From positions 15,748,001-15,812,000 of the forward strand of contig NC_045725.1 of the NCBI RefSeq assembly GCF_009834535.1: a stretch of DNA of 64,000 nt. Direction: 5' to 3'. Below, one piece after another: positions 1 to 64,000 of this stretch; position 1 is the first letter of the stretch, and each line of letters opens with the position of its first letter. A program made the translations under genes and the position numbers. The notes under the pieces are model-generated. The model did no database searches. It was not told the DNA's origin and worked only from the letters and a program-made list of their open reading frames with translations. This DNA comes from Camelus ferus (taxonomy: Eukaryota).

Positions 1-1089
1 TTAGCACGCACCTTCCAGCCTTCTGTATCTAGAGCATTTGGCAAAACCTCAAACCCCGTGCAGAGAAAAGTGATTTCCAGATCAAGGCCTCTTGTCAACT
101 GTTGTGCAGCTTGTGCCCTGATCACAGGCCCTCAGCTGAAAGGGGTGGGCCAGCGAGGGCTCGAATCCAGCCCTTGTCCCGTTTGCCAAGCCCTGTGTCA
201 GCCTGGAGGAGTGGAGCTTCTCCTGGACAGTGCTCTTTAGGAGTGCTGCTTGTTAATCTGCTCGCTCTGGGGTCCATGCAACCAAAAGTCTTTGCTTACT
301 CCCTTTCAGAACAAACCAGGCTATCAAGTCTAGGGAGCCTGCACAAATGAGGTCTGCAGGGGGGACCTGGTTTCCCTTGCATCCAATTTTCGGAGCATTA
401 AACCTGTCCTTGGGAGGCTCCGACTCAAGGACATGGGTGGGGTCCTAATGTCAAGTAACTGAGATTCCTCAGTGCCATGCCAGCTGGCATTTTCCCCATG
501 TCTGCTGACTAAGCCTTGCACAAAAAATCCACACCTTTGTTTACCAGCCCCTAAAACCGTGCCTTGGCTCTCTGAGCAGTTTCTGTCTACGTGGAAGCCA
601 GGGAAACCTGGGAGACCTCTGTCTAGCAAGGAGGTTTTCTTGGCCAAGTCCTTCCGCAGACCTCTGGGAGGTCACTGCCATGTTGGGACGGCGGGAAGCA
701 GCCTCCATCCCCTGTGCATGTCCTCCGGTGTTTTCTCCATGGCAGGTCTTCACGTGTCCCGTGTCCATCCATCACCTATGGTGTAGCTGGCCAAGAGGAG
801 AGTGGAGGCCTGGGTCCCTTGTCTGAGTGACTCTGGTCTAGAAACCTGTGAACTGGGGCAGGGAGCAGGGTTGCGGGGGGTGGTGTGCCAGCGGGGGGGG
901 GGGTAGCTGTTAGTACCCAGGCTGTGGTCTGGATAATTGTGTGTCTTCTCCCTTCCCTTGGCACTTGTAAGTGCAGCCTGAACCTATGTGTGGTAGCAGA
1001 AAGATGATCTTTTTTTTCTTTTTTTAAGAAAGATGATCATTTTTATAAAACATTTCAAATTTTATAAACCACCGAGACTTAATACATGT

Positions 1090-1910
1090 AAACCATTTTT
1101 CATATTGGTTTCAGATACAAGATTTTAAAAAGGAAAACATTGGAAAGAGAGTTGAAGCCCCTTTGTGGCCCTCCCCCATCTGATTCCTCCCCCTCCAAAC
1201 CAAATGCACTAATCTTCCGACATTAACTATTGTTGGTGTGTTTCCCTCCTTCATGGTATTTATGCCTTCATTACTTCTGTTTGTATCTATAAACAACCTA
1301 TAGAATTGTTTTGGTTGCTTCTGAAATTTACATGAGTGGACCTATCCCTTTAAAAGTTGCTTTTCTCCATTCAACACTGTTTGTAAGGTTTATCCAATAC
1401 GTATAGATCTTGTCTGTTCTCCTTTAACTCCTACATGTAAACCGCCATCGTGCAAGCAATAGTTTCGCCATTGTTCTGCTGAACCTTTGAGTCGTTGCTG
1501 CTTTTTTGCAGTCATAGACAGTGCTGAGACGAACAGCCTGGGACATCTGACTTGTGTGCGTGTGTGAGGGCTTCTTTGGGGTGTGTTGAATAACTGGGCT
1601 ATAGTATATGTATTCTCCAGCTGGACCGGATATTACTAAATCCCTCTCCAAAGTGGTTGGACCAATTTTCAGTCTTAGCCACAGAGTAAGAGCTCCCTCT
1701 CCCCTTCCTCCTCACCTACATTTGGTGCACACTCTGGCCTTTCCATTGGGTGTGAATTGGTCCCCTACTGTTCTCATTTGTATTTCCTGATTATGAGTGT
1801 GGTGGGTGTTTATGGGCTGTCTGGGCTCCTGATAAAGCTTCTGAAAGCTGTTCTGAATGTGGCTTTTGTCCTGCTGGTAAGCATCAGGGTCAGGCATCCC
1901 ACACGTCTAC
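1090..1910 (-). mobile_element. Old L1M fragment
   Basis: Antisense L1M 3' motifs (tagaattgttttggttg..ctgaaatttacatgagtgg; ctggactatattactaaatccctctccaaagtggttg-like; ttctcatttgtatttcctgattatgagt). Boundaries approximate. Confidence 0.6.
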
Positions 1911-2039
1911 CGGTCACAGGATCATGCTGACCACACACCACCGAAGCTGGGGCAGCGCTCAGGGTTTGGCTCTAAGTTATAGTTGAAATGGTTATCGGCC
2001 CACTGATTCTTCCTGTGATCTTGGTTGTCTGTTTCTTGA

Positions 2040-2950
2040 ATCTTTGATGTTGACTCACAGCTGAGTTCCAGTGACACTTGTCAGTGAATATTTCTGAACA
2101 CTGTGCTGGAAGCACCTGGAGTTCCTCCATTCAAGGAGCTTACAGTCCACGGGAATCCACACGCTATTCAGGGCGGGATATAATGTGTTGGAATAGGACA
2201 CAACCTTCGTAATGAACTCTGTGCCATAAGAAGTAATGGAAATGACAAAAGCAACGTTTATACAGGGATGTGCCTATTTATTAAATTGGGAGGTCAAGGG
2301 AGGGTTAGATTAGTAAGGTCTTGGACAATCGGGACACCCTCCAGAGAGGTTGTGCCTTGAAAGCAGCCAGCCTTTTGGGTAGGCAGAGGGGAGAAGGGGG
2401 AGGGGTGGGATTAAAGGCTGTATGAGCTGAATCGTGGGAGACGGCAAAGTGAGACACAGTTTAGAGTGCTCGTAGCAGCAGCAGAGTTCTGAAGCTTCTT
2501 GAGTCAGGATTGGCATGATGAAAACTTCCCTTTTCTCCTTGCTCCATCCACCCCAGATCCTGAAGGCACCGTCTGGCTGATGCGGGGTACAGCCATGTGC
2601 ACCCCGCCCCTGGACTTTTGGCTTCACTGGTGGTTTCTTTTTCCTCCTAGATTGACTTTTTGCGTAGAAGATCTTGAGAGCACCCGCATAGCCCCTGGCC
2701 AAGAGCTCTGGTTTCACAAGTGTCGGGATGGCTGGGGAATGAAAAACGAAACCAGGTAACCGGGACCTTCTCAGAGGTTCAAGCAGTGCATGTTGACGGG
2801 TCCCCTAGTGTACACTGGACATGAGTCTGGGCACTCGGGACATAGCGATGAACAAAACAGACCAAAGTCCCTTCCTTTATGAAGCTGATCTTCTGCTGGA
2901 AGGAGACAGACAAATCAGTGGGATAGACAGGGTGGTGGAGGGTGTGAGTG
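2040..2950 (-). mobile_element. L2 fragments (about 2040-2320 and 2760-2950)
   Basis: L2 3' antisense motifs: ctgaacactgtgctgg..caaggagcttacagtc; gcactcgggacatagcgatgaacaaaacagaccaaagtccc..ggagacagacaa. Confidence 0.55.
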
Positions 2951-3509
2951 TCCCTTTGCCTCTTGTTCTACCTCACCCTGTAAGGGTCACAGCCATGGTC
3001 CTGCTGGAATGAGGTCTTTCCAGGACTAAGTCCCCAGAGTTGGCACCCACGTCCCCATCTTAGATTGAACTTCTGCGTAGTGGCCAGGGCTGAGGGAAGT
3101 TCCTGGGGCTTCCTTCTGGGCACTAGGCTGGACTGGAGAGTTGGGTGGGAGGTAAGGGAGAAGCACAGATGAAGTCCTCTTTTAAGGTTTTCTGGAACCC
3201 AGGCTGGTGTGGGTGGATATTTGTGGGCAACTATCCCCCTTTCTGAGAAGCAGGAGTGCTCGTGTGTGTGGCTCTGTATGCCACCAAGGGGTCATCTTGC
3301 TTCAGTGTCCCCATTGCTCCATGCTGGGGTCTCACTATTTCAGAATTGGGGAAGGCTGATCTCATGGTATAAGGCAATGGGTACATCCAAAAGGGGAATC
3401 TGTCACATACCCTCTGAGCCTAAATGCCTGCTGTGGAGGAGGGCGATGGCCCCCCACGAGCCTCCACCCTTTGCCCCATCCAAGGTACTAGATAATAATC
3501 CTGCTGCCA

Positions 3510-3740
3510 TGCACTGAGCACTTAGTGTGTACCCACCGGCATTCAGTGCCCCCCACACATCATCTCATTTGCTTTTATCATCAGGCCCAATATGCTGGTA
3601 TCATTGAGCTTGTGAACAGTTAGGGAACCCCAGGCTCAGGGAGGTTGAGTCACTTTTCCCCAGTCCCCCGATGGGTGATGGCAGAGTGAGGATTTGAAGC
3701 AGGTTGGTTTACCCTGAAGCCCGTGCTCTTTCTTGAGCAT
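3510..3740 (-). mobile_element. MIR
   Basis: gcactgagcacttagtg..ggaaccccaggctcagggaggttgagtcacttttccc..gcagagtgaggatttgaagcagg. Confidence 0.65.
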
Positions 3741-4133
3741 GGAGGTACCACTTGCTCAGAGAAGTCTCCTCTCCTTCATGTGGGTATCAATTATCAAGCA
3801 GCTGCACCCATGCTGGGGTCCCCTGTGATTAACTGTCTGCCAACCCTGAGGACCAGGCTACATCCCAGCTGCTCTGTCTCCTGTTCAGGAACATCAATGT
3901 GACCACAAACTCCGTGATCACAGGACTTGTGGGATTCTGAAAACTGCCCATCTAATTAAGTGACTCAGTCTAGTGTAGGCTTATATGATTTTCTACTATG
4001 ATAATAATTCTAATTCTTTACGTTTGTATTCAAATTTATACCTTTCCAAATGCTGCCATATGTATTAATTTCATTGATCCTCAGAACAGCCATGAAGATT
4101 GCAAGAAGGGTTGCTATTCTTATCCTTATTCTT

Positions 4134-4299
4134 TTTTTTTTTTTAACATTTTTTATTGAGTTATAGTCAGTTTACAATGTTGTGTCAAATTCCAGAGTAG
4201 AGCACAATTTTTCAGTTATACATGAACATGCATATATTCATTGTCACTTTTTTTTTCGCTGTGAGCTACCACAAGATCTTGTGTATATGTCCCTGTGCT
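4134..4299 (-). mobile_element. Young L1, 5'-truncated 3' end (about 165 bp)
   Basis: Poly-T then aacattttttattgagttatagtcagtttacaatgttgtgtcaaattcc; same family as 13774-14442 and 44021-44430. Flanking direct repeat cttatccttattctt at 4119-4133 and 4298-4312. Confidence 0.92.
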
Positions 4300-6384
4300 T
4301 ATCCTTATTCTTATATATTTCTTTGCTGCTCCAGAACTTCTTAACAGTTGAGAATGCTGTAACTGCCTCATAATACCTCTTTGAGAAAACAAGTTATCCT
4401 TTCCTTTACCCTTAAAGGAGCAGAAAATAATGGGAACCCAAGTCATAAATTAACACCTAGTCACATGTTAGCCCTTGAGTACTCTCTCTGCTGACATGGA
4501 TACTGTTCACCTGTTCACTGAGAAGGAGACTGAAGTTCTGAGAGGTCCCATGGCACATCAGTGTAGCTGAGACTAGAATCAAGATCTCTTGACTCTGCCT
4601 TGCCCTCTTCCTGCCACACTGCAGGGTCTCTTGTATTTCAGATCAAAGCAGCAAGGCATTGATGGTTCTCTCTGCAGTTGTGTGTGTGCATGTGCCTGTG
4701 TGTGCGTGTGCCTGCTGTGGGTCAGTGTTGTGCAAAATCTGCAAATGCCAGCATTGAGGTATATGGAACTAGGAACCCCGAGTGGGCTCCAGTGTGGTGT
4801 TTCTCAAAGTGAATCTGTGGCTTGATGGGGAAGCAGGAGGAAGGAACACTCAGGACCTTCTCCATTTGTTCTGAAAGGGAAGCAATAAAAGAGTGTGATG
4901 AGGTATGTAAGAAAGCTTGGTCTTGAGGTAAACAGAGCTGCGTGTTTGCTATGCCAGCTAATGAATCACACTTCCACGTGGTTCCTTTCAGTCCAACCGT
5001 GGAGCATTCCTGAGGGTGCCAGCAAGGGCCCCCGCCTTCCAAACACATGGAGGAACGTTACTGCTGAGGACCCACCTGCTGGAAGGACCCCTCTTGACGC
5101 TGGAGCCCTGGGAAGAGCCTGCTTGCTGGGCCCAGCACCTGGCCTCCTGTGATGGCTGGGACTTCTCGCTGGAGCAGACCACGCACTGCTGTTCCTGCTG
5201 TTCCTGCTGCTGCTCTAGAATAGCGCTAACTCCAGATCTGTGTGCAAACAGCCGAATGCCAGGCCTCTGTGCACCTCGGGCTGGTTTCTCAGTGACCAGA
5301 GGAGCCTGTGCTTCACCTGACAAGGAACCCTGGCCCTGGAGTGGCTCTGTGTGGGAGGCTGTCGGCTGTCTGACCTGACTTGAGTTGTCGTGAGGGGTCT
5401 TTCTGCTGGAAGCTGACTCGTGTCAGGATGGCAGACCTGGGACTTATTCACCCGGGACGGGAGAGTAGGTCTGAGGAGGCCCTTGCTGGTGTTGGGGTTC
5501 AATTGGATAACCGGCTAAATGTACTGTTTACCTTTTAGACATTCCGTCCTGTTCCCCAACTCACTCTCTGAAGCACACATCATTGGGTTTCTTATTTTCC
5601 CATTGCTCCCTTTTTAATTGGACAGATGTTTATTAAGCACTTAAACTTAATTAGCACGTGGCCATAGACACATTAGTAAGTCGCTGCAGACCACTTCCTC
5701 ATTTGAAACCCAAGGGGATTAAGATGTCTAAACTCCCTTCGAGTTGAGATGATCCATGAACATGCATGTGATCAAAGGCACGCGGGGCACTGGGAAGGCT
5801 ACAGGATATAAGAGTTGAAGACCCTGAGGGTTAAGTGATTTCGACCTATTTCTTCTTAGTTAACATGCATCCCCTTTAAGCGTGACATCTTTGATCACCA
5901 GCAGAGTGGTAAGCAGAGTAGCAGATGTGCTGGGGCCAGAATGGTGACCAATGGCCAAATGTGATTGCTTCAGAGCAAAACCTCTTCCGTGTAGGAAGTT
6001 GGAAGATATTACGTAGGTTATACATAGCTGTTTATACAGAAACCAGCACCTGTCATACACAGCTGGTGCCAAGATTTAATTAATGCAGTGTTTTTTTTCC
6101 TCCTTGAAATACCTTGCTCTCATATGAGTACCTTTTCTGAGTTGAGCATTGTCAAAAAGCCTCCAATTCTAGATCTCGATTTGAATTGATATACATGATA
6201 TCTGAGGAACCCTTTTATAATTTTCTAAAGATTTGAACATGCATCACTTAATTAGAGACTCACAACAGGGGGTGAGAAGGGCAGTTACTATTATCTCTGT
6301 TTTACAAAAACCCAGGCTTAGTGAGGTTTGGCCACATGCCTAGAACTATATACCAAGTTGATGGTGGAGCCAGGTAAGGACCCA

Positions 6385-6464
6385 GACCTCCTGGAGGCAA
6401 TGCCCATGGTATGGTTATCTCTGCGACCTCCTGGAGGCAATGCCCATGGTATGGTAATCTATGC
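6385..6464. repeat. Tandem duplication, 2 x 40 bp, 38/40 identical
   Basis: gacctcctggaggcaatgcccatggtatggt(t/a)atct(c/a)tgc at 6385-6424 and 6425-6464. Confidence 0.96.
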
Positions 6465-7153
6465 AACTCCATCAAGACTTCTACATCGTTTCCCACCAAT
6501 ATGCCCCAGATATGACAAACCAGGACTCTTTTTCAGAGCCATCCAGAAAACCCTAAACCCTTTTATTGATATGTAACCAGGAGAACGAGAGTGCCAAGTG
6601 GTTTGGATTTTTATGGATGAGGTTAATTTGGAAGGAGATGGGATGCCAGGTGGTGGTGGTGAAGAGCAATTTTCTCTGTGCTTAGATTTTTAAAGGGCAT
6701 TGTTTTAATCTGTATTGTGCCAAAGTTGTATCTTTGTTCAGTGCCAAACCTCTGAAGACATGACCAGTCAAATACCTTAATTCAAGGTATTTTTTCTCAA
6801 TCCAACGGGGTGCTTTTTCTGTTGCTTCTGTGATTTCTAGCCAAAGTAGAGTTTGTTATTGACTGTGCATCCTGGTTACTTTCTGCTTCTGCTTTTAGTA
6901 GCAGAAGCCTTGGGAATCAAATCCCCAGTGGGTCCTGTATTTATACATTTGGCTTGAAGCCTTATTTGTACATAATGATGCTTTTTTTTTTTAATGCTTA
7001 CAATACTATTTATTTCTCAAGTGTATATAATGTATAAAAACAAATATATGGTTAGTTTTTACTTTATGATTAACCCATTTCAAGATTAAAAATTGTTAAT
7101 AGTGAAATAATAAAAATCTACAAAATTCTTAGTGGTCTGGCAACTCAATTCTT

Positions 7154-7278
7154 TCTGGGGGGGGGTAATTAGGTTCACTTATTATTTATATACCTTTAGA
7201 GGTGGTGCTGGGGATTGAACCCAGGATCTTAAGTATGCTAAGCATGTGCTCTACTACTTGAGCTATACCCTCGCCTCC
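7154..7278 (-). mobile_element. tRNA(Ala)-derived SINE (camelid Vic-1-like)
   Basis: Minus strand GGTATAGCTCAAGTAGTAGAGCACATGCTTAGCATAC..GGGTTCAATCCC with A/B boxes; TSD caactca(a/g)ttctt at 7141-7153 and 7279-7291. Confidence 0.93.
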
Positions 7279-8211
7279 CAACTCAGTTCTTAAAATTTGA
7301 AAGAATTATGACTGCTTGGGGTTTAACAAAGTTAAATTAATGTAGGATGTATTCTCTACTTGGTACTAACTGTTGGTAGGAAGTGGACAACAACTCTTTT
7401 CACTAAAGAACAAGAGAAAAATTATTTGGGTTGCAGTGGAAATGCTTGAAGGTGGATGTTAGGAAGAAATGGGGATGGCAGCTAGACATTGGGGGACGCT
7501 GGTGAGGATATATGTTTGGTCTCGTGGGATCTAGACAACGGTGACTTAAACCAGCTAGAAGGTGAATTCTCTATTGTGTTGAAGTCCCAGTAGGTATTGA
7601 GGTTCTGTTCCATAAAGCCAAGAGGGGTTCAGGCTCTTATTTTGCTGTGCCATTCATAGGATGTCCCCCTTATCCCCACAGTTGAAAGTGTCCCCATCAG
7701 GGCCTCTTTCAGCTTGTGGGAAGGTGGAAAGGGAAAGGAGGACATGTCCTCTTTTAAGAGAATGATCGAGAAGTTGCCCACACACTACTGGCCAGAAATC
7801 AGTCAGATGATCACACCAGAGGCTGAAAAATACTGTTTTTACTTGGGGTGCCCAGGGGCCCAGCTGAAAATGCAATTACTACTTACAAAAAGTGAAATTG
7901 CATAATGCCATCTGTCCATCAGGAATTCATTTTTTATTCCCTTTAGGTCATCCTTTAAATCATTCCATCTTGTAGTCAGATTTTAGTAATCTTAAACTGA
8001 TCTACCACTATGAAGTTTGATGAATTACATAAATTTGACTTTCTTTCTAGTCTTAAATGTTAAAATGTTTTAAAATGAGAAGAAATCTCTCTGCAAGGGG
8101 CCTTCATGATGGTGGAAAGTGGCTGCTCTTCCTTTCCACCCAAGACATTCTGAAATATCAGGCTTAATCATGGGAGTAGGGGAGGGACTGTGTTAGAGAG
8201 TAAGAAATACG

Positions 8212-8214
<3 letters not shown>

Positions 8215-8248
<34 letters not shown>

Positions 8249-8266
8249 CACGTGTGTGTGTGTGTG
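8215..8266. repeat. Compound (TG)n(CG)n(TG)n microsatellite in the tail position of the MED25 retrocopy
   Basis: Direct read; lies between the 3' UTR end and the TSD. Confidence 0.97.
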
Positions 8267-10542
8267 TTAAAAGGAACTTTACTGGGTGTTGGGCGTTCAG
8301 ACGAGGTCCATGAGGATGTTGTCCACCATGATGCTAGGCTGCAGGCCCTGCTAGGGGACCCAGCCTGGGGACCTCCCCCTCAGCAGCATCTGACCTGGCA
8401 GTGGAGCCCTCAGTGGGAGCTGGGCAGGCCAGGCAGGGCTGGGTGGGTGGTGGGTGCAGGAGGGGAGGCCCCAGCTGAGAATGCCCCAGGCCCTGGTGTG
8501 GTGGTGGCATTAGTGCAGGGGCCCCTGATGGCTGGAGGTGGTGGAGGGAGGCCTCGGGGGACACCCCAGTCTGGAACGGTGGTGGTTTAAGGAGGAAGCT
8601 CCACAGCTGGGTTTTGTGGCCGAAGGATGAGTCTGGGAGGGGGTTGCCCAGTGGCCACTCCAGGAGGGCTTTGTGGGGCACCTGCGGGGTAGGGGGGGCT
8701 GGGAGGCACCCTGGGGCTGGGGCTGCCCCGCAGCCGCTGAGGCCCCTGTAGTATTTTTAGGCCAGGGCTGCGGCGGTCAGAGCAGTTCTGTGAGGGTCTT
8801 GCGTGGACCTCCAGAATGAGGCCCAGCCCTGGGGGCGCCTGCTGTGCCCCTAATCTGCGCTGCTGCTGGACTTGCTTGTGGTGGGTGATGACCGGCCGGA
8901 TGCCGCTGACGAAGCTGCGCTGGTCGTAGGAGATGAGTCGCCTGGAGATCTTCTTGGACGAGTTCAGGAGCATGAGCACGCGCGCCTCGCAGAGGGCCGT
9001 GCGGCGGAAGTGCACGCAGCCCGCGGAGCCGATGCCCAAGAGGCGGTAGAGGCCTTTGAGGAAGTCCAGGTCCTTGATGAAGCGGAGCTGGACCATCCCT
9101 GATTTCCAGAACAAAGGGCCCAGGGTGGTCCGCAACTGCTGGGGGATGAGCCGCACGATCAGCGCCTGCGGCCACTGCCCGGCTTTCAGGTTCTCGCGAT
9201 ACTTCATGTAGCCCCCCCCCCCCCCCCCACACAAGGCAGGGGCGCGTCAGCTTGGTGTCGGCGTCCACGGAGGCAGGTTTGGGCTTCTCCTGCCACCTGA
9301 GGAACCCTCTCCAGGCCAGGAGTGTTCTTGAGACTGACTAATGACCTCCGAGAGCCTGAGCCCGGAGCTGGGCCGGAGAAGGGCCGCTCACGCCGCCTGG
9401 GGCCATGGTGCCCGCCAAGGACGTGCCCCAGGCTGCGCAGGGGGCGCCGGGCCCGGCCCAGCGGCCACAGTGGAGACCAGGCTGGGCTGGGAAGCGGGAG
9501 GCGGCCTGGGGGCGCCAGGGACCCTTGGGGGCAGCGGGAAGCCTGGGCCAGGCTGTAAGGGGCCCACTCCTGGAGCGGCTTGCTGAAGAGAGTTGAAGGG
9601 CGAGAAGCGAGGGCTCAGCCCAGCCTTCTGGTTCTTGGCAGCCTCTGCTGCGTTCTGCGCTGCCGCCTGAGCTGCACTCAGGTTCCCGAGGACCTGGTAC
9701 TACTGCTGAGGGACTGGTGGGGCGAGGCAGAGGCTGCTGGGGGGCTGCCGAGAGTGTAGCCCCCGAGAGTGGAGCTGGAGGCAGGGCACAGGCTACTTTG
9801 GCTGGAGGGGGCCTGGGGCCGAGCCACCCGCAACGGACAGCACAAGCCCCCGCACCAGCACCATGTGCATCGGGTCCTGGCTCACGTCTGCTGGCGGCTG
9901 GAGTGGCTCCAGCATGGCCGGAGGAAGCGCCTTCTCCAACAGAAGCTGCAGGGCAGGCAGCTTCTGGGGACACACGATGGAGACGTAGATTCCTGGCTCC
10001 CTAGTCTTCTGCACAAGGCTCTCAGACGTGCACCCGGAGTACTTGGTGCTCTCGACAGTAGGCGGCAGCAGGTCCGGCGCGAGTTACAAGATAAGGAGGC
10101 CGACTCGGTGTGTCTGGTCGTTGTGCTCGCGCGTCTTCTTGAAACTGCCTGCAAGGCCCTGCTGAGACCTTTGGCGTGAGGCTGCAGCCTTCGCCACCCC
10201 ACCCATGAACTTCATGCCATCTAGCTAGGTGAAAAACTCAGGCGCTGCTGGTGGGAGCACGACATTGGATGTGGGACTTGGGAGCGCTGTCCGCCGTGTT
10301 GAACACCACCAGGCTGTACTAGGCCCCGCATAGTCTCCCCTGAAGCCCGTCTCGGCAGGAGGATCACCATTAAAATACTCGACGGCCGGGAGCAGGTAGT
10401 GCTTGTGGAGGCCCTCGAAGCAGGTCCCCAGGTTGGCCTTGCCCTTTATCACAAACACCACGTCAGCTGCGAGGCCCCCTGCGCAGGCCGGCCCTCGGAC
10501 CCGGGGACAATGCTTCACGCTGCAGATGCTGCAGCCGCGGGC
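8267..10542 (-). pseudogene. MED25: Processed (intronless) pseudogene of Mediator subunit MED25, full length; CDS-equivalent about 10511 down to 8297
   Basis: Minus-strand frames give MED25 peptides in collinear order with no introns: ADVVFVI..NLG..FEGL.KHYLLPA.EYFNG (VWA), [76 protein letters not shown] (ACID), [21 protein letters not shown], ending DNILMDLV-TGA (8297-8299). Start codon degraded to ATT (10511-10509); in-frame stops (TAG 10227-10225, TAG 9330-9328) and several frameshifts. Perfect TSD agaaatacgttct at 8203-8215 and 10543-10555; the minus-strand site reads TT|AAGAA (L1 endonuclease-like). Confidence 0.97.
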
Positions 10543-11039
10543 AGAAATACGTTCTTAAGCTAATTCAGGTGACAGAGGAAAGGACTGAAACCTTCCCTCT
10601 GGCAGACTAAAGGAACTTTTGAAATTGCCCAGAGGTAGAGGTGTAGTCTTGGTGCCTCCATTTTGTCTTATCTGACTTGGGGATTCAGTTGCTGTTCCTC
10701 CCTCCACTAATTAGTCAGAGAACTTCCATGGAACCTCCTTTGACCCTGCAAACGACCTGAAGCACTGAACTCCTTGGAAGGATGGATGCCAAGTAGGTAC
10801 CAGAACAACCATTGTTACCAAAGGTGATTTTCTTAGTTTTCACCTCTGTGTTCAGAGCTGCCCCGGGCCCTCAGCCATGTTAGTTCTAGGAGGGCTGTGA
10901 TTTTTATCTGGCTTATTTGCTGTTGCAGCCCTAGAATGTAGACTAGTGTCTGGAACATATTTAGGTGTTCAATAAATATGTAAATGAAAGAATAAAATTA
11001 GGTACAAGAAATCAGTTGCTTAAACAGGCAATAGGGGAA

Positions 11040-11210
11040 TTGAGAAAAGAGAAACTAGTTTGGAGTCAGAAGTCCTGGCATGTCACTCAGTATTATGTGG
11101 GTTTTAGGCTAAATGCAATCTTTCCAAACTTCTACTCATCTGAGAAACACAGATAATACCTTTCAGGGTTGTCGTGATTATTAAATATATAGAGTAAAAA
11201 TATATAGTGT
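11040..11210 (+). mobile_element. MIR
   Basis: tttggagtcagaagtcctgg..ctcatctgagaaa..taatacctttcagggttgtcgtgatt. Confidence 0.55.
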
Positions 11211-11659
11211 TTTGTAAACATTTGAATTGGGAAAGAGCAAAGATTAAAAAAATACATTCTGTGGCTATGTGGACGTTTATATAAAATAAAAGGGGCTCTG
11301 TTAATCACTGGGCAAGGAATGGGTGGTTAGATAGATGATGCCTGGGAAACTGGGCTCATTAAAGGATAAACCTACGACTAGATCCCTATTTCACATCATT
11401 TACAAAGATTAATTCCATTTAAATGAAAGATATAAATGTAAAAGAAAAGTATAAAGCTGATAGATGTTAGAAGTATGAATTTGAAATCTGGGTAAAACCT
11501 GAGGAAATATGAAATGTCACAATCAGGACAATAAGAAATAGAAAACCTGAATAGATCAACAAATATTAAAGAAATTAAAAAGCTAATAAAAGATTCCCTT
11601 TTACCTCATACATTCAAAAAACCCCTAGTCTTAGGAGGTTTTCTTTGCTTCTTTTAAAT

Positions 11660-11847
11660 GGTTTGGATGATTAGATTAGTCCCACACAGGATGGCCACCC
11701 TTTTGAGTAACTCAAAGTCTACTGATTAATAACTTAATCAAGGAATGACATACCATCACTTCAAAGGTTCTTGCCACACTTCGGAGGAAGGATTACACAG
11801 GGTATGTAAATCAGAGGGAGGGAATCTTAGGGACCATTTAATTTTCT
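11660..11847 (-). mobile_element. MaLR MLT1-like LTR fragment hosting the SINE pair (continues about 12093-12110)
   Basis: gattagtcccacacaggatgg..ctcaaagtctactgatta..cagagggagggaatcttagggaccattt|agaatctgcct. Confidence 0.5.
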
Positions 11848-11966
11848 GAGGGGGAGGTAATTAGGTTTCTTCATTGATTTCTGCTTGGAGGAGGTACTGG
11901 GGATTGAACCTGGGAGCTCTTGGGTGCTGATCACGTGCTGTACCACTTGAGCTATACCCTTCCCCC
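11848..11966 (-). mobile_element. tRNA(Ala)-derived SINE, diverged; downstream unit of a head-to-tail pair
   Basis: ggaggtactggggattgaacctgggagctc..taccacttgagctataccc plus the cctaattacctccccc tail motif. Confidence 0.88.
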
Positions 11967-11971
11967 AGGAA

Positions 11972-12092
11972 CTATTTTATTTTATTTTATTTTATTTTTT
12001 ATTATTATTTTTTAATGGAGGTACTGGGGATTGAACCCAGGACCTTGAGCATGCTAAGCATGTGCTTTATCACTGAGCTATGTCCTCCCCCC
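11972..12092 (-). mobile_element. tRNA(Ala)-derived SINE; upstream unit of a head-to-tail pair
   Basis: ggaggtactggggattgaacccaggaccttgagcatgctaagcatgtgctttatcactgagcta with a (TAAAA)n tail. Confidence 0.92.
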
Positions 12093-13773
12093 CATTTTAG
12101 AATCTGCCTTTCTTAGTGTCCTTCCCTAGGGGTGTGGGCAAGTAAGTGTGGTGGATGCAGTCTAGGGAATACAGCACAACATGGACTAGAAGTGCTGGTC
12201 CTGATTCAACTTGGATAGACCTTGAAAACTGTCAAATGAAAAAGTAAGCAATAAAAGGATGTTTATAGGACAAAAAAAGTTATATAAATGAAAATGCATA
12301 TGCTCAAAATAACACTATACATTTTATAAGAATATGTATCAAATGTGTTAAGAATAGGTGCCCAGGGTGGGAGGGAGGAAATGAAAGTTAAGATTAAGTG
12401 GAGGGTGGGGAAAAAAATAAAACGAGAGATTTGAAGATGAGAGAATGCCATAAACTGAGGCGAATGGATAATTCAACTCCCTGAAGCTGGGATACAAAAG
12501 GAAATAAATTGAAATACTTAAAATAGAAACTAAATTCTTTGACACAGCTCTTTTCCTTGCTTGTTTTCCTCTGCCAATGACTTAGAATGATTTTAGGCAT
12601 AAGCAGAGCAATTCCTAATGTGCTGTACAAACTATTTCAGTGGCTTCTTTTCTCAAGCAGGTTTCCTAGAAAGGCTGTTGGATTTGTAGGGCAGGTCACA
12701 CAGAGGCGGAACACAAGTGCCGTCGTTGCTAGAGGGGAATGGGACCTGCCCTGTTGGGGTGGTGAGGCAAGCAACTCTGCCTTGTCTGAAAGAATAGAGT
12801 CCTTATTAAAGTAACAATATAAATTAGCAAAATGTTATAAGAATTATAGGCAGTCTCCAATTTGTGAACATACGTTCATTTTTAAATTGAATTTTGAGAA
12901 CATTCAAGCTTTCCTCTATAGGAACAATGCTATAAATCGTAGTTATATACCCGGTATTTGCTAGAACACACACACCACATAGCTGAAACAGGATAGGAGT
13001 GGAGCTCACTTGGGTTCTGAGTCTTGGGAATCAGGAGAAGGAAAAGAAGGAAGACTTCCAAGGCTGACTGTAATTAAAATGTTGAACTAAATGAAGTTCA
13101 CATTTGTCACTCTGATGTTTCTTTCTTATGTCTCTTGCTTTCTTCGCTGTACATTATAATGGGAGTATTCTTCTTGTTGCAATAAAGCTTATGATCATTT
13201 TTAAATGGCTGCAGAAATTTCCATACAATGGGTAGATGATCATCCTTTGCTTAGCGGTTTCTCTATTGCTGACGATCAGGTCCACACTCCTTTTCTGCCC
13301 ACTTTATTCCCCCCGGGTACCTCCTTTCCTGGCCCCTGTTACACATTCTCTAGTTACTCTGAGCACTTCCCCTCCCAGACCCCTAAAGCACTCCATTTTC
13401 CAAACTTACTTGACTTTCTGCTCTCTCAACCCAAGCTCTTGTTTATTCAGTGCAGCTGACTTCTGCAAAGATTCGTTGGAAGCTTTGAACTGAACTCAGT
13501 CATGCTTATGTATCAATGGCTAGTAGACCTCTAACCAGTCCAGAGTTATTCACATTGTTAAAAGAAGATGCTCGTTAATCCAAATTAATCTTTGCATTGA
13601 GCCAGCTGAGCAAATCAAAAGGAAAGTTTCCTGTTAGGGTAGAAAAAGATTGGATCAGGGTGATCACCTTACAAATAGGCTAATCCTGCTTGGGAATCTT
13701 TCCTCTAACCAAGTCCCCTAAGATATTGCTGGGTTTGCTGGGTTTGCACAGTTGATTTCATTCCTTTAGTCTT

Positions 13774-14442
13774 TTTTTTTTTTTTTTTTTTTACATTTTT
13801 TTGAGTTATAGTCATTTTACAATGTTGTGTCAAATTCCAGTGTAGAGCACAATTTTTCAGTTATACATGAACATACATATATTCATTGTCACATTTTTTT
13901 TTCACTGTGAGCTACCACAAGATCTTGCATATATTTCCCTGTGCTATACAGTGTAATCTTGTTTATCTATTCTGCATATGCCTGTCAGTATCTACAAATT
14001 TTGAAATCCCAGTCTGTCCCTTCCCACGCTCCTCCCTCTTGGCAACCACAAGTTTGTAGTCTATGTCTATGAGTCTGTTTCTGTTTTGTATTTATGTTTT
14101 TTTTTTTTTTTTTTTTTTAGATTCCACATATTAGTGATCTCATATGGTATTTTTCTTTCTCTTTCTGGCTTACTTCACTTAGAATGACATTCTCCAGGGA
14201 CATCCATGTTGCTGCAAATGGCATTATGTTGTCATTTTTTATGGCTGAGTAGTATTCCACTGTATAAATATACCACATCTTCTTTATCCAGTCATCTGTC
14301 GATGGACATTTAGGCTGTTTCTGTGCCTTGGCTATTGTAAATAGTGCTGCTATGAACATTGGGGTGCAGGTGTCTTTTTGAAGTAGGGTTCCTTCTGGAT
14401 ACATACCCAGGAGTGGGATTACTGGGTCATATGGTAAGTCTA
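13774..14442 (-). mobile_element. Young L1, 5'-truncated: ORF2 C-terminus plus 3' UTR and poly-A
   Basis: ORF 14404-14117 YPEGTLLQKDTCTPMFIAALFTIAK..KQPKCPSTDDWIKKMWYIYT.EYYSAIK is the L1 ORF2 C-terminus. TSD ttcattccttta(g/c)tctt at 13757-13773 and 14443-14459. Confidence 0.96.
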
Positions 14443-14589
14443 TTCATTCCTTTACTCTTGATCCTGTAGATCCTCTAAGCAGCAGTTTTTGTTTTTCCCT
14501 CCCCTCCTCTTTAATGGTTTCCATGTGGCATTGGTTGCCATTGAGAAGGGGAGAGAGGTGTCAAAGCTGTCTTTTGTTTTTTTCCTCTT

Positions 14590-14713
14590 TTTTTGGTGGG
14601 GAGGGGTTGTGGTAATCAAGTTTATTATTTTTTTTATTTAATGGAGGTACTGGGGATTGAACCCAGGACCTTGTGCATGCTGTGCTCTACCATTGGGCTA
14701 TATCCTCCCCCCC
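14590..14713 (-). mobile_element. tRNA(Ala)-derived SINE
   Basis: ggaggtactggggattgaacccaggaccttgtgcatgctgtgctctaccattgggcta (small internal deletion). Confidence 0.9.
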
Positions 14714-15559
14714 GTCTTTTCTAACTGAGGGTTTATTGGTAAATTGGGAATGGTCTCTCCTAAAAAAGCTTAATAAGCAAATAAAAAGAATAAGAGTAAA
14801 GCAAATACAAAGTAGAGTTCAAGTCATTTGTTTTCCTAAATGTCTGCAGTTGGCAATACGGTGTAACCTAGACTTTCCTTATATCATTTCAGTGCATGTG
14901 TGTGTTGCAGTGGGAAAGGGCTGCTGGAAGCTAGGACAGGTCTAAGCAGGCAAGGGCTTAGGTCCAGAGGTCAGCAAGGAGCAGATTTATCTGGACCAGT
15001 GCTAATTATCTCAGCCCAAAGGAATCCACATTCAAATCTGTTTATACTTTCACAGGAGGGGGGTGATCATCATCAGATGCCACAAAAACTTGAAAGCGTT
15101 GAGGCCAGGAAGAGAGGCTGGGAATATCTCCCTCGAATGGAGATGCTAAGAGCACAGATCTTTGCTTCTGCTCTGGTCATTATCCCAAGACAACTTCGGT
15201 GGGATTGTTGCGAAGCCAGAGCCTCACTGAGTCACCGGCAAGGCGTGTATTCCATCTGACTCATTTCAGTCCACTCATTTTCTTTATTCTGTCAGAGATC
15301 TCAGTCCTCCTGTGGTCCTGTGCCCTTTTTTAGGACAAACACATCTTCTTTCTGACTTGGTTGCTCCTAACTCTTTCCACAGGTTTCTTTATTGTCTCAT
15401 CAAAAAGAAACCCTCAGAAATGTGGTTTCACAAACCTGCAGCTCATTTCTGCTGTGACCCAATCACACTGCTGCCATCTCTCCCTCCTCCAAGGCAGACC
15501 TCTTCATCCATACATCTCCTTCTCCTCCTTGCCTTCCTCGCCCTCCTCCTCTTCTTCAT

Positions 15560-16960
15560 TAAACGGTTTTACACACTGAGGTTTAATGGACACACAATAC
15601 ACAGCACCTATGTAAATCATGTAATTTGATGTTTTGGTATGTGAAGTCATCAGTGAAACTGTGACCTCGTCACCACAGTTAAGATAGTGAACATGACGAT
15701 CACCTCCAAAGATTTCCTTATACCCCTTGATAATCTTTCCCACTGCCCTCTCTTCAGCCAATCACTAATCTGCTTCCTGTCACTGCAGGTTAGTTTTATA
15801 AGGGGAATGAATGTAGAGTATGCTCTCTTTTGTTTGCCTTCCCTCACACGGCATAATTATTTTGAGATTCATCCATGTTTCTGCGTGCATACTGGTCTTT
15901 GTAAGGACGTGGCTTTTTTTCTTGGGTTCATGTCTAGGAGTGAAATGGCTGCATCATGTGGTGGATGCATGTTCAGCTTTTTAAGAAACTGGCAAATTGT
16001 TTTCCAAGGAAGTTGTAACATTGTTGCATTCTCAGCAGCAATGTGTGAGAATTCCAGTTGTCCACATCCTTGTCATCACTTGTTATGGTCAGTCTTGTTT
16101 TTNNNNNNNNNNNNNNNNNNNNNNNNNNNNNNNNNNNNNNNNNNNNNNNNNNNNNNNNNNNNNNNNNNNNNNNNNNNNNNNNNNNNNNNNNNNNNNNNNN
16201 NNNNNNNNNNNNNNNNNNNNNNNNNNNNNNNNNNNNNNNNNNNNNTCCATTTGGGGAGAGGTTGTTTGTTTTCTTCTTACCAGGTTTTGGGGATTATGTA
16301 TTCTGGATATAAGTTATCAGGCATATGATCTGCAAATATTTTCTCCCAGTCTGTGGTTTGTCTTTTCATTCCCCTGTCTTTTGAAGAGCAGATGTTTACA
16401 GTTTTGATGAAATACAATTTATCAATTTATTTTTAATGGATGTTGCTTTTAGTATCATCTGTAAGAAATATTTACCTAACCCAAAGTTACAAAGATTTTC
16501 TCTTATGTATTCTCTGAAAGTTTTATAATTTTAGGTTTTAAGTCTATGGATGTTTTAAATTAATTTTTTGTACATAGTGTGAGGTATTGAGAGTTCTTTT
16601 TTTTTTTTTTTTAACGCAGATATTTAGTTGTTCAGGCAGTATTTGTTGAAAAGACTAGTCTTTCTCCACAGAACTGCCTTAGCATCTTTGTCAAAAATCA
16701 ATTTTTTTACAATATATTTGTGGCTTTCTTTCTAGACTCTGTTTTATTGATCTAGTTTGATGTCAGTAACACTTCTCATGATTACTGTAGCTTTATGTCA
16801 AGTCTTGAAATTGAGCACTGATAGTTTTCCAATTTTGATTCATTCTAAAATTGTCTTAGCTATTCTAGGTCATTTGCATTTTCATATGAATGTCAATTTA
16901 TACAAAAAGTCTGCTGAGATTTCTGTAGGGATTGTATTATATTTATAGAGCTGTTTGAGG
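15560..16960 (-). mobile_element. Old L1M (MB/MC-like) ORF2 3' part and 3' UTR, contains gap 16103-16245
   Basis: Antisense L1 motifs: ttttgagattcatccatgtt, tttttaagaaactggcaaattgttttcca, tgcaaatattttctcccagtctgtgg, atttgttgaaaagact, ctttgtcaaaaatca. Confidence 0.85.
16103..16245. other. Assembly gap (N)
   Basis: N run. Confidence 1.
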
Positions 16961-17222
16961 ATAATTGATTTCTTACATCAGGTTTTTCAACCCACCTTCA
17001 TCAGTTCTTCATTTGAATTATAGTGCTTTTTATGTTAAGTTGGGTATTTTATAGCTTAGTTTTCTACTGACAAAATTATTTCTTCAGGGAGCTATGGCTT
17101 ACTCTTTCCAAATATGTAAAACTTATTTTTGGATGAAACAATTTTAAGCAAACACAATTACTTATTTACAATGGCATTTTTATTTTTAAAGTTAAAAATT
17201 GGAACATTAAAAAATGCTAAAA

Positions 17223-17369
17223 GGCGGGAGGTGGTAGAGCGCATATTTAGCATACACGTCCCGGGTTCAATCCCCCGTACCGCCTCTAAAAATAAATAAA
17301 TAAATAAATAAGTAAATAAACCTACTTACATCACCCCCAAAACTAATAAAATTTTTTTTAAAAAAAAAA
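17223..17369 (+). mobile_element. tRNA(Ala)-derived SINE, diverged, with (TAAA)n
   Basis: ggtggtagagcgcatatttagcatacacgtcccgggttcaatccccc then (taaa)n; aaaaaatgc occurs on both flanks (probable TSD). Confidence 0.88.
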
Positions 17370-17392
17370 TGCCAGGATACCACTTCCGATGG

Positions 17393-17765
17393 TCTGTCGG
17401 ATGTGTGGAGTGCCTCTCAGACGCCCCCTTCAGATCCGAGGCCCTCATCCTCTGGCTGCTGGGAGTATTGGTGGTTGACGGCTCTCATCGAGCCTCTCTG
17501 GGGATTGCCCTCAGCCGACCACGGGACTCAAGGCCACAGCCCGTCCCCAGAGGCAGTACACATCCAATGACTAGTCCATAAGGCCTGACCTCCTTGCCTA
17601 AAGACAGAACCACTCTGAAGGGCTGCAGAAGCCGCACAGCTCCTGGTGGGATCAGCCGAGGCCTCTGTGATGTCAAAGTTCAACCCCTCCCCCACCCAGT
17701 AGACGTCCTGCCCTCTAATCTCCATCTCAGACAGTCTGTCTCCCAGGGAATCCAAGTGAAGACAA
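17393..17765 (+). mobile_element. ERVL LTR16-like solo LTR
   Basis: cagacgcccccttcagatccgaggccctcatcctctggctgctgggagtattgg..gcagtacacatccaatgactag..ccatctcagacagtctgtctcccaggga resembles the recalled LTR16 consensus. Confidence 0.7.
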
Positions 17766-18490
17766 ACGATAATTTCCTAATCAGCTCGCAGTTAATGCAA
17801 GGGCTTAAAGGAATGGAGATAGAGACCCAGGGCCAGCCCACAGGGCCCAGAGATGAGATGTGGCAAAAACCGGAAGCCAACTATTTTGACTGTTGGCTTA
17901 TGGTCAAAGTCACATCCTTCACTTAGAAGGACTTTTCCCTTTGACATGTCACCTTATGAAACCATCTTGACTTTGGGAGGAGTGGAAAGCCCCTGGCAGG
18001 CTTCTGCGTCCTTGGTGGGGCAGGGACACGGAGGGCACGCGGCAGAGAGAGAGAGAAAGAGGGACTTTCTGTACAGGCTAATTGACGCTGGCTGGAGAAG
18101 CTCACCCTCTGGGCACAGGGCATCACAGTTGGAGGGGCCGCCGGTAGGGGAGGGCTCACTTTATTAACTGTTCTCAACTCCTGTTTGATGGGCCCAGGAG
18201 TGTGAGCCGGGAAGCAGGAGGAAATAGTACCAAAAACCACTGTAAAATTAAACATTGTGATCCTCAAACATGGTTTTAGTCACTTATTGATGCTAATAAA
18301 ACCTAGAGTGATCAGAACTGACAGGTGGCGACCAGGATCCTCAAGGAGGCATTTCTCCACGGCTCTTCTCTGAGACAGGAGCCAGCATTCCGCCTTCCGT
18401 TTTGACATAAATCCTTCCCTACTGTGATTCCTCTTGGAATCACCCCACATTAAAAAAAAAAGTTAGAATAGGGCCTTTAAAAACAGCCTT

Positions 18491-18585
18491 AGGGTGGTGG
18501 GTAGTTATGGCTCAGTAGTAGAGTGTGTGCTTAGCATGCTATGAGGTCCAGGGTTCAATCCCAGCACCTCCATTAGAAAAAAAAG
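18491..18585 (+). mobile_element. tRNA(Ala)-derived SINE, short-tailed
   Basis: tatggctcagtagtagagtgtgtgcttagcatgctatgaggtccagggttcaatcccagcacctcc plus A-tail. Confidence 0.9.
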
Positions 18586-21454
18586 TCAAAAAACCATTGG
18601 TCAGCCCATGTAAATGAGTTTCACTTTATACAGCAGATATATTTATGTAAATTTAATTATATAATCATGACTAATAAATAATTGTATTATAAAGTCATTT
18701 CACCTGTTTTCCCTCCTTCGTTTGACATTTGCAACAATCTATGGCAGAGGAGGAAACTAAAGTTGAAAGAGGTCACTGGCTGGTACTGGGCCTCTTAGTA
18801 AGTGGATGAACTTGAACTTAAACTTGGGTCCACAGACACTAACACCGGTGTTATTTCCTTCCCTTAAAAGCACTAGAAGAATTTACCTTCCAGAAGACTC
18901 CTCCATAAGTCTGTATCAGTCTGGGTGTTCATCTGTTCCGAGGTGGAGCCAGCTGCTCTCTTTGAAGGAACACAAATTTCAAGACTTTCTCATAGGAAAA
19001 TGAACAATGAAGGAACCATCACCGTGGTGCCCTAGGTGAGTGGGAGATTGGCAGGCACCAAGGTTTCCACACTTGCCTAGCTGGCTTGCTGTGGGATACC
19101 AGCATTACGCACATTCCTAATGAAAGTCCTGGAGATGTTTTACCAGCAAAACTACCTTGGCAGTGGGAGGGGAGGCTCCCTGAGGAGGGGTTGGGGGGAC
19201 GGGACAGGAGGTGCTGTGGAAGAGGAGCTGCAAGCGAGGCCTGCACGCGCTCCAGCTGCCACTCGGTGAGGCAGGCCCAGAGGGTTCTGGAAGGAACAGA
19301 GGACCCAGTGTGAAACCAGGCCCTTCCCAGCCCCACTTCATTTAATCCTCACTCCGCTGCAGTGAGTTTTCCTTTCTTTTATTTCAAGTGTGGAAACAGA
19401 TTTTAAGAGGCTGAATTATCAAAGGTCAGAACAATTAGTGGGATATGAGCGCAGGTCTCTCTGATTCCAAATCTGTTGTGTTTAATCACTTGGTTTATAT
19501 TGAGTATAGAGGTAGGCAGGATAGTGAACTGCTTTGCATACCTGCAGGCTCGTATTTAAAATATTTCTTCAACATTTACCTAGTGGAAAAGTTCAGGCTT
19601 GGTGGGGGGGTTGACAGGTGGGGGCAGCATCCAGCGTGGATACAACACCTCCTCCCTCTGTGTGAGGCAGACAGGGCAGCTCTGGGTTCACCTGAGCCCA
19701 GTGTTGGGAGGGATGTCTTCCCCACCCTAAGCAGCCCATCAGAGTATCCCTTACAAGGACGAGCAGTTCGGCCCCTGAGAGGCAGCCTTGTAAACAACGC
19801 TGCCAGGGAGATGGCAGTGCTGAAGGCCGGATCCCTGGGCACTACCCTGTTTCCCCATGTGGTCAGACCACAGACCACATCCGTGGACACTCTGGAGAAG
19901 TCTCACATTCTGTCTATTGGCTTTGTTCATCATGGCCTGTGTCTATGCTCCGTTCAGGGCTGGCAGCCTACCTGGAAATGCTGGCCCCACTGGCCAGATG
20001 GCTCCACCTGGCCCTCCTCCATCTGGCTGTATTGCTCCTGTTCTGCAGCAGGGGTACAAGCACCCCTTTCTCAGCCAGGAGAACAGGAGTCAGGGGACCT
20101 GGTGACTGTTACCTGCTTGGGTGGCTTCCTCCCAAGAGACATCGCCTGCTTTCCCTTAGATTGCCAACCGCCCCAGGAAATCAGAGGACATCCTGCATCC
20201 ATCCACCTTAATCTGAAGGAAGTTTGGATTACAGGAAGACCATCCTCGAGGAAGTGTGCCCCAGGATTTGCACAAGATGATAAATAACCAAAAGCCTACT
20301 GCTTGCATTTTATTTGCTGTCTGTAAATCATCTACATATTTGATTGAGGCTGCTCTTCATGCATAGGTGAATGGGAAGTGAACTGAATATTTTTTAAAAC
20401 TAACTTTATACAATAATTCAGACATTTTTCCATCAAGGAATTAGTAGTCTACCAAGATTTCAGTCCACGGTGTGGGACAAATCTTATGTGCCCAAGCCAA
20501 TTTCAACATTTGGAAAAGATAAGGTGAGAATTTGTGCACAAGTGAGTATGGGTGTATGGGGATAAAAGGAGAGAAAGGAGCAAAGATGACCAGAGGTGAC
20601 TGGCAAGGAAGGAAGACCCAAGAAAAGCCTGCACCCGCTATGATGTGCTCATCGGAATGCTAATAATTATTAGAGGAAAGGAGACACAGAAGATGAATGT
20701 CCTGTCCCCTTTGGTGAGACGTAAGTCAGCTAGCCATGCCAGGGAGCCTGTCCTAATCTGTGCAAAGCAGGAAGGGCTATTGCCTGGTATTTACAAGATT
20801 CATCTATGCTCTAAAGATATGCAGATTATTCCATGAGTGAGAGACTCTGGAAGAATGCTCAGCTGGTGCTGGCAGAGATTGAATTTCCTGGAGGAAGATG
20901 GATCATCCTAGCCTGCAGATGTATACATGATTTCCCAGTGCCTACTGGTGAGTTTGAACAAATTCTATGAAGACAAATCAGCGAACACTATTAAGGAGTG
21001 TCATGAAGTCTAGGGGAAGATACTGGTGCAGTGGGTCTGGCCACCACAGGGGCAGGTAGGAAGGTCTGGAACATCTGGCTGTGAATGTAACATCTGAATG
21101 ATACGGTGTTATTCATCATGGTGTCAATTTTCCCTTCTTTTGTTCTGGAATAAGTCTCTCATGCATAACAAGTTGATACTCTAATAAGGATTTAATTAAT
21201 GGTTTTCCAATTCCTTTGAGAAAGAGAAATTAAATTAATTAAAGCAGGAAAGTGGACAGAAAAAGCAAGTGGCTTAGCCAAGATCTCATAGCTCAGTGGC
21301 ACCTAACTTGAGGTTTTTGACTCTAGTAAACGATCCAAAGGAATGTTACTGCTGCCTTCTCTCCTTGTATCAGTTTCTTTCCACCCAAAATGTTGGGGTG
21401 ACCAGCAGGATTCTTGTTTTTTTCTGGTCTTTTCAGAAAGCAAGAGGCCATTTT

Positions 21455-21930
21455 TTTTTTGTACACAAATGTTCGTAGTAGCATTATTTGTAATAGCCAA
21501 AAAAGGAAACAATCTAAATGTCCATCAACTGAAGGATGGTTAAACAAAATATGGGGTGTCCATGCAATGGTGTATCATTCAGTCATAAAAAGGAGTCGAG
21601 TTCTGATACATGCTGCAATGTGGATGCACTTTGAAAACATTGTGCTAAGATAAAGTCGGTCCCCAAAGACCACATGTTGTTATGATTCCATCTATCTGGA
21701 ATAGAATCTATTTGGAAATGTCCAAAATAGGCAAATCTATAGAAACAAAGTTGTTTGTTGGCTACCTTGGGCTGAGGAGCTTGGGGGTGGGGGGTGGTAC
21801 AAGGTTTCTTTTTGAGGTGATGAAAATGTTCAGAAATTGTGTGAGTGGTTGTAAAACTGTGAATATACAAAAAAACCCGTTACATTGTACACTTTCAGTG
21901 AGTGAATTGTATATCAATTACATCTCAGTC
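21455..21930 (+). mobile_element. Old L1M (MB-like) 3' end
   Basis: tgtacacaaatgttcgtagtagcattatttgtaatagcc..aaatgtccatcaactga..atctatagaaacaaag..gtgatgaaaatgttc..tatatcaattacatctca. Confidence 0.85.
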
Positions 21931-23223
21931 AAATGGTTCAAAACAAGTAACGAGAGACCAGGGGTGTTGCCGATGGGAAGCCTCACTTGGTTTGCACCTC
22001 TTGGCATAGTCCTGGGACCAGAGCTGAGTGTAAGAGGTGAAGGGAGGAGCCTGGACTGGACACCTCCGAGGCTGGAGCCGGGAGGCATTCACTAACTGAA
22101 TGCAAATACTGAAATTCTTGCCTCTTTGTTAATGCCCAGTCAGGGAGGGGAAAGAGAAAAGCGTTTGGCTTAAGTCTTAGGGTTTGGAGCTGGGAAGCGT
22201 TTTTGAGGGTGACTCAAAGCAATTTCAAAATTAGGCTTAAATAGAATCAGCACTGCTGTGTATTTGCAAATCTCTTAACCCTTCATCTGGGATCTCATTC
22301 GAAGTCTCAGTGCTGAGGTGTTGAGAAGGGGAGAATCTCATTTGATACTCAAGAAGGAAACCCAGAAGAGGAAACCAGTTCCCTCGAAGAAATGTTATCT
22401 CCTATTGTTGTATGTGGCATTGTAAGTTAAATGTGACGATTTCTCCAGCAGCAAAGCTCACAAGACACTGAAATGAATGGTCTCTGTGAAGAGGTGGAAA
22501 CCTTTGTGTATGGGGACACATGGGAATTAGATGCAACCCATTATGAGACTGGGATGTGGATTATTTGGCCTCTGAAAAACCCGAGGTCAGTGGAAGCTGC
22601 AGTTTCACCTGTTGAAGGATCAAGTTCAAGTGTGGTCTAGTGGGATAAACACAGTCAAATGAGTCATTCCACTCAACATTTAAAAATTTTTTTTTAACTT
22701 TTTAATTTATTCTTTAAATTTTTATTATTTAAAAATTTTTATTTTTAATTTAAAATTATTATTAATTAATTGATTCAAAAATTTTATTTATTTTCTTGTT
22801 TTTTAAAAATATATTCCACTCGAGTTTTAAACCAACTCTTGTTACACCAGTATATTGTGTTATGCTGGGATAAGCCACTTGCCTCTACAAATCTGGTGCA
22901 AAATTGTGAGCAAGGGCTGGTTTTGAAAGAAATGGTGAAGCCATCTTCTGTTTTCCCCCAGCACCCTTGTATTTTAGTTCCTTAGTATCCTGGCCTGGCT
23001 CAAGAAGAGAATGGCTTAGGCTAAAACAATCTGATAAACAAATTCATATTAAAATGTATGGGACTAAGAGTTATTTAATGTGTTGCATTTTAAGAAAGGA
23101 AGTCAGTTGCCTTAAGGAACAATTTAATGAACTCATACCTCATTGCGCTAGAATTTTTTGTTTTGTTTTATTTTGTTTTAGGTTGGTGGGCCTTCTGGAT
23201 GCTTCTTAATTGACATCAGCTAG

Positions 23224-23385
23224 ACCAGTGCATCTCCAATTTGAATGTACAGGTAAACCACCTGATACTCTCATTAAACTTGACTCTAATTCAGTATGTC
23301 TGGGTGGGGCTCTCGTGAGATTCTGCGTTTCTAACAAGCGCCCTTGGGCTGCTAACATGGCCAGTGGGGACCACCTTTTGAGTAG
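23224..23385. mobile_element. MER5A-like hAT-Charlie DNA transposon
   Basis: cagtgcatctccaatttgaatgtaca..tctaattcagtatgtctgggtggggc..gattctgcgtttctaacaagc..ggaccaccttttgagtag. Confidence 0.8.
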
Positions 23386-23564
23386 AGGGGCCTGGACTGA
23401 CCACCACCCTCCATTCAGCAGCACTAATACATGCAGGAAGGAGATGAGTTCCTCTTTCTTGGAGTCCCCTTGACAGCAGCAACTGTGTCATAGTTGCTCC
23501 ATTTTCATCTCGGTTTCTACCTCTCCTCACTTTAGCACTGTGCTTGGCATAAAGAAGGCACATT

Positions 23565-23950
23565 TTTTTTTTTGCCTGAAGAATTCATTTTTATCTTTTA
23601 TTGAAGTATAGTCAGTTTACAATGTTGTGTTAATTTCTGGGGTACAGCATAGTGATTCAGTAATACACACACACACACGTATATATATATTCCTTTTCAT
23701 ATCCTTTTTCAGTATAGGCTATTACAAGGCATTGAATATAGTTCCCTGTGCTATACAGTAGGAGCTTGTTGTTTGTCTGTTTTACATATAGTAGTTTGTA
23801 TCTGCAAATCTCAAACCCCAGTTTTTTCCCCTACCCTTTTCCCCCCTGGTAACCATAAGTTTGTTTTCTATGTCTGTGGGACTGTTTCTGTTTTCTAAAT
23901 AAGTTCGTTTGTTTAGATTCCACATATAGGTGATATCATATGGTCTTACT
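23565..23950 (-). mobile_element. L1 3' end, older artiodactyl-type subfamily
   Basis: T-tract then ttttattgaagtatagtcagtttacaatgttgtgttaatttctgg...gtaaccataagtttgttttctatgtctgtg...tagattccacatata; related to but diverged from the young L1 3' UTR. Confidence 0.85.
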
Positions 23951-24179
23951 TTTAATGTTGGACTATGAGCAGTCAGCCCTGAAGGTGATCAGATAAAGTC
24001 ATGAACTCTGAGAGTTCATGATACCTCTGCTCCTGCTTGGCCACATGGTGTAAACTGGTGCTTTTCACCCCCTACTGCAGATTAGGGGAATTTAAGACAT
24101 AACCAATGCCCGGGTACACCCCAGTGCTCTGATTTAATTGAACTGTTCTGGGGCCTTTGTATGGATGGATAATTTTAGA

Positions 24180-24314
24180 NNNNNNNNNNNNNNNNNNNNN
24201 NNNNNNNNNNNNNNNNNNNNNNNNNNNNNNNNNNNNNNNNNNNNNNNNNNNNNNNNNNNNNNNNNNNNNNNNNNNNNNNNNNNNNNNNNNNNNNNNNNNN
24301 NNNNNNNNNNNNNN
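24180..24314. other. Assembly gap (N)
   Basis: N run. Confidence 1.
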
Positions 24315-24815
24315 CATTAGTCATTAGGGAAAGGAAAATCAAGGCCACAGTGAGATAACACTTTATACCTAATAAGATGGTTAAAATAAGAAAAAAGACA
24401 GGACGTGCTGGTGAGGACATGGAGGAATCAGAACCTGGATACCCTGCTGGTGGAAATGTAAAATGGTGCAGCTGCTTTGGAAAATAGTTTGGCAGTTCCT
24501 CAAAAAGTTAAATATGGAATTGCCACATGACCCAGAAATTTCATTCCTGGGTAGTTAGTACCCCAGAGAATTGAAGACATATGTTCNNNNNNNNNNNNNN
24601 NNNNNNNNNNNNNNNNNNNNNNNNNNNNNNNNNNNNNNNNNNNNNNNNNNNNNNNNNNNNNNNNNNNNNNNNNNNNNNNNNNNNNNNNNNNNNNNNNNNN
24701 NNNNNNNNNNNNNNNNNNNNNNNNNNNNNNNNNNNNNNNNNNNNNNNNNNNNNNNNNNNNNNNNNNNNNNNNNNNNNNNNNNNNNNNNNNNNNNNNNNNT
24801 ATTGTATGGTATGGT
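24315..24815 (+). mobile_element. Old L1M ORF2 3' fragment between and across gaps
   Basis: ggtgaggacatggaggaatcagaacc..ctggtggaaatgtaaaatggtgcagctgctttggaaaatagtttggcagttcctcaaaaagttaaa. Confidence 0.85.
24587..24800. other. Assembly gap (N)
   Basis: N run. Confidence 1.
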
Positions 24816-26047
24816 AGTGGGTACTCCTGAGGATTTACAAGCTCTTCAGCCCAGGATGGTGGCAGAAGGAAGGGCCAGCTCAGAACTGGGCAGCTGGGCA
24901 ACATTGGTTGGGGTGGGGGTTCCATTTGTGAACCAGGCCTCCTGTTCCCTGTGTTTCCTCTACTGCTCAGGGCACCTGCCTTCCCAGCCCCCCATCCCCA
25001 CCCCTTGGGAAAACTGTACACCCATCCATTTACACGAAGGTGTTGGGAACTTAAAGTGCTACTTCTTCCAGGCTCATTTGCATTTAAACAGTGGCTTTCA
25101 GGAGAAAGTGGTCTTTCTAAAGTGCAGTTTTAAGCTCTAGGGTGCCTGGGTTGGAAGCCGCCTGGTCTTCAAATCACATCTCCTCAGAGACAGCCTATGG
25201 GGCACAGGAATTCAGCTGTGTCTCCAGCTTCCACTGCTGAAGGCTGGCGGGCCCTCCCTAGGTGCAGCTGGGCTGCTGGAGCTGAGGAATTCCCCATCTG
25301 CTCACAGCCCCGTCCTCTGTGGGAGAGAGGCAGCAATTAGCATCCCTGGAACAGATCCTCTTTGTTTACGTTCCAGACTGTGGGATTCAGGCCTCCCCCA
25401 GAGACATGCTAATTATGTGGAAGGGACCCTGGGTGCCTATTGGCATCAGATCCCGGCTCAAATGTTGCTGCTGCTGGAAATAAGCCAGGTGTAGGTGAAA
25501 CCCCGTCCAGGCTTGTGCATTGATTGTAACCCGCTTCTCATCCAGGAAGCCCCCTGCTGCTCCAGCCCCTGGAGCTCTCTCCGTATCTTCCTACTCCAAA
25601 ATTTCTATAGCTCCCATGGTCAGGAAAACATGCTTGCTCTCCTCATGAGTATCTTCCATCATCTCACCCACGATTGCCTTTCCTTCCTATCTAAATTGCG
25701 GTTCCTTCACAGGGGACCTTGTTTTATACTTAAAGAATCTACCAACCAATCAATCGATGTTTATTAAAGAATCCTTTTTGCCAAGCACCACGCAAAGATC
25801 AACAGGGCACTGTCAGCTGAGGGGGGCTGAAGAGGGATTTGAGGAGGTGAGCTGCTCCAACTAGAAGAAGGCGCAAGGAGCCGACCTGGAGCAAAACAGC
25901 ACTTCATTGCAGTATAAGGGGGTGGTGTGTGCGGCGTGGCGGCGGTGCCGGCTCTCAGTACTTTCTTCTAGTTTAACAAGGTGGTGCTGGCTGTGGCGCA
26001 CTTGTCCTGCTTTTATCTATTCTGCCCGCACATGGGCAGTGTTCATT

Positions 26048-26190
26048 TCTTTGTTCATACTACTTACATAACGCTGCTAGCACGTGCGTACCTTTACTTT
26101 TCTTTGTTCATAAGGCTTACATAACTGGCACATGTGTATTGTTCATAATGCTTACTCAGCTACCAGCACGTGCATACATTTACCTCTTAC
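26048..26190. repeat. Three imperfect tandem units TTGTTCATA-NNN-CTTAC..A..GCAC(G/A)TG
   Basis: Units start at about 26048, 26101 and 26139; not recognised as a TE. Confidence 0.85.
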
Positions 26191-26269
26191 CAGGTGCAAG
26201 CTATTGTGAACTATTGTTCTGGGCTCCCCTGGCCTATTCACTTAAGGCTGGGTCCCATGGCCTATTAAC

Positions 26270-27100
26270 TAAATGCTGCCAACAGGCACCATCTGCAATG
26301 AGTCGTGTGCAGCTTAGTTGGGGGTTGGAGGATATACAGCTGAGTGAACAGTTACGTACCAATGGCTAATAGAGGAATGCATTGATTACTCTGGGAAGGT
26401 TGAGGAGGGGGTCCAGAAATGTGCCTGGGAAGGAGGGAAGGGAGGAATGGCGGAGGGCTTCCTGGAGGAGGTGACATCTGGACATGATTAAGGATGAGTA
26501 GAGTTTACCTTACCAGTGTTACAGACAGCTGGAAAAGCATGTACAAAGTCACATGGTGGGAAAGAGCTTTGGGCTTTCCTGGGACCGTGGGAAGCTGAGG
26601 TGATTGGGTTGTGGACCACCTGTGAGAGGGACAGAGGCAAAGTGGAGAGGCAGGTGGCTGAGTCCTAAAAGGTATTACCTTCCAAGCTAAAGAGTTTGCA
26701 GGTTGACTTGAGGTCCTGGGCAACCAGTGAAGGATTTTAATGAGGATGGTATGGGCAGAGTTGCTTCTCAGAGAGAGAGAGAGGACAGTGTGGAGGATGA
26801 GATTGGGGTTATGAAATGAAAGGGGGGACCAGGAAGGTGCCAGGACGGCTGAGGACTGAGACCCAGGCAGGAAGAGTGGGGCAAGGAAGGAGGTGGTGAG
26901 GGAGAGGGGAGACCAGATAGCACAGGGGAGTTAATGAGATCAAAGTGTGGACACATTGGATTGTCAGTCATGAGGTTACTGGTGATTTTAGAGCAATTTC
27001 AGTGGAGCGGTAATGAGTGGATAATACTTTCAAAAAACTTTGCTTTGAAGGATGGGAGATGATAGAATGAAGTCCAAGTGGAGCAGGTGTAGGAAAAACT
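26270..27100 (-). mobile_element. L2 fragments
   Basis: gggcttcctggaggaggtgacatctg..aaggatgagtagagttt..gggcaaccagtgaaggattttaa..gtttcagtggag-like motifs. Confidence 0.6.
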
Positions 27101-28829
27101 TCCTTCTAAGACAGATTTTGAACATATCTCTATCCTTCCCCTTTCCCTATTTTACTGAAATCATCTGAGCAGGTGGATGGATGCCTGCCTCCCTGACCAC
27201 CCCAGCATTGTTGTGCATCCCAGTCTGGGTCAGGGGCTGCTCTTCTTCCAGTGCCCCAGCCCCATGAAGAGCTGTGGCAAAGCGCACAGGTGGTGAACCA
27301 GGTTGTCGCTTCCTTATGTGTCTTCCTCATAGACCGGGAGGGGCACAGAAACTACGCTCACGTAGCTTGGGTTTCCCATCCCCCATCCTGGTGCTTGGCA
27401 CGAAGTCGGTGCTCAGTAAATTGCCTTGAACCAGCTTGTGTGAGCAAAGTGGTGGCTTGTTTCCAGACACTGCCTACCTGGGGAGACCCAGGTGGAGTGA
27501 ACTGTGGTTATCCTAGCATTGGAGCCACAAGGCATCTGTTGACTCTTGTGTGACCAAGAAAAATGACAAAAGAGCTGAGATTTCTCTGCCTCTCAATCCA
27601 GGGCCAACACCTTGGGAATAAATGTTTAAGTGCAAGTTCAAGCACATCCACATCAGGTATGTGAACCCAGAGTGGCTCACTCGTGTTCCCGGAACTGGTG
27701 TTTGAGGGTGCCAAGGGTGTGCTAATTCTTGTCCCTCCTAGGTCATGAAAAATCTTAAAGGAAGTGCAGTCATCTGTGTTGATTTCCTAAGTGGAGGCTG
27801 TGAGTGAAAGGCTCTGCCCACTCACCGATATGGTTCCCTCCTCACTGATGCCTGGAATTGTCCTGGTCTCTGTGAGTGTGCATTACCCCTTAAGTACTGC
27901 CGTAACCTGGCTCTCCTCACCTGGAAAGTCAAGGAGTCATTTCGGCTCCAGTTCACTCAGATTCTGCTTAATTTTTAGATCCTTTCTTGAGATAAGGTTT
28001 TGATAGGGAGAGCTGGAAGGATGTTATTTATGTACCTGAGAGGGAAGAAGGGCTTCTGCGGAGGGTGAAGGGCTGAGAAATGGGAGGCTATGGCTCTGGG
28101 AAACCAATTGCCTACGCCCCTGCCTGCATATCACCTCCAATGCAAATGAGGAGTCAGGATGACCCTGACGGTGAGATACCCAAGCAATCAAAGCAAGTTC
28201 TTGGTGGTCATGTGAAGTCATATCCGTGGGCTCCCACGGGAAGTGGCAGTTTGGACCAGACCAGTTCAGACCTGCCCTGAAAGTAACTCAAAGGCCCCTG
28301 AAGCGGTCTCAGAACTCCTGGGACTGCTCTTCCTGGGACCGCTCTTTCTGGGACCTGCTCACTGGATCTGCTCTGGCCTGGACAACCTCTAGGTCTGCCC
28401 TGTGCTGTGACTAAGCCCTCATGGTGATTCAGGCTCAGAGCACACCCAGCCTGCAGGGAGGGAAGGCAAGCTCCCTGTTCTACAACAAAAGCATTGAAGG
28501 CACCTCTGTCTGCCCTTGACGTCGTGAAGATGCTGCCCCGAGAAGGCCTGGTTCTGGGTCTCAGTTGGTGGATAGAGCAGAGATTCTGAGAGAGCTTTCT
28601 TCACTTTCTGGTTCTGAGTAGGCAGTGAGAGTGCGTGCTGTGACTTGGTCAGAGCTTGGTCCGGGCAGTGGTTCTCACATCGTGAAGTTGAGGAGACCCT
28701 TTCTGATGCGTCGTGGCCAACTAGGCGTGAGAGGATGAGGAACGTAGAGCATCTTCAGAGTCTGTTTTTAACTCTCAGTGCAATGACCACTCTCTGAAAA
28801 GGGGAGGCAGTGCACTTTCCCAGGAAAAA

Positions 28830-29010
28830 GCTGAACTGGGAGCCAGGACGCCTGAGTGGTTCTACCACTCAAGATCCAAGTGCACTTTACTACCTGGGTC
28901 TGTTTCCTCATCTCTACAGTGGGGACGAGAATACTTGTCCTGGGCCCTCGTAGACTAGTTTTGAGAATCAAATGAGATAAAAATATGAAAGGGCCTTGAA
29001 ACTGCCACAT
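28830..29010 (+). mobile_element. MIR
   Basis: ctgtttcctcatctctacagtgggga..ttttgagaatcaaatgagataa..gggccttgaaactg. Confidence 0.6.
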
Positions 29011-29040
29011 GCTGTCCTGAGATAGGAGATGGTTCTTTTG

Positions 29041-29177
29041 TTGTTTGGTTTTTTTTTTTTTGGAGGGGGTAATTAGGCTTGCTTATTTATTTATTTTTAG
29101 AGGAGGTACTGGGGATTGAACCCAGGACCTTGTGTATGCTAAGCATGTGCTCTACCACTTGAGCTATATCCCCTCCC
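29041..29177 (-). mobile_element. tRNA(Ala)-derived SINE
   Basis: Canonical head; TSD aggagatggttcttttg (29024-29040) and aggagacgattcttttg (29178-29194). Confidence 0.94.
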
Positions 29178-30072
29178 AGGAGACGATTCTTTTGGTTACG
29201 GACCAACTGGACTCTCCCTCCTCCAGATCTTTGCTACGTTAGACCACATGGGCCTGCAGGGGTGGGGGTCCGTGTGGCAGTGGGGCTCTTTCAGCCCAAT
29301 GTGGGGCCTTCCAACTGGCAGCACAGTTTGCTGCCTTGTGTCTCTTGTCCATCTGTCCCACAGCAGAGCCAGTGGGGGCTTCGAGGCAGGAACTGTTTTC
29401 ATGGTTTCTGCCATGAGCAAAGCAAGCTTTCCCTGGTCTGTGCTCCAAGCCCCCGGTTGTTGGAGAGGATCGGAGACTTGCTTTTATCTCTGGAACAGTT
29501 ACAGCTTTTATGGTCGGTCAGGCGTTTTATTGTTTCCGCCGTGATGCCATGGTTGGAATTTGGTCCTTCTCTTTGTAGTGCTCCCCGCTGTTGAATTAAT
29601 AAGGGGGAAGTCAAGGGAGTTGTGCGCTGGACAGTGAAAGCTGTGGGCTTGGGATTTTACAAACTCATGACAGTTCTCTTTTGGTTGGGAGGCCGCTGAG
29701 CTAGGAAGGGTTGGAGATCTGGAATTCTCCTTTCTCATCTGGCTCCTGGGAGTGGGGCCGGGATGGCTTACAAATCTCTGGGCATTGTCTTATTAAAATT
29801 CTCTTGTGGGAAGCAGGCCAGTGCCAGAGGAGGGGCTTTCTGGGGACCATCTCTGAGTGGTGACGGAGCAAAAATGTCAGCATCAGGTCTGTGGAATTTA
29901 GCCCCAAAATGATCAGTTTCATGCAAAGAGCAGTGTCGAACAGGGAAACAAGATTCAACCACTTAGGATTCTGGCTCTTTGGAACCTACAGGAAAGGAAA
30001 TTGAACATAGCCACACGTGGTTAGGACCCATGGTGGACTCTGATGACCACCATTAGGGAGGTCCCAACACAG

Positions 30073-30419
30073 TGTAATGGGGGTTTAGAGTCTTGCTATG
30101 TGTCCCTCCAAGTTCATATGTTGAAGCCTAATCCTCAGTGTGATGGTATTAGTAGATGGGGCCTTTGTGAGGTAGCCCCTAGTGGTCGTGAGGATGGAGC
30201 CTTCATGAATAGGATTAGTGCCCTTACAGAAGAGCCCTCAGAGAGCGCCTCAGTCCCTTCCACCATGTGAGGATACAATGAGGAAATCAGAAAAGGGCCT
30301 TCACTGAGCAGGCTGGCACCCTGCTTTGGACTTCCAGCCTTCAAAACTGTAAGAAATAAATGTCTATAAGTTATCCAGTCTCTGGACTTTTGTTAGAGTA
30401 GTTCATATGGACTGAGACA
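30073..30419 (+). mobile_element. MaLR MLT1A/B-like solo LTR
   Basis: tgtaatgg..tgtgtccctccaagttcatatgttgaagcctaatcc..agaaataaatgtct..gactgagaca. Confidence 0.88.
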
Positions 30420-30789
30420 GGTACTGTCGGGAGACTCCCAGAAGTCTGATGGCTGATGGGTGGCTGCAGCAGCCACACCTGTGATCAGGTGTCTCCACAG
30501 AGCCCCACATTTTTGCCACCCGAGCTGGTAGCCTGAGAGCATTGTTGCATCAGCCTGGGTTTGAGGCCAGTCTCATCAGGCAAACAAGCAGCTCTCTCAC
30601 AGGCCATAACAGGGATGTGCCCGGGGTGACTGCCTGCCCAGGGATTCCAAGCCTGTCACCCTGCGATGCCTCCTCTGACTTGGACTAGCCTGTGTCCCAA
30701 AGATGAGGTCCCTCTTATTTAGAAAAGAAAAGAAAACTAGAAACCATCAGAAGCAGTCCCATCCCCAGTTCCTCATCCCCAAACCTTCC

Positions 30790-31460
30790 TCTCTTTGTTT
30801 GCACCCTGTGACTCTTCCCTGTGTCACAATGGAAGTGTGTCCATAAAATCCTCCCATCCAACTCACCCCCACCACCTGCGGCCCCAGATTTCACAACCTA
30901 CTGATCCCCTGAAACGTCTCCTCTCTCCATGTCTTCAGCCCCTCCCCCGGGCTAGTTTATTTTCCATCTGCATTTAACACATTCAAGTCTCATTCACAAA
31001 AATAAAAGCCTTCCTCCTTGCCCTCACATGCCCTGCCATTCTGTTTCCTGCACCTTCTGGAAGGCGTTTCTGTCCTTGCCTTCTCCACCACTGTTTCCCC
31101 CTCATGTTCATGCCTGAACTCACTACTCTCTGGCTTTTCCATCTGCCCTGTGGTACCAAAGGCCCGTCTCTAGAGCCAATGTGCATTTTCTTGGCAAGTT
31201 TGATTCTTTTGGCCTCTCCTTCCTGGCGAAAGAAAAAGCCCCCTCTTCCCTTAAGTTCTTTGACACCACACATGATCCTGGTTCTCCTCTGTCTGCAACT
31301 TCTCCTGCTCAGTCTCCCCTTCCCAGCTTCTGTTCTTGTGTTCTGAACTTTCTCTCTCTCTCTTCTTGACACTCACCCTCAGCTATTTGATCCATTTACA
31401 TAACATAAAAACTCACCGCCTATCTCTGATTCCAGCCTACACAGCTCTCCTGAGCTCTGA
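30790..31460 (+). mobile_element. L2 fragment
   Basis: Pyrimidine-rich L2 ORF/3' motifs (tttgacaccacacatgatcctggttctcctctgtctg; cacagctctcctgagctct). Confidence 0.5.
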
Positions 31461-33199
31461 CACCTGCCATGAGCAGGTGAGGCGGGCTCCCCTCCCTCTT
31501 GTATGCGTCAGCAAATGGCATGGTTGGTAACTATATCACTCAAGTCAGGAACTTGACTTTGTGAATAAAGTGTGGGATGCCTGGTGAGTACATGAAAATT
31601 TCCCTTGAGCTCACATTTTCTCCCACCACCCTGGGGAAGTAGGTTCTGGAAGGACAGAGAGAGAGGAGGTGGGGACGGAGAGGTAGGAGGAGAAGGAGAG
31701 AGAGACATAGACACAGGTGTGAAATAGAGCATGAGTCCTCTTTTTTAAGGATGAACTTCTGTGACATGTTTTATCCATGTTTGCAGCATTTAAGTAGTGA
31801 AGAGTTGTCAAGGCAGGATTCTGGCAGATTCCTCATCAGAGGGCATTTCAGAGAATGGCCTTAAGGATGAACCCAAACAGGATTGTCCTGATGTTTTCTT
31901 GAGTTTAGATCTGGGTCAGCATTGATCAAAAGCTGAAGTCCCCAAACAAGAAGTGGTGACTGGGGGAGGGCTGGGAAGGAGGGAGGACAGGCTGCATGTG
32001 TAGATGGTGCCAGCATCATGGCGCTACCACCAGCGAGGGGCTCTCTGAGCGCTGGTGGGCAGCTCTTCCCCCCTTCCCTGAAGTGGCTAAGCTTCAGGCA
32101 AACAGACCCTGGAGGCCTAGAAGGGCCGTGATGGGAGGGAGGCTCCAAAGATGATACAACCCAACTCTTCTCACTTTCGGTGGGGAGACCAGAAGCTGAG
32201 GTGCGCATAAGCCTTCGTCCCCTTTGGCACAACCACCCTGATTTTGGTGGATCGGTTCTTGTACCTCCTCATGGGTTCTGTGCAAAACACCCAACACCTC
32301 TTTTCTGTTCCTGGTTTTGAACAGGCAGCATAGCTCCGTGGAAGGTTGCCTCATGGTCTCTACTCTTCCAGTTCACTCTGTCTCCTGCTCTTCCCTTGAC
32401 ATTCCTCTTCTTCCGACACCCATCCCCATTCCCTAGTCTAACCAGGTGATTCATCTACTCCAGTTCTAACCTGGATTGGGTCCCCTAATCTCTCAAGATA
32501 TAGACATCTGTCGTAAGGTTTGGCTTTAAGGAGGTTTTCTTCAACCCTTTTCTCTTTTCCAGCATTCCCGTGACAGCAGGATTCTTGTAAGAACTCTTTC
32601 ATCACGTCGCTCCACAGGCCAAAAGTGTGTGGAAGCTGTCCCAAGCCCGGTGGACTCACTCTGAACTTCACACCAAGTGTCTGACACTCTCCACAGTCAC
32701 CTACCCTGCCTTTCCACCTTGTCTGCAGCCCATAATTACCCTGCTCCAGCTGCTCACCTTTCCACCATCTTCAGTGTGTGTGTCACGCACACACACAATT
32801 ACTCACACACTCTTCTGGAATGATTTCCTTGGGATCTCATGCCAACTTTCCATTGTCAGGTTGTGCTGCCTGGGGCAGGTCCCTTCCCCACTCAGAACCT
32901 CAGCTTCCCCATCAGGAAAACAGAGGGATTGGACTAGGTGAGCTTCATTGGGGCCCCTTTCAACGCCGAGATTCTTTAGCTTGGTGATGAGTTGGAAAGC
33001 TGCTGGAGGACAGGAACTCTGTCTCATATACACCTTTGTGTTCACCGCAGAAGCCACATAGAAACTGCTGTCTAGGTCAGTGTTGATTTTGTTATTGTGA
33101 CAGTCTGCCCCACCGTGGGGACAAAAGGTCTCCTTGCAGGTGTGGTCGTGTGTTTGTGTGGCTGTTTTTGTTTCTTGGACTGTGTACTCGTCAGTAAGA

Positions 33200-33345
33200 T
33201 GTGTGCATACCTAGAGAGGGTTATTTTGAGGAACTGGCTCATGGGATTGTGAAAATTGGCAAGTCCAAAGTCTTCAGGGACCGTCAGCAGCCTGGAGACC
33301 CAGGGAGGAGCTGCAGTTCAAGTCCAAAGGCTGTCTGCTAGCAAA
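33200..33345 (-). mobile_element. MLT2-like LTR fragment
   Basis: ttattttgaggaactggctcatgggattgtg..ggcaagtccaaagtc..cagcctggagacccaggga. Confidence 0.6.
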
Positions 33346-34164
33346 ACCCTCTACCCACCTTAGACGTTGTTTCCATAATCCCCAATTTTACAACATTTTC
33401 TACCAATTTCCATCAGTTCTCAGGCCCAATTGTGTGGGTGAGCGCGAGTGCTTCTATTGTATTACCTCCCTGGCCAGAATGTAACTCATTTGGTTCAGGA
33501 ATTCCTTTTCTCTCTGACTCAGACCCAGAACAGCTCCTCAGTGAGACATCACTGGTAAATTGCAAGGTTCAGCACCAGGCATGTGGAAGCAATGCTCTTC
33601 TTCTGCAGCCTTACACTTACCTTAGGTAGGGAAAAAACAAAAGAAAAGAAACTGTCTCATCTGCCCAGGCAGGTTTTACCCTGGGGTATGGGTCTAAGCC
33701 TGCCTTTCCAAATCACTTTGCCGCGGAAGGAAGAACACCAGTCCAGGCGAACAGAAGCTCCAGAGAAAATAAGAAAGTAAGATGAACTCCATGACCCTGG
33801 GTTCATCTTGAACAAGCCAATGGGAGATGGGGTTCCACCTTACCTTTGGCAGGTGAGGTTGGTTGGCAAACATCTTAAGCAGGAAGAAGCATAGTATTCA
33901 AGTTTCCATCGTCAAATATCTATAAGAATTGATTTTGTGAAAATAGACAAGAAAATGTTAGAAAAGAGGTTCTGTGGATTAATGGAAGTTGACCAATCCC
34001 AGGCGATCACCTGCAGTGGCCGAGTGTACCAGTAAGATGCTCAAGCTGCGTGGTGCTTCTCTGGGAGTAGATCTGGCTTGTCCATCCCATGTTCTGGACC
34101 TAGGACCTGTCTTCAAAGGGTTGCCTGTGGCCTTGAACAAAAGCATCATCAGTTTGCAAGGAAT

Positions 34165-34385
34165 CACACTTGAATCCAGCAACTCGAAACTCAGGGAGGG
34201 GAATGCAGCGTGAGAATCCCAGGGCAGCTTGTTGGATGCACACATACCCAAATATCCCCACCCCACATGGTTCTGACTTGATAGGACGGCAGAGGGGCCC
34301 AAGAATATGCAGGCTCACGGGTCTTGCCAGGTGATTCTGCCGCCCAGCCAGGTAGGGGAACCACGGTCCTAACCCAGTGTGGAGT
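34165..34385. mobile_element. MER5-like DNA transposon remnant
   Basis: gagaatcccagggcagcttgttgg..ggttctgacttgatagg..gggcccaagaatatgca..ccaggtgattctg. Confidence 0.55.
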
Positions 34386-36149
34386 GATTGGGGATGGACC
34401 ACTGGCTTCCATATTAGCCCCCTTTCTATTCCCTCTGTTTTGGGGCCTCAGCTCTACACCATGAACTTCTGCATGCTCTCAGCAGTGTGTGTTATCAGAG
34501 GCCCTAGGTGTTTGACCTGCCCTCCCCACAATGAAAGAGATTCTCACACCCCTCCCTCCCCATTTTTGAGAATTTATTAAATTACGTGTGTCTGGCTAGA
34601 GGGGGAGAGGAAGTTCCCCTGCACACACACACCTGGGCATTTGAACTCTTCTCCTTTATTGCCTGCCCTTCCTCACATGGTCCTGGGGGACGCCAGGGAG
34701 CAGAAGGAGGAAATACGCCTGGTGGTGGAGCTTTCTGTGACCTGGACACCTGGCCAGTGACTAACAGTTTTGATGTCAGCAGGTGCCCTTACAGTGGCTG
34801 TGTAAAAGTCCTCTTGAAAGACAGGGGCCAAGTTAGTTGAGAGCTGTGACCTCAAGTGCCAGCCCCTGACCCCAGCCACCTCCTTTGCATCTGCTGCTTT
34901 CCCTGGGAAAGGCATGAGTAGTAAGAGGAATGGAATCGGCAAACTCTGCTCACGCTCACTGATGATATCAAGCCAGAGTGGAAGGACTGGAGGAGGGAAA
35001 AACCTCATGTGTGCTCCCTGGGGAGCCCCAGAATGACTCCTCAACACCTGGGCTCACCGCCGCCGCCCACTCTTGGTCTGCTTGCCTGTAGGTTGGATGC
35101 TGCTGCCCACCCTTCCCACACATTCTTATCTCCAAGCCCCTCCTCTGCCCCAGAAGACAAGCACAAGGTGTCTTTTTGTTAGAGGGTCTTGCTGCCCTCG
35201 CCACAGCAAAGGACAGAGGAACGGGATCGCACACAGGGGAGTTGCAGAGTGTATAGGGCACACATAGGCTGCTCCGTGCTTGGCCCCCAGTTCCTGCCTT
35301 TCTTCTGAGACGGTAACAGGGAGCCCCATGGACACAGCTCATCAAAGACTCCCCCCGACCCCAACCCCTGGGCCCTCTGTGTAAAAAGAGGTTAACAACT
35401 CACACTTCACTTGTCTTTCCAGATCTCCTTTCTTGCCTGTCTGGTTTTCCGTTCTGCTGACTCTTTGGAGTCTCCCTCTCTGTTTCCTCTTCGGATCCAT
35501 AGCGCATGCATGGGAGCTGCCTTGTGTTCTGATGTGGCTGAGATGTTGCCTCTCAGATTAACCCCCCCCCCCCCACTGAGTCAACCGCCCATCCTCCACC
35601 CCACGCCCCAATCTTGTCCCCTATTCTGGCCCCATCCTTTGGCTCTTGCTGACCTGGGTGGAGGAGCAGACATGGACAGATGGCATCTCACTGGGGAAGA
35701 GAGAATAGGGGGCGCTCTATGACACCTCCTTGGACACCCAGCCTCCTCCCTGCCTCCACTTGACAGCCCTGTTTTATACCTCCTTCACATGCTCTCTGAT
35801 TAGGACAGCTTCGCCCGGCTGCTCTTAGCCCTTACGTATGTCTGCACGATGATGGGCATTAACAGGAAACCAAGCTTCATGTGGGCACAGGCTACCACCC
35901 CAGTTAGATCAAAGAGGGCAGGAAATATGCCCCCAGCACTCATAGTGTCCTGCACGCTGGTGGAAGTCCAGCTGCACTGGCAGCTGACTCCTCCTGGTGA
36001 AAGTTTCCTGCTTTCCCAGGGCTCCAGGAGGTACTGGAAGCAAACTTTCCACCAGCAGCTTTGTTGTGACGAAAGCCAGTGGAAAGAAGAGCTTTCTTGC
36101 TGGGAAGAATTCTGAATTCTGGGTGTGTAAAGAAAACATTTCTCTGACC

Positions 36150-36520
36150 AAAGCAATCCATATATTCATTCATTTGTCCTTTCATTCACTGATTCCCAGT
36201 AGCCCTACTAAGTGCCAGTTCTAGGTAATACCGCAGTCCTTGGGAGCCCATCATCTTGTTGGGGAGATAAGGCTTGAAATGATTAGACAACACAAGACAA
36301 GTCAGCATGTGACTAAATGCCCCAGGTGTTTGGTTGGAATCATGAGTTGAGGAGGTCAGAGAAGAAGGCGGGTAGGGTTGCCAGGGAGGGTTGAGGGCAC
36401 TCTGTGGTGATGAGTGGTTTCCCAGGCCCTCAAAGGAAGGGCAGAATTTAGACGCACAGAAGAGATTATGGAAGATCTTCCAGGAGGAAGAAATGAGCAA
36501 AACCATGGTGTCCTGCAGTG
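36150..36520 (-). mobile_element. L2 3' fragment
   Basis: tattcattcatt..ccctactaagtgccagttctagg..ggaagatcttccaggaggaagaaatgagcaaaaccatgg. Confidence 0.55.
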
Positions 36521-38317
36521 AGCAGCCGGTGTTCGGGCCGTGGAGGAAGCAGGAGAAAATGAATATTGGCTCCATGCTGCTTCCATGGATGAGCAGGCGT
36601 GTGGGCCCACACTGGCCATTCCAGGCCTTGTCTGGGAGTCGCTTTGGTAACCAAGAATGTGTTAAAGAAGCTTGTCAGGCCTGCCCTCACCTCTTCCCAT
36701 GCCCTACCAGCTGGGCCAGCCAGGGCCAGGGCCCCCATCCAGACCGCTCTCGTCTCGCTCCAGGAGCAGAGGTAGCAAAGACGCTGGACAGGCCAAGATG
36801 TTTGATTTCCGAGGCCTTCGGAGCCAGCCGGGTGGAAGGCAGCCAGGGAGGCAGCAGCTGGTGACAGGCTGCCTTACTGCTTAGATAGCAGGCAGCTACT
36901 CAGGGGAACAATTGGGCAGAAAGTAGGGTGGCGGGTCAGGGAACACGGGCCAGCGGAATTCTGAACAAGGTCAAAGTCCAATTTGGTACAGTGCTTTATT
37001 ACCAATTTAAATCTCGTCTTTCCTCCCAGGGCGGCTGCCACAAGGGAAATTTGCATTTCAAGACTCCAAGTGCCAGGCACCCTGGCAGGGCTGCAGCCAG
37101 GCCTGCAGGGCCTGTATGTTCATCTCAATGTCTAGAGGTCATATGCTAAATACTCACATGCTGAAAACGCTCCTGTTTTGCCCATATTTGGGTGTCTGCT
37201 TACTTGGGAGGAGGAAAAAGATCCTAAACTCTTCTTACTTCTTCCAATTTGGGGGAGGATCCTGGAGTAAGCAGAGTGGGAGGTGGTGGGGTCTGGAAGC
37301 TAGTGATCATCTTTTTCTTTCTTTTTTTTTTTAATGAATTACAACTTTATTTTTTTACTCTTAAAGGCTGATTAAAAACCCTTAGTAATCCTATTAAAGA
37401 AAATCCAACACAACATCTCAATTGAAAAACATGGTAAGCGTATTTACTCATGTTCTAAAATAAGTTCTACTTTTCTAAAACACAACTTGGAAACATCCAG
37501 CATGCATGTTTAATCTCAGTATAATGATTTCAAAACCAAGTAAACATGTTACATGCATCAAGGCTAGATTACAGATAACCGAAGTCATCATCATCATCGT
37601 CACGTTTCCTTTTCAATGCTTTTGGTGATTCATTGGCAGTATTTTGTGATGGTGCCGTGTTAGTGGTAGCAAGAATATTTTGGACCCAATTAATGATGGA
37701 TTAATTAGAACATTCTGAACTGTTGATGTTACAGGAATTGATGCTTTCACAGCTGGGGATTGTGAGTGGGTGTCTGCACTGTAAACCTTTGCCCTGTGAA
37801 GGACACAGGAGTCCCTAGTTTAGTTGAAACAGACATAGTTTGTGGGGTTGATGTGCCGAGTGTGGGAGTACTTGGCCTGCTAGTAACTGAAGGGACTCTT
37901 CTCTGCGGAACTGTTAACTCTTCCCGCAGAAGTACGTGCCTTTCTTTGTAGACTTAAGTCTATAATTTGGAGCAGTCAAGCAATGTCTATCAGATGGCAA
38001 TCTAGGGCCTGAATAGGCTTTATCAATGGCAAAGGAGTTTGATTTCTTTGCCTTACAATGTCTAATAAAAAAAATCTCTTGGAGGAGGAGAAGTAAAAGA
38101 CTGATCAGCACAGCACTGGATTGCTGACCTGAATTCATTTTTGCATCATCTAGGATTGTGGTCACGTATCGGAAGGCAAACTCCAACATATGATTTGTAA
38201 CTCTTGGCTCATATTCTGTAATCTCCATATCCTTCAGGATTTGTGCCATCATCTGTGCATCTTTTGGCATGCTCTTGGGAGAAACCATCTTGCCAGACTC
38301 CATGGTATCTAGTGATC

Positions 38318-38554
38318 AGACTTCGTGGGCTAAATCACCTACCTTAACGTATTTCAGCGCTGATCTTTTTTTTTTTTTTCCCTTGGAGGAGGCACTGGGG
38401 ATTGAACCCAGGACCTTATGCATGTTAAGCATGCGCTCTACCACTTGGGCCGTACCGTCCCCACCCCCAGTCCTGATCTTGATGCAAGTTCTTTGCCTAG
38501 CGTGGTTTTTCGAACCCCTGATGTATCAGTAAGCTGAATGTTCAGAAGCAACAT
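38318..38554 (-). pseudogene. AK6: AK6 (CINAP) N-terminal coding remnant forming the 5' leader of the TAF9 retrocopy, split by a SINE
   Basis: From ATG at 38554, with the SINE and one TSD copy removed, the minus strand reads [40 protein letters not shown]. This matches recalled AK6 [40 protein letters not shown]. The sequence then runs directly into tctgatcactagatacc-ATG of TAF9. Confidence 0.92.
38368..38468 (-). mobile_element. tRNA(Ala)-derived SINE inserted into the AK6/TAF9 retrocopy
   Basis: Head GGTACGGCCCAAGTGGTAGAGCGCATGCTTAACATGCATAAGGTCCTGGGTTCAATCCCC plus poly-A; TSD ag(cg/tc)ctgatctt at 38356-38367 and 38469-38480. Confidence 0.94.
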
Positions 38555-39869
38555 GGTTCTCACTGTGTTCAGTCAGGATGCCAATCATATGTTTTTCTTG
38601 CCTGGGGCTGGAAGAAAGTCCTAAGGGAACGGCAGTCAATAGGTAGCAGGGATATTTAAGGGGCTAAACTGGAATATGGGTCGGGGGAGAGATGTGGAAT
38701 GTGGCCAATAGAAGCAGGCAAGAGTCTGGGTTACAAAGAGGGTCCAGCAAGTGGATTCTGTAGCAGTGGTGGGTTGATTTATCCCAGGCCCATAATTCAA
38801 TTTGAAAGAAGGCTCCTCTTCATGCCTCTCTCCTTGGGACTGTTGGTTCTCAGTCTTCTTCATCTGGGGAGCTTTAGGAAATATGAATGCATGATTACAA
38901 ATGCCCCAGAGATTCTGATGTAGCAAATCCATGATGTTTCTCCTTCCCCATCAGTCCCACCACCTCTGCTGCCATTACCCTGAGGGAAAGGGATGGAAAA
39001 GCCCCCCTCACTTCCATGCGTCGGTCTTTTCATGACTCCTTTACTGTTAAATCAACACACACTTATGCATTTCTACCTGTTGGTGAAAACTTAGCCACAC
39101 AGCTTAAAGTCTAGGTGCCTTGGTGTTTGCTTTCAGGACAGAACTGTCTGTGAGAAGAGGAAGCACATGGTGCAATGTGTTCTTGACATCAGGGTTCACA
39201 GGGACAGTGACCTTCTCAGAATGAGACTCGGTTGTTGGTGCCCTCAAAGGCAGAGCCTGTCGCAATCCTTTGGCTGCTTGTTTGGCTGGGACATTAGGTG
39301 CCGGTTACCCAACAGCCTGTGCCTGGGAGCCCCTCATGTAGTCCTTTACACACACACACACACACCCCTCCCTGAGGCACCTGAATGTACATTCTGTGTA
39401 TCCTGCAGCCATGCTGATGGCCAAGCAGGCCTGGCTGGCCTAGACTCCATCTGAGCACTCCTGGGACCCGGGGGTGCCCGAGATTGCACTGTGGACCTTG
39501 GGGCTTCCTCATCCTCGCTTTTCAGCTGGCAAAGCTGGCAATGGAGAGCAGAGGTCGATGTGCCAGGGACTCCCTGCTGTCTTGAGTGGCAGGAACAAGG
39601 AAGGCTGGAACTCAGCTGTGCAAGAGCACACGGGCCCCTTAGGCCTCCCCATCATGCTTGGGAAGCTGAGGGCTCCCGTGGGCTCCGGTGAATCTCCGTA
39701 GCTGACAGGCACTCTGGGAGGGAAGTTACTCGGGGATGGGCACTAGATAAGTGGGCCACATACAATCTTTGCTGGGACACATTCCTCACATTAAAAAGCC
39801 CAGCCACACCGGCCCCATCGACTGCTCACTTTGGAAGTGGCAGGAGTTTGGTGGGCACATTAGGGCCCC

Positions 39870-40270
39870 CTAGATCAAAAGTCCTCTGCAGCTCTGGGTT
39901 CCCACAGCCCAAAGCCCAGGGTCTTTGGGTACCATGCAGGACACTTTATCATCCACCTCCAGTTGTCCCATCTAGCCTCATCTGCCTCTGTTCTCTCTTG
40001 GTTCTTAGTAGACTGACCCACTCTCTGCCCACCTCACCTCCAGCTCACCTGGATGTTCCACAGGCCATCAGTCCCAGGTGCCAATCAAGCCACAGCTATG
40101 GAACACCTGCTTCCTCCCTCAATACCTATCAAATCCTACCAGGCCATCTAGGACCAGTTCTGGGAGACCTTCCTCGACTGAAGGTTATTTCTCTGCACTT
40201 CCCAAGGTTGGTGCCGTGTCCCTGATGCTTAGCTCAGTATGAGGAATGAGTTCAATGAGGTTTAGTTGAG
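39870..40270 (+). mobile_element. L2 3' fragment
   Basis: cacacctgcttcctccctcaatacc-like segment ending gtgtccctgatgcttagctcag..ttcaatgaggtttagttgagtaaa. Confidence 0.45.
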
Positions 40271-40764
40271 TAAACAAGTATGTGGATGATCTATGTCATA
40301 ACTCGGTACTCGACCTTGACTGTGTTTTTTTCATGGACATACATCATCAAGCTAACTTATGAGCTTATGCAAGGCACAGACCCTGCATTTCACTCCTTTC
40401 TGCACCTCACAGCACACAGCCCATAACCTTGTACATGGAGGTGTTCAGAGACAGATGCGTTTTGATAATGAGGGGGAGAGACATTAAAAGTGGGATCCTT
40501 ACTGTTCCATAATTTGTACCATATGGTCCAGCCAAGCCCGTTTCATCACTATCCCTGCCATCTGAGCTGTCACATATTCTCTTCTTCAGTCCCTTCCTTT
40601 GTCCCCACCCCACCCCGATCCCTACTTGCTGTTCTCAAGGTGAAATTGAACCCCACTTCATCCATAAGACCCACCTCTAGATCTCATATAACTGGGAAGC
40701 TTCTCAGTTCACCAACTCAGGTATGCAGGTAATAGAATAGTTCTTTATTTTCTATAAAACATCT

Positions 40765-41182
40765 TACAATGGTTAATTTTATGTGTCAGCTTGACTGACC
40801 TAAGGGATGCTCAGATAGCTGGTAAAATATTATTTCTGGGTGTGTCTGTGAGGGTGGCTCTAGAAGACATTAGCATTTAAATCAACAGATCGAGAAAAGA
40901 AGATCACCCTCATCAGTGCAGGTGGGCATCATACAATCCACCGAGGGCGTGGCTAGAGCAAAGGTGGAGGAAGAACAAATTCACTTTCTTCTTAAGCTGA
41001 GACACCCATCTTCTCCTGTCCTTGGACAGTGATACTGCTTGTTCTTTGGCTTTCGGGTTTGAACTGAATTATACAACCAACTTTGGTGGTTCTCCAGCTT
41101 ACAGACACAGCAGATCCTGGGGCTTCTTGGATGCCATAATTGTGTGAGCCAACTCTTATAACAAATCAGTCTGTCTGTCTGC

Positions 41183-41224
<42 letters not shown>

Positions 41225-41270
41225 GTCATCTCCTACTGGTTCTATTTTTCTGGGGAACCCTACCAATACA
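40765..41270 (+). mobile_element. ERVL MLT2-like solo LTR containing a (TCTA)n microsatellite
   Basis: ggttaattttatgtgtcagcttgactg..attatttctgggtgtgtctgtgagggtg..ggttctatttttctggggaaccctaccaataca. Confidence 0.9.
41170..41224. repeat. (TCTG)n(CTAT)n tetranucleotide microsatellite
   Basis: Direct read. Confidence 0.97.
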
Positions 41271-42503
41271 CAGTTTAATGTTGACTTCACATCCCCATCC
41301 CACTGGGATGTCAGGAAATTCAACCCAAATCTTTCTTTGGTCCCTACCTGATCCCCCACTGGGTTGGGTAAAGGCTCCAGGCCCCTCTTGCTGTGAGTCT
41401 ATGTTAATTACAGGGGAGATGCCCCCTGCCCCAGGTGTGATCCCTGCAGTCTCCTGCTTTGCACCTTGTGGATCACCTTTGGGTCACGGGCTCCTGTGGT
41501 GAGCCCCAAGCCCAGGATGCCCCAGGCCAGTGTTCCTTCTGAGGGTCTCCCAGTTTGAGGTGCCTTCAAGGAGCAGGTTGCAAGTTCCTATTGATCTTGT
41601 GACCCATAGACCCCACCCCACCCCTGATTTTAGTCTAGGAAATATTCCTCTTCTCAAACCCTATTCTCCAATTGAGCTTAGATCTTGGAAAGCCAGGAAG
41701 CCCCTGCAAAATTCTCCCAGGCAAGGAAACTATAAACTGTGACCTATGAGAGCTGGGTAAAGCAAGGAGGAAACAAGAGGGGAGCACTATTATTTCAAAA
41801 AATGCCTTTGTCTCCTGTCCCTTCTCTTAGCTCCATTTATATCATATGCTACTTTTTTAGTATTCTTCACTTTTTAAGTGCAATACTCTTGTCTCTCTAA
41901 TGAAATTGTAAATTCCATGAGGCCCATTTCCTGCTTTATAATGTGTATTTCCTCCTCCTTAGCAACTTGCGCAGAGCTAAGCGTGCAAAAGGTAAGTGAT
42001 AGAGCATGTTGACTGATTCTTCTCTTTCCAAAGTTCATCCGAGAATGACTGTCTCTGCTCCCTCTTCTCGGAAAGCTGGAAATGCTAGTCTCTTGCCTGG
42101 GTGGCCCTTGATGCTTTCTGTCCCCAAGAAAACGTCAGTTCTGTTCACATAGGCTGCTTCCATCCCCCAAGCTCTTCCTGCTGTGTGGTCCCCTCCCACA
42201 GCCCCCACTCTGCTTGCTTTGGTCTGCAGCTGGGGAAGGCAGCCCACAGCAAAGGGACACACTCCCTTTTTCCTGGCTGGGATCTGACTAGAGCAGAGCA
42301 GAGCCATGCCACTCCCAGTCCCTTGTGTGATAGGGAGGCTGTGGGTCTTTTGGAGAGAGTTTTGAAATTTCCTTTCCCTTTCTCTCCTGGTGGGACTGAG
42401 AAATTGATAAGGAGTCTGGAGGAGAGAGAATCCAGCAAAGGAAAGGTCTGCAGTCGAAGCCAGTCTTGCGCTAGTTCTTCCCTTGAGCTCTTCCATCCCT
42501 TCC

Positions 42504-42639
42504 NNNNNNNNNNNNNNNNNNNNNNNNNNNNNNNNNNNNNNNNNNNNNNNNNNNNNNNNNNNNNNNNNNNNNNNNNNNNNNNNNNNNNNNNNNNNNNNNN
42601 NNNNNNNNNNNNNNNNNNNNNNNNNNNNNNNNNNNNNNN
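42504..42639. other. Assembly gap (N)
   Basis: N run. Confidence 1.
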
Positions 42640-42999
42640 CTCATCTCTAACCAGTCAACTCAGGTAATCAATGTTAATAGATTAGTGTCTCTCCTTCCAC
42701 AACTTTCTCTATATGCATACAATCATACATACTCTTCTGTAGGTTAACTTATGATTGTTTATTTTTTAAAAATAGGACCAATCTATATATACTTTCCTGC
42801 ATCATGCTGTTCTTATTTAACAATATAGTATGAAAATCCTTCCAAGTTAACTGGCATAAATATAATGCATTTTTAAATGGCTAAATACTGTTTCTTGGAA
42901 TGGCTCTCCCACCATTTATTCAACAGATTCTTATCGATGAGGCATCAGACTATTTTTTGTTTTATGTAATATAAACAGACTTCTGTCCTGGTGCTTTTT

Positions 43000-43144
43000 T
43001 GGTTTCGTTTGTTTTTTGTTTTATGAGGGGTAGGAAATTAGGTTTATTAATTTATTCCTATTGGGAGGAGGTACTGGGGATTGAACCCAGGACCTCGTGC
43101 ATGCTGAGCAAGCACTCTACCACTTAAGCTATACACCCCCTCCT
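43000..43144 (-). mobile_element. tRNA(Ala)-derived SINE
   Basis: Canonical head; TSD ct(g/a)tcctggtgcttttt at 42983-42999 and 43145-43161. Confidence 0.94.
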
Positions 43145-43839
43145 CTATCCTGGTGCTTTTTAATTCCATGGAATAGGTTCCTAGACCTGAGATTTCTGAG
43201 TTGAAGGAAATGTGTAAAGTTATGATTTAGATACAGGAATATCTACCCAATTTAGTGTAGAGTTCTGCAGATTTGGATAGATGCAGACAGTTGTCCTAAC
43301 CAGCACCACAGTCAAGATAAAGAACAGTGCAATAGCCCCCAGCAAATTCCCTCATGCATTTTTTGTAGTCAGCTTCTCCATCAGTTTCTATGCTGGCAGT
43401 CACTGATCTCTTCTCTGTTTCTATCATTTTGCCTTTTCCAGATTGTCATTTAAATGGAACCACAAGAGTAGCCTTCACTGCATCTGGCTTCTTTCACTTA
43501 GCTTTTGAGATTCAGCCATGTTGTTGTGCATATCAGTAGTTTGTTCCTTTTTATGTTTGAGTGGTATTCTCTTAAATGGAATTATTTATCCATCCCCCAG
43601 CTGAGAGATATTTGGGTTGTTTTCATTTTTTTGGAAATTATTATTAAAGATACTATAAACATTCATGTCAAGGTATTTATGTGGGTATATGTTTTCATTT
43701 CTCTTGGCTAAATTTCCAGAAGCAGGATTGTAGGTTATATGGCTTGTATATTTAACCTTCTGTATTTTGCAAATATTTTCTCCCATTCTGTAGTCTGTCT
43801 TTTCATTCTGTTGAGTGTTTTCTGAAGAATAGACATTTT

Positions 43840-44020
43840 NNNNNNNNNNNNNNNNNNNNNNNNNNNNNNNNNNNNNNNNNNNNNNNNNNNNNNNNNNNNN
43901 NNNNNNNNNNNNNNNNNNNNNNNNNNNNNNNNNNNNNNNNNNNNNNNNNNNNNNNNNNNNNNNNNNNNNNNNNNNNNNNNNNNNNNNNNNNNNNNNNNNN
44001 NNNNNNNNNNNNNNNNNNNN
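43840..44020. other. Assembly gap (N)
   Basis: N run. Confidence 1.
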
Positions 44021-44430
44021 CATTCTAAGTGAAGTAAGCCAGAAAGAGAAAGAAAAATACCATATGAGATCGCTCATATGTGGAATCTAAAAAACAAAAA
44101 CAAAAACAAAAACAAACAAACAAACAAAAACAAAGCATAAATAAAGGACAGAAATAGACTCACTGACAGAGAATACAGACTTGTGGTTACCAGGGGGGTG
44201 GAGGGTGGGAAGGGATAGACTGGGATTTCAAAATTGTAGAATAGACTACACTGTATATAGCACAGGGAAATATACACAAAATGTTATGATAACTCACAGA
44301 GAAAAAAATGTGACAATGAGTGTGTATATGTCCATGAATAACTGAAAAATTGTGCTGAACACTGGAATTTGACACAACATTGTAAAATGATTATAAATCA
44401 ATAAAAAGTGTTAAAAAAATAAAAATAAAA
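44021..44430 (+). mobile_element. Young L1 3' end (5' part hidden in gap 43840-44020), inserted into an older L1
   Basis: Reverse complement of the 13774-14200 element (cattctaagtgaagtaagccagaaagagaaagaaaaataccatatgagatc...tgacacaacattgtaaaatga) with an A-rich tail. Confidence 0.93.
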
Positions 44431-46065
44431 TGTTATAAGGTATAATTTATCAATTTTTAATTTTATGGGTCATGATTTTGGTATAGTATCTAAGAAATCT
44501 TTCCTAACCCAAAGTCACAAAGATTTTCTCCCTATGTCTTCTATCTTTTATAATTTTAGTTTACAGTTTCAAGATTTATGTTTAGGTCTATGACTCACTT
44601 TTTAAGTTAATTTTTGAATAAGGTGAGAGGTAGGGGTTGGGGTTAATTTTTCTGCATAGTATGTTCAAGTTAAAGGATTATTTATCCTTTCTCATTGACA
44701 TGCCTTTGCACCCTTGTCAAAAATCAACCAACCATATCAGTCTGGGTCTATTTCTGGACTTTCTATTTTATTTGATTGATCTATATATTCTCCCTTTCTC
44801 CAATACTAGGTAGGCATATTTTTAATTTTAATAAATGTATTTTTTGTATTTAATAAATATATTGCTAGATTGCTTTCCAAACAGGCTGTCCAGTTTATTT
44901 TTTCAACAGCAGTGTATCCTGCAGTGTTTCTTGCATATTTACTAGCAAACGGTATTATCCTACTTTATTTTTTGTTGGTCTCCCAAGTTATAAGTGATTT
45001 CTCAGCATTACTTCAATTCTAATTATTTTCTCTTGATTAGTTCTCTGTACTATACTGGGGAAGGGAGGGGTAGGAGGAGAGGGCAGAAGTGGAAATGAGC
45101 TCACTAACGTAAGCTATGATTCAGAATTTCAGGTAGGTATTTTTTTGTATGTTAAAAAACTAATATTTTATTGTGGTAAAACATATACATGTTTATATGT
45201 ACATTATGTGTGTGTGTATATATGTATATGTATATATAAAAGGAGTTCTTCCCTTGAGCTGGGAAGATGTGTGGGTCACGTCCAGGCTGGTTGGCTAGTG
45301 GCCTGAATTTAGCCTGGCTAATCTGGGTTTGCTTTTTCTTCCCTGGAGATATGCCCCCTCCCCCCACCCTCTTTATTTCCCCAAGACCCTGAACCAGGAG
45401 AGACCCAGGAACAAGCAAGGAGAAGCAAGCCTCAGATACCAAGGCTGTGGACAGGATGACAGAGTGAACTGAGGCAGCCTCCCTTCAACCAGTTGCTTGC
45501 TCACGTGGTTGGTGAGGACCAGACCCCCTGGCGGGCTTCGTTTGGCTATGGTTCCGTCATTCACATTGCCCTCTGTGTCTGGGCTGGAGCTGTGCTGGTG
45601 GGAGCCGTCAGCTCCCTGTGCTGGGCCTGGGCCTGGAAAATGTCAGGCTGTGGCCGACTGTACGTAAACAACCAGTCACTCCTGGGCTAAGGACAGTTTT
45701 CCACTCGCCTTGCTCCAGATTTCCAGAGCCTGCGTCTGTCTGTGTTTATGTCTCGGCCCTGTGAGGGGAAGTCTCCTTCCTCGAGAGGCCTGTCCTTGGG
45801 GCCAGAACCTGTGGTGACCTACTCCCCACAAAATGAGGGGCTGGGCAGTCACACCTGAGCCCTCCAGAACACATTCCGACCCTTTTGAGGGGAAGCAGCC
45901 AGGATCTGTGCCCCCTGAGGCTAGAGCAGTGCTGTGTGGGGGCCAACACTATGGGGCCCAGTGGGTGATGTGATTCAAAGGAGGCAAGTCCTGCTCCCCC
46001 AAAACATCTGCCCTTCCCTGTGTTGCTCCCATTTCTACCGAGATGTGACTCAGACTAAAAAGTTA

Positions 46066-46245
46066 TAGGAGGTGGAGGATATCGCTCAGTAATAGAGTGC
46101 CTGCTTAACACGCACGAGGTCCTGGGTTCAATCCCCAGCACCTACGTTAAAATAATAATAATAATAATTAATAATTAATAAATAAATAATAAATAAAACT
46201 GATTACCTTCCCTCACCAAAAACCAAACAAAATTTTAATAAATAC
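46066..46245 (+). mobile_element. tRNA(Ala)-derived SINE with (TAA)n expansion
   Basis: ggatatcgctcagtaatagagtgcctgcttaacacgcacgaggtcctgggttcaatccccagc then (taa)n and a ctgattaccttccc tail motif. Confidence 0.92.
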
Positions 46246-47323
46246 ATTTTTAATGTTTTTTTTAAGTTATAGTAATAGGAATGATGACATTTCTTGTCTG
46301 AATTGTGCCTTCCAGGTTTCACTAGCTCCTTTAGTCTCCATGTCAGCTTCACAGTAGCTGGGCCAGGAATTGTTTCTACTCTTTCATGGATGGGAGGGAT
46401 GGGACACTGGGAGGTTCAAGGAGAGGAAGCAGGCTCGGACCGGAATCAGTTGGCCTGGTTCCCACCCTCATTCTGTTACTGTCACTGTCCAGGAGAACAA
46501 ATGACTCCTTCCTTGAACTTAGTTTCCTGATTCAAATGTATTTTGTAATTTATAAAATTATTTTTCATTTCCATCTGACATATCAGTGAAAGGCAGGTGT
46601 TTATGGTCTGACATGAAGGGTCTCCAAGATAAGGTGCTAAGTGCAAAGTGAACATGTGGAGTGTGGGTACGATCTGCTGCTATTTGAGTTTTTATAAAAA
46701 ATGGCCGTATATCCACACGCATGTTTGGTTGTGTGTGTGCATCAGTGTCACTGGGAGCATAGACAGGCCACATCGTTGGCGGGGGCTGGGGTGGATAGAG
46801 GTGGAGGGTGGCAGGAGGGAGCACGTCAGGGGTGGCTGTCAGGTTGACTTTTCTATGTCTTTGTACCTTTTAATTTTCTACCAGGTATAAACAAAATTTT
46901 AAAATAAAAATATGTTGCAGGGCTTCAGCTTTTCTTTTGGAGCCGCTAGGGTGATGTAAATGCTATGAGACACTTCATGTGCATGACGCGCTTATCATTA
47001 TTATCTCGGGGCTTCCTTAAAAACTATGATCACCATTCGACTTGGCAACATCAAGTACTGAAAAATTGTGGGTTTAGGAATGGAGTAGACATGAGTTCAA
47101 CTTGGCTTCTGGTTTTCTCATCTAAAAAGTTAGAGGAGCCAGGGAGTAAGGGGGAGAACAGCTATGCTGAGTTATGTGAAATGAAATGAGAACGTGAAAA
47201 CCCAGGTGCAGCAGAGCATGCTGTCTGTTTTCCCTGCCCAGGACCTGTGCCGGCAGGGCTCTGGGGAAATGGAAGACTGTTCTGTGTTTCAAGTAACTTT
47301 TGACATCAAAGAAATTCTCTAGG

Positions 47324-47520
47324 GCAGCACTCTCCGATAGAAATATAATGCAAGTCACACATGAAATTTTAGGTCTAAAAAAGTACAAAGAAGCAGGTGA
47401 GGCTGAGCTTGATAATATATCTTAATGAACCCAATATATTTAAAATGTAATTTTAGCATGAAATCAGTATAGAGTTATTCCCGGGGTATTTTATGTTTAT
47501 TTTCATACTGAGTCTTGGAG
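47324..47520. mobile_element. MER33-like hAT-Charlie DNA transposon (partial)
   Basis: cagcactctccgatagaaatataatgcaagtcacacatg..aacccaatatat..ttttcatactgagtcttg matches the recalled MER33 consensus. Confidence 0.78.
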
Positions 47521-47959
47521 AGAGCAGCTGGAAGGTGGGGGCTCTTTGCCAGGGATGACTCGCTGGAGGGCTCCAGATAACCTGGGGACCTGGGGCTGGA
47601 GGAAGGTGGTGGAAGGAAAACTAGGTTTGCCCCTTCCAGGTTATGATTAGGTAACAAAAGCACAGAACATGCTTGAGTAAATAAACAGGGGACCGTACAC
47701 GATGCCCTTTGAGGCTAGCCTCCCATCCCCCCAAGCAAGGTCAAGTGCTTTCACTGCTGCAACAAAGTGGAAAGGGAACTGGATGGGAGGAGAGGACGCG
47801 GGGCAGGGAAAGGGCTGGGCACTGTCTCTTTGTGTGATTGCCCTGTTGCCTGCGCTCCTGGTCTCTCTTCCCTCCTCCTTAGTCTTTGTTGTGAGCTCTT
47901 CGTCTTCCCAAGCCCTAACTGTTGGTGCTCCTCTGGTCTGTCCTGAGTCTCCCCCTCTC

Positions 47960-48400
47960 TCCACGCTCTCATTCCCATGGTACCAGGTCCTTCCATGGGC
48001 TCACTCCAGCCCTGAGAGCTCCCCTGAACTTGAGTCTCCTGCATTGAGTCCAGAATCTTTTCAGCATCTCCACTTGGATCTCCCGTCTCCTTCCTCCCCC
48101 ATGGTCCTCCTCCCATGTGCCCTCTTTCACTTCCCTGAGTCAGAAACTTGAGAACAAAATATGACTTCTTTCCTTCTTCCCACTTCCAAATCACGACCAA
48201 ACCTTGTCAGTCCTGTCTCCCCAAAACCTACTGAATGTAGAGAGATAATTCTCTCTGAATTGCTGCAGACTTTGTTCTTCTGTGTCTGATTTTGCCCATG
48301 CCCAATCTGTGCTCCATCCTGCAGTCTGCATATCTTTCAAAAGCTTAAAATCTATACTATAACCTTTTTGCCAAAAGTACATCCGTCACAAGTGTCCCTG
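47960..48400 (+). mobile_element. L2 fragment
   Basis: ccagccctgagctctcccctgaac-like segment; cagcatctccacttggatctccc; ccctgagtcagaaacttgag. Confidence 0.5.
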
Positions 48401-48453
48401 GATGAAGTCCAGGGTCTGTGTCCCCTCATCACTCCACTTCCACCCTTGCCCGC

Positions 48454-48878
48454 TGTGGTGGGTTGAATCATGACCCTCCAAATTCATGTCTCCCCAGAAC
48501 CTCAGAATGTGACTTTATTTGGAGATAAGGTCTTTGTAATTGAAGATGGAGATGAGTTCACTCTAGATTAGGTGGGCCCTAAATCCAATGAATGACAAGG
48601 GTCCTCATGGGAAGAGGAGACACAGAGAGATACACAGACAAGAGGCAGAGGTTGGAGTCATGTAGCCACAAACACCAAGGATTGCCGGGACCTACCAGAA
48701 ACTGGGAAGAAAGAAGCAAGGAAGGATTCTCCTTGAGAGCCTTCAGCAGGGAGTATGGTCCTGATGGCACCTTTATTTTGGACTTCTAGCTGGCAGAACT
48801 GTGAGAGGATAAAATTTAGTTGTTTCAGTCCACCCTGTTGGTGGTAATTTATGATGGTGGCCCCAGGAAAGCAAAGCA
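48454..48878 (+). mobile_element. MaLR MLT1C/D-like solo LTR
   Basis: tgtggtgggttgaatcatg..cagaacctcagaatgtgactttatttggagataagg..ttggacttctagc..cagaactgtgagagg. Confidence 0.88.
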
Positions 48879-50419
48879 CTCATTCTTTTTCAGCTGTAAT
48901 GAGCCATTATTCGGATTTCTTTGTACTTGCTCTGCCAGGTTCACCCCGTCCAGGTTATGATTGAATAGCAAAAGCACAGAACATGCTTGAGTAAATAGAT
49001 AGCAGCCCATACACGATGTCCTGTGAGGCCTTGCCTCCTTGGCCCTTCACCTGATTCATGGAAGCTCCTGATGTGTGTTCTCAGATTGGTTGGCTGTGTC
49101 CCCTCAGTATCACCAGAGCACATGGCTATCTGCATGCTAATTGCCTATCTGCCCCCTCAACTGGGAGCCCGGTGAGGACAGCGGCATCTTAAGGACGCCA
49201 GCATTCTCTTTCCCGCCCTCCATCCTGTGCTCAGACAGCACCTGGCCTCCTGCGGATCCTGGGTAAGCATTTGTGGGATGACTGATGACTAGTTTCTCTG
49301 TCAGGCATTATCCTTTGTGGGTATTATTTCTAGTTATCCTTACAAAAGTCTTGTGAGTTAGATATTATTATTTATTTTCAATTCAAGACATGGAAACCAA
49401 GGCTAAGGGCCTCTAGGGGCTGACCTGAGGGGCATAAAGGTCTGTTTACGGGCATTGTAGTCAACAGGAGTTTGGAAACTTATTTTGGGCTCTACACAGC
49501 CTGGCTGTGAAAACTGTATTTTTCACTGTCTGAAGTCCAAAAGTAAGACTTTACTGAGGAACGTGCATCTGACATCGAGTAGGAAACGGTGGTGGTCGTC
49601 ACTGGGGGGCAGAGGGAGGCTGAGAGAGGAGCTCCAATCTGGAAGAGCAGACACTGGGAAACACTCTAGGGAAGTGCTCGGTGTTGGTTCCCATAGGCTC
49701 GTGGTTGCTATGGGAGGGAACTGAGTTCCAAGCTGGGAAACCTTAGAAGAGTCCAGGCTGCTCTGCCGGTGGCTTTGTGACCAGACAAGTCCTTTCACTG
49801 CTAAGGCAATCGTCCAGTCTTCCTCGTTACCTCCAGACAGACTGAAAAGGGGTTTCTAGAGGAGGGTTCATGTCTGTGTTTTTAAAGATCCCGGAGGAGA
49901 TTCCAGTCCTTGGGAAGTGTTGAGAATCAATGGAAGCCTGGGGGAACCTGAGAGCCTTGGGTGCTGAGATAGAAGGGGAAGCCCCAAGGGGGCAGAGGGT
50001 GAAGATGGGGAAGCTGCAGAGATGAAGGCAAACTTGGCCGAGCGTAACTGTGCCCTGGCTGGGTGTTGGGGAGTGAGTCTGTCACAGCTTCTAGAAGAAG
50101 AGCGTGCACCTGCTCAGCCCACTCCCCCGCCACCTTGTCCCAACAGGGGCCTTTTCCCACCTGCTATCGCTCAGCCCTCACCTTGGCCCCAGCGGGCTCC
50201 AGGCTCGCTGGACCCTGGGCCCTGCCTCTCTCACTGCCCTGTGTGAGGCCCAGGCAGCTCTTGCCTTCTGCACGAAGCTCCCCTGCACTTGGGCCCCGTG
50301 ATCTCCCTAGAGGCTGAACTCCTTCAGCCTGAGTTGACACCTTAACCATCCTATATCCTCACCCACACGCATCCTGTCTCTCACGCATGTTTTCTGCCCT
50401 GGAGAGCTGGGCAGAGTCC

Positions 50420-50710
50420 TAGAGTGCAAAGAGCATGGGCTCTGGAGGCCCCACACCTGCAAGAGTTGTCATTTACTGGCAACATAACTTTGAGCAAACA
50501 ATTAACCTGGTGGCCCAGCTTCCATTTCCTCTTCCCTGTAATGAGAGTAATAATATCTTCCTCTTAGGGTTGCTGTGAAAATAAGATTAGGCACTGTATA
50601 GAATGTCCTTGGCATATAGTAGGTGACCAGGTTGCTGTGAAAATAAGATTAGGCACTGTATAGAATGTCCTTGGCATATAGTAGGTGACCAATAAATTCA
50701 TGTTGATTAA
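50420..50710 (+). mobile_element. MIR with an internal 62-bp duplication
   Basis: agagcatgggctctggag..ataactttgagcaaac..ttccatttcctc..agggttgctgtgaaaataa..ttggcatatagtaggtg..caataaat. Confidence 0.7.
50568..50691. repeat. Perfect tandem duplication, 2 x 62 bp
   Basis: ggttgctgtgaaaataagattaggcactgtatagaatgtccttggcatatagtaggtgacca at 50568-50629 and 50630-50691. Confidence 0.97.
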
Positions 50711-52249
50711 CCAAGCAACTGGATAATCATTGCCATGATCATGACTGAGATCAGGGAGCACTTTGTTATTTCCTCTTTTAGTACAGTCAGCCTGTGGGTT
50801 TTTATGAGTCTTATTTTGCAGATATGGAAAAGTGAGGGTCAGACAAGTCCTCGAGGCACACCACTCCTAAGAGGCACATCTGGGGCTGCCCTGAGGATGT
50901 CTCCCCTTCTGTCATCCACTTTCTCAACTCCGTTGCTCCTTGGGTGGATATGAGACACATAAGGACAACGGTGGCTGTTTTGGGTCTGCTCTTGGGCTGA
51001 GAACCCAGTCCATGTTTCACTAGGTTCCCTCCAGGGTCTTTCTGACGGAACTCAAGCTTAGAAAGCTTGGCCGGTCCTGCTGTCAGCCGGGGAGCTGGGA
51101 AGGGTCTGCGTGTTTGGCTGCAGGTTCTGGTCATTTGCAAAGGTGTGCGGCTGTGTCATGTTTTGGCGTGTTCCCCTGTGCTATTGAGTGTTATTGCGTT
51201 TGCTGCCCTCCTGCTCCTGTCATGGGGTACGGGTAGGAACAGGCACGCACTCCCTGCCTCTTTTCCCCTCTTGGTCCTTTCCAGGCCTGGCCTCAGAGCT
51301 GCCAGCATGGTCCAGAACACCCCCCCCCCCCCGCAGTGGTACACGTTGTCCTGTTGCCTTAGGGCAGGTGTGGAGAAGAGGAGAAGGGAGGCCGAGGAGG
51401 GGAATGATGGGGTTGGGACTTTTCTGAAAAGTCACGTGGGAACAGTTGCCACATGTGCTTCTGCTCAGGCTGGTCTGAGGCCAAATTGATGGAAGGCCAA
51501 TTGGAGGATCTGATTCAGAGTCCGGGAAAGATCACCATGGGGCCTCCGGGGCAGGAGACAGGGCTGGTGCTGGGGTCTTGGCCTGCCTTCCCTACATGCC
51601 CTGATAAGAAGCCTGTGGAGTTGCCAGGGTGCTATGTCCAGGTTGGGGCCTGGCTTCCTGAGCCAGGAATTCAGTGCCACACTTTCAATAATCACTGACC
51701 AGGCTTCCCAGGTTTTGATCATAGCTGAAGAAATGATCTCATGTGTGATTTTTTCCTGTTCAGATTTTATTTTGAACATAAAAGTTTATTGTAGATGCCC
51801 AGTGCCACCAGCCTCTTTTATTTTCTCCCCAGGCCCTGGCTATGTACACCGGTGTCTGGAGGAAAGGGGGTGTCCCAGCTCTGTCTCCCAACAGCTCCCC
51901 TCACACAAGCCTCAGCCCAGCCAGGGAGGCAGAGGGAAGCTCCCAGTGCTTCTGATCCTTTCCTTGCAGTCGGGAGAGACCAGAGGTCTTTGAGGGAGAC
52001 GTGCTGGCTGGAAGCTGTGAACAGTGGAAGCTAAGAAAGGGGGAAATGCGCCCATCCTGGGCTTGAGGGAGAGCTGAAAGGAGCATGAATATGCCTGGAG
52101 CTGAAGGGGAGAAAGATGAGAGAGAAATGTCTCTGAGGTCCCCTGGCCTTGTCCCCACTCTCCTCCTGGAGTGTTGAGCTCAGGTGTCCCGTGAAAGTTG
52201 GGGTGAGCCACTCCAGCTCGCCCAGGATGGGAAAATTCCACCTGCTCCA

Positions 52250-55200
52250 CCTGGGCTCCTTCCCTTGCAGAGAGAGAGCCATACTGGGCTCATTGGGAGC
52301 CACTCTGGGTCTGTTCTCTTTTGAGAGCTGGGCCATTCTGTTTGGAGGTCTCCGTCTGGGAGTGAAAGTGGAATTTGGGGGCCCCACCTTGTTTGATCTT
52401 TTGTTCGTGGGATGATATTTGTTGTTTGGGTGTGTGTCAGAACTTTCATTGGCCAATTGAGACGTCTTTGAGTAATGGGGACCCCGTGTGACGACACCAG
52501 GGCACCCATCCCTATTGCATTGGCCTCACCTGTGGTGGTGGAGCTGGTTGGGATTTTGCCTTTCTAGCCTTGGTCTTTCATTCAGCTTCCTTTCTGATGG
52601 GGCTTCGGTTGGGGGTCTCCCCTTTTGGACTGATGAGGCCTTGGTTAGGAATCTCCCTTTGGGGCTAGAAAACTGTGACCATGAGAGACTGTTTTAAGTT
52701 GTATGCGTGATGTTTGATAACATCAGCCGTGAATAATTAAGAAGGGATGATCGGCGTTCTGTCCCATCTTACATATAGTCCCCCTAGAGTGTTTTCTAAA
52801 ACCAAGAGATCTTCAGCTATGCTCCCATAAATAAAAGAAAATGATATTTTTACTGTAACACTGTGTGACCTCAGGACTCCCTGAGATCAGGAGAACATTG
52901 GCCCTCCTGGCTCTGCTGTTACATCAAAGTGGGCCTTTTGCAACTTGGCTTTTATCTTGCGTATGTATGTGTGTGTGAGTGTCTTGGTATCTGAGTCCAA
53001 ATCTTGTTCTCTCTTCCAAGTTTTGCTGAAAGTGAGGCATATGAATGTGAATGAATGATATGTATATATATTATTGTTTATTACTGTTATTTTTAAAAAC
53101 TGAAGTAGATATTTGGGAACTGGAAAAAAAAAATCCCTGAAAATAGCCAAGATGATTGGGTTTTATATAAACCACTAGGGGAGGAATTTGTATTTTTCTT
53201 CCTGTGCCTTTGGGATGTATATGATCTACCTGGGTTCTCAAGGAAAAAGGCTTTTTTAAACTCAGGCAGAAAAATTGTGAGATCTCTGCTTCTGTCTGTC
53301 TTTCTTTAGGTAAAAACATGTAAAAGAGCTCTATTTGACTTAAAAGTAAGCACTTACAAATTAAATACCTCTAAGTCTAAAAGAAGCTAGACAATAAATT
53401 TTAGGCTCATGTGATCTAGGAAATATTCAATATTAAATTAATATCTGATATTAAAGCTAGCTTAAGCTGGTTGGTATAATCAACACAGGCATGTCTTTTA
53501 TTGTACCTGGGTTTACTGAAAGTCAGTAGGTTTGTTTCTCTTGCAGAGTTTGTCAGAAAGAAAGAAAAAAATTCAATTAACTTGGTATGACAAACTCTTA
53601 TAAGTAAATTAAATGCAAATAACAGAAGACTTTTTGAATGAACTCATTGGATATAATCCTGTTTTAGGAATGTCTATTTGAAAATAGTCTCTCTAGATAC
53701 TTGGTAACTTGAAATTGCTTTTTTTTTTTTTTTTAATTTTAAAGTTGTGCTAACTTAAGTTAAATGATGGAAATCTGTTGAATAGCTAAATCATTCGCAA
53801 ACAAAATAAGAACATTATTTACTGAACGTTGGTTTCCCATTATAGAGAAGCTAAAAGTGTTTAGGACTTTATTAAATATGTTTGGTGACACACTGAAATA
53901 TTTTCTATAAAAAGTACACGTTTTTAGAAGTTATGATTGGTATTTACGTTTGCCATATCTACAGGATGCTAATGTAGAAGGCAATCCATATGCATGCTTC
54001 TTTGTTTTCACCAGAGATTAAAGTTTTTAAGAGTTGAGGATTCTAATTTATATATGTCATTAAAGCTACTAAAAATAATAAAGGAAACATTTCAGTGTAC
54101 AGTAGGAAAGCCAGTTATATGTTTTGAGTTTAAAAAAGTGTTTTTATCCTAACCCTGGTTGTTTCTAGATGAAAAAGTAAGGGACAAACTCATTTGGGTA
54201 CAGAAAGTTGCAGAAAGTTTGTAAAAAGGGAGCCCTAAAAAAGGAGTTTTGTGCATGATTGAGCTGAGATTAGATTAAATTTAAGTAGGTACATGGATTT
54301 TGTTATTAAAAGAAGACTGATGTAGGACAGATTTGCTTCCTCTCTGTTAAGAGATCAGGTTCACTTGCTTGTGATAACAGATGCTTCTGATAACAAATTG
54401 TGTGAAACTTTTTGATGTTGTTGACAAACTTCCTATCAAATTTTAATCAAAGTTCTTTTGACTCCAGCTAACTTTGGGATGCTTCAGAGGACCCCTGAGA
54501 CATCTCAAAGGAAAATAGTAAACCAGCTAGGACTGGTTGGTATGTTAAATTACATGGCATTGTCAAATGAGTGAGAAGCCTTCTCAGACTAAATGGTATG
54601 AATAAATGTTGTTAATATTGGCATTCTGGAAATTGTATAAGGTTTCTGAAATTTAGACTTGTCCTGGTATAATGCTATCAGTGATAATTCTAGTTGTTCT
54701 GGATGTAATTCTAGTTCTAGCCTAGTTATCTTAATATGTCGTATGCCACAGTGACATGATTGAGCTTTGTCAAAAATGTTGTAACCAGATCGTTAACCTT
54801 GCCTTTTAAAGTCTTGTCATTCATAGACAGTTAAGCTGATGCTTTGCAAAACTGCATCATCTTTAATAAGAGTCATAAAAAGGACTTTTTGACAAGTACA
54901 GGTTTCTTTTAAATCATACTGCCGAACTGCATAAGATATTTAAAGTCTAATGAAAACTCCAATTTCGTAAAAGTGTTAGTCAAAAGGCTTAATTTACTTT
55001 ACTTTAAAGAAAAGTAGACTGGTACCTGGCTACAAGTCTTCCCTAAAGAGCGAGGTCCAGACTGGTTTTCAGGCTTATTCTCCTGAATTCCTCTGGGAAT
55101 GGGGAATGAGCTCTATTTTGTCTGTTAAAGTTCTGGTTGCCACTCCTCTACCTACTTCTAATTTGTTCTGGTGGCATCAGAAGGGCTGGGATCTTAATCA

Positions 55201-55633
55201 TAACATCTTTTTTGGAGGGGGGTGGTAATTAAGTTTACTTATTGAGGAGGTACTGGGGATTGAACCCAGGACCTCATGCATGCTAAGCATGCACTCTGCC
55301 ACTTGAGCTATACCCTTCCCCCTGGGATCTTAATCATACAAGACTTGGATCCAGGACTTGAAACTTAGGAATATTTTCAATATGGTGTTGGTCCCTCAAA
55401 TTTGAGGCAGGACTAGGCCCCATTTCAGCAGGAAGTAGCCGGAGTGGTTGTCGCCCCACTCCCTGAAAGATTTGGGGAAGAATGAAATAGGACTGGAGAC
55501 TAAAACTGAGTTCCCCTAAAACTGGGTTCCTCTGTCAAGCTTGTGGGTAATCTTTCTGTCCAAAATATTACTCACTTTCTTGTCCAACACTTGTTCTTCT
55601 CAAGACTGAGGAGAATCAAAGAAGAGGGGGAGT
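52250..55633 (+). mobile_element. ERV1-class (MER4-group-like) non-autonomous internal sequence, AT-rich, no ORFs
   Basis: 3' end carries CAGCAGGAAGTAGC (55426-55439, typical of the ERV1 env-end/3' UTR), then a polypurine tract aaagaagagggggag (55618-55632) immediately before TGTAAC. The ORF track lists nothing between 53320 and 56170. The 5' boundary is uncertain. Confidence 0.7.
55203..55321 (-). mobile_element. tRNA(Ala)-derived SINE inserted in the ERV remnant
   Basis: Canonical head; perfect 17-bp TSD ctgggatcttaatcata at 55186-55202 and 55322-55338. Confidence 0.96.
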
Positions 55634-55810
55634 TGTAACTGAGCAGAACCCCGGGGGGCCGTCCAGGGTCAGGCCTCTCCCCCATAGCCTCTCCTGCAGC
55701 TCCTCTCTGAAGTACCCAGACAGTAGTATCTCATGTATACTCCCTGAGTTTTCCAGATGCTTAGAACCACCACCAAAGCAAAAAATTAACTACTTGAGTT
55801 CCTGATAATA
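55634..55810 (+). mobile_element. Truncated 3' LTR (U3 start) of the ERV1-like element
   Basis: TG start directly after the PPT (tgtaactgagcagaaccc...); older L2/MIR-like sequence resumes about 175 bp later. Confidence 0.7.
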
Positions 55811-55899
55811 TCGTCAGTTCTTGAGAAGCCTTCAACACATATTTATTGTGGACCCGCACAAAGCAGTACAGGCAGATGGTGTCCTCCAAGAGTTCAGGT

Positions 55900-56110
55900 T
55901 CTCAATCTGGGTGCTTAAACCATTAAGGATTTGGGGCCAGACTCGGGATCTGAATTCTCATGAGCTTCGTGATCTTTCTAAAGTTACTTGAACTCTCAGT
56001 TTCCTCATCTATAAAATGGGCCTAATCACAGTACCTAGTCATAGAATGAGTAATGTTCTTAGAACAATGCCTGCCACAAAAGAAATTCTCAAAGTTGTTA
56101 GCTATTAACT
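55900..56110 (+). mobile_element. MIR
   Basis: aagttacttgaactctcagtttcctcatctataaaatgggcctaatcacagtacctagtcatag..ttagaacaatgcctg. Confidence 0.75.
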
Positions 56111-56799
56111 TTATCACAATACAGTGTGATCAACACCATGGGAAAGATGTAAACAGAATGCTGGGGAGGCCTAAGTGAGGAATGTTACCCAAGGCAATCC
56201 AGGGAGACTTGTCTGTGTGCATCTCTGTGGCTTTAACAAAGGAAAAGACTCAGAAACCTGGAGCATCCAAGTAAATCCCGTTACCCAGCAGCCTATGTGG
56301 CTTTGCTGGAGCCCTCGGGCTGTCTTCCAGATGTCTTCCAGAAGTGGGGAAGCTTGGCTCCCCAATGTGATCATTGTGGCATGGGTCCAAGTTCTCTTGA
56401 GGTTACTCTAGACTCATGGAACTGGGAACAGCTCCTTTTGGGGAAAAGTCAGCTGTATGTTGAACTGATGGAATTTCCTAGCATTTTCATTGTTTATGAG
56501 AAACAAATGACCAGTGATTCAGAGAAATAATATCTACTACTAATAGTGAAAAAAAAAACCCCTGAAATTTCTGTACAGTCTTGGTGAATACAAAGTCACA
56601 ACTGTCTTTTACACTCAAGCATAGCTCAAAATCTTTGAGTCTGGAGAACTGACGGAGCTAACCCTAATGACAGGGCACCAGAGAAATGCAAATCCCAGAG
56701 AAGGGGCATTGGTACCCTGGACAAGGTTATTAATGAGTCCTAAATTTCGCTTGGCTTTTGGCTTTCTTTCTCTTGGTTATTCTGGCAGTTATATTGAAG

Positions 56800-57470
56800 G
56801 TAACTGTCAAGCGTCAAGATAATTCATTGAGGAAAAGGATAGTCTTTTTCAACAAATGGTGCTGGGACAACTGAATATCACATGTGACAGAATGAAGTTG
56901 GACCCTACCTAACACCATATACAAAAATTAACTCAAAGTGGATCAAAGATCTAAATGTATGAGTTAAATCAGTAAAATTCTTAGAAGAAAACAGGAGTAA
57001 ATCTTTGTGGCCCTGGAGTAGACAATGGTTTCTTTGATATGACACCAAAAGCACAAGTGATAGAAGAAAAAATAAACTAGGCATCATCAAAATGAAAAAC
57101 TATTGTGCTTTAAAGGACTCCATCAAGAAATTGAAGAGACAACCCACCAAATAAGAGAAAAAATTTACGCACAAAAACTTGTTCACAAATGTTCATAGCA
57201 GGATTGTTCATAACAGCCCGAAAGTGGAAATAAAGCCAATGACCATCAGCTGATGAATGGATGGATAAGTAAAATGTAGAATATCCAAACAATGGGATGC
57301 TGTTCAGCCACGAAAAAAAGAATGACATTGCTACACGCTATAATGTGGATGAACCTTGGAAACATTATGCTAAATTTAACAAGCTAGACCCTGAAGGACA
57401 CACATCCCATTTATATGTAATGTCCAGAATAGGTCAATCCATAGAGACAGAAAGTAGATTAGAAGGTTTC
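56800..57470 (+). mobile_element. Old L1M ORF2 fragment with an apparent internal deletion near 57165, then 3' end
   Basis: ggaaaaggatagtctttttcaacaaatggtgctgggacaactg..aaaattaactcaaagtggatcaaagatctaaatg.. jumps to cacaaaaacttgttcacaaatgttcatagcag. Confidence 0.85.
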
Positions 57471-57805
57471 CAAGTTTTCAAATCTGTTGCACTACCAGAA
57501 ATACATATCCCTATGATAAAATTTCTCCCTATTAAACTGGCAATGATTTAACAAGGGCATATGTAAAAGTGAGGGAAGAACTCTTATCTGCAACTGGTGG
57601 GAGTATAAATTGGTACAGCAATTCCTGAGAGAATTTGACAATAATTATTAAAAGTGTGAACACCTTGCATACCTTTTGTCCAGGTAGTTTCATTTTTAGG
57701 AATCCACACACATTCTTGATGACTTCAGCAGAACAAAGTTTCAGCTACAAGGATGTTTGTCATATTACATAGCATTTCCCTTAATTATAAACTGTTTAAA
57801 TATTC

Positions 57806-57836
<31 letters not shown>

Positions 57837-58733
57837 AGAGGAAACAAAGAGGAAGCAGAAGCACTTATGCCAGGAAAGGAAAACTTTCTGAGAAATTGCC
57901 AGCAAATAAATTTTTAGAGCTCCTTCTTGGCCATCCCTAGTTATAAGGAAAACTGGGAAATGTAGAATTTTATTTGGGTACAAAACCAAGGTTTTCTTAG
58001 TAAGAAAGAAGGGAGGAATGGACACCATAAAGTATTTCTGTCTGTCTGTCTCTCTCATTATCTATCATCTCTGTCTTTCTATCTGTCATCTATCTACATT
58101 TTGAAGGCTAGACATCAAGTTCATTTGATGGTCATTCCTACTTGGTTGGATTTTAAAGATGATTTTTACTTATTTTTGCATATTTGAGATTCCAAATTTA
58201 CTTTCAATGATGCTGTGTTATATTTATAAAAAAGAAAAAGTCACTTAAAAGAAGTTACAGTTAAGAATGGGATGACACATGGTGGGATACGACCAAAACC
58301 AAGTGTGGTTGCAGAGAAGCTGTGAGGAGCAGAGAACCAAAATATCTCAGGTGTGGGGGATGAGGAAATTTATGGAGATACAGCAACTGTAGTTTGTAGG
58401 GAACTCTGGCTGTTCTTGCTGGATTGTTGCTTCCTTGGCTTTTAATCTAAGGAGAGTCCAAAATGTTGCCTGATGTCTTCAAGTTTCTACCTACAATCTA
58501 GTTGGAATTTATAGGACTCTGCAGCCCTTACAGGCAGCCCTGCCTATGGAGAGAGAATTTCTCGAGTATGTGTAGCTTTTAAAACCCAGGTAGCTGTCTG
58601 ACACTGTGTTAACGTCTCATTTCAGCCCTTTAGTTGGTTGATGATGTTCTAAGACCTTCTTATTGGATCCAGCCTCAGAAGGCAGACAGAGACACCTCTG
58701 TGTCTTCCCCCAGAGGAGCTTTTAGCATCATAG

Positions 58734-59242
58734 TGTTACTGAGTCCAAACTCATTCTGCTCACCACACGACAGGCCAATAAACTGGGAAACAAAGTGTTG
58801 GGGCAAGGAATAATGACTTTATTCGAAGCCAGCAGACCGAGAAGATGGGGGACTAATTCCTAGAGAACCATCTTACCCAAGTCAGAATTCAGGCTCCTTT
58901 TGCATTAAAAAGAAGAGGGGGGGTATGTTTGGTTGTTGCAAACTTCTTGGTGTCAGAATCTTTTGTTCTTGCAGCTGTCCAAGGTCAGGTCATGATGTTC
59001 CTATAAACCTCCAACAAAACAAATGTTATTCTCTGTTCTGCAACTTTTTATCTCTCTGAATGGAAAAGTGTTATGCCCTTAAAGGTCGGAGCCTTGAGAA
59101 TGGGCTGTCCTGTATATTTCAGGATGTCGGCAACATTGTTTTACAAAAGGTGCGGAGCCAGCATGACTGAGCACAGGAAACAGCACAGGGTTAGAGCTAA
59201 AGGAACAGGTCTGATATGGAGTCAGATGTGTTCTTTATTACA
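58734..59242 (-). mobile_element. Solo LTR (ERV1-like), copy 1
   Basis: TGTTA...TTACA termini; flanks atag/gtag (4-bp TSD with 1 mismatch); minus-strand AATAAA at 58823-58818; collinear with 59619-60134. Confidence 0.88.
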
Positions 59243-59389
59243 GTAGCAGCTACTTGGTCTCAAGATTCCAGCTATAGAAGAACAAACACAATGTGCCAAG
59301 AATTTACAAGAAGCAGTTTACCCCCTTTACCTGAGATGCTTCTGCTGCTGTTGCTGGCTTCCATTTACTGAGTATCTAATGTACTTTCT

Positions 59390-59540
59390 CATTCAGCCCT
59401 TAAAACCACTTCACAAGATGGGGAGTTATTTTATAAATAAGAAAACCAAGGCTCAGATGGGTTAAATAAATTGTCTAAGAGCACACAGCTGGGACAGTGG
59501 GAGAGGCTCTATTACAGGTCATCTGTTTCCAGAGTCTGTG
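59390..59540 (-). mobile_element. MIR between the twin LTRs
   Basis: aagaaaaccaaggctcagatgggttaaataaattgtctaagagcacacagct. Confidence 0.65.
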
Positions 59541-59597
59541 CTCATAATCATTATGTTAGTCTCCTCTTAGTGCGACCAACTGTATATGGCTGTCCTA

Positions 59598-60134
59598 TTT
59601 TTTTTTTTTTTTTTTTTTACTGAGTCCAAACTTGTTCTGCTCACCACACAACAGGCCAATAAATCGGGGGATGAGGTGTTGGGGCAAGGAATGATGACTT
59701 TATTTGGAAAACCAGCAGACCAAGAAGATGGCAGACTAAAGTCCTAGAGACCCATCTTACTGAAGTCAGAACTCAGGCTCCTTTTATACTAAAAAGGGGA
59801 GGGAGTGTGGTTGGTTGTCACAAACTTCTTGGTGTAGGAATTCTTTGTTCTTGCAGCTGCCCACATGGGTCAGGTCATGGTGCCCCTGTAAAACCACCAA
59901 CAAAACAAATGTTATTTTCTATTCTGCAACTTGCTATCTTTATATGAGCCCAAAAGTGTTAAAATTCTTAAAGATCAAAGCCTTGAGAATAGGCTCTCCT
60001 GTATATTTTAGACTAAAGGCAACATTCTTTTACAAAAGGTGCAGAGGTAGCAAGACTAAGCCTAGAAAATGGCACAGGATTAAAGCCAAAGGAACAGATC
60101 TAATATGGAGTCAGATTTGTTCTTTTCTGTTACA
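59598..60134 (-). mobile_element. Solo LTR (same family), copy 2; left terminus replaced by a T-run
   Basis: Collinear homology to 58734-59242; ends tgttaca at 60134; minus-strand TATAAAAG (59788-59781) and AATAAA (59704-59699). Confidence 0.88.
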
Positions 60135-61269
60135 GTTTTAGCATTTTAAGTCCCACATCCTGAGAAATATCTCAGACCCAGGCAAACCCAGATGGTTGGT
60201 CACCCCAGCTGCTCTCCTTTCTCTCCTCCGGCCCAAATCTGATCATAGTTTAAAGCCTCCTTCAGGTCTTCCCAACCTCCCCAGCCCCCTTTGGGGAGTC
60301 CTTTGGTGTTTAGTTCTCCTCCCACTGAGCAGTCAAGTGGTGGCCACTTTCTTCACACATGGCTGCCTTCCAAGCTCACCTGGCTGATTGAGGCCGAGGA
60401 TTTTCCATAATGCCCAGGGCAACAATGGACACATAATTAGTACCGAAGGAAAAAAAAAAATCCTAGCGGAATTAATGACTGAATAAATGATTAACATCAC
60501 CTGGAGCAAATGCTGATAAGAGTATTTACTGGGAGCAGGCCCTGTTAGGTGCTGTAGGAAGTACATAAGTGAGTTTTAACTAAATAACTGAGTAATGAGA
60601 AGTACTGACTTGTAGTTCCAGGTAGAGGCCTGTGCTGCTGGTGATGTGAACAAAGATTAATCAAGGGATGCTGCTGATAACAGCAGTGGTACCCATAGCA
60701 GCAATGCCGCTCTGCTTCTGTAGGGCCTAAATTTACAAGCCTTCTTGTTCACATGTTCTCATTCCTCTGCCTCCCAGCAGACATTAGAGATATGCAAGAG
60801 GAGACGTGTTTGGCCCCATTTTAGAGGCAAGGAATGTGAGTCAGAAAAGTTCCACCAGTGATGATTGCATAGTCGGGGTCCAGAGCCACATCCAGGCTGC
60901 TGCTATATTTTGTGGTTTGCACGACATTCTAAACAACTGAACTGCATGACATTTAAAGATGGGGAGATTTTACCTAAATCTGGATTTCTGGTTCCTCCTG
61001 ACAAAATGGAAGATGTGGTATCCGTGGTCGTCCCTTTAGCTGAGGCACGGGCTTACATCTCCAGGACCTTCCTGGCCTGTGTTACTTGAGGCACCACAAT
61101 GAGGAGACCAGACAGGAAAGAAAATATCTCCAGTGCCAGAAGGCATGTGGTTGTAAGCATCCTTAGGACCCCAAACGTTGTCCTGTGTTTCAAGTGATCA
61201 AGAACACGCACAGGAGGAATGGCCGCATCTACCAAGGCACCTGCCCACCCCTTTCCCCTTTAGGAAAGT

Positions 61270-61777
61270 GGACCTTACCCTTGACCTCCCCCTCTCTGCC
61301 ATCACTGTCTCCCTCTCCCATCTAAGTGGCCAAGTCCCACATCAAACTTCTGATTTTTCCCTGATGACCTTTATCCTTCTATAAATGGCAGCTCCATTCT
61401 TCTAGTCATTCAGGCCAGAAACCTTGAAGTCTTTCTTGACACTCTCACCTGAGCAAACCTTGGCTTTGCCTCAGAAATATATAGTGAAGCTGCCTACTTC
61501 TGCTGGTCCCAGTGGTAGCTTCCTAACTGTTCATCCTGTTTCTACCACTGCCCTGCTGCTGTCTGCTCCCAGTGCTGCCACAGAAGGATTCTGTTAAAAT
61601 CATTCTGCTGAAATCATGCTCATCTGCTCAAAACCCCCTATGGCTTGCCAATGGAGTAAATCCATCGTCCCTAATGTGGGCCTGGCTACTCCTCCTTTTC
61701 TCCTCCACATTCAGCCTGTCCCAGCCATGAACCCCCCTCCCCCATCCACTGATCTTTGACTACAGTAAGCATATTAT
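61270..61777 (+). mobile_element. L2 fragment
   Basis: atggcagctccattcttctagtcattcaggccagaaaccttgaagtctttcttgac..ctgctcaaaaccccctatggcttgcc. Confidence 0.65.
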
Positions 61778-61791
61778 GGCCTGAGGTCTTT

Positions 61792-61839
61792 TTTTTTTTT
61801 TTTTAATTACTTTTGATGGGAGGAGGTAATTCGGCTTGC

Positions 61840-61874
<35 letters not shown>

Positions 61875-61959
61875 TCTTTAGAGGAGGTACTGAGGATTGA
61901 ACCCAGGACCTTGTGTATGCTAAGCATGCACTCTACCACTTGAGCTATACCCTCCCCCC
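61792..61959 (-). mobile_element. tRNA(Ala)-derived SINE with (TAAA)n
   Basis: Canonical head; perfect 14-bp TSD ggcctgaggtcttt at 61778-61791 and 61960-61973. Confidence 0.96.
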
Positions 61960-61989
61960 GGCCTGAGGTCTTTAAATTTGCTGGGGATT

Positions 61990-62500
61990 TCAGTTATCTA
62001 AGGGTGCTAACAGCTCACCCCAAAACGCAGTGGCTTAAAACCATAATAACAATCTATTATCACCTATGGTTTCTGTGGGATAGGAAACCAGGAGCAGCTT
62101 AGCTGGGTGGTTCTGGCTCATGGTACTTCACAGGATTATAGTCAGATGTTGGCAGGGGCCGAGGCATCTGAGGCTTGACTGGGATGGGGATCGACTTCCA
62201 AGGGGGCTCGCTCACATGGCTGGCCAGTTAGTGCTGGCTGTTGGCAGGAGGCCTCATTTCCTCTCCACGTGGGCCTCTCCATGGCTTTGCAGCAGGACGT
62301 CTTGAGAACGTGAAGGTTGGAGTCCCTCAGAGTAAAAACCACAAGAACAAGTGGAAGCTGCATGCCTTTTATGCCTTAGCCTCAGAAGTCACATACTGTC
62401 GCTTCTGTTGGATTCGATTGGTCCCATAGAGCTGCACAAGGTGTGCAACCAGGAAGCAGGGATCACTGGGGGCCATCTTGGAGGAGTGTCTGCCTGGGGT
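61990..62500 (-). mobile_element. MaLR MLT1F/G/H-like LTR
   Basis: taacagctcaccccaaaacgcagtggcttaaaac..agcagcttagctgggtggttctggctc..ccttagcctcagaagtcacatactgtc..ggggccatcttggag. Confidence 0.75.
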
Positions 62501-63293
62501 GCGCTTCCTTTAACAATTGCAGGGCTAACTTTACGTTTCCTTAGGATCCTTGTTCATATGTTCCTTATCAGAGAGGCCTTACAGACCATCCCTTGTAAAA
62601 TAACGCCCTGCCCTCGTCACGTTCTTATCCTGCTCTGATTTTCTTCACAGCACTGATCATACCTGGACAGTTTCTATTTCTTTGTTTCTTGTTCCTTATT
62701 TTCTGGCACTACAAGATGCTCCAGGCTCATCTTGTATATTTCTTGCCCCAGTCCTAATGTCTCTAAGGAGCCTTGGTTCCTTTCACTGGAGAAATTAGAA
62801 ATTTGTATAAGAAACCAAGATCTGGAAATACACTTTAAAAACTCCCACTTCTCCCCATTTCCTCAGCACCACCCTAATCTTGGGCACTACCTCCCTTTGT
62901 GGCAACCTGACAGCCACCAGGTGTACTGCCTCTGCCTTTGCTCTGCTCCTCCGTGCCTTCTCCTGCAGGCAGAAGCATTGTTCTAGGTCATAAATCTGAT
63001 CATGCCAACCTTTTAATGGACACCATTGCTTTCAGGTTAAATTTCAAACTCCTTTGCACCTTTCTTGACCTGGCCCCTGCCTACACTTCCAGCCTTATAT
63101 TTTCTTATTGCCCCAACTTGGAAGCTGTGCTCTAGACACATTGAATTTTCTTTATTTTCTGTGTCTTTACATTGGTCCAGACAGGACTTTCACACTATGG
63201 AGAGACAAATTCCTAGCCTAATGATTGCTGTGAAGTTAAAAAATGTCTCTTTCTCTTTTCTCTTGTTTGGAGCTGAAATATAAAAGGCCCCCT

Positions 63294-63688
63294 TGTAAGA
63301 TGAAAAGTGTGTATTTCATCTTTTCCCCTGGTTCCTGGCACACAGCTCCTAAGTCCCTTGGAATCTTCTGGGTAATAGGATTGTCTTTTGTTCTAACGAG
63401 GGCACTTCTGGTGGGCCCTTAGTTAGCTTCAGGATGGGGGCTGGTTACCAGAAAGACCAAGGCATGATTAGAGGGTCCACACTTTAAGCCCTGCCTTCTA
63501 ATCTCCAAGGAGCAAAGAGGGGCTGGAGATTGAACTAATCACCAACGACCAACGATTTTAATCAGTCAAGCCTATGTAATGAAACCTTCATAAAATCCCC
63601 TAAACAATGGGTTTTGAAGGCCTTCTGAGTTGGTAAACACATCAAAGTGCTGGGAGGGAGAGTGAGGTGCCTGGATAGGGCATGGAAA
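63294..63688. mobile_element. MER21-like LTR, interrupted at 63689
   Basis: cacacagctcctaagtcccttggaat..agcttcaggatgggggctggttaccagaaagaccaaggcatgattagaggg. Confidence 0.8.
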
Positions 63689-64000
63689 TGTTACCCCAAA
63701 AGGGAAAGGGAAAAGACCCCAGTTCTTGTCATACCTGAAAGAAAAGAATTCAGTCGGGGGATGGAGTGTTGTGTAGCAAAAGATTTTAAAGGATTTATTT
63801 AGAAAAAAAGTTTATACCTCCAGGAACACGAGGTGGGGTGATCCAAGGGAGGAAGAACGACGGTCTTTGTTTGCCCCTTCTCTTATTCCCTCACTTAGAG
63901 GTGGCCTTTTGATTGATTGATGGCTTGTCCCTGAAATGCTTAGTCATGTTTGTCCCCTTTGTGCATGTCCTTGCCCATGATGCGCACATTGGGGGGACAT
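63689..64000 (-). mobile_element. Second LTR inserted in the MER21-like LTR; runs off the window
   Basis: Abrupt TGTTACC start after ggcatggaaa; minus-strand AATAAA within the element (ggatttatttag on +). Confidence 0.6.

Follow-up and report, generated by a model that had tools for sequence, protein, structure and literature searches.

Identity and integrity of the MED25 retrocopy

In the window, the 64-kb stretch of camel DNA analysed in this study, the minus strand carries a processed (intronless) MED25 pseudogene at 8217-10542, which comprises the end of the 5'UTR, the whole CDS and the 3'UTR, as identified by Pfam and cDNA alignment. Pfam matches to the Med25_VWA, Med25_SD1 and Med25 ACID/PTOV domains were detected, all 18 exons of the parent, as known from the MED25 cDNAs of whale, sheep and panda, follow one another in order with no introns between them, and the copy diverges from the inferred parent by 12.2%. 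The insert is flanked by an exact repeat, a perfect 13-bp target-site duplication, whose left copy (AGAAATACGTTCT) lies at 8203-8215 and whose right copy lies at 10543-10555. No A-run is left at the 3' end of the retrocopy; the exact place of the former poly(A) tail is occupied by a (GT)n/(GC)n microsatellite (8216-8267), which begins where the parental cDNAs end and sits just past a minus-strand relic of the poly(A) signal (AGTAAA, 8278-8283). On the same strand, cDNA alignment showed that the parental stop codon TGA is retained (8297-8299) and that the start codon is dead, having changed from ATG to ATT (10509-10511), and stops and frameshifts were found in all three frames of the copy. These lesions, together with the Pfam domains, the exon colinearity and the target-site duplication, confirmed an earlier note on this DNA, which had recognized a dead MED25 retrocopy here.

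Alignment also revealed a 17-nt poly-C run (poly-G in the sense of the retrocopy) at 9212-9228, which was inserted with respect to the parent sequence and at which the assemblies of both C. ferus and dromedary show gaps. Protein searches recovered only Camelus models of the retrocopy. Two database 'proteins' stand out as annotation artefacts. A literature search found no paper joining 'MED25' and 'retrocopy'.

CpG content and its ancestry

The CpG observed/expected ratio (o/e) of the whole 64-kb window is 0.24. Within the retrocopy, 29 CpGs were counted at 8881-9200 (GC 0.64, o/e 0.89) versus 4 at 8341-8700 (GC 0.68, o/e 0.105), exactly the numbers that the earlier note had obtained by hand. 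The CpG-richest core, the ACID/PTOV-coding part of the minus-strand copy at 8870-9330, holds 34 CpGs (o/e 0.71) and shows a net CpG gain and substitutions biased from A/T to G/C (weak to strong, W>S), and the 3' part at 8268-8869, encoding the Pro/Gln-rich C-terminus and the 3'UTR, is CpG-depleted (o/e 0.21). A sliding 200-bp scan with the thresholds of Gardiner-Garden and Frommer (at least 200 bp, GC at least 0.5, CpG o/e at least 0.6) returned two CpG-island-like blocks, one at 8741-9440 (700 bp, GC 0.65, o/e 0.64, 48 CpGs) and the other at 9881-10660 over the VWA-coding 5' part (780 bp, GC 0.59, o/e 0.63, 43 CpGs). Against the stricter values of Takai and Jones (at least 500 bp, GC at least 0.55, o/e at least 0.65), the 700-bp block has an o/e of 0.64, and the core reaches 0.71 over 461 bp.

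Substitutions and CpGs were polarised with the MED25 cDNAs of whale, sheep and panda as outgroups. The C. ferus PTOV1 locus with its 10-kb upstream flank contained no MED25 exons. A few of the changes assigned to the copy branch may be changes of camel MED25 that predate retroposition; given that 16 changes in the core are specific to sheep and 3 to whale, we put their number there at less than about 5 of 57. At 8881-9200, the numbers of CpGs were 19 in whale, 17 in sheep, 18 in panda and 18 in the inferred ancestor, and the 29 CpGs of the retrocopy consist of 14 that were kept and 15 that are new, so that the CpG density of the parent, as represented by these three species, does not equal that of the copy. 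Over the entire core, 17 of 24 ancestral CpGs were kept and another 17 arose, with ancestral retention of 71-78%; in the 3' part only 6 of 19 were kept. At 8341-8700, about 8 CpGs are unambiguous in the inferred ancestor, and panda, whale and sheep have 9, 21 and 19, respectively. The contrast of 29 versus 4 CpGs is partly inherited, because the inferred ancestor already had fewer CpGs in the 3' part; in this respect the reading of the earlier note needs correction.

Weak-to-strong substitution bias

Polarised substitutions in the core comprised 31 W>S versus 18 S>W, compared with 52 versus 119 in the rest of the copy (Fisher p=4.7e-5), and the 3' part alone accumulated 51 S>W versus 17 W>S. 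When the comparison was limited to sites with the same base in all three outgroups, the W>S:S>W counts were 28:16 in the core, 27:56 in the 5' part and 9:49 in the 3' part, and the difference between the core and the remainder (28:16 versus 36:105) was again significant (Fisher p=7.9e-6). The rate of W>S change per W site was 0.166 in the core versus 0.078 elsewhere (p=0.0025), the reduction of S>W in the core taken alone was not significant (p=0.17), and the equilibrium GC of the core was 0.73. A scan that was blind to the coordinates of the earlier note peaked at 9290-8826 (p=0.023), with permutation p=0.02-0.04 for windows of 320-450 sites and no significance for windows of 200 sites; once scanning is corrected for, the significance of the local W>S cluster is no more than modest. 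The skew reported in the earlier note persisted after polarisation, and the sliding-window check led to the same place.

In the ACID codons 432-543, 34 of the 38 changed codons are nonsynonymous, with 23 W>S versus 10 S>W changes. The ACID protein is invariant across whale, sheep and panda, and its N-terminal half also in the Camelus bactrianus protein P0358; since the parent protein does not vary among those species, these changes are specific to the copy. Each of the amino-acid changes listed in the earlier note was recovered in codons 441-543, namely T>A, E>G, K>A (GCG), M>V, Q>R (CGG), L>R (CGG) and F>L as well as H>R (CGC) twice, F>S, V>A (GCG), Q>P (CCG), N>S and N>H.

The fixed W>S excess is clustered within at most 1 kb, as characterizes a tract of GC-biased gene conversion. 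Differences between Bactrian camel and dromedary comprised 16 S>W, 4 W>S and 4 S>S (3, 1 and 2, respectively, in the core), and this comparison gave no sign that the bias is still acting. Because these changes are mostly S>W, the W>S episode appears to be old, and a present-day hotspot is unsupported since recent changes are free of W>S bias.

CpG decay and predicted germline methylation

Divergence at CpG sites and at non-CpG sites was 0.139 and 0.125 in the core, 0.200 and 0.095 in the 5' part, and 0.406 and 0.115 in the 3' part. CpGs of the core decay no faster than its other sites, which is the canonical behaviour of an unmethylated island. In addition, when the Bactrian sequence of the window was compared with dromedary sequence (L007), CpG-to-TpG/CpA differences were found at 3 of 127 CpGs in the retrocopy, and at 0 of 34 in the core, compared with 27 of 193 CpGs in 16.7 kb of flanks (p=3e-4 versus the retrocopy). 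CpG transitions between the camel species are 6-fold rarer in the retrocopy than in the flanks, and 25 of 26 window states in this comparison were confirmed by C. ferus.

Slow CpG decay, both over deep time and between camels, is the footprint expected of germline hypomethylation, and it points to hypomethylation of the 5' three-quarters of the retrocopy, about 8870-10540, which extends beyond the core. The 3' part (8268-8869) seems to decay more like ordinary methylated DNA. The suggestion of the earlier note that the core is unmethylated in the germline fits these data, but the low-decay zone spans about 8870-10540 rather than the core only.

Antisense spliced RNA

An RNA-seq contig (Logan contig L006) showed that the retrocopy lies antisense within an exon of a GT-AG-spliced plus-strand RNA, which is unannotated. 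The known part of the most upstream exon recovered, antisense to the retrocopy, extends over 9839-10823 with an undefined left end; the contig matches it at 100% and joins it, through a donor (AAG/GT) at 10824, to a second exon at 18871-19035, which has its acceptor AG at 18869-18870 and a donor (TAG/GTGAGT) at 19036. The third exon, at 23182-23253, where the contig ends, has a polypyrimidine tract and AG ahead of it, and both plus-strand introns are canonical. In reproductive-tract RNA-seq, runs from 3-4 studies contained 0.26-0.82 of the 31-mers of the retrocopy, and the left flank (7310-8200) was represented by 0.34-0.49 of its words in runs that also contained about 0.8 of the whole copy. 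The RNA reaches past the core on both sides, and no transcription start can be placed in the core; RNA contigs cannot show transcription starts. Exact look-up of ten ORFs of the core and left flank yielded no further RNA contigs in the collection, Sp1, NRF1 and E2F consensus sites were absent from the retrocopy, and Pfam searches with ten long ORFs elsewhere in the window returned nothing useful.

Proposed history of the locus

Our analyses suggested that a retrocopy-born unmethylated island, which additionally experienced a past W>S episode through gene conversion, is the most probable account of this locus, with a probability of roughly 0.6. According to this account, a fully spliced MED25 mRNA of the camelid lineage was reverse-transcribed and inserted into AT-rich intergenic DNA, probably tens of millions of years ago, and died as a gene. 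Because the inserted cDNA was GC- and CpG-rich, the stretch of about 8870-10540 may since then have behaved as an unmethylated germline CpG island, with a rate of change at CpGs no higher than elsewhere in the sequence; the 3' part, poorer in CpG, decayed. The ACID-coding core, at about 8830-9290, passed through an episode of W>S fixation bias, the most likely cause of which, judging from the substitution pattern, is GC-biased gene conversion at a transient recombination hotspot. Gene conversion may thereby have doubled the A/T>G/C rate and made about 15 new CpGs, which could survive because the region was not methylated and which brought the CpG density of the core to a higher level than in the parent gene. 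At present, the island lies antisense within a long exon of the plus-strand RNA.

First among the alternatives, though in our judgement rather unlikely, the core may be a CpG-island promoter, or a promoter-proximal region, of the plus-strand RNA, in which case hypomethylation would follow from germline promoter activity, and the gain of GC and CpG from selection or promoter processes instead of gene conversion. Of the known exons of this RNA, it is indeed the one furthest upstream that contains the retrocopy, the RNA was found in reproductive-tract RNA-seq of several studies, the low-decay zone of about 1.7 kb has the typical size of a promoter island, and retrocopy-borne islands can be promoters, as exemplified by RB1 CpG85 (PMC3839921, PMC3760807). 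However, the presence of RNA beyond the core on both sides and the absence of the three consensus sites from the copy speak against it, promoter activity alone leaves the doubled A/T>G/C rate unexplained, and in primates there is, as far as the account in PMC8286816 goes, little evidence of selection on CpG density.

Second, plain inheritance followed by uneven decay, with ACID exons that were CpG-rich and a 3' part that was CpG-poor from the outset, is improbable and already largely refuted. The 17-19 CpGs of the parent cDNAs at 8881-9200 and the roughly 8 of the ancestor at 8341-8700 agree with it, but the copy has 1.6 times as many as the parent in the former segment, 15 of them new, and many of the new CpGs arose via nonsynonymous changes that are barred to the conserved parent. 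A methylated pseudogene at 12% divergence should moreover have lost most of its CpGs, whereas the core retained 71-78%, and the 6-fold scarcity of CpG transitions between the camel species relative to the flanks is equally at odds with this explanation.

Third, we regard it as very improbable that the island is a camelid-specific germline differentially methylated region (DMR) that also acts, in germ cells or reproductive tissue, as the promoter of the spliced RNA and regulates the neighbouring lipase-family locus by parent of origin or tissue; if true, it would be a new lineage-specific imprint made by a retrocopy, as at human RB1. Slimmer still is the chance of a germline DMR, methylated in oocytes and unmethylated in sperm, that would imprint the antisense RNA or neighbouring genes by analogy with RB1, Mcts2 and Nap1l5. 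Such regions usually combine an origin as a retrocopy, a comparable island size and a transcript that overlaps them (PMC3839921, PMC4122923), all of which apply here, and the reduced yet non-zero CpG decay of the 5' part would fit methylation in one germline; nevertheless, the core is essentially without excess CpG decay, and only 4 of 104 human retrocopy-derived intronic islands existed as both methylated and unmethylated copies, RB1 alone being imprinted (PMC4122923).

Hardly credible, finally, is an overwriting of the core by a GC-richer paralogue, such as PTOV1 or another MED25 copy, or a skew from transcription-associated mutation: PTOV1 has two ACID-like domains and adjoins MED25, P0358 being a read-through chimera, but at the 57 copy-derived core sites the camel PTOV1 exons carry the ancestral base at 4-15 sites per exon and the derived base at 0-1, by which PTOV1 conversion was rejected, and although the copy is transcribed, the plus strand of the core shows 13 T>C versus 7 A>G, the opposite of the A>G excess expected from transcription-associated mutation.

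Significance and comparison with known systems

Returning to the preferred account, we conclude that the locus is an orphan CpG island of retrocopy origin whose signature resembles that of GC-biased gene conversion. It amounts to a natural experiment, in which a CpG-rich cDNA was dropped into AT-rich, methylated DNA and in which three fates would be united in one insert: the dense part escaped decay for tens of millions of years, the tail decayed, and one segment was enriched above its parent. This pattern supports the idea that it is largely the DNA sequence itself that keeps CpG islands free from methylation, and that islands can be built by gene conversion. In addition, comparison of CpG decay between two species, relative to flanks, may serve as a proxy for germline methylation where methylomes are lacking. 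The process that the MED25 island cleanly illustrates is not new, having been described before in other mammals, and the island opens no new question.

The closest counterpart is PPP1R26P1/CpG85 in intron 2 of human RB1, a proven promoter that provides a maternally methylated imprint in its host gene (PMC3839921, PMC3760807). In both cases, a CpG-rich gene gave rise to a retrocopy, truncated or dead, whose sequence lives on at the new site as a CpG island overlapping a new transcript. Unlike CpG85, the MED25 island is intergenic, near a lipase-family gene, and the RNA runs antisense through it. A broader comparison is offered by the 104 human intronic retrocopy-derived CpG islands, whose epigenetic fate depends on their own sequence and on the integration site (PMC4122923). 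The MED25 island shares their origin and matches this conclusion in being split into a CpG-rich part that appears protected and a CpG-poorer 3' part that decayed; the human islands were characterized by bisulfite sequencing, whereas the camel island is described by substitution footprints and additionally shows a gain of CpG beyond its parent.

Two regimes distinguished in primates (Cohen, Kenigsberg and Tanay 2011, as cited in PMC8286816) are also instructive, namely unmethylated islands with low deamination and islands of biased gene conversion, the latter being, according to the account given in PMC8286816, classically methylated and fast-deaminating. The zone of about 1.7 kb with low CpG deamination fits the first regime, and the W>S cluster of the core fits the second. 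Since the new CpGs were kept because the W>S gain took place inside a low-deamination region, the MED25 island would represent the two regimes in combination rather than either in pure form.

Identity and Origin of the MED25 Retrocopy

The GC-rich block at 8217-10542 on the minus strand is a processed pseudogene of MED25, and Pfam matched the Med25_VWA, Med25_SD1 and Med25 ACID/PTOV domains in its disrupted frames. We reconstructed the right whale, sheep and giant panda MED25 cDNAs from genomic sequence of each locus, with each splice junction set by GT-AG and the annotated protein; all 18 exons were colinear in the camel copy, without introns. A perfect 13-bp target-site duplication (8203-8215 and 10543-10555) bounds the insert on both sides, AGTAAA, a relic of the poly(A) signal, lies shortly before the end of the copy, and a GT/GC microsatellite now takes the place of the tail. 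The start codon is ATT, and stops and frameshifts were present in all three frames. The same copy was identified in C. ferus (L001, ∼99.5% identity) and C. dromedarius (L007, 1.25% difference), which places the window with the Bactrian-type camels. Short interspersed repeats stand on either side of the retrocopy region (7149-7299 and 11842-12093), with ∼75-87% similar copies at at least eight other sites in the window. Within the ACID part, a 17-nt poly-C run (9212-9228, ∼14 nt inserted relative to MED25) is of uncertain length, both the C. ferus and dromedary assemblies being gapped there.

Both camel genomes carry the copy as a protein, namely EPY86024.1 ("hypothetical protein CB1_000334017", L001 6001-6663) and KAB1256166.1 ("Mediator ... 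subunit 25", labelled "MED25"), the latter together with a 384-aa model (L007 4881-9972 and 10001-10873). These protein-coding models, annotated on a pseudogene in two public genomes, are very probably artefacts.

At codon 332 the copy reads GTC, with a first-position G as in the Ala specific to camel, and whale, sheep and panda read CCC; this suggests a source gene of the camelid lineage. The usual mammalian neutral rate is roughly 2e-9 per site per year, at which the non-CpG divergence of 0.107 from the inferred parent would give a rough age of some tens of millions of years. In addition, the C. bactrianus protein XP_010945300.1 (P0358; RefSeq "PTOV1 homolog isoform X1"/MED25) was found to be a MED25-PTOV1 read-through chimera, which tracks MED25 from residue 104 as far as about 467 and PTOV1 thereafter.

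CpG Content and Decay

The CpG counts of the earlier note were exact, with 29 in 8881-9200 (observed/expected 0.89) and 4 in 8341-8700 (0.105); the background ratio of the window is 0.24. A standard sliding scan returned two island-like blocks, 8741-9440 and 9881-10660. For 8881-9200, the living MED25 genes have 19, 17 and 18 CpGs and the inferred ancestor 18; 14 ancestral CpGs were kept in the copy and 15 gained. The core (8870-9330, ACID/PTOV-coding) does exceed its parent, whose density is not equal, yet about 60% of the core density was inherited. Of the 118 ancestral CpGs in the copy as a whole, 69 were retained; another 51 are new. The columns of 8341-8700, the Pro/Gln-rich C-terminal exons of the parent, contain 21 (whale), 19 (sheep) and 9 (panda) CpGs in the living genes, at least 8 in the ancestor and 4 in the copy; a rise in the GC and CpG content of living MED25 along the whale-ruminant lineage is possible.

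When methylated, CpG sites decay some ten times as fast as other sites. At outgroup-agreeing sites, divergence from the parent at CpG and non-CpG sites, respectively, was 0.139 and 0.125 in the core, 0.200 and 0.095 in the 5′ part (the rest of the copy toward 10542), and 0.406 and 0.115 in the 3′ part (8268-8869). An independent test of recent decay compared the window with dromedary for CpG<->TpG/CpA differences: in the copy 3 of 127 CpGs (2.4%) were affected, none of them among the 34 of the core, vs 27 of 193 (14%) across 16.7 kb of flanking DNA (p=3e-4). C. ferus confirmed the window states at 25 of 26 covered sites, so these are not window-assembly errors; errors on the dromedary side are possible. 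Given the fast decay of methylated CpGs, the slow decay here indicates that ∼8870-10540, but not the 3′ tail, probably was, and remains, largely unmethylated in the germline. Germline hypomethylation had been proposed for the core and is consistent with its slow decay, but the zone appears wider.

Substitution Bias in the Core

Parental states were assigned by parsimony on ((whale, sheep), copy), panda. The whole copy showed 272 changes at 2221 sites, 83 from A/T to G/C (W>S) and 137 in reverse (S>W), with an equilibrium GC of 0.56. The W>S skew claimed for the core was borne out after polarisation (31 W>S, 18 S>W, equilibrium GC 0.73), compared with 35 and 68 (0.53) in the 5′ part and 17 and 51 (0.46) in the 3′ part. 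Where all three outgroups agreed, the counts were 28 and 16, 27 and 56, and 9 and 49, respectively, and the core differed significantly from the rest (Fisher p=7.9e-6). W>S changes per W site reached 0.166 in the core vs 0.078 elsewhere in the copy (p=0.0025); the decrease of S>W in the core, taken alone, was not significant (p=0.17). Because the region had been picked by eye, we applied a permutation scan to the copy, where the best window was 9290-8826 at a width of 450 sites (p=0.023) and 9270-8936 at 320 sites (p=0.041), and no 200-site window was significant. The W>S bias of the core is real but moderate.

All amino-acid changes listed in the earlier note were found in the copy. Across ACID codons 432-543, 34 of 38 changed codons were nonsynonymous, with W>S changes (23) outnumbering S>W (10). 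Whale, sheep and panda share one ACID protein sequence, the N-terminal half of which is also identical in C. bactrianus (P0358), so the changes are the copy's own.

Among the recent polarised changes S>W predominated (16, vs 4 W>S and 4 S>S); the W>S episode belongs to the past. Against L007, Bactrian-dromedary differences other than CpG transitions amounted to 1.1% in the copy (8268-10542) vs 0.49% in the flanks (1-8200 and 10560-19238), a 2.3-fold excess (p=8e-4) that could reflect a GC-rich insert off compositional equilibrium, hotspot-associated mutation or dromedary assembly errors. The recent S>W changes (8266-10510) were also strand-asymmetric, albeit in small numbers, with 14 C>T plus C>A and 3 G>A plus G>T in retrocopy sense; read on the RNA-coding plus strand, G>A and G>T are the changes in excess.

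A Spliced Antisense RNA

The 31-mers of the copy were present at 0.26-0.82 in RNA-seq runs from 3-4 studies, mostly of reproductive-tract samples. The left flank (7310-8200) had 0.34-0.49 of its words in the same runs, so the RNA is not limited to the core. An assembled contig of 1222 nt (L006) from reproductive-tract RNA-seq matched 9839-10823, 18871-19035 and 23182-23253 on the plus strand at 99-100%, and its junctions (AAG/GTGATT...AAAAG/C and TAG/GTGAGT...TTTTAG/G) are canonical on that strand only. A long exon of a spliced plus-strand RNA therefore includes the copy; this RNA runs antisense to MED25, is unannotated and has two GT-AG introns, one of about 8 kb and one of about 4 kb. The most upstream exon seen is the one antisense to the retrocopy, and a motif search of the copy found no Sp1, NRF1 or E2F consensus sites. 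Just past the exon at 18871-19035, in the second intron, lies a 280-codon ATG-started open frame (19445-20287, plus strand) without a Pfam match. The nearest annotated dromedary neighbour is a lipase-family gene (L007 19224-20873; Pfam Lipase and PLAT, 459 aa) just left of window position 1, which ends ∼8 kb before the retrocopy and shares the window plus strand with the spliced RNA; the RNA is possibly read-through from this gene.

Interpretation

Low-deamination canonical islands and biased-gene-conversion islands are two described regimes (PMC8286816), and the best reading of the copy would be their combination, a canonical low-deamination island whose core underwent a past episode of biased gene conversion. 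A promoter or imprint role for the island is possible but unsupported; the earlier observation was confirmed and its interpretation partly supported. The strand pattern of the core changes is at odds with transcription-associated mutation, and PTOV1-mediated conversion of the core was excluded by comparison with PTOV1.

Retrocopy-derived CpG islands are a known phenomenon, of which the MED25 copy is an additional case. It belongs to the same class as RB1 CpG85 (PMC3839921) and the 104 human intronic retrocopy-derived islands, whose authors likewise came to see the fate of retrotransposed DNA as dependent on its own sequence (PMC4122923).
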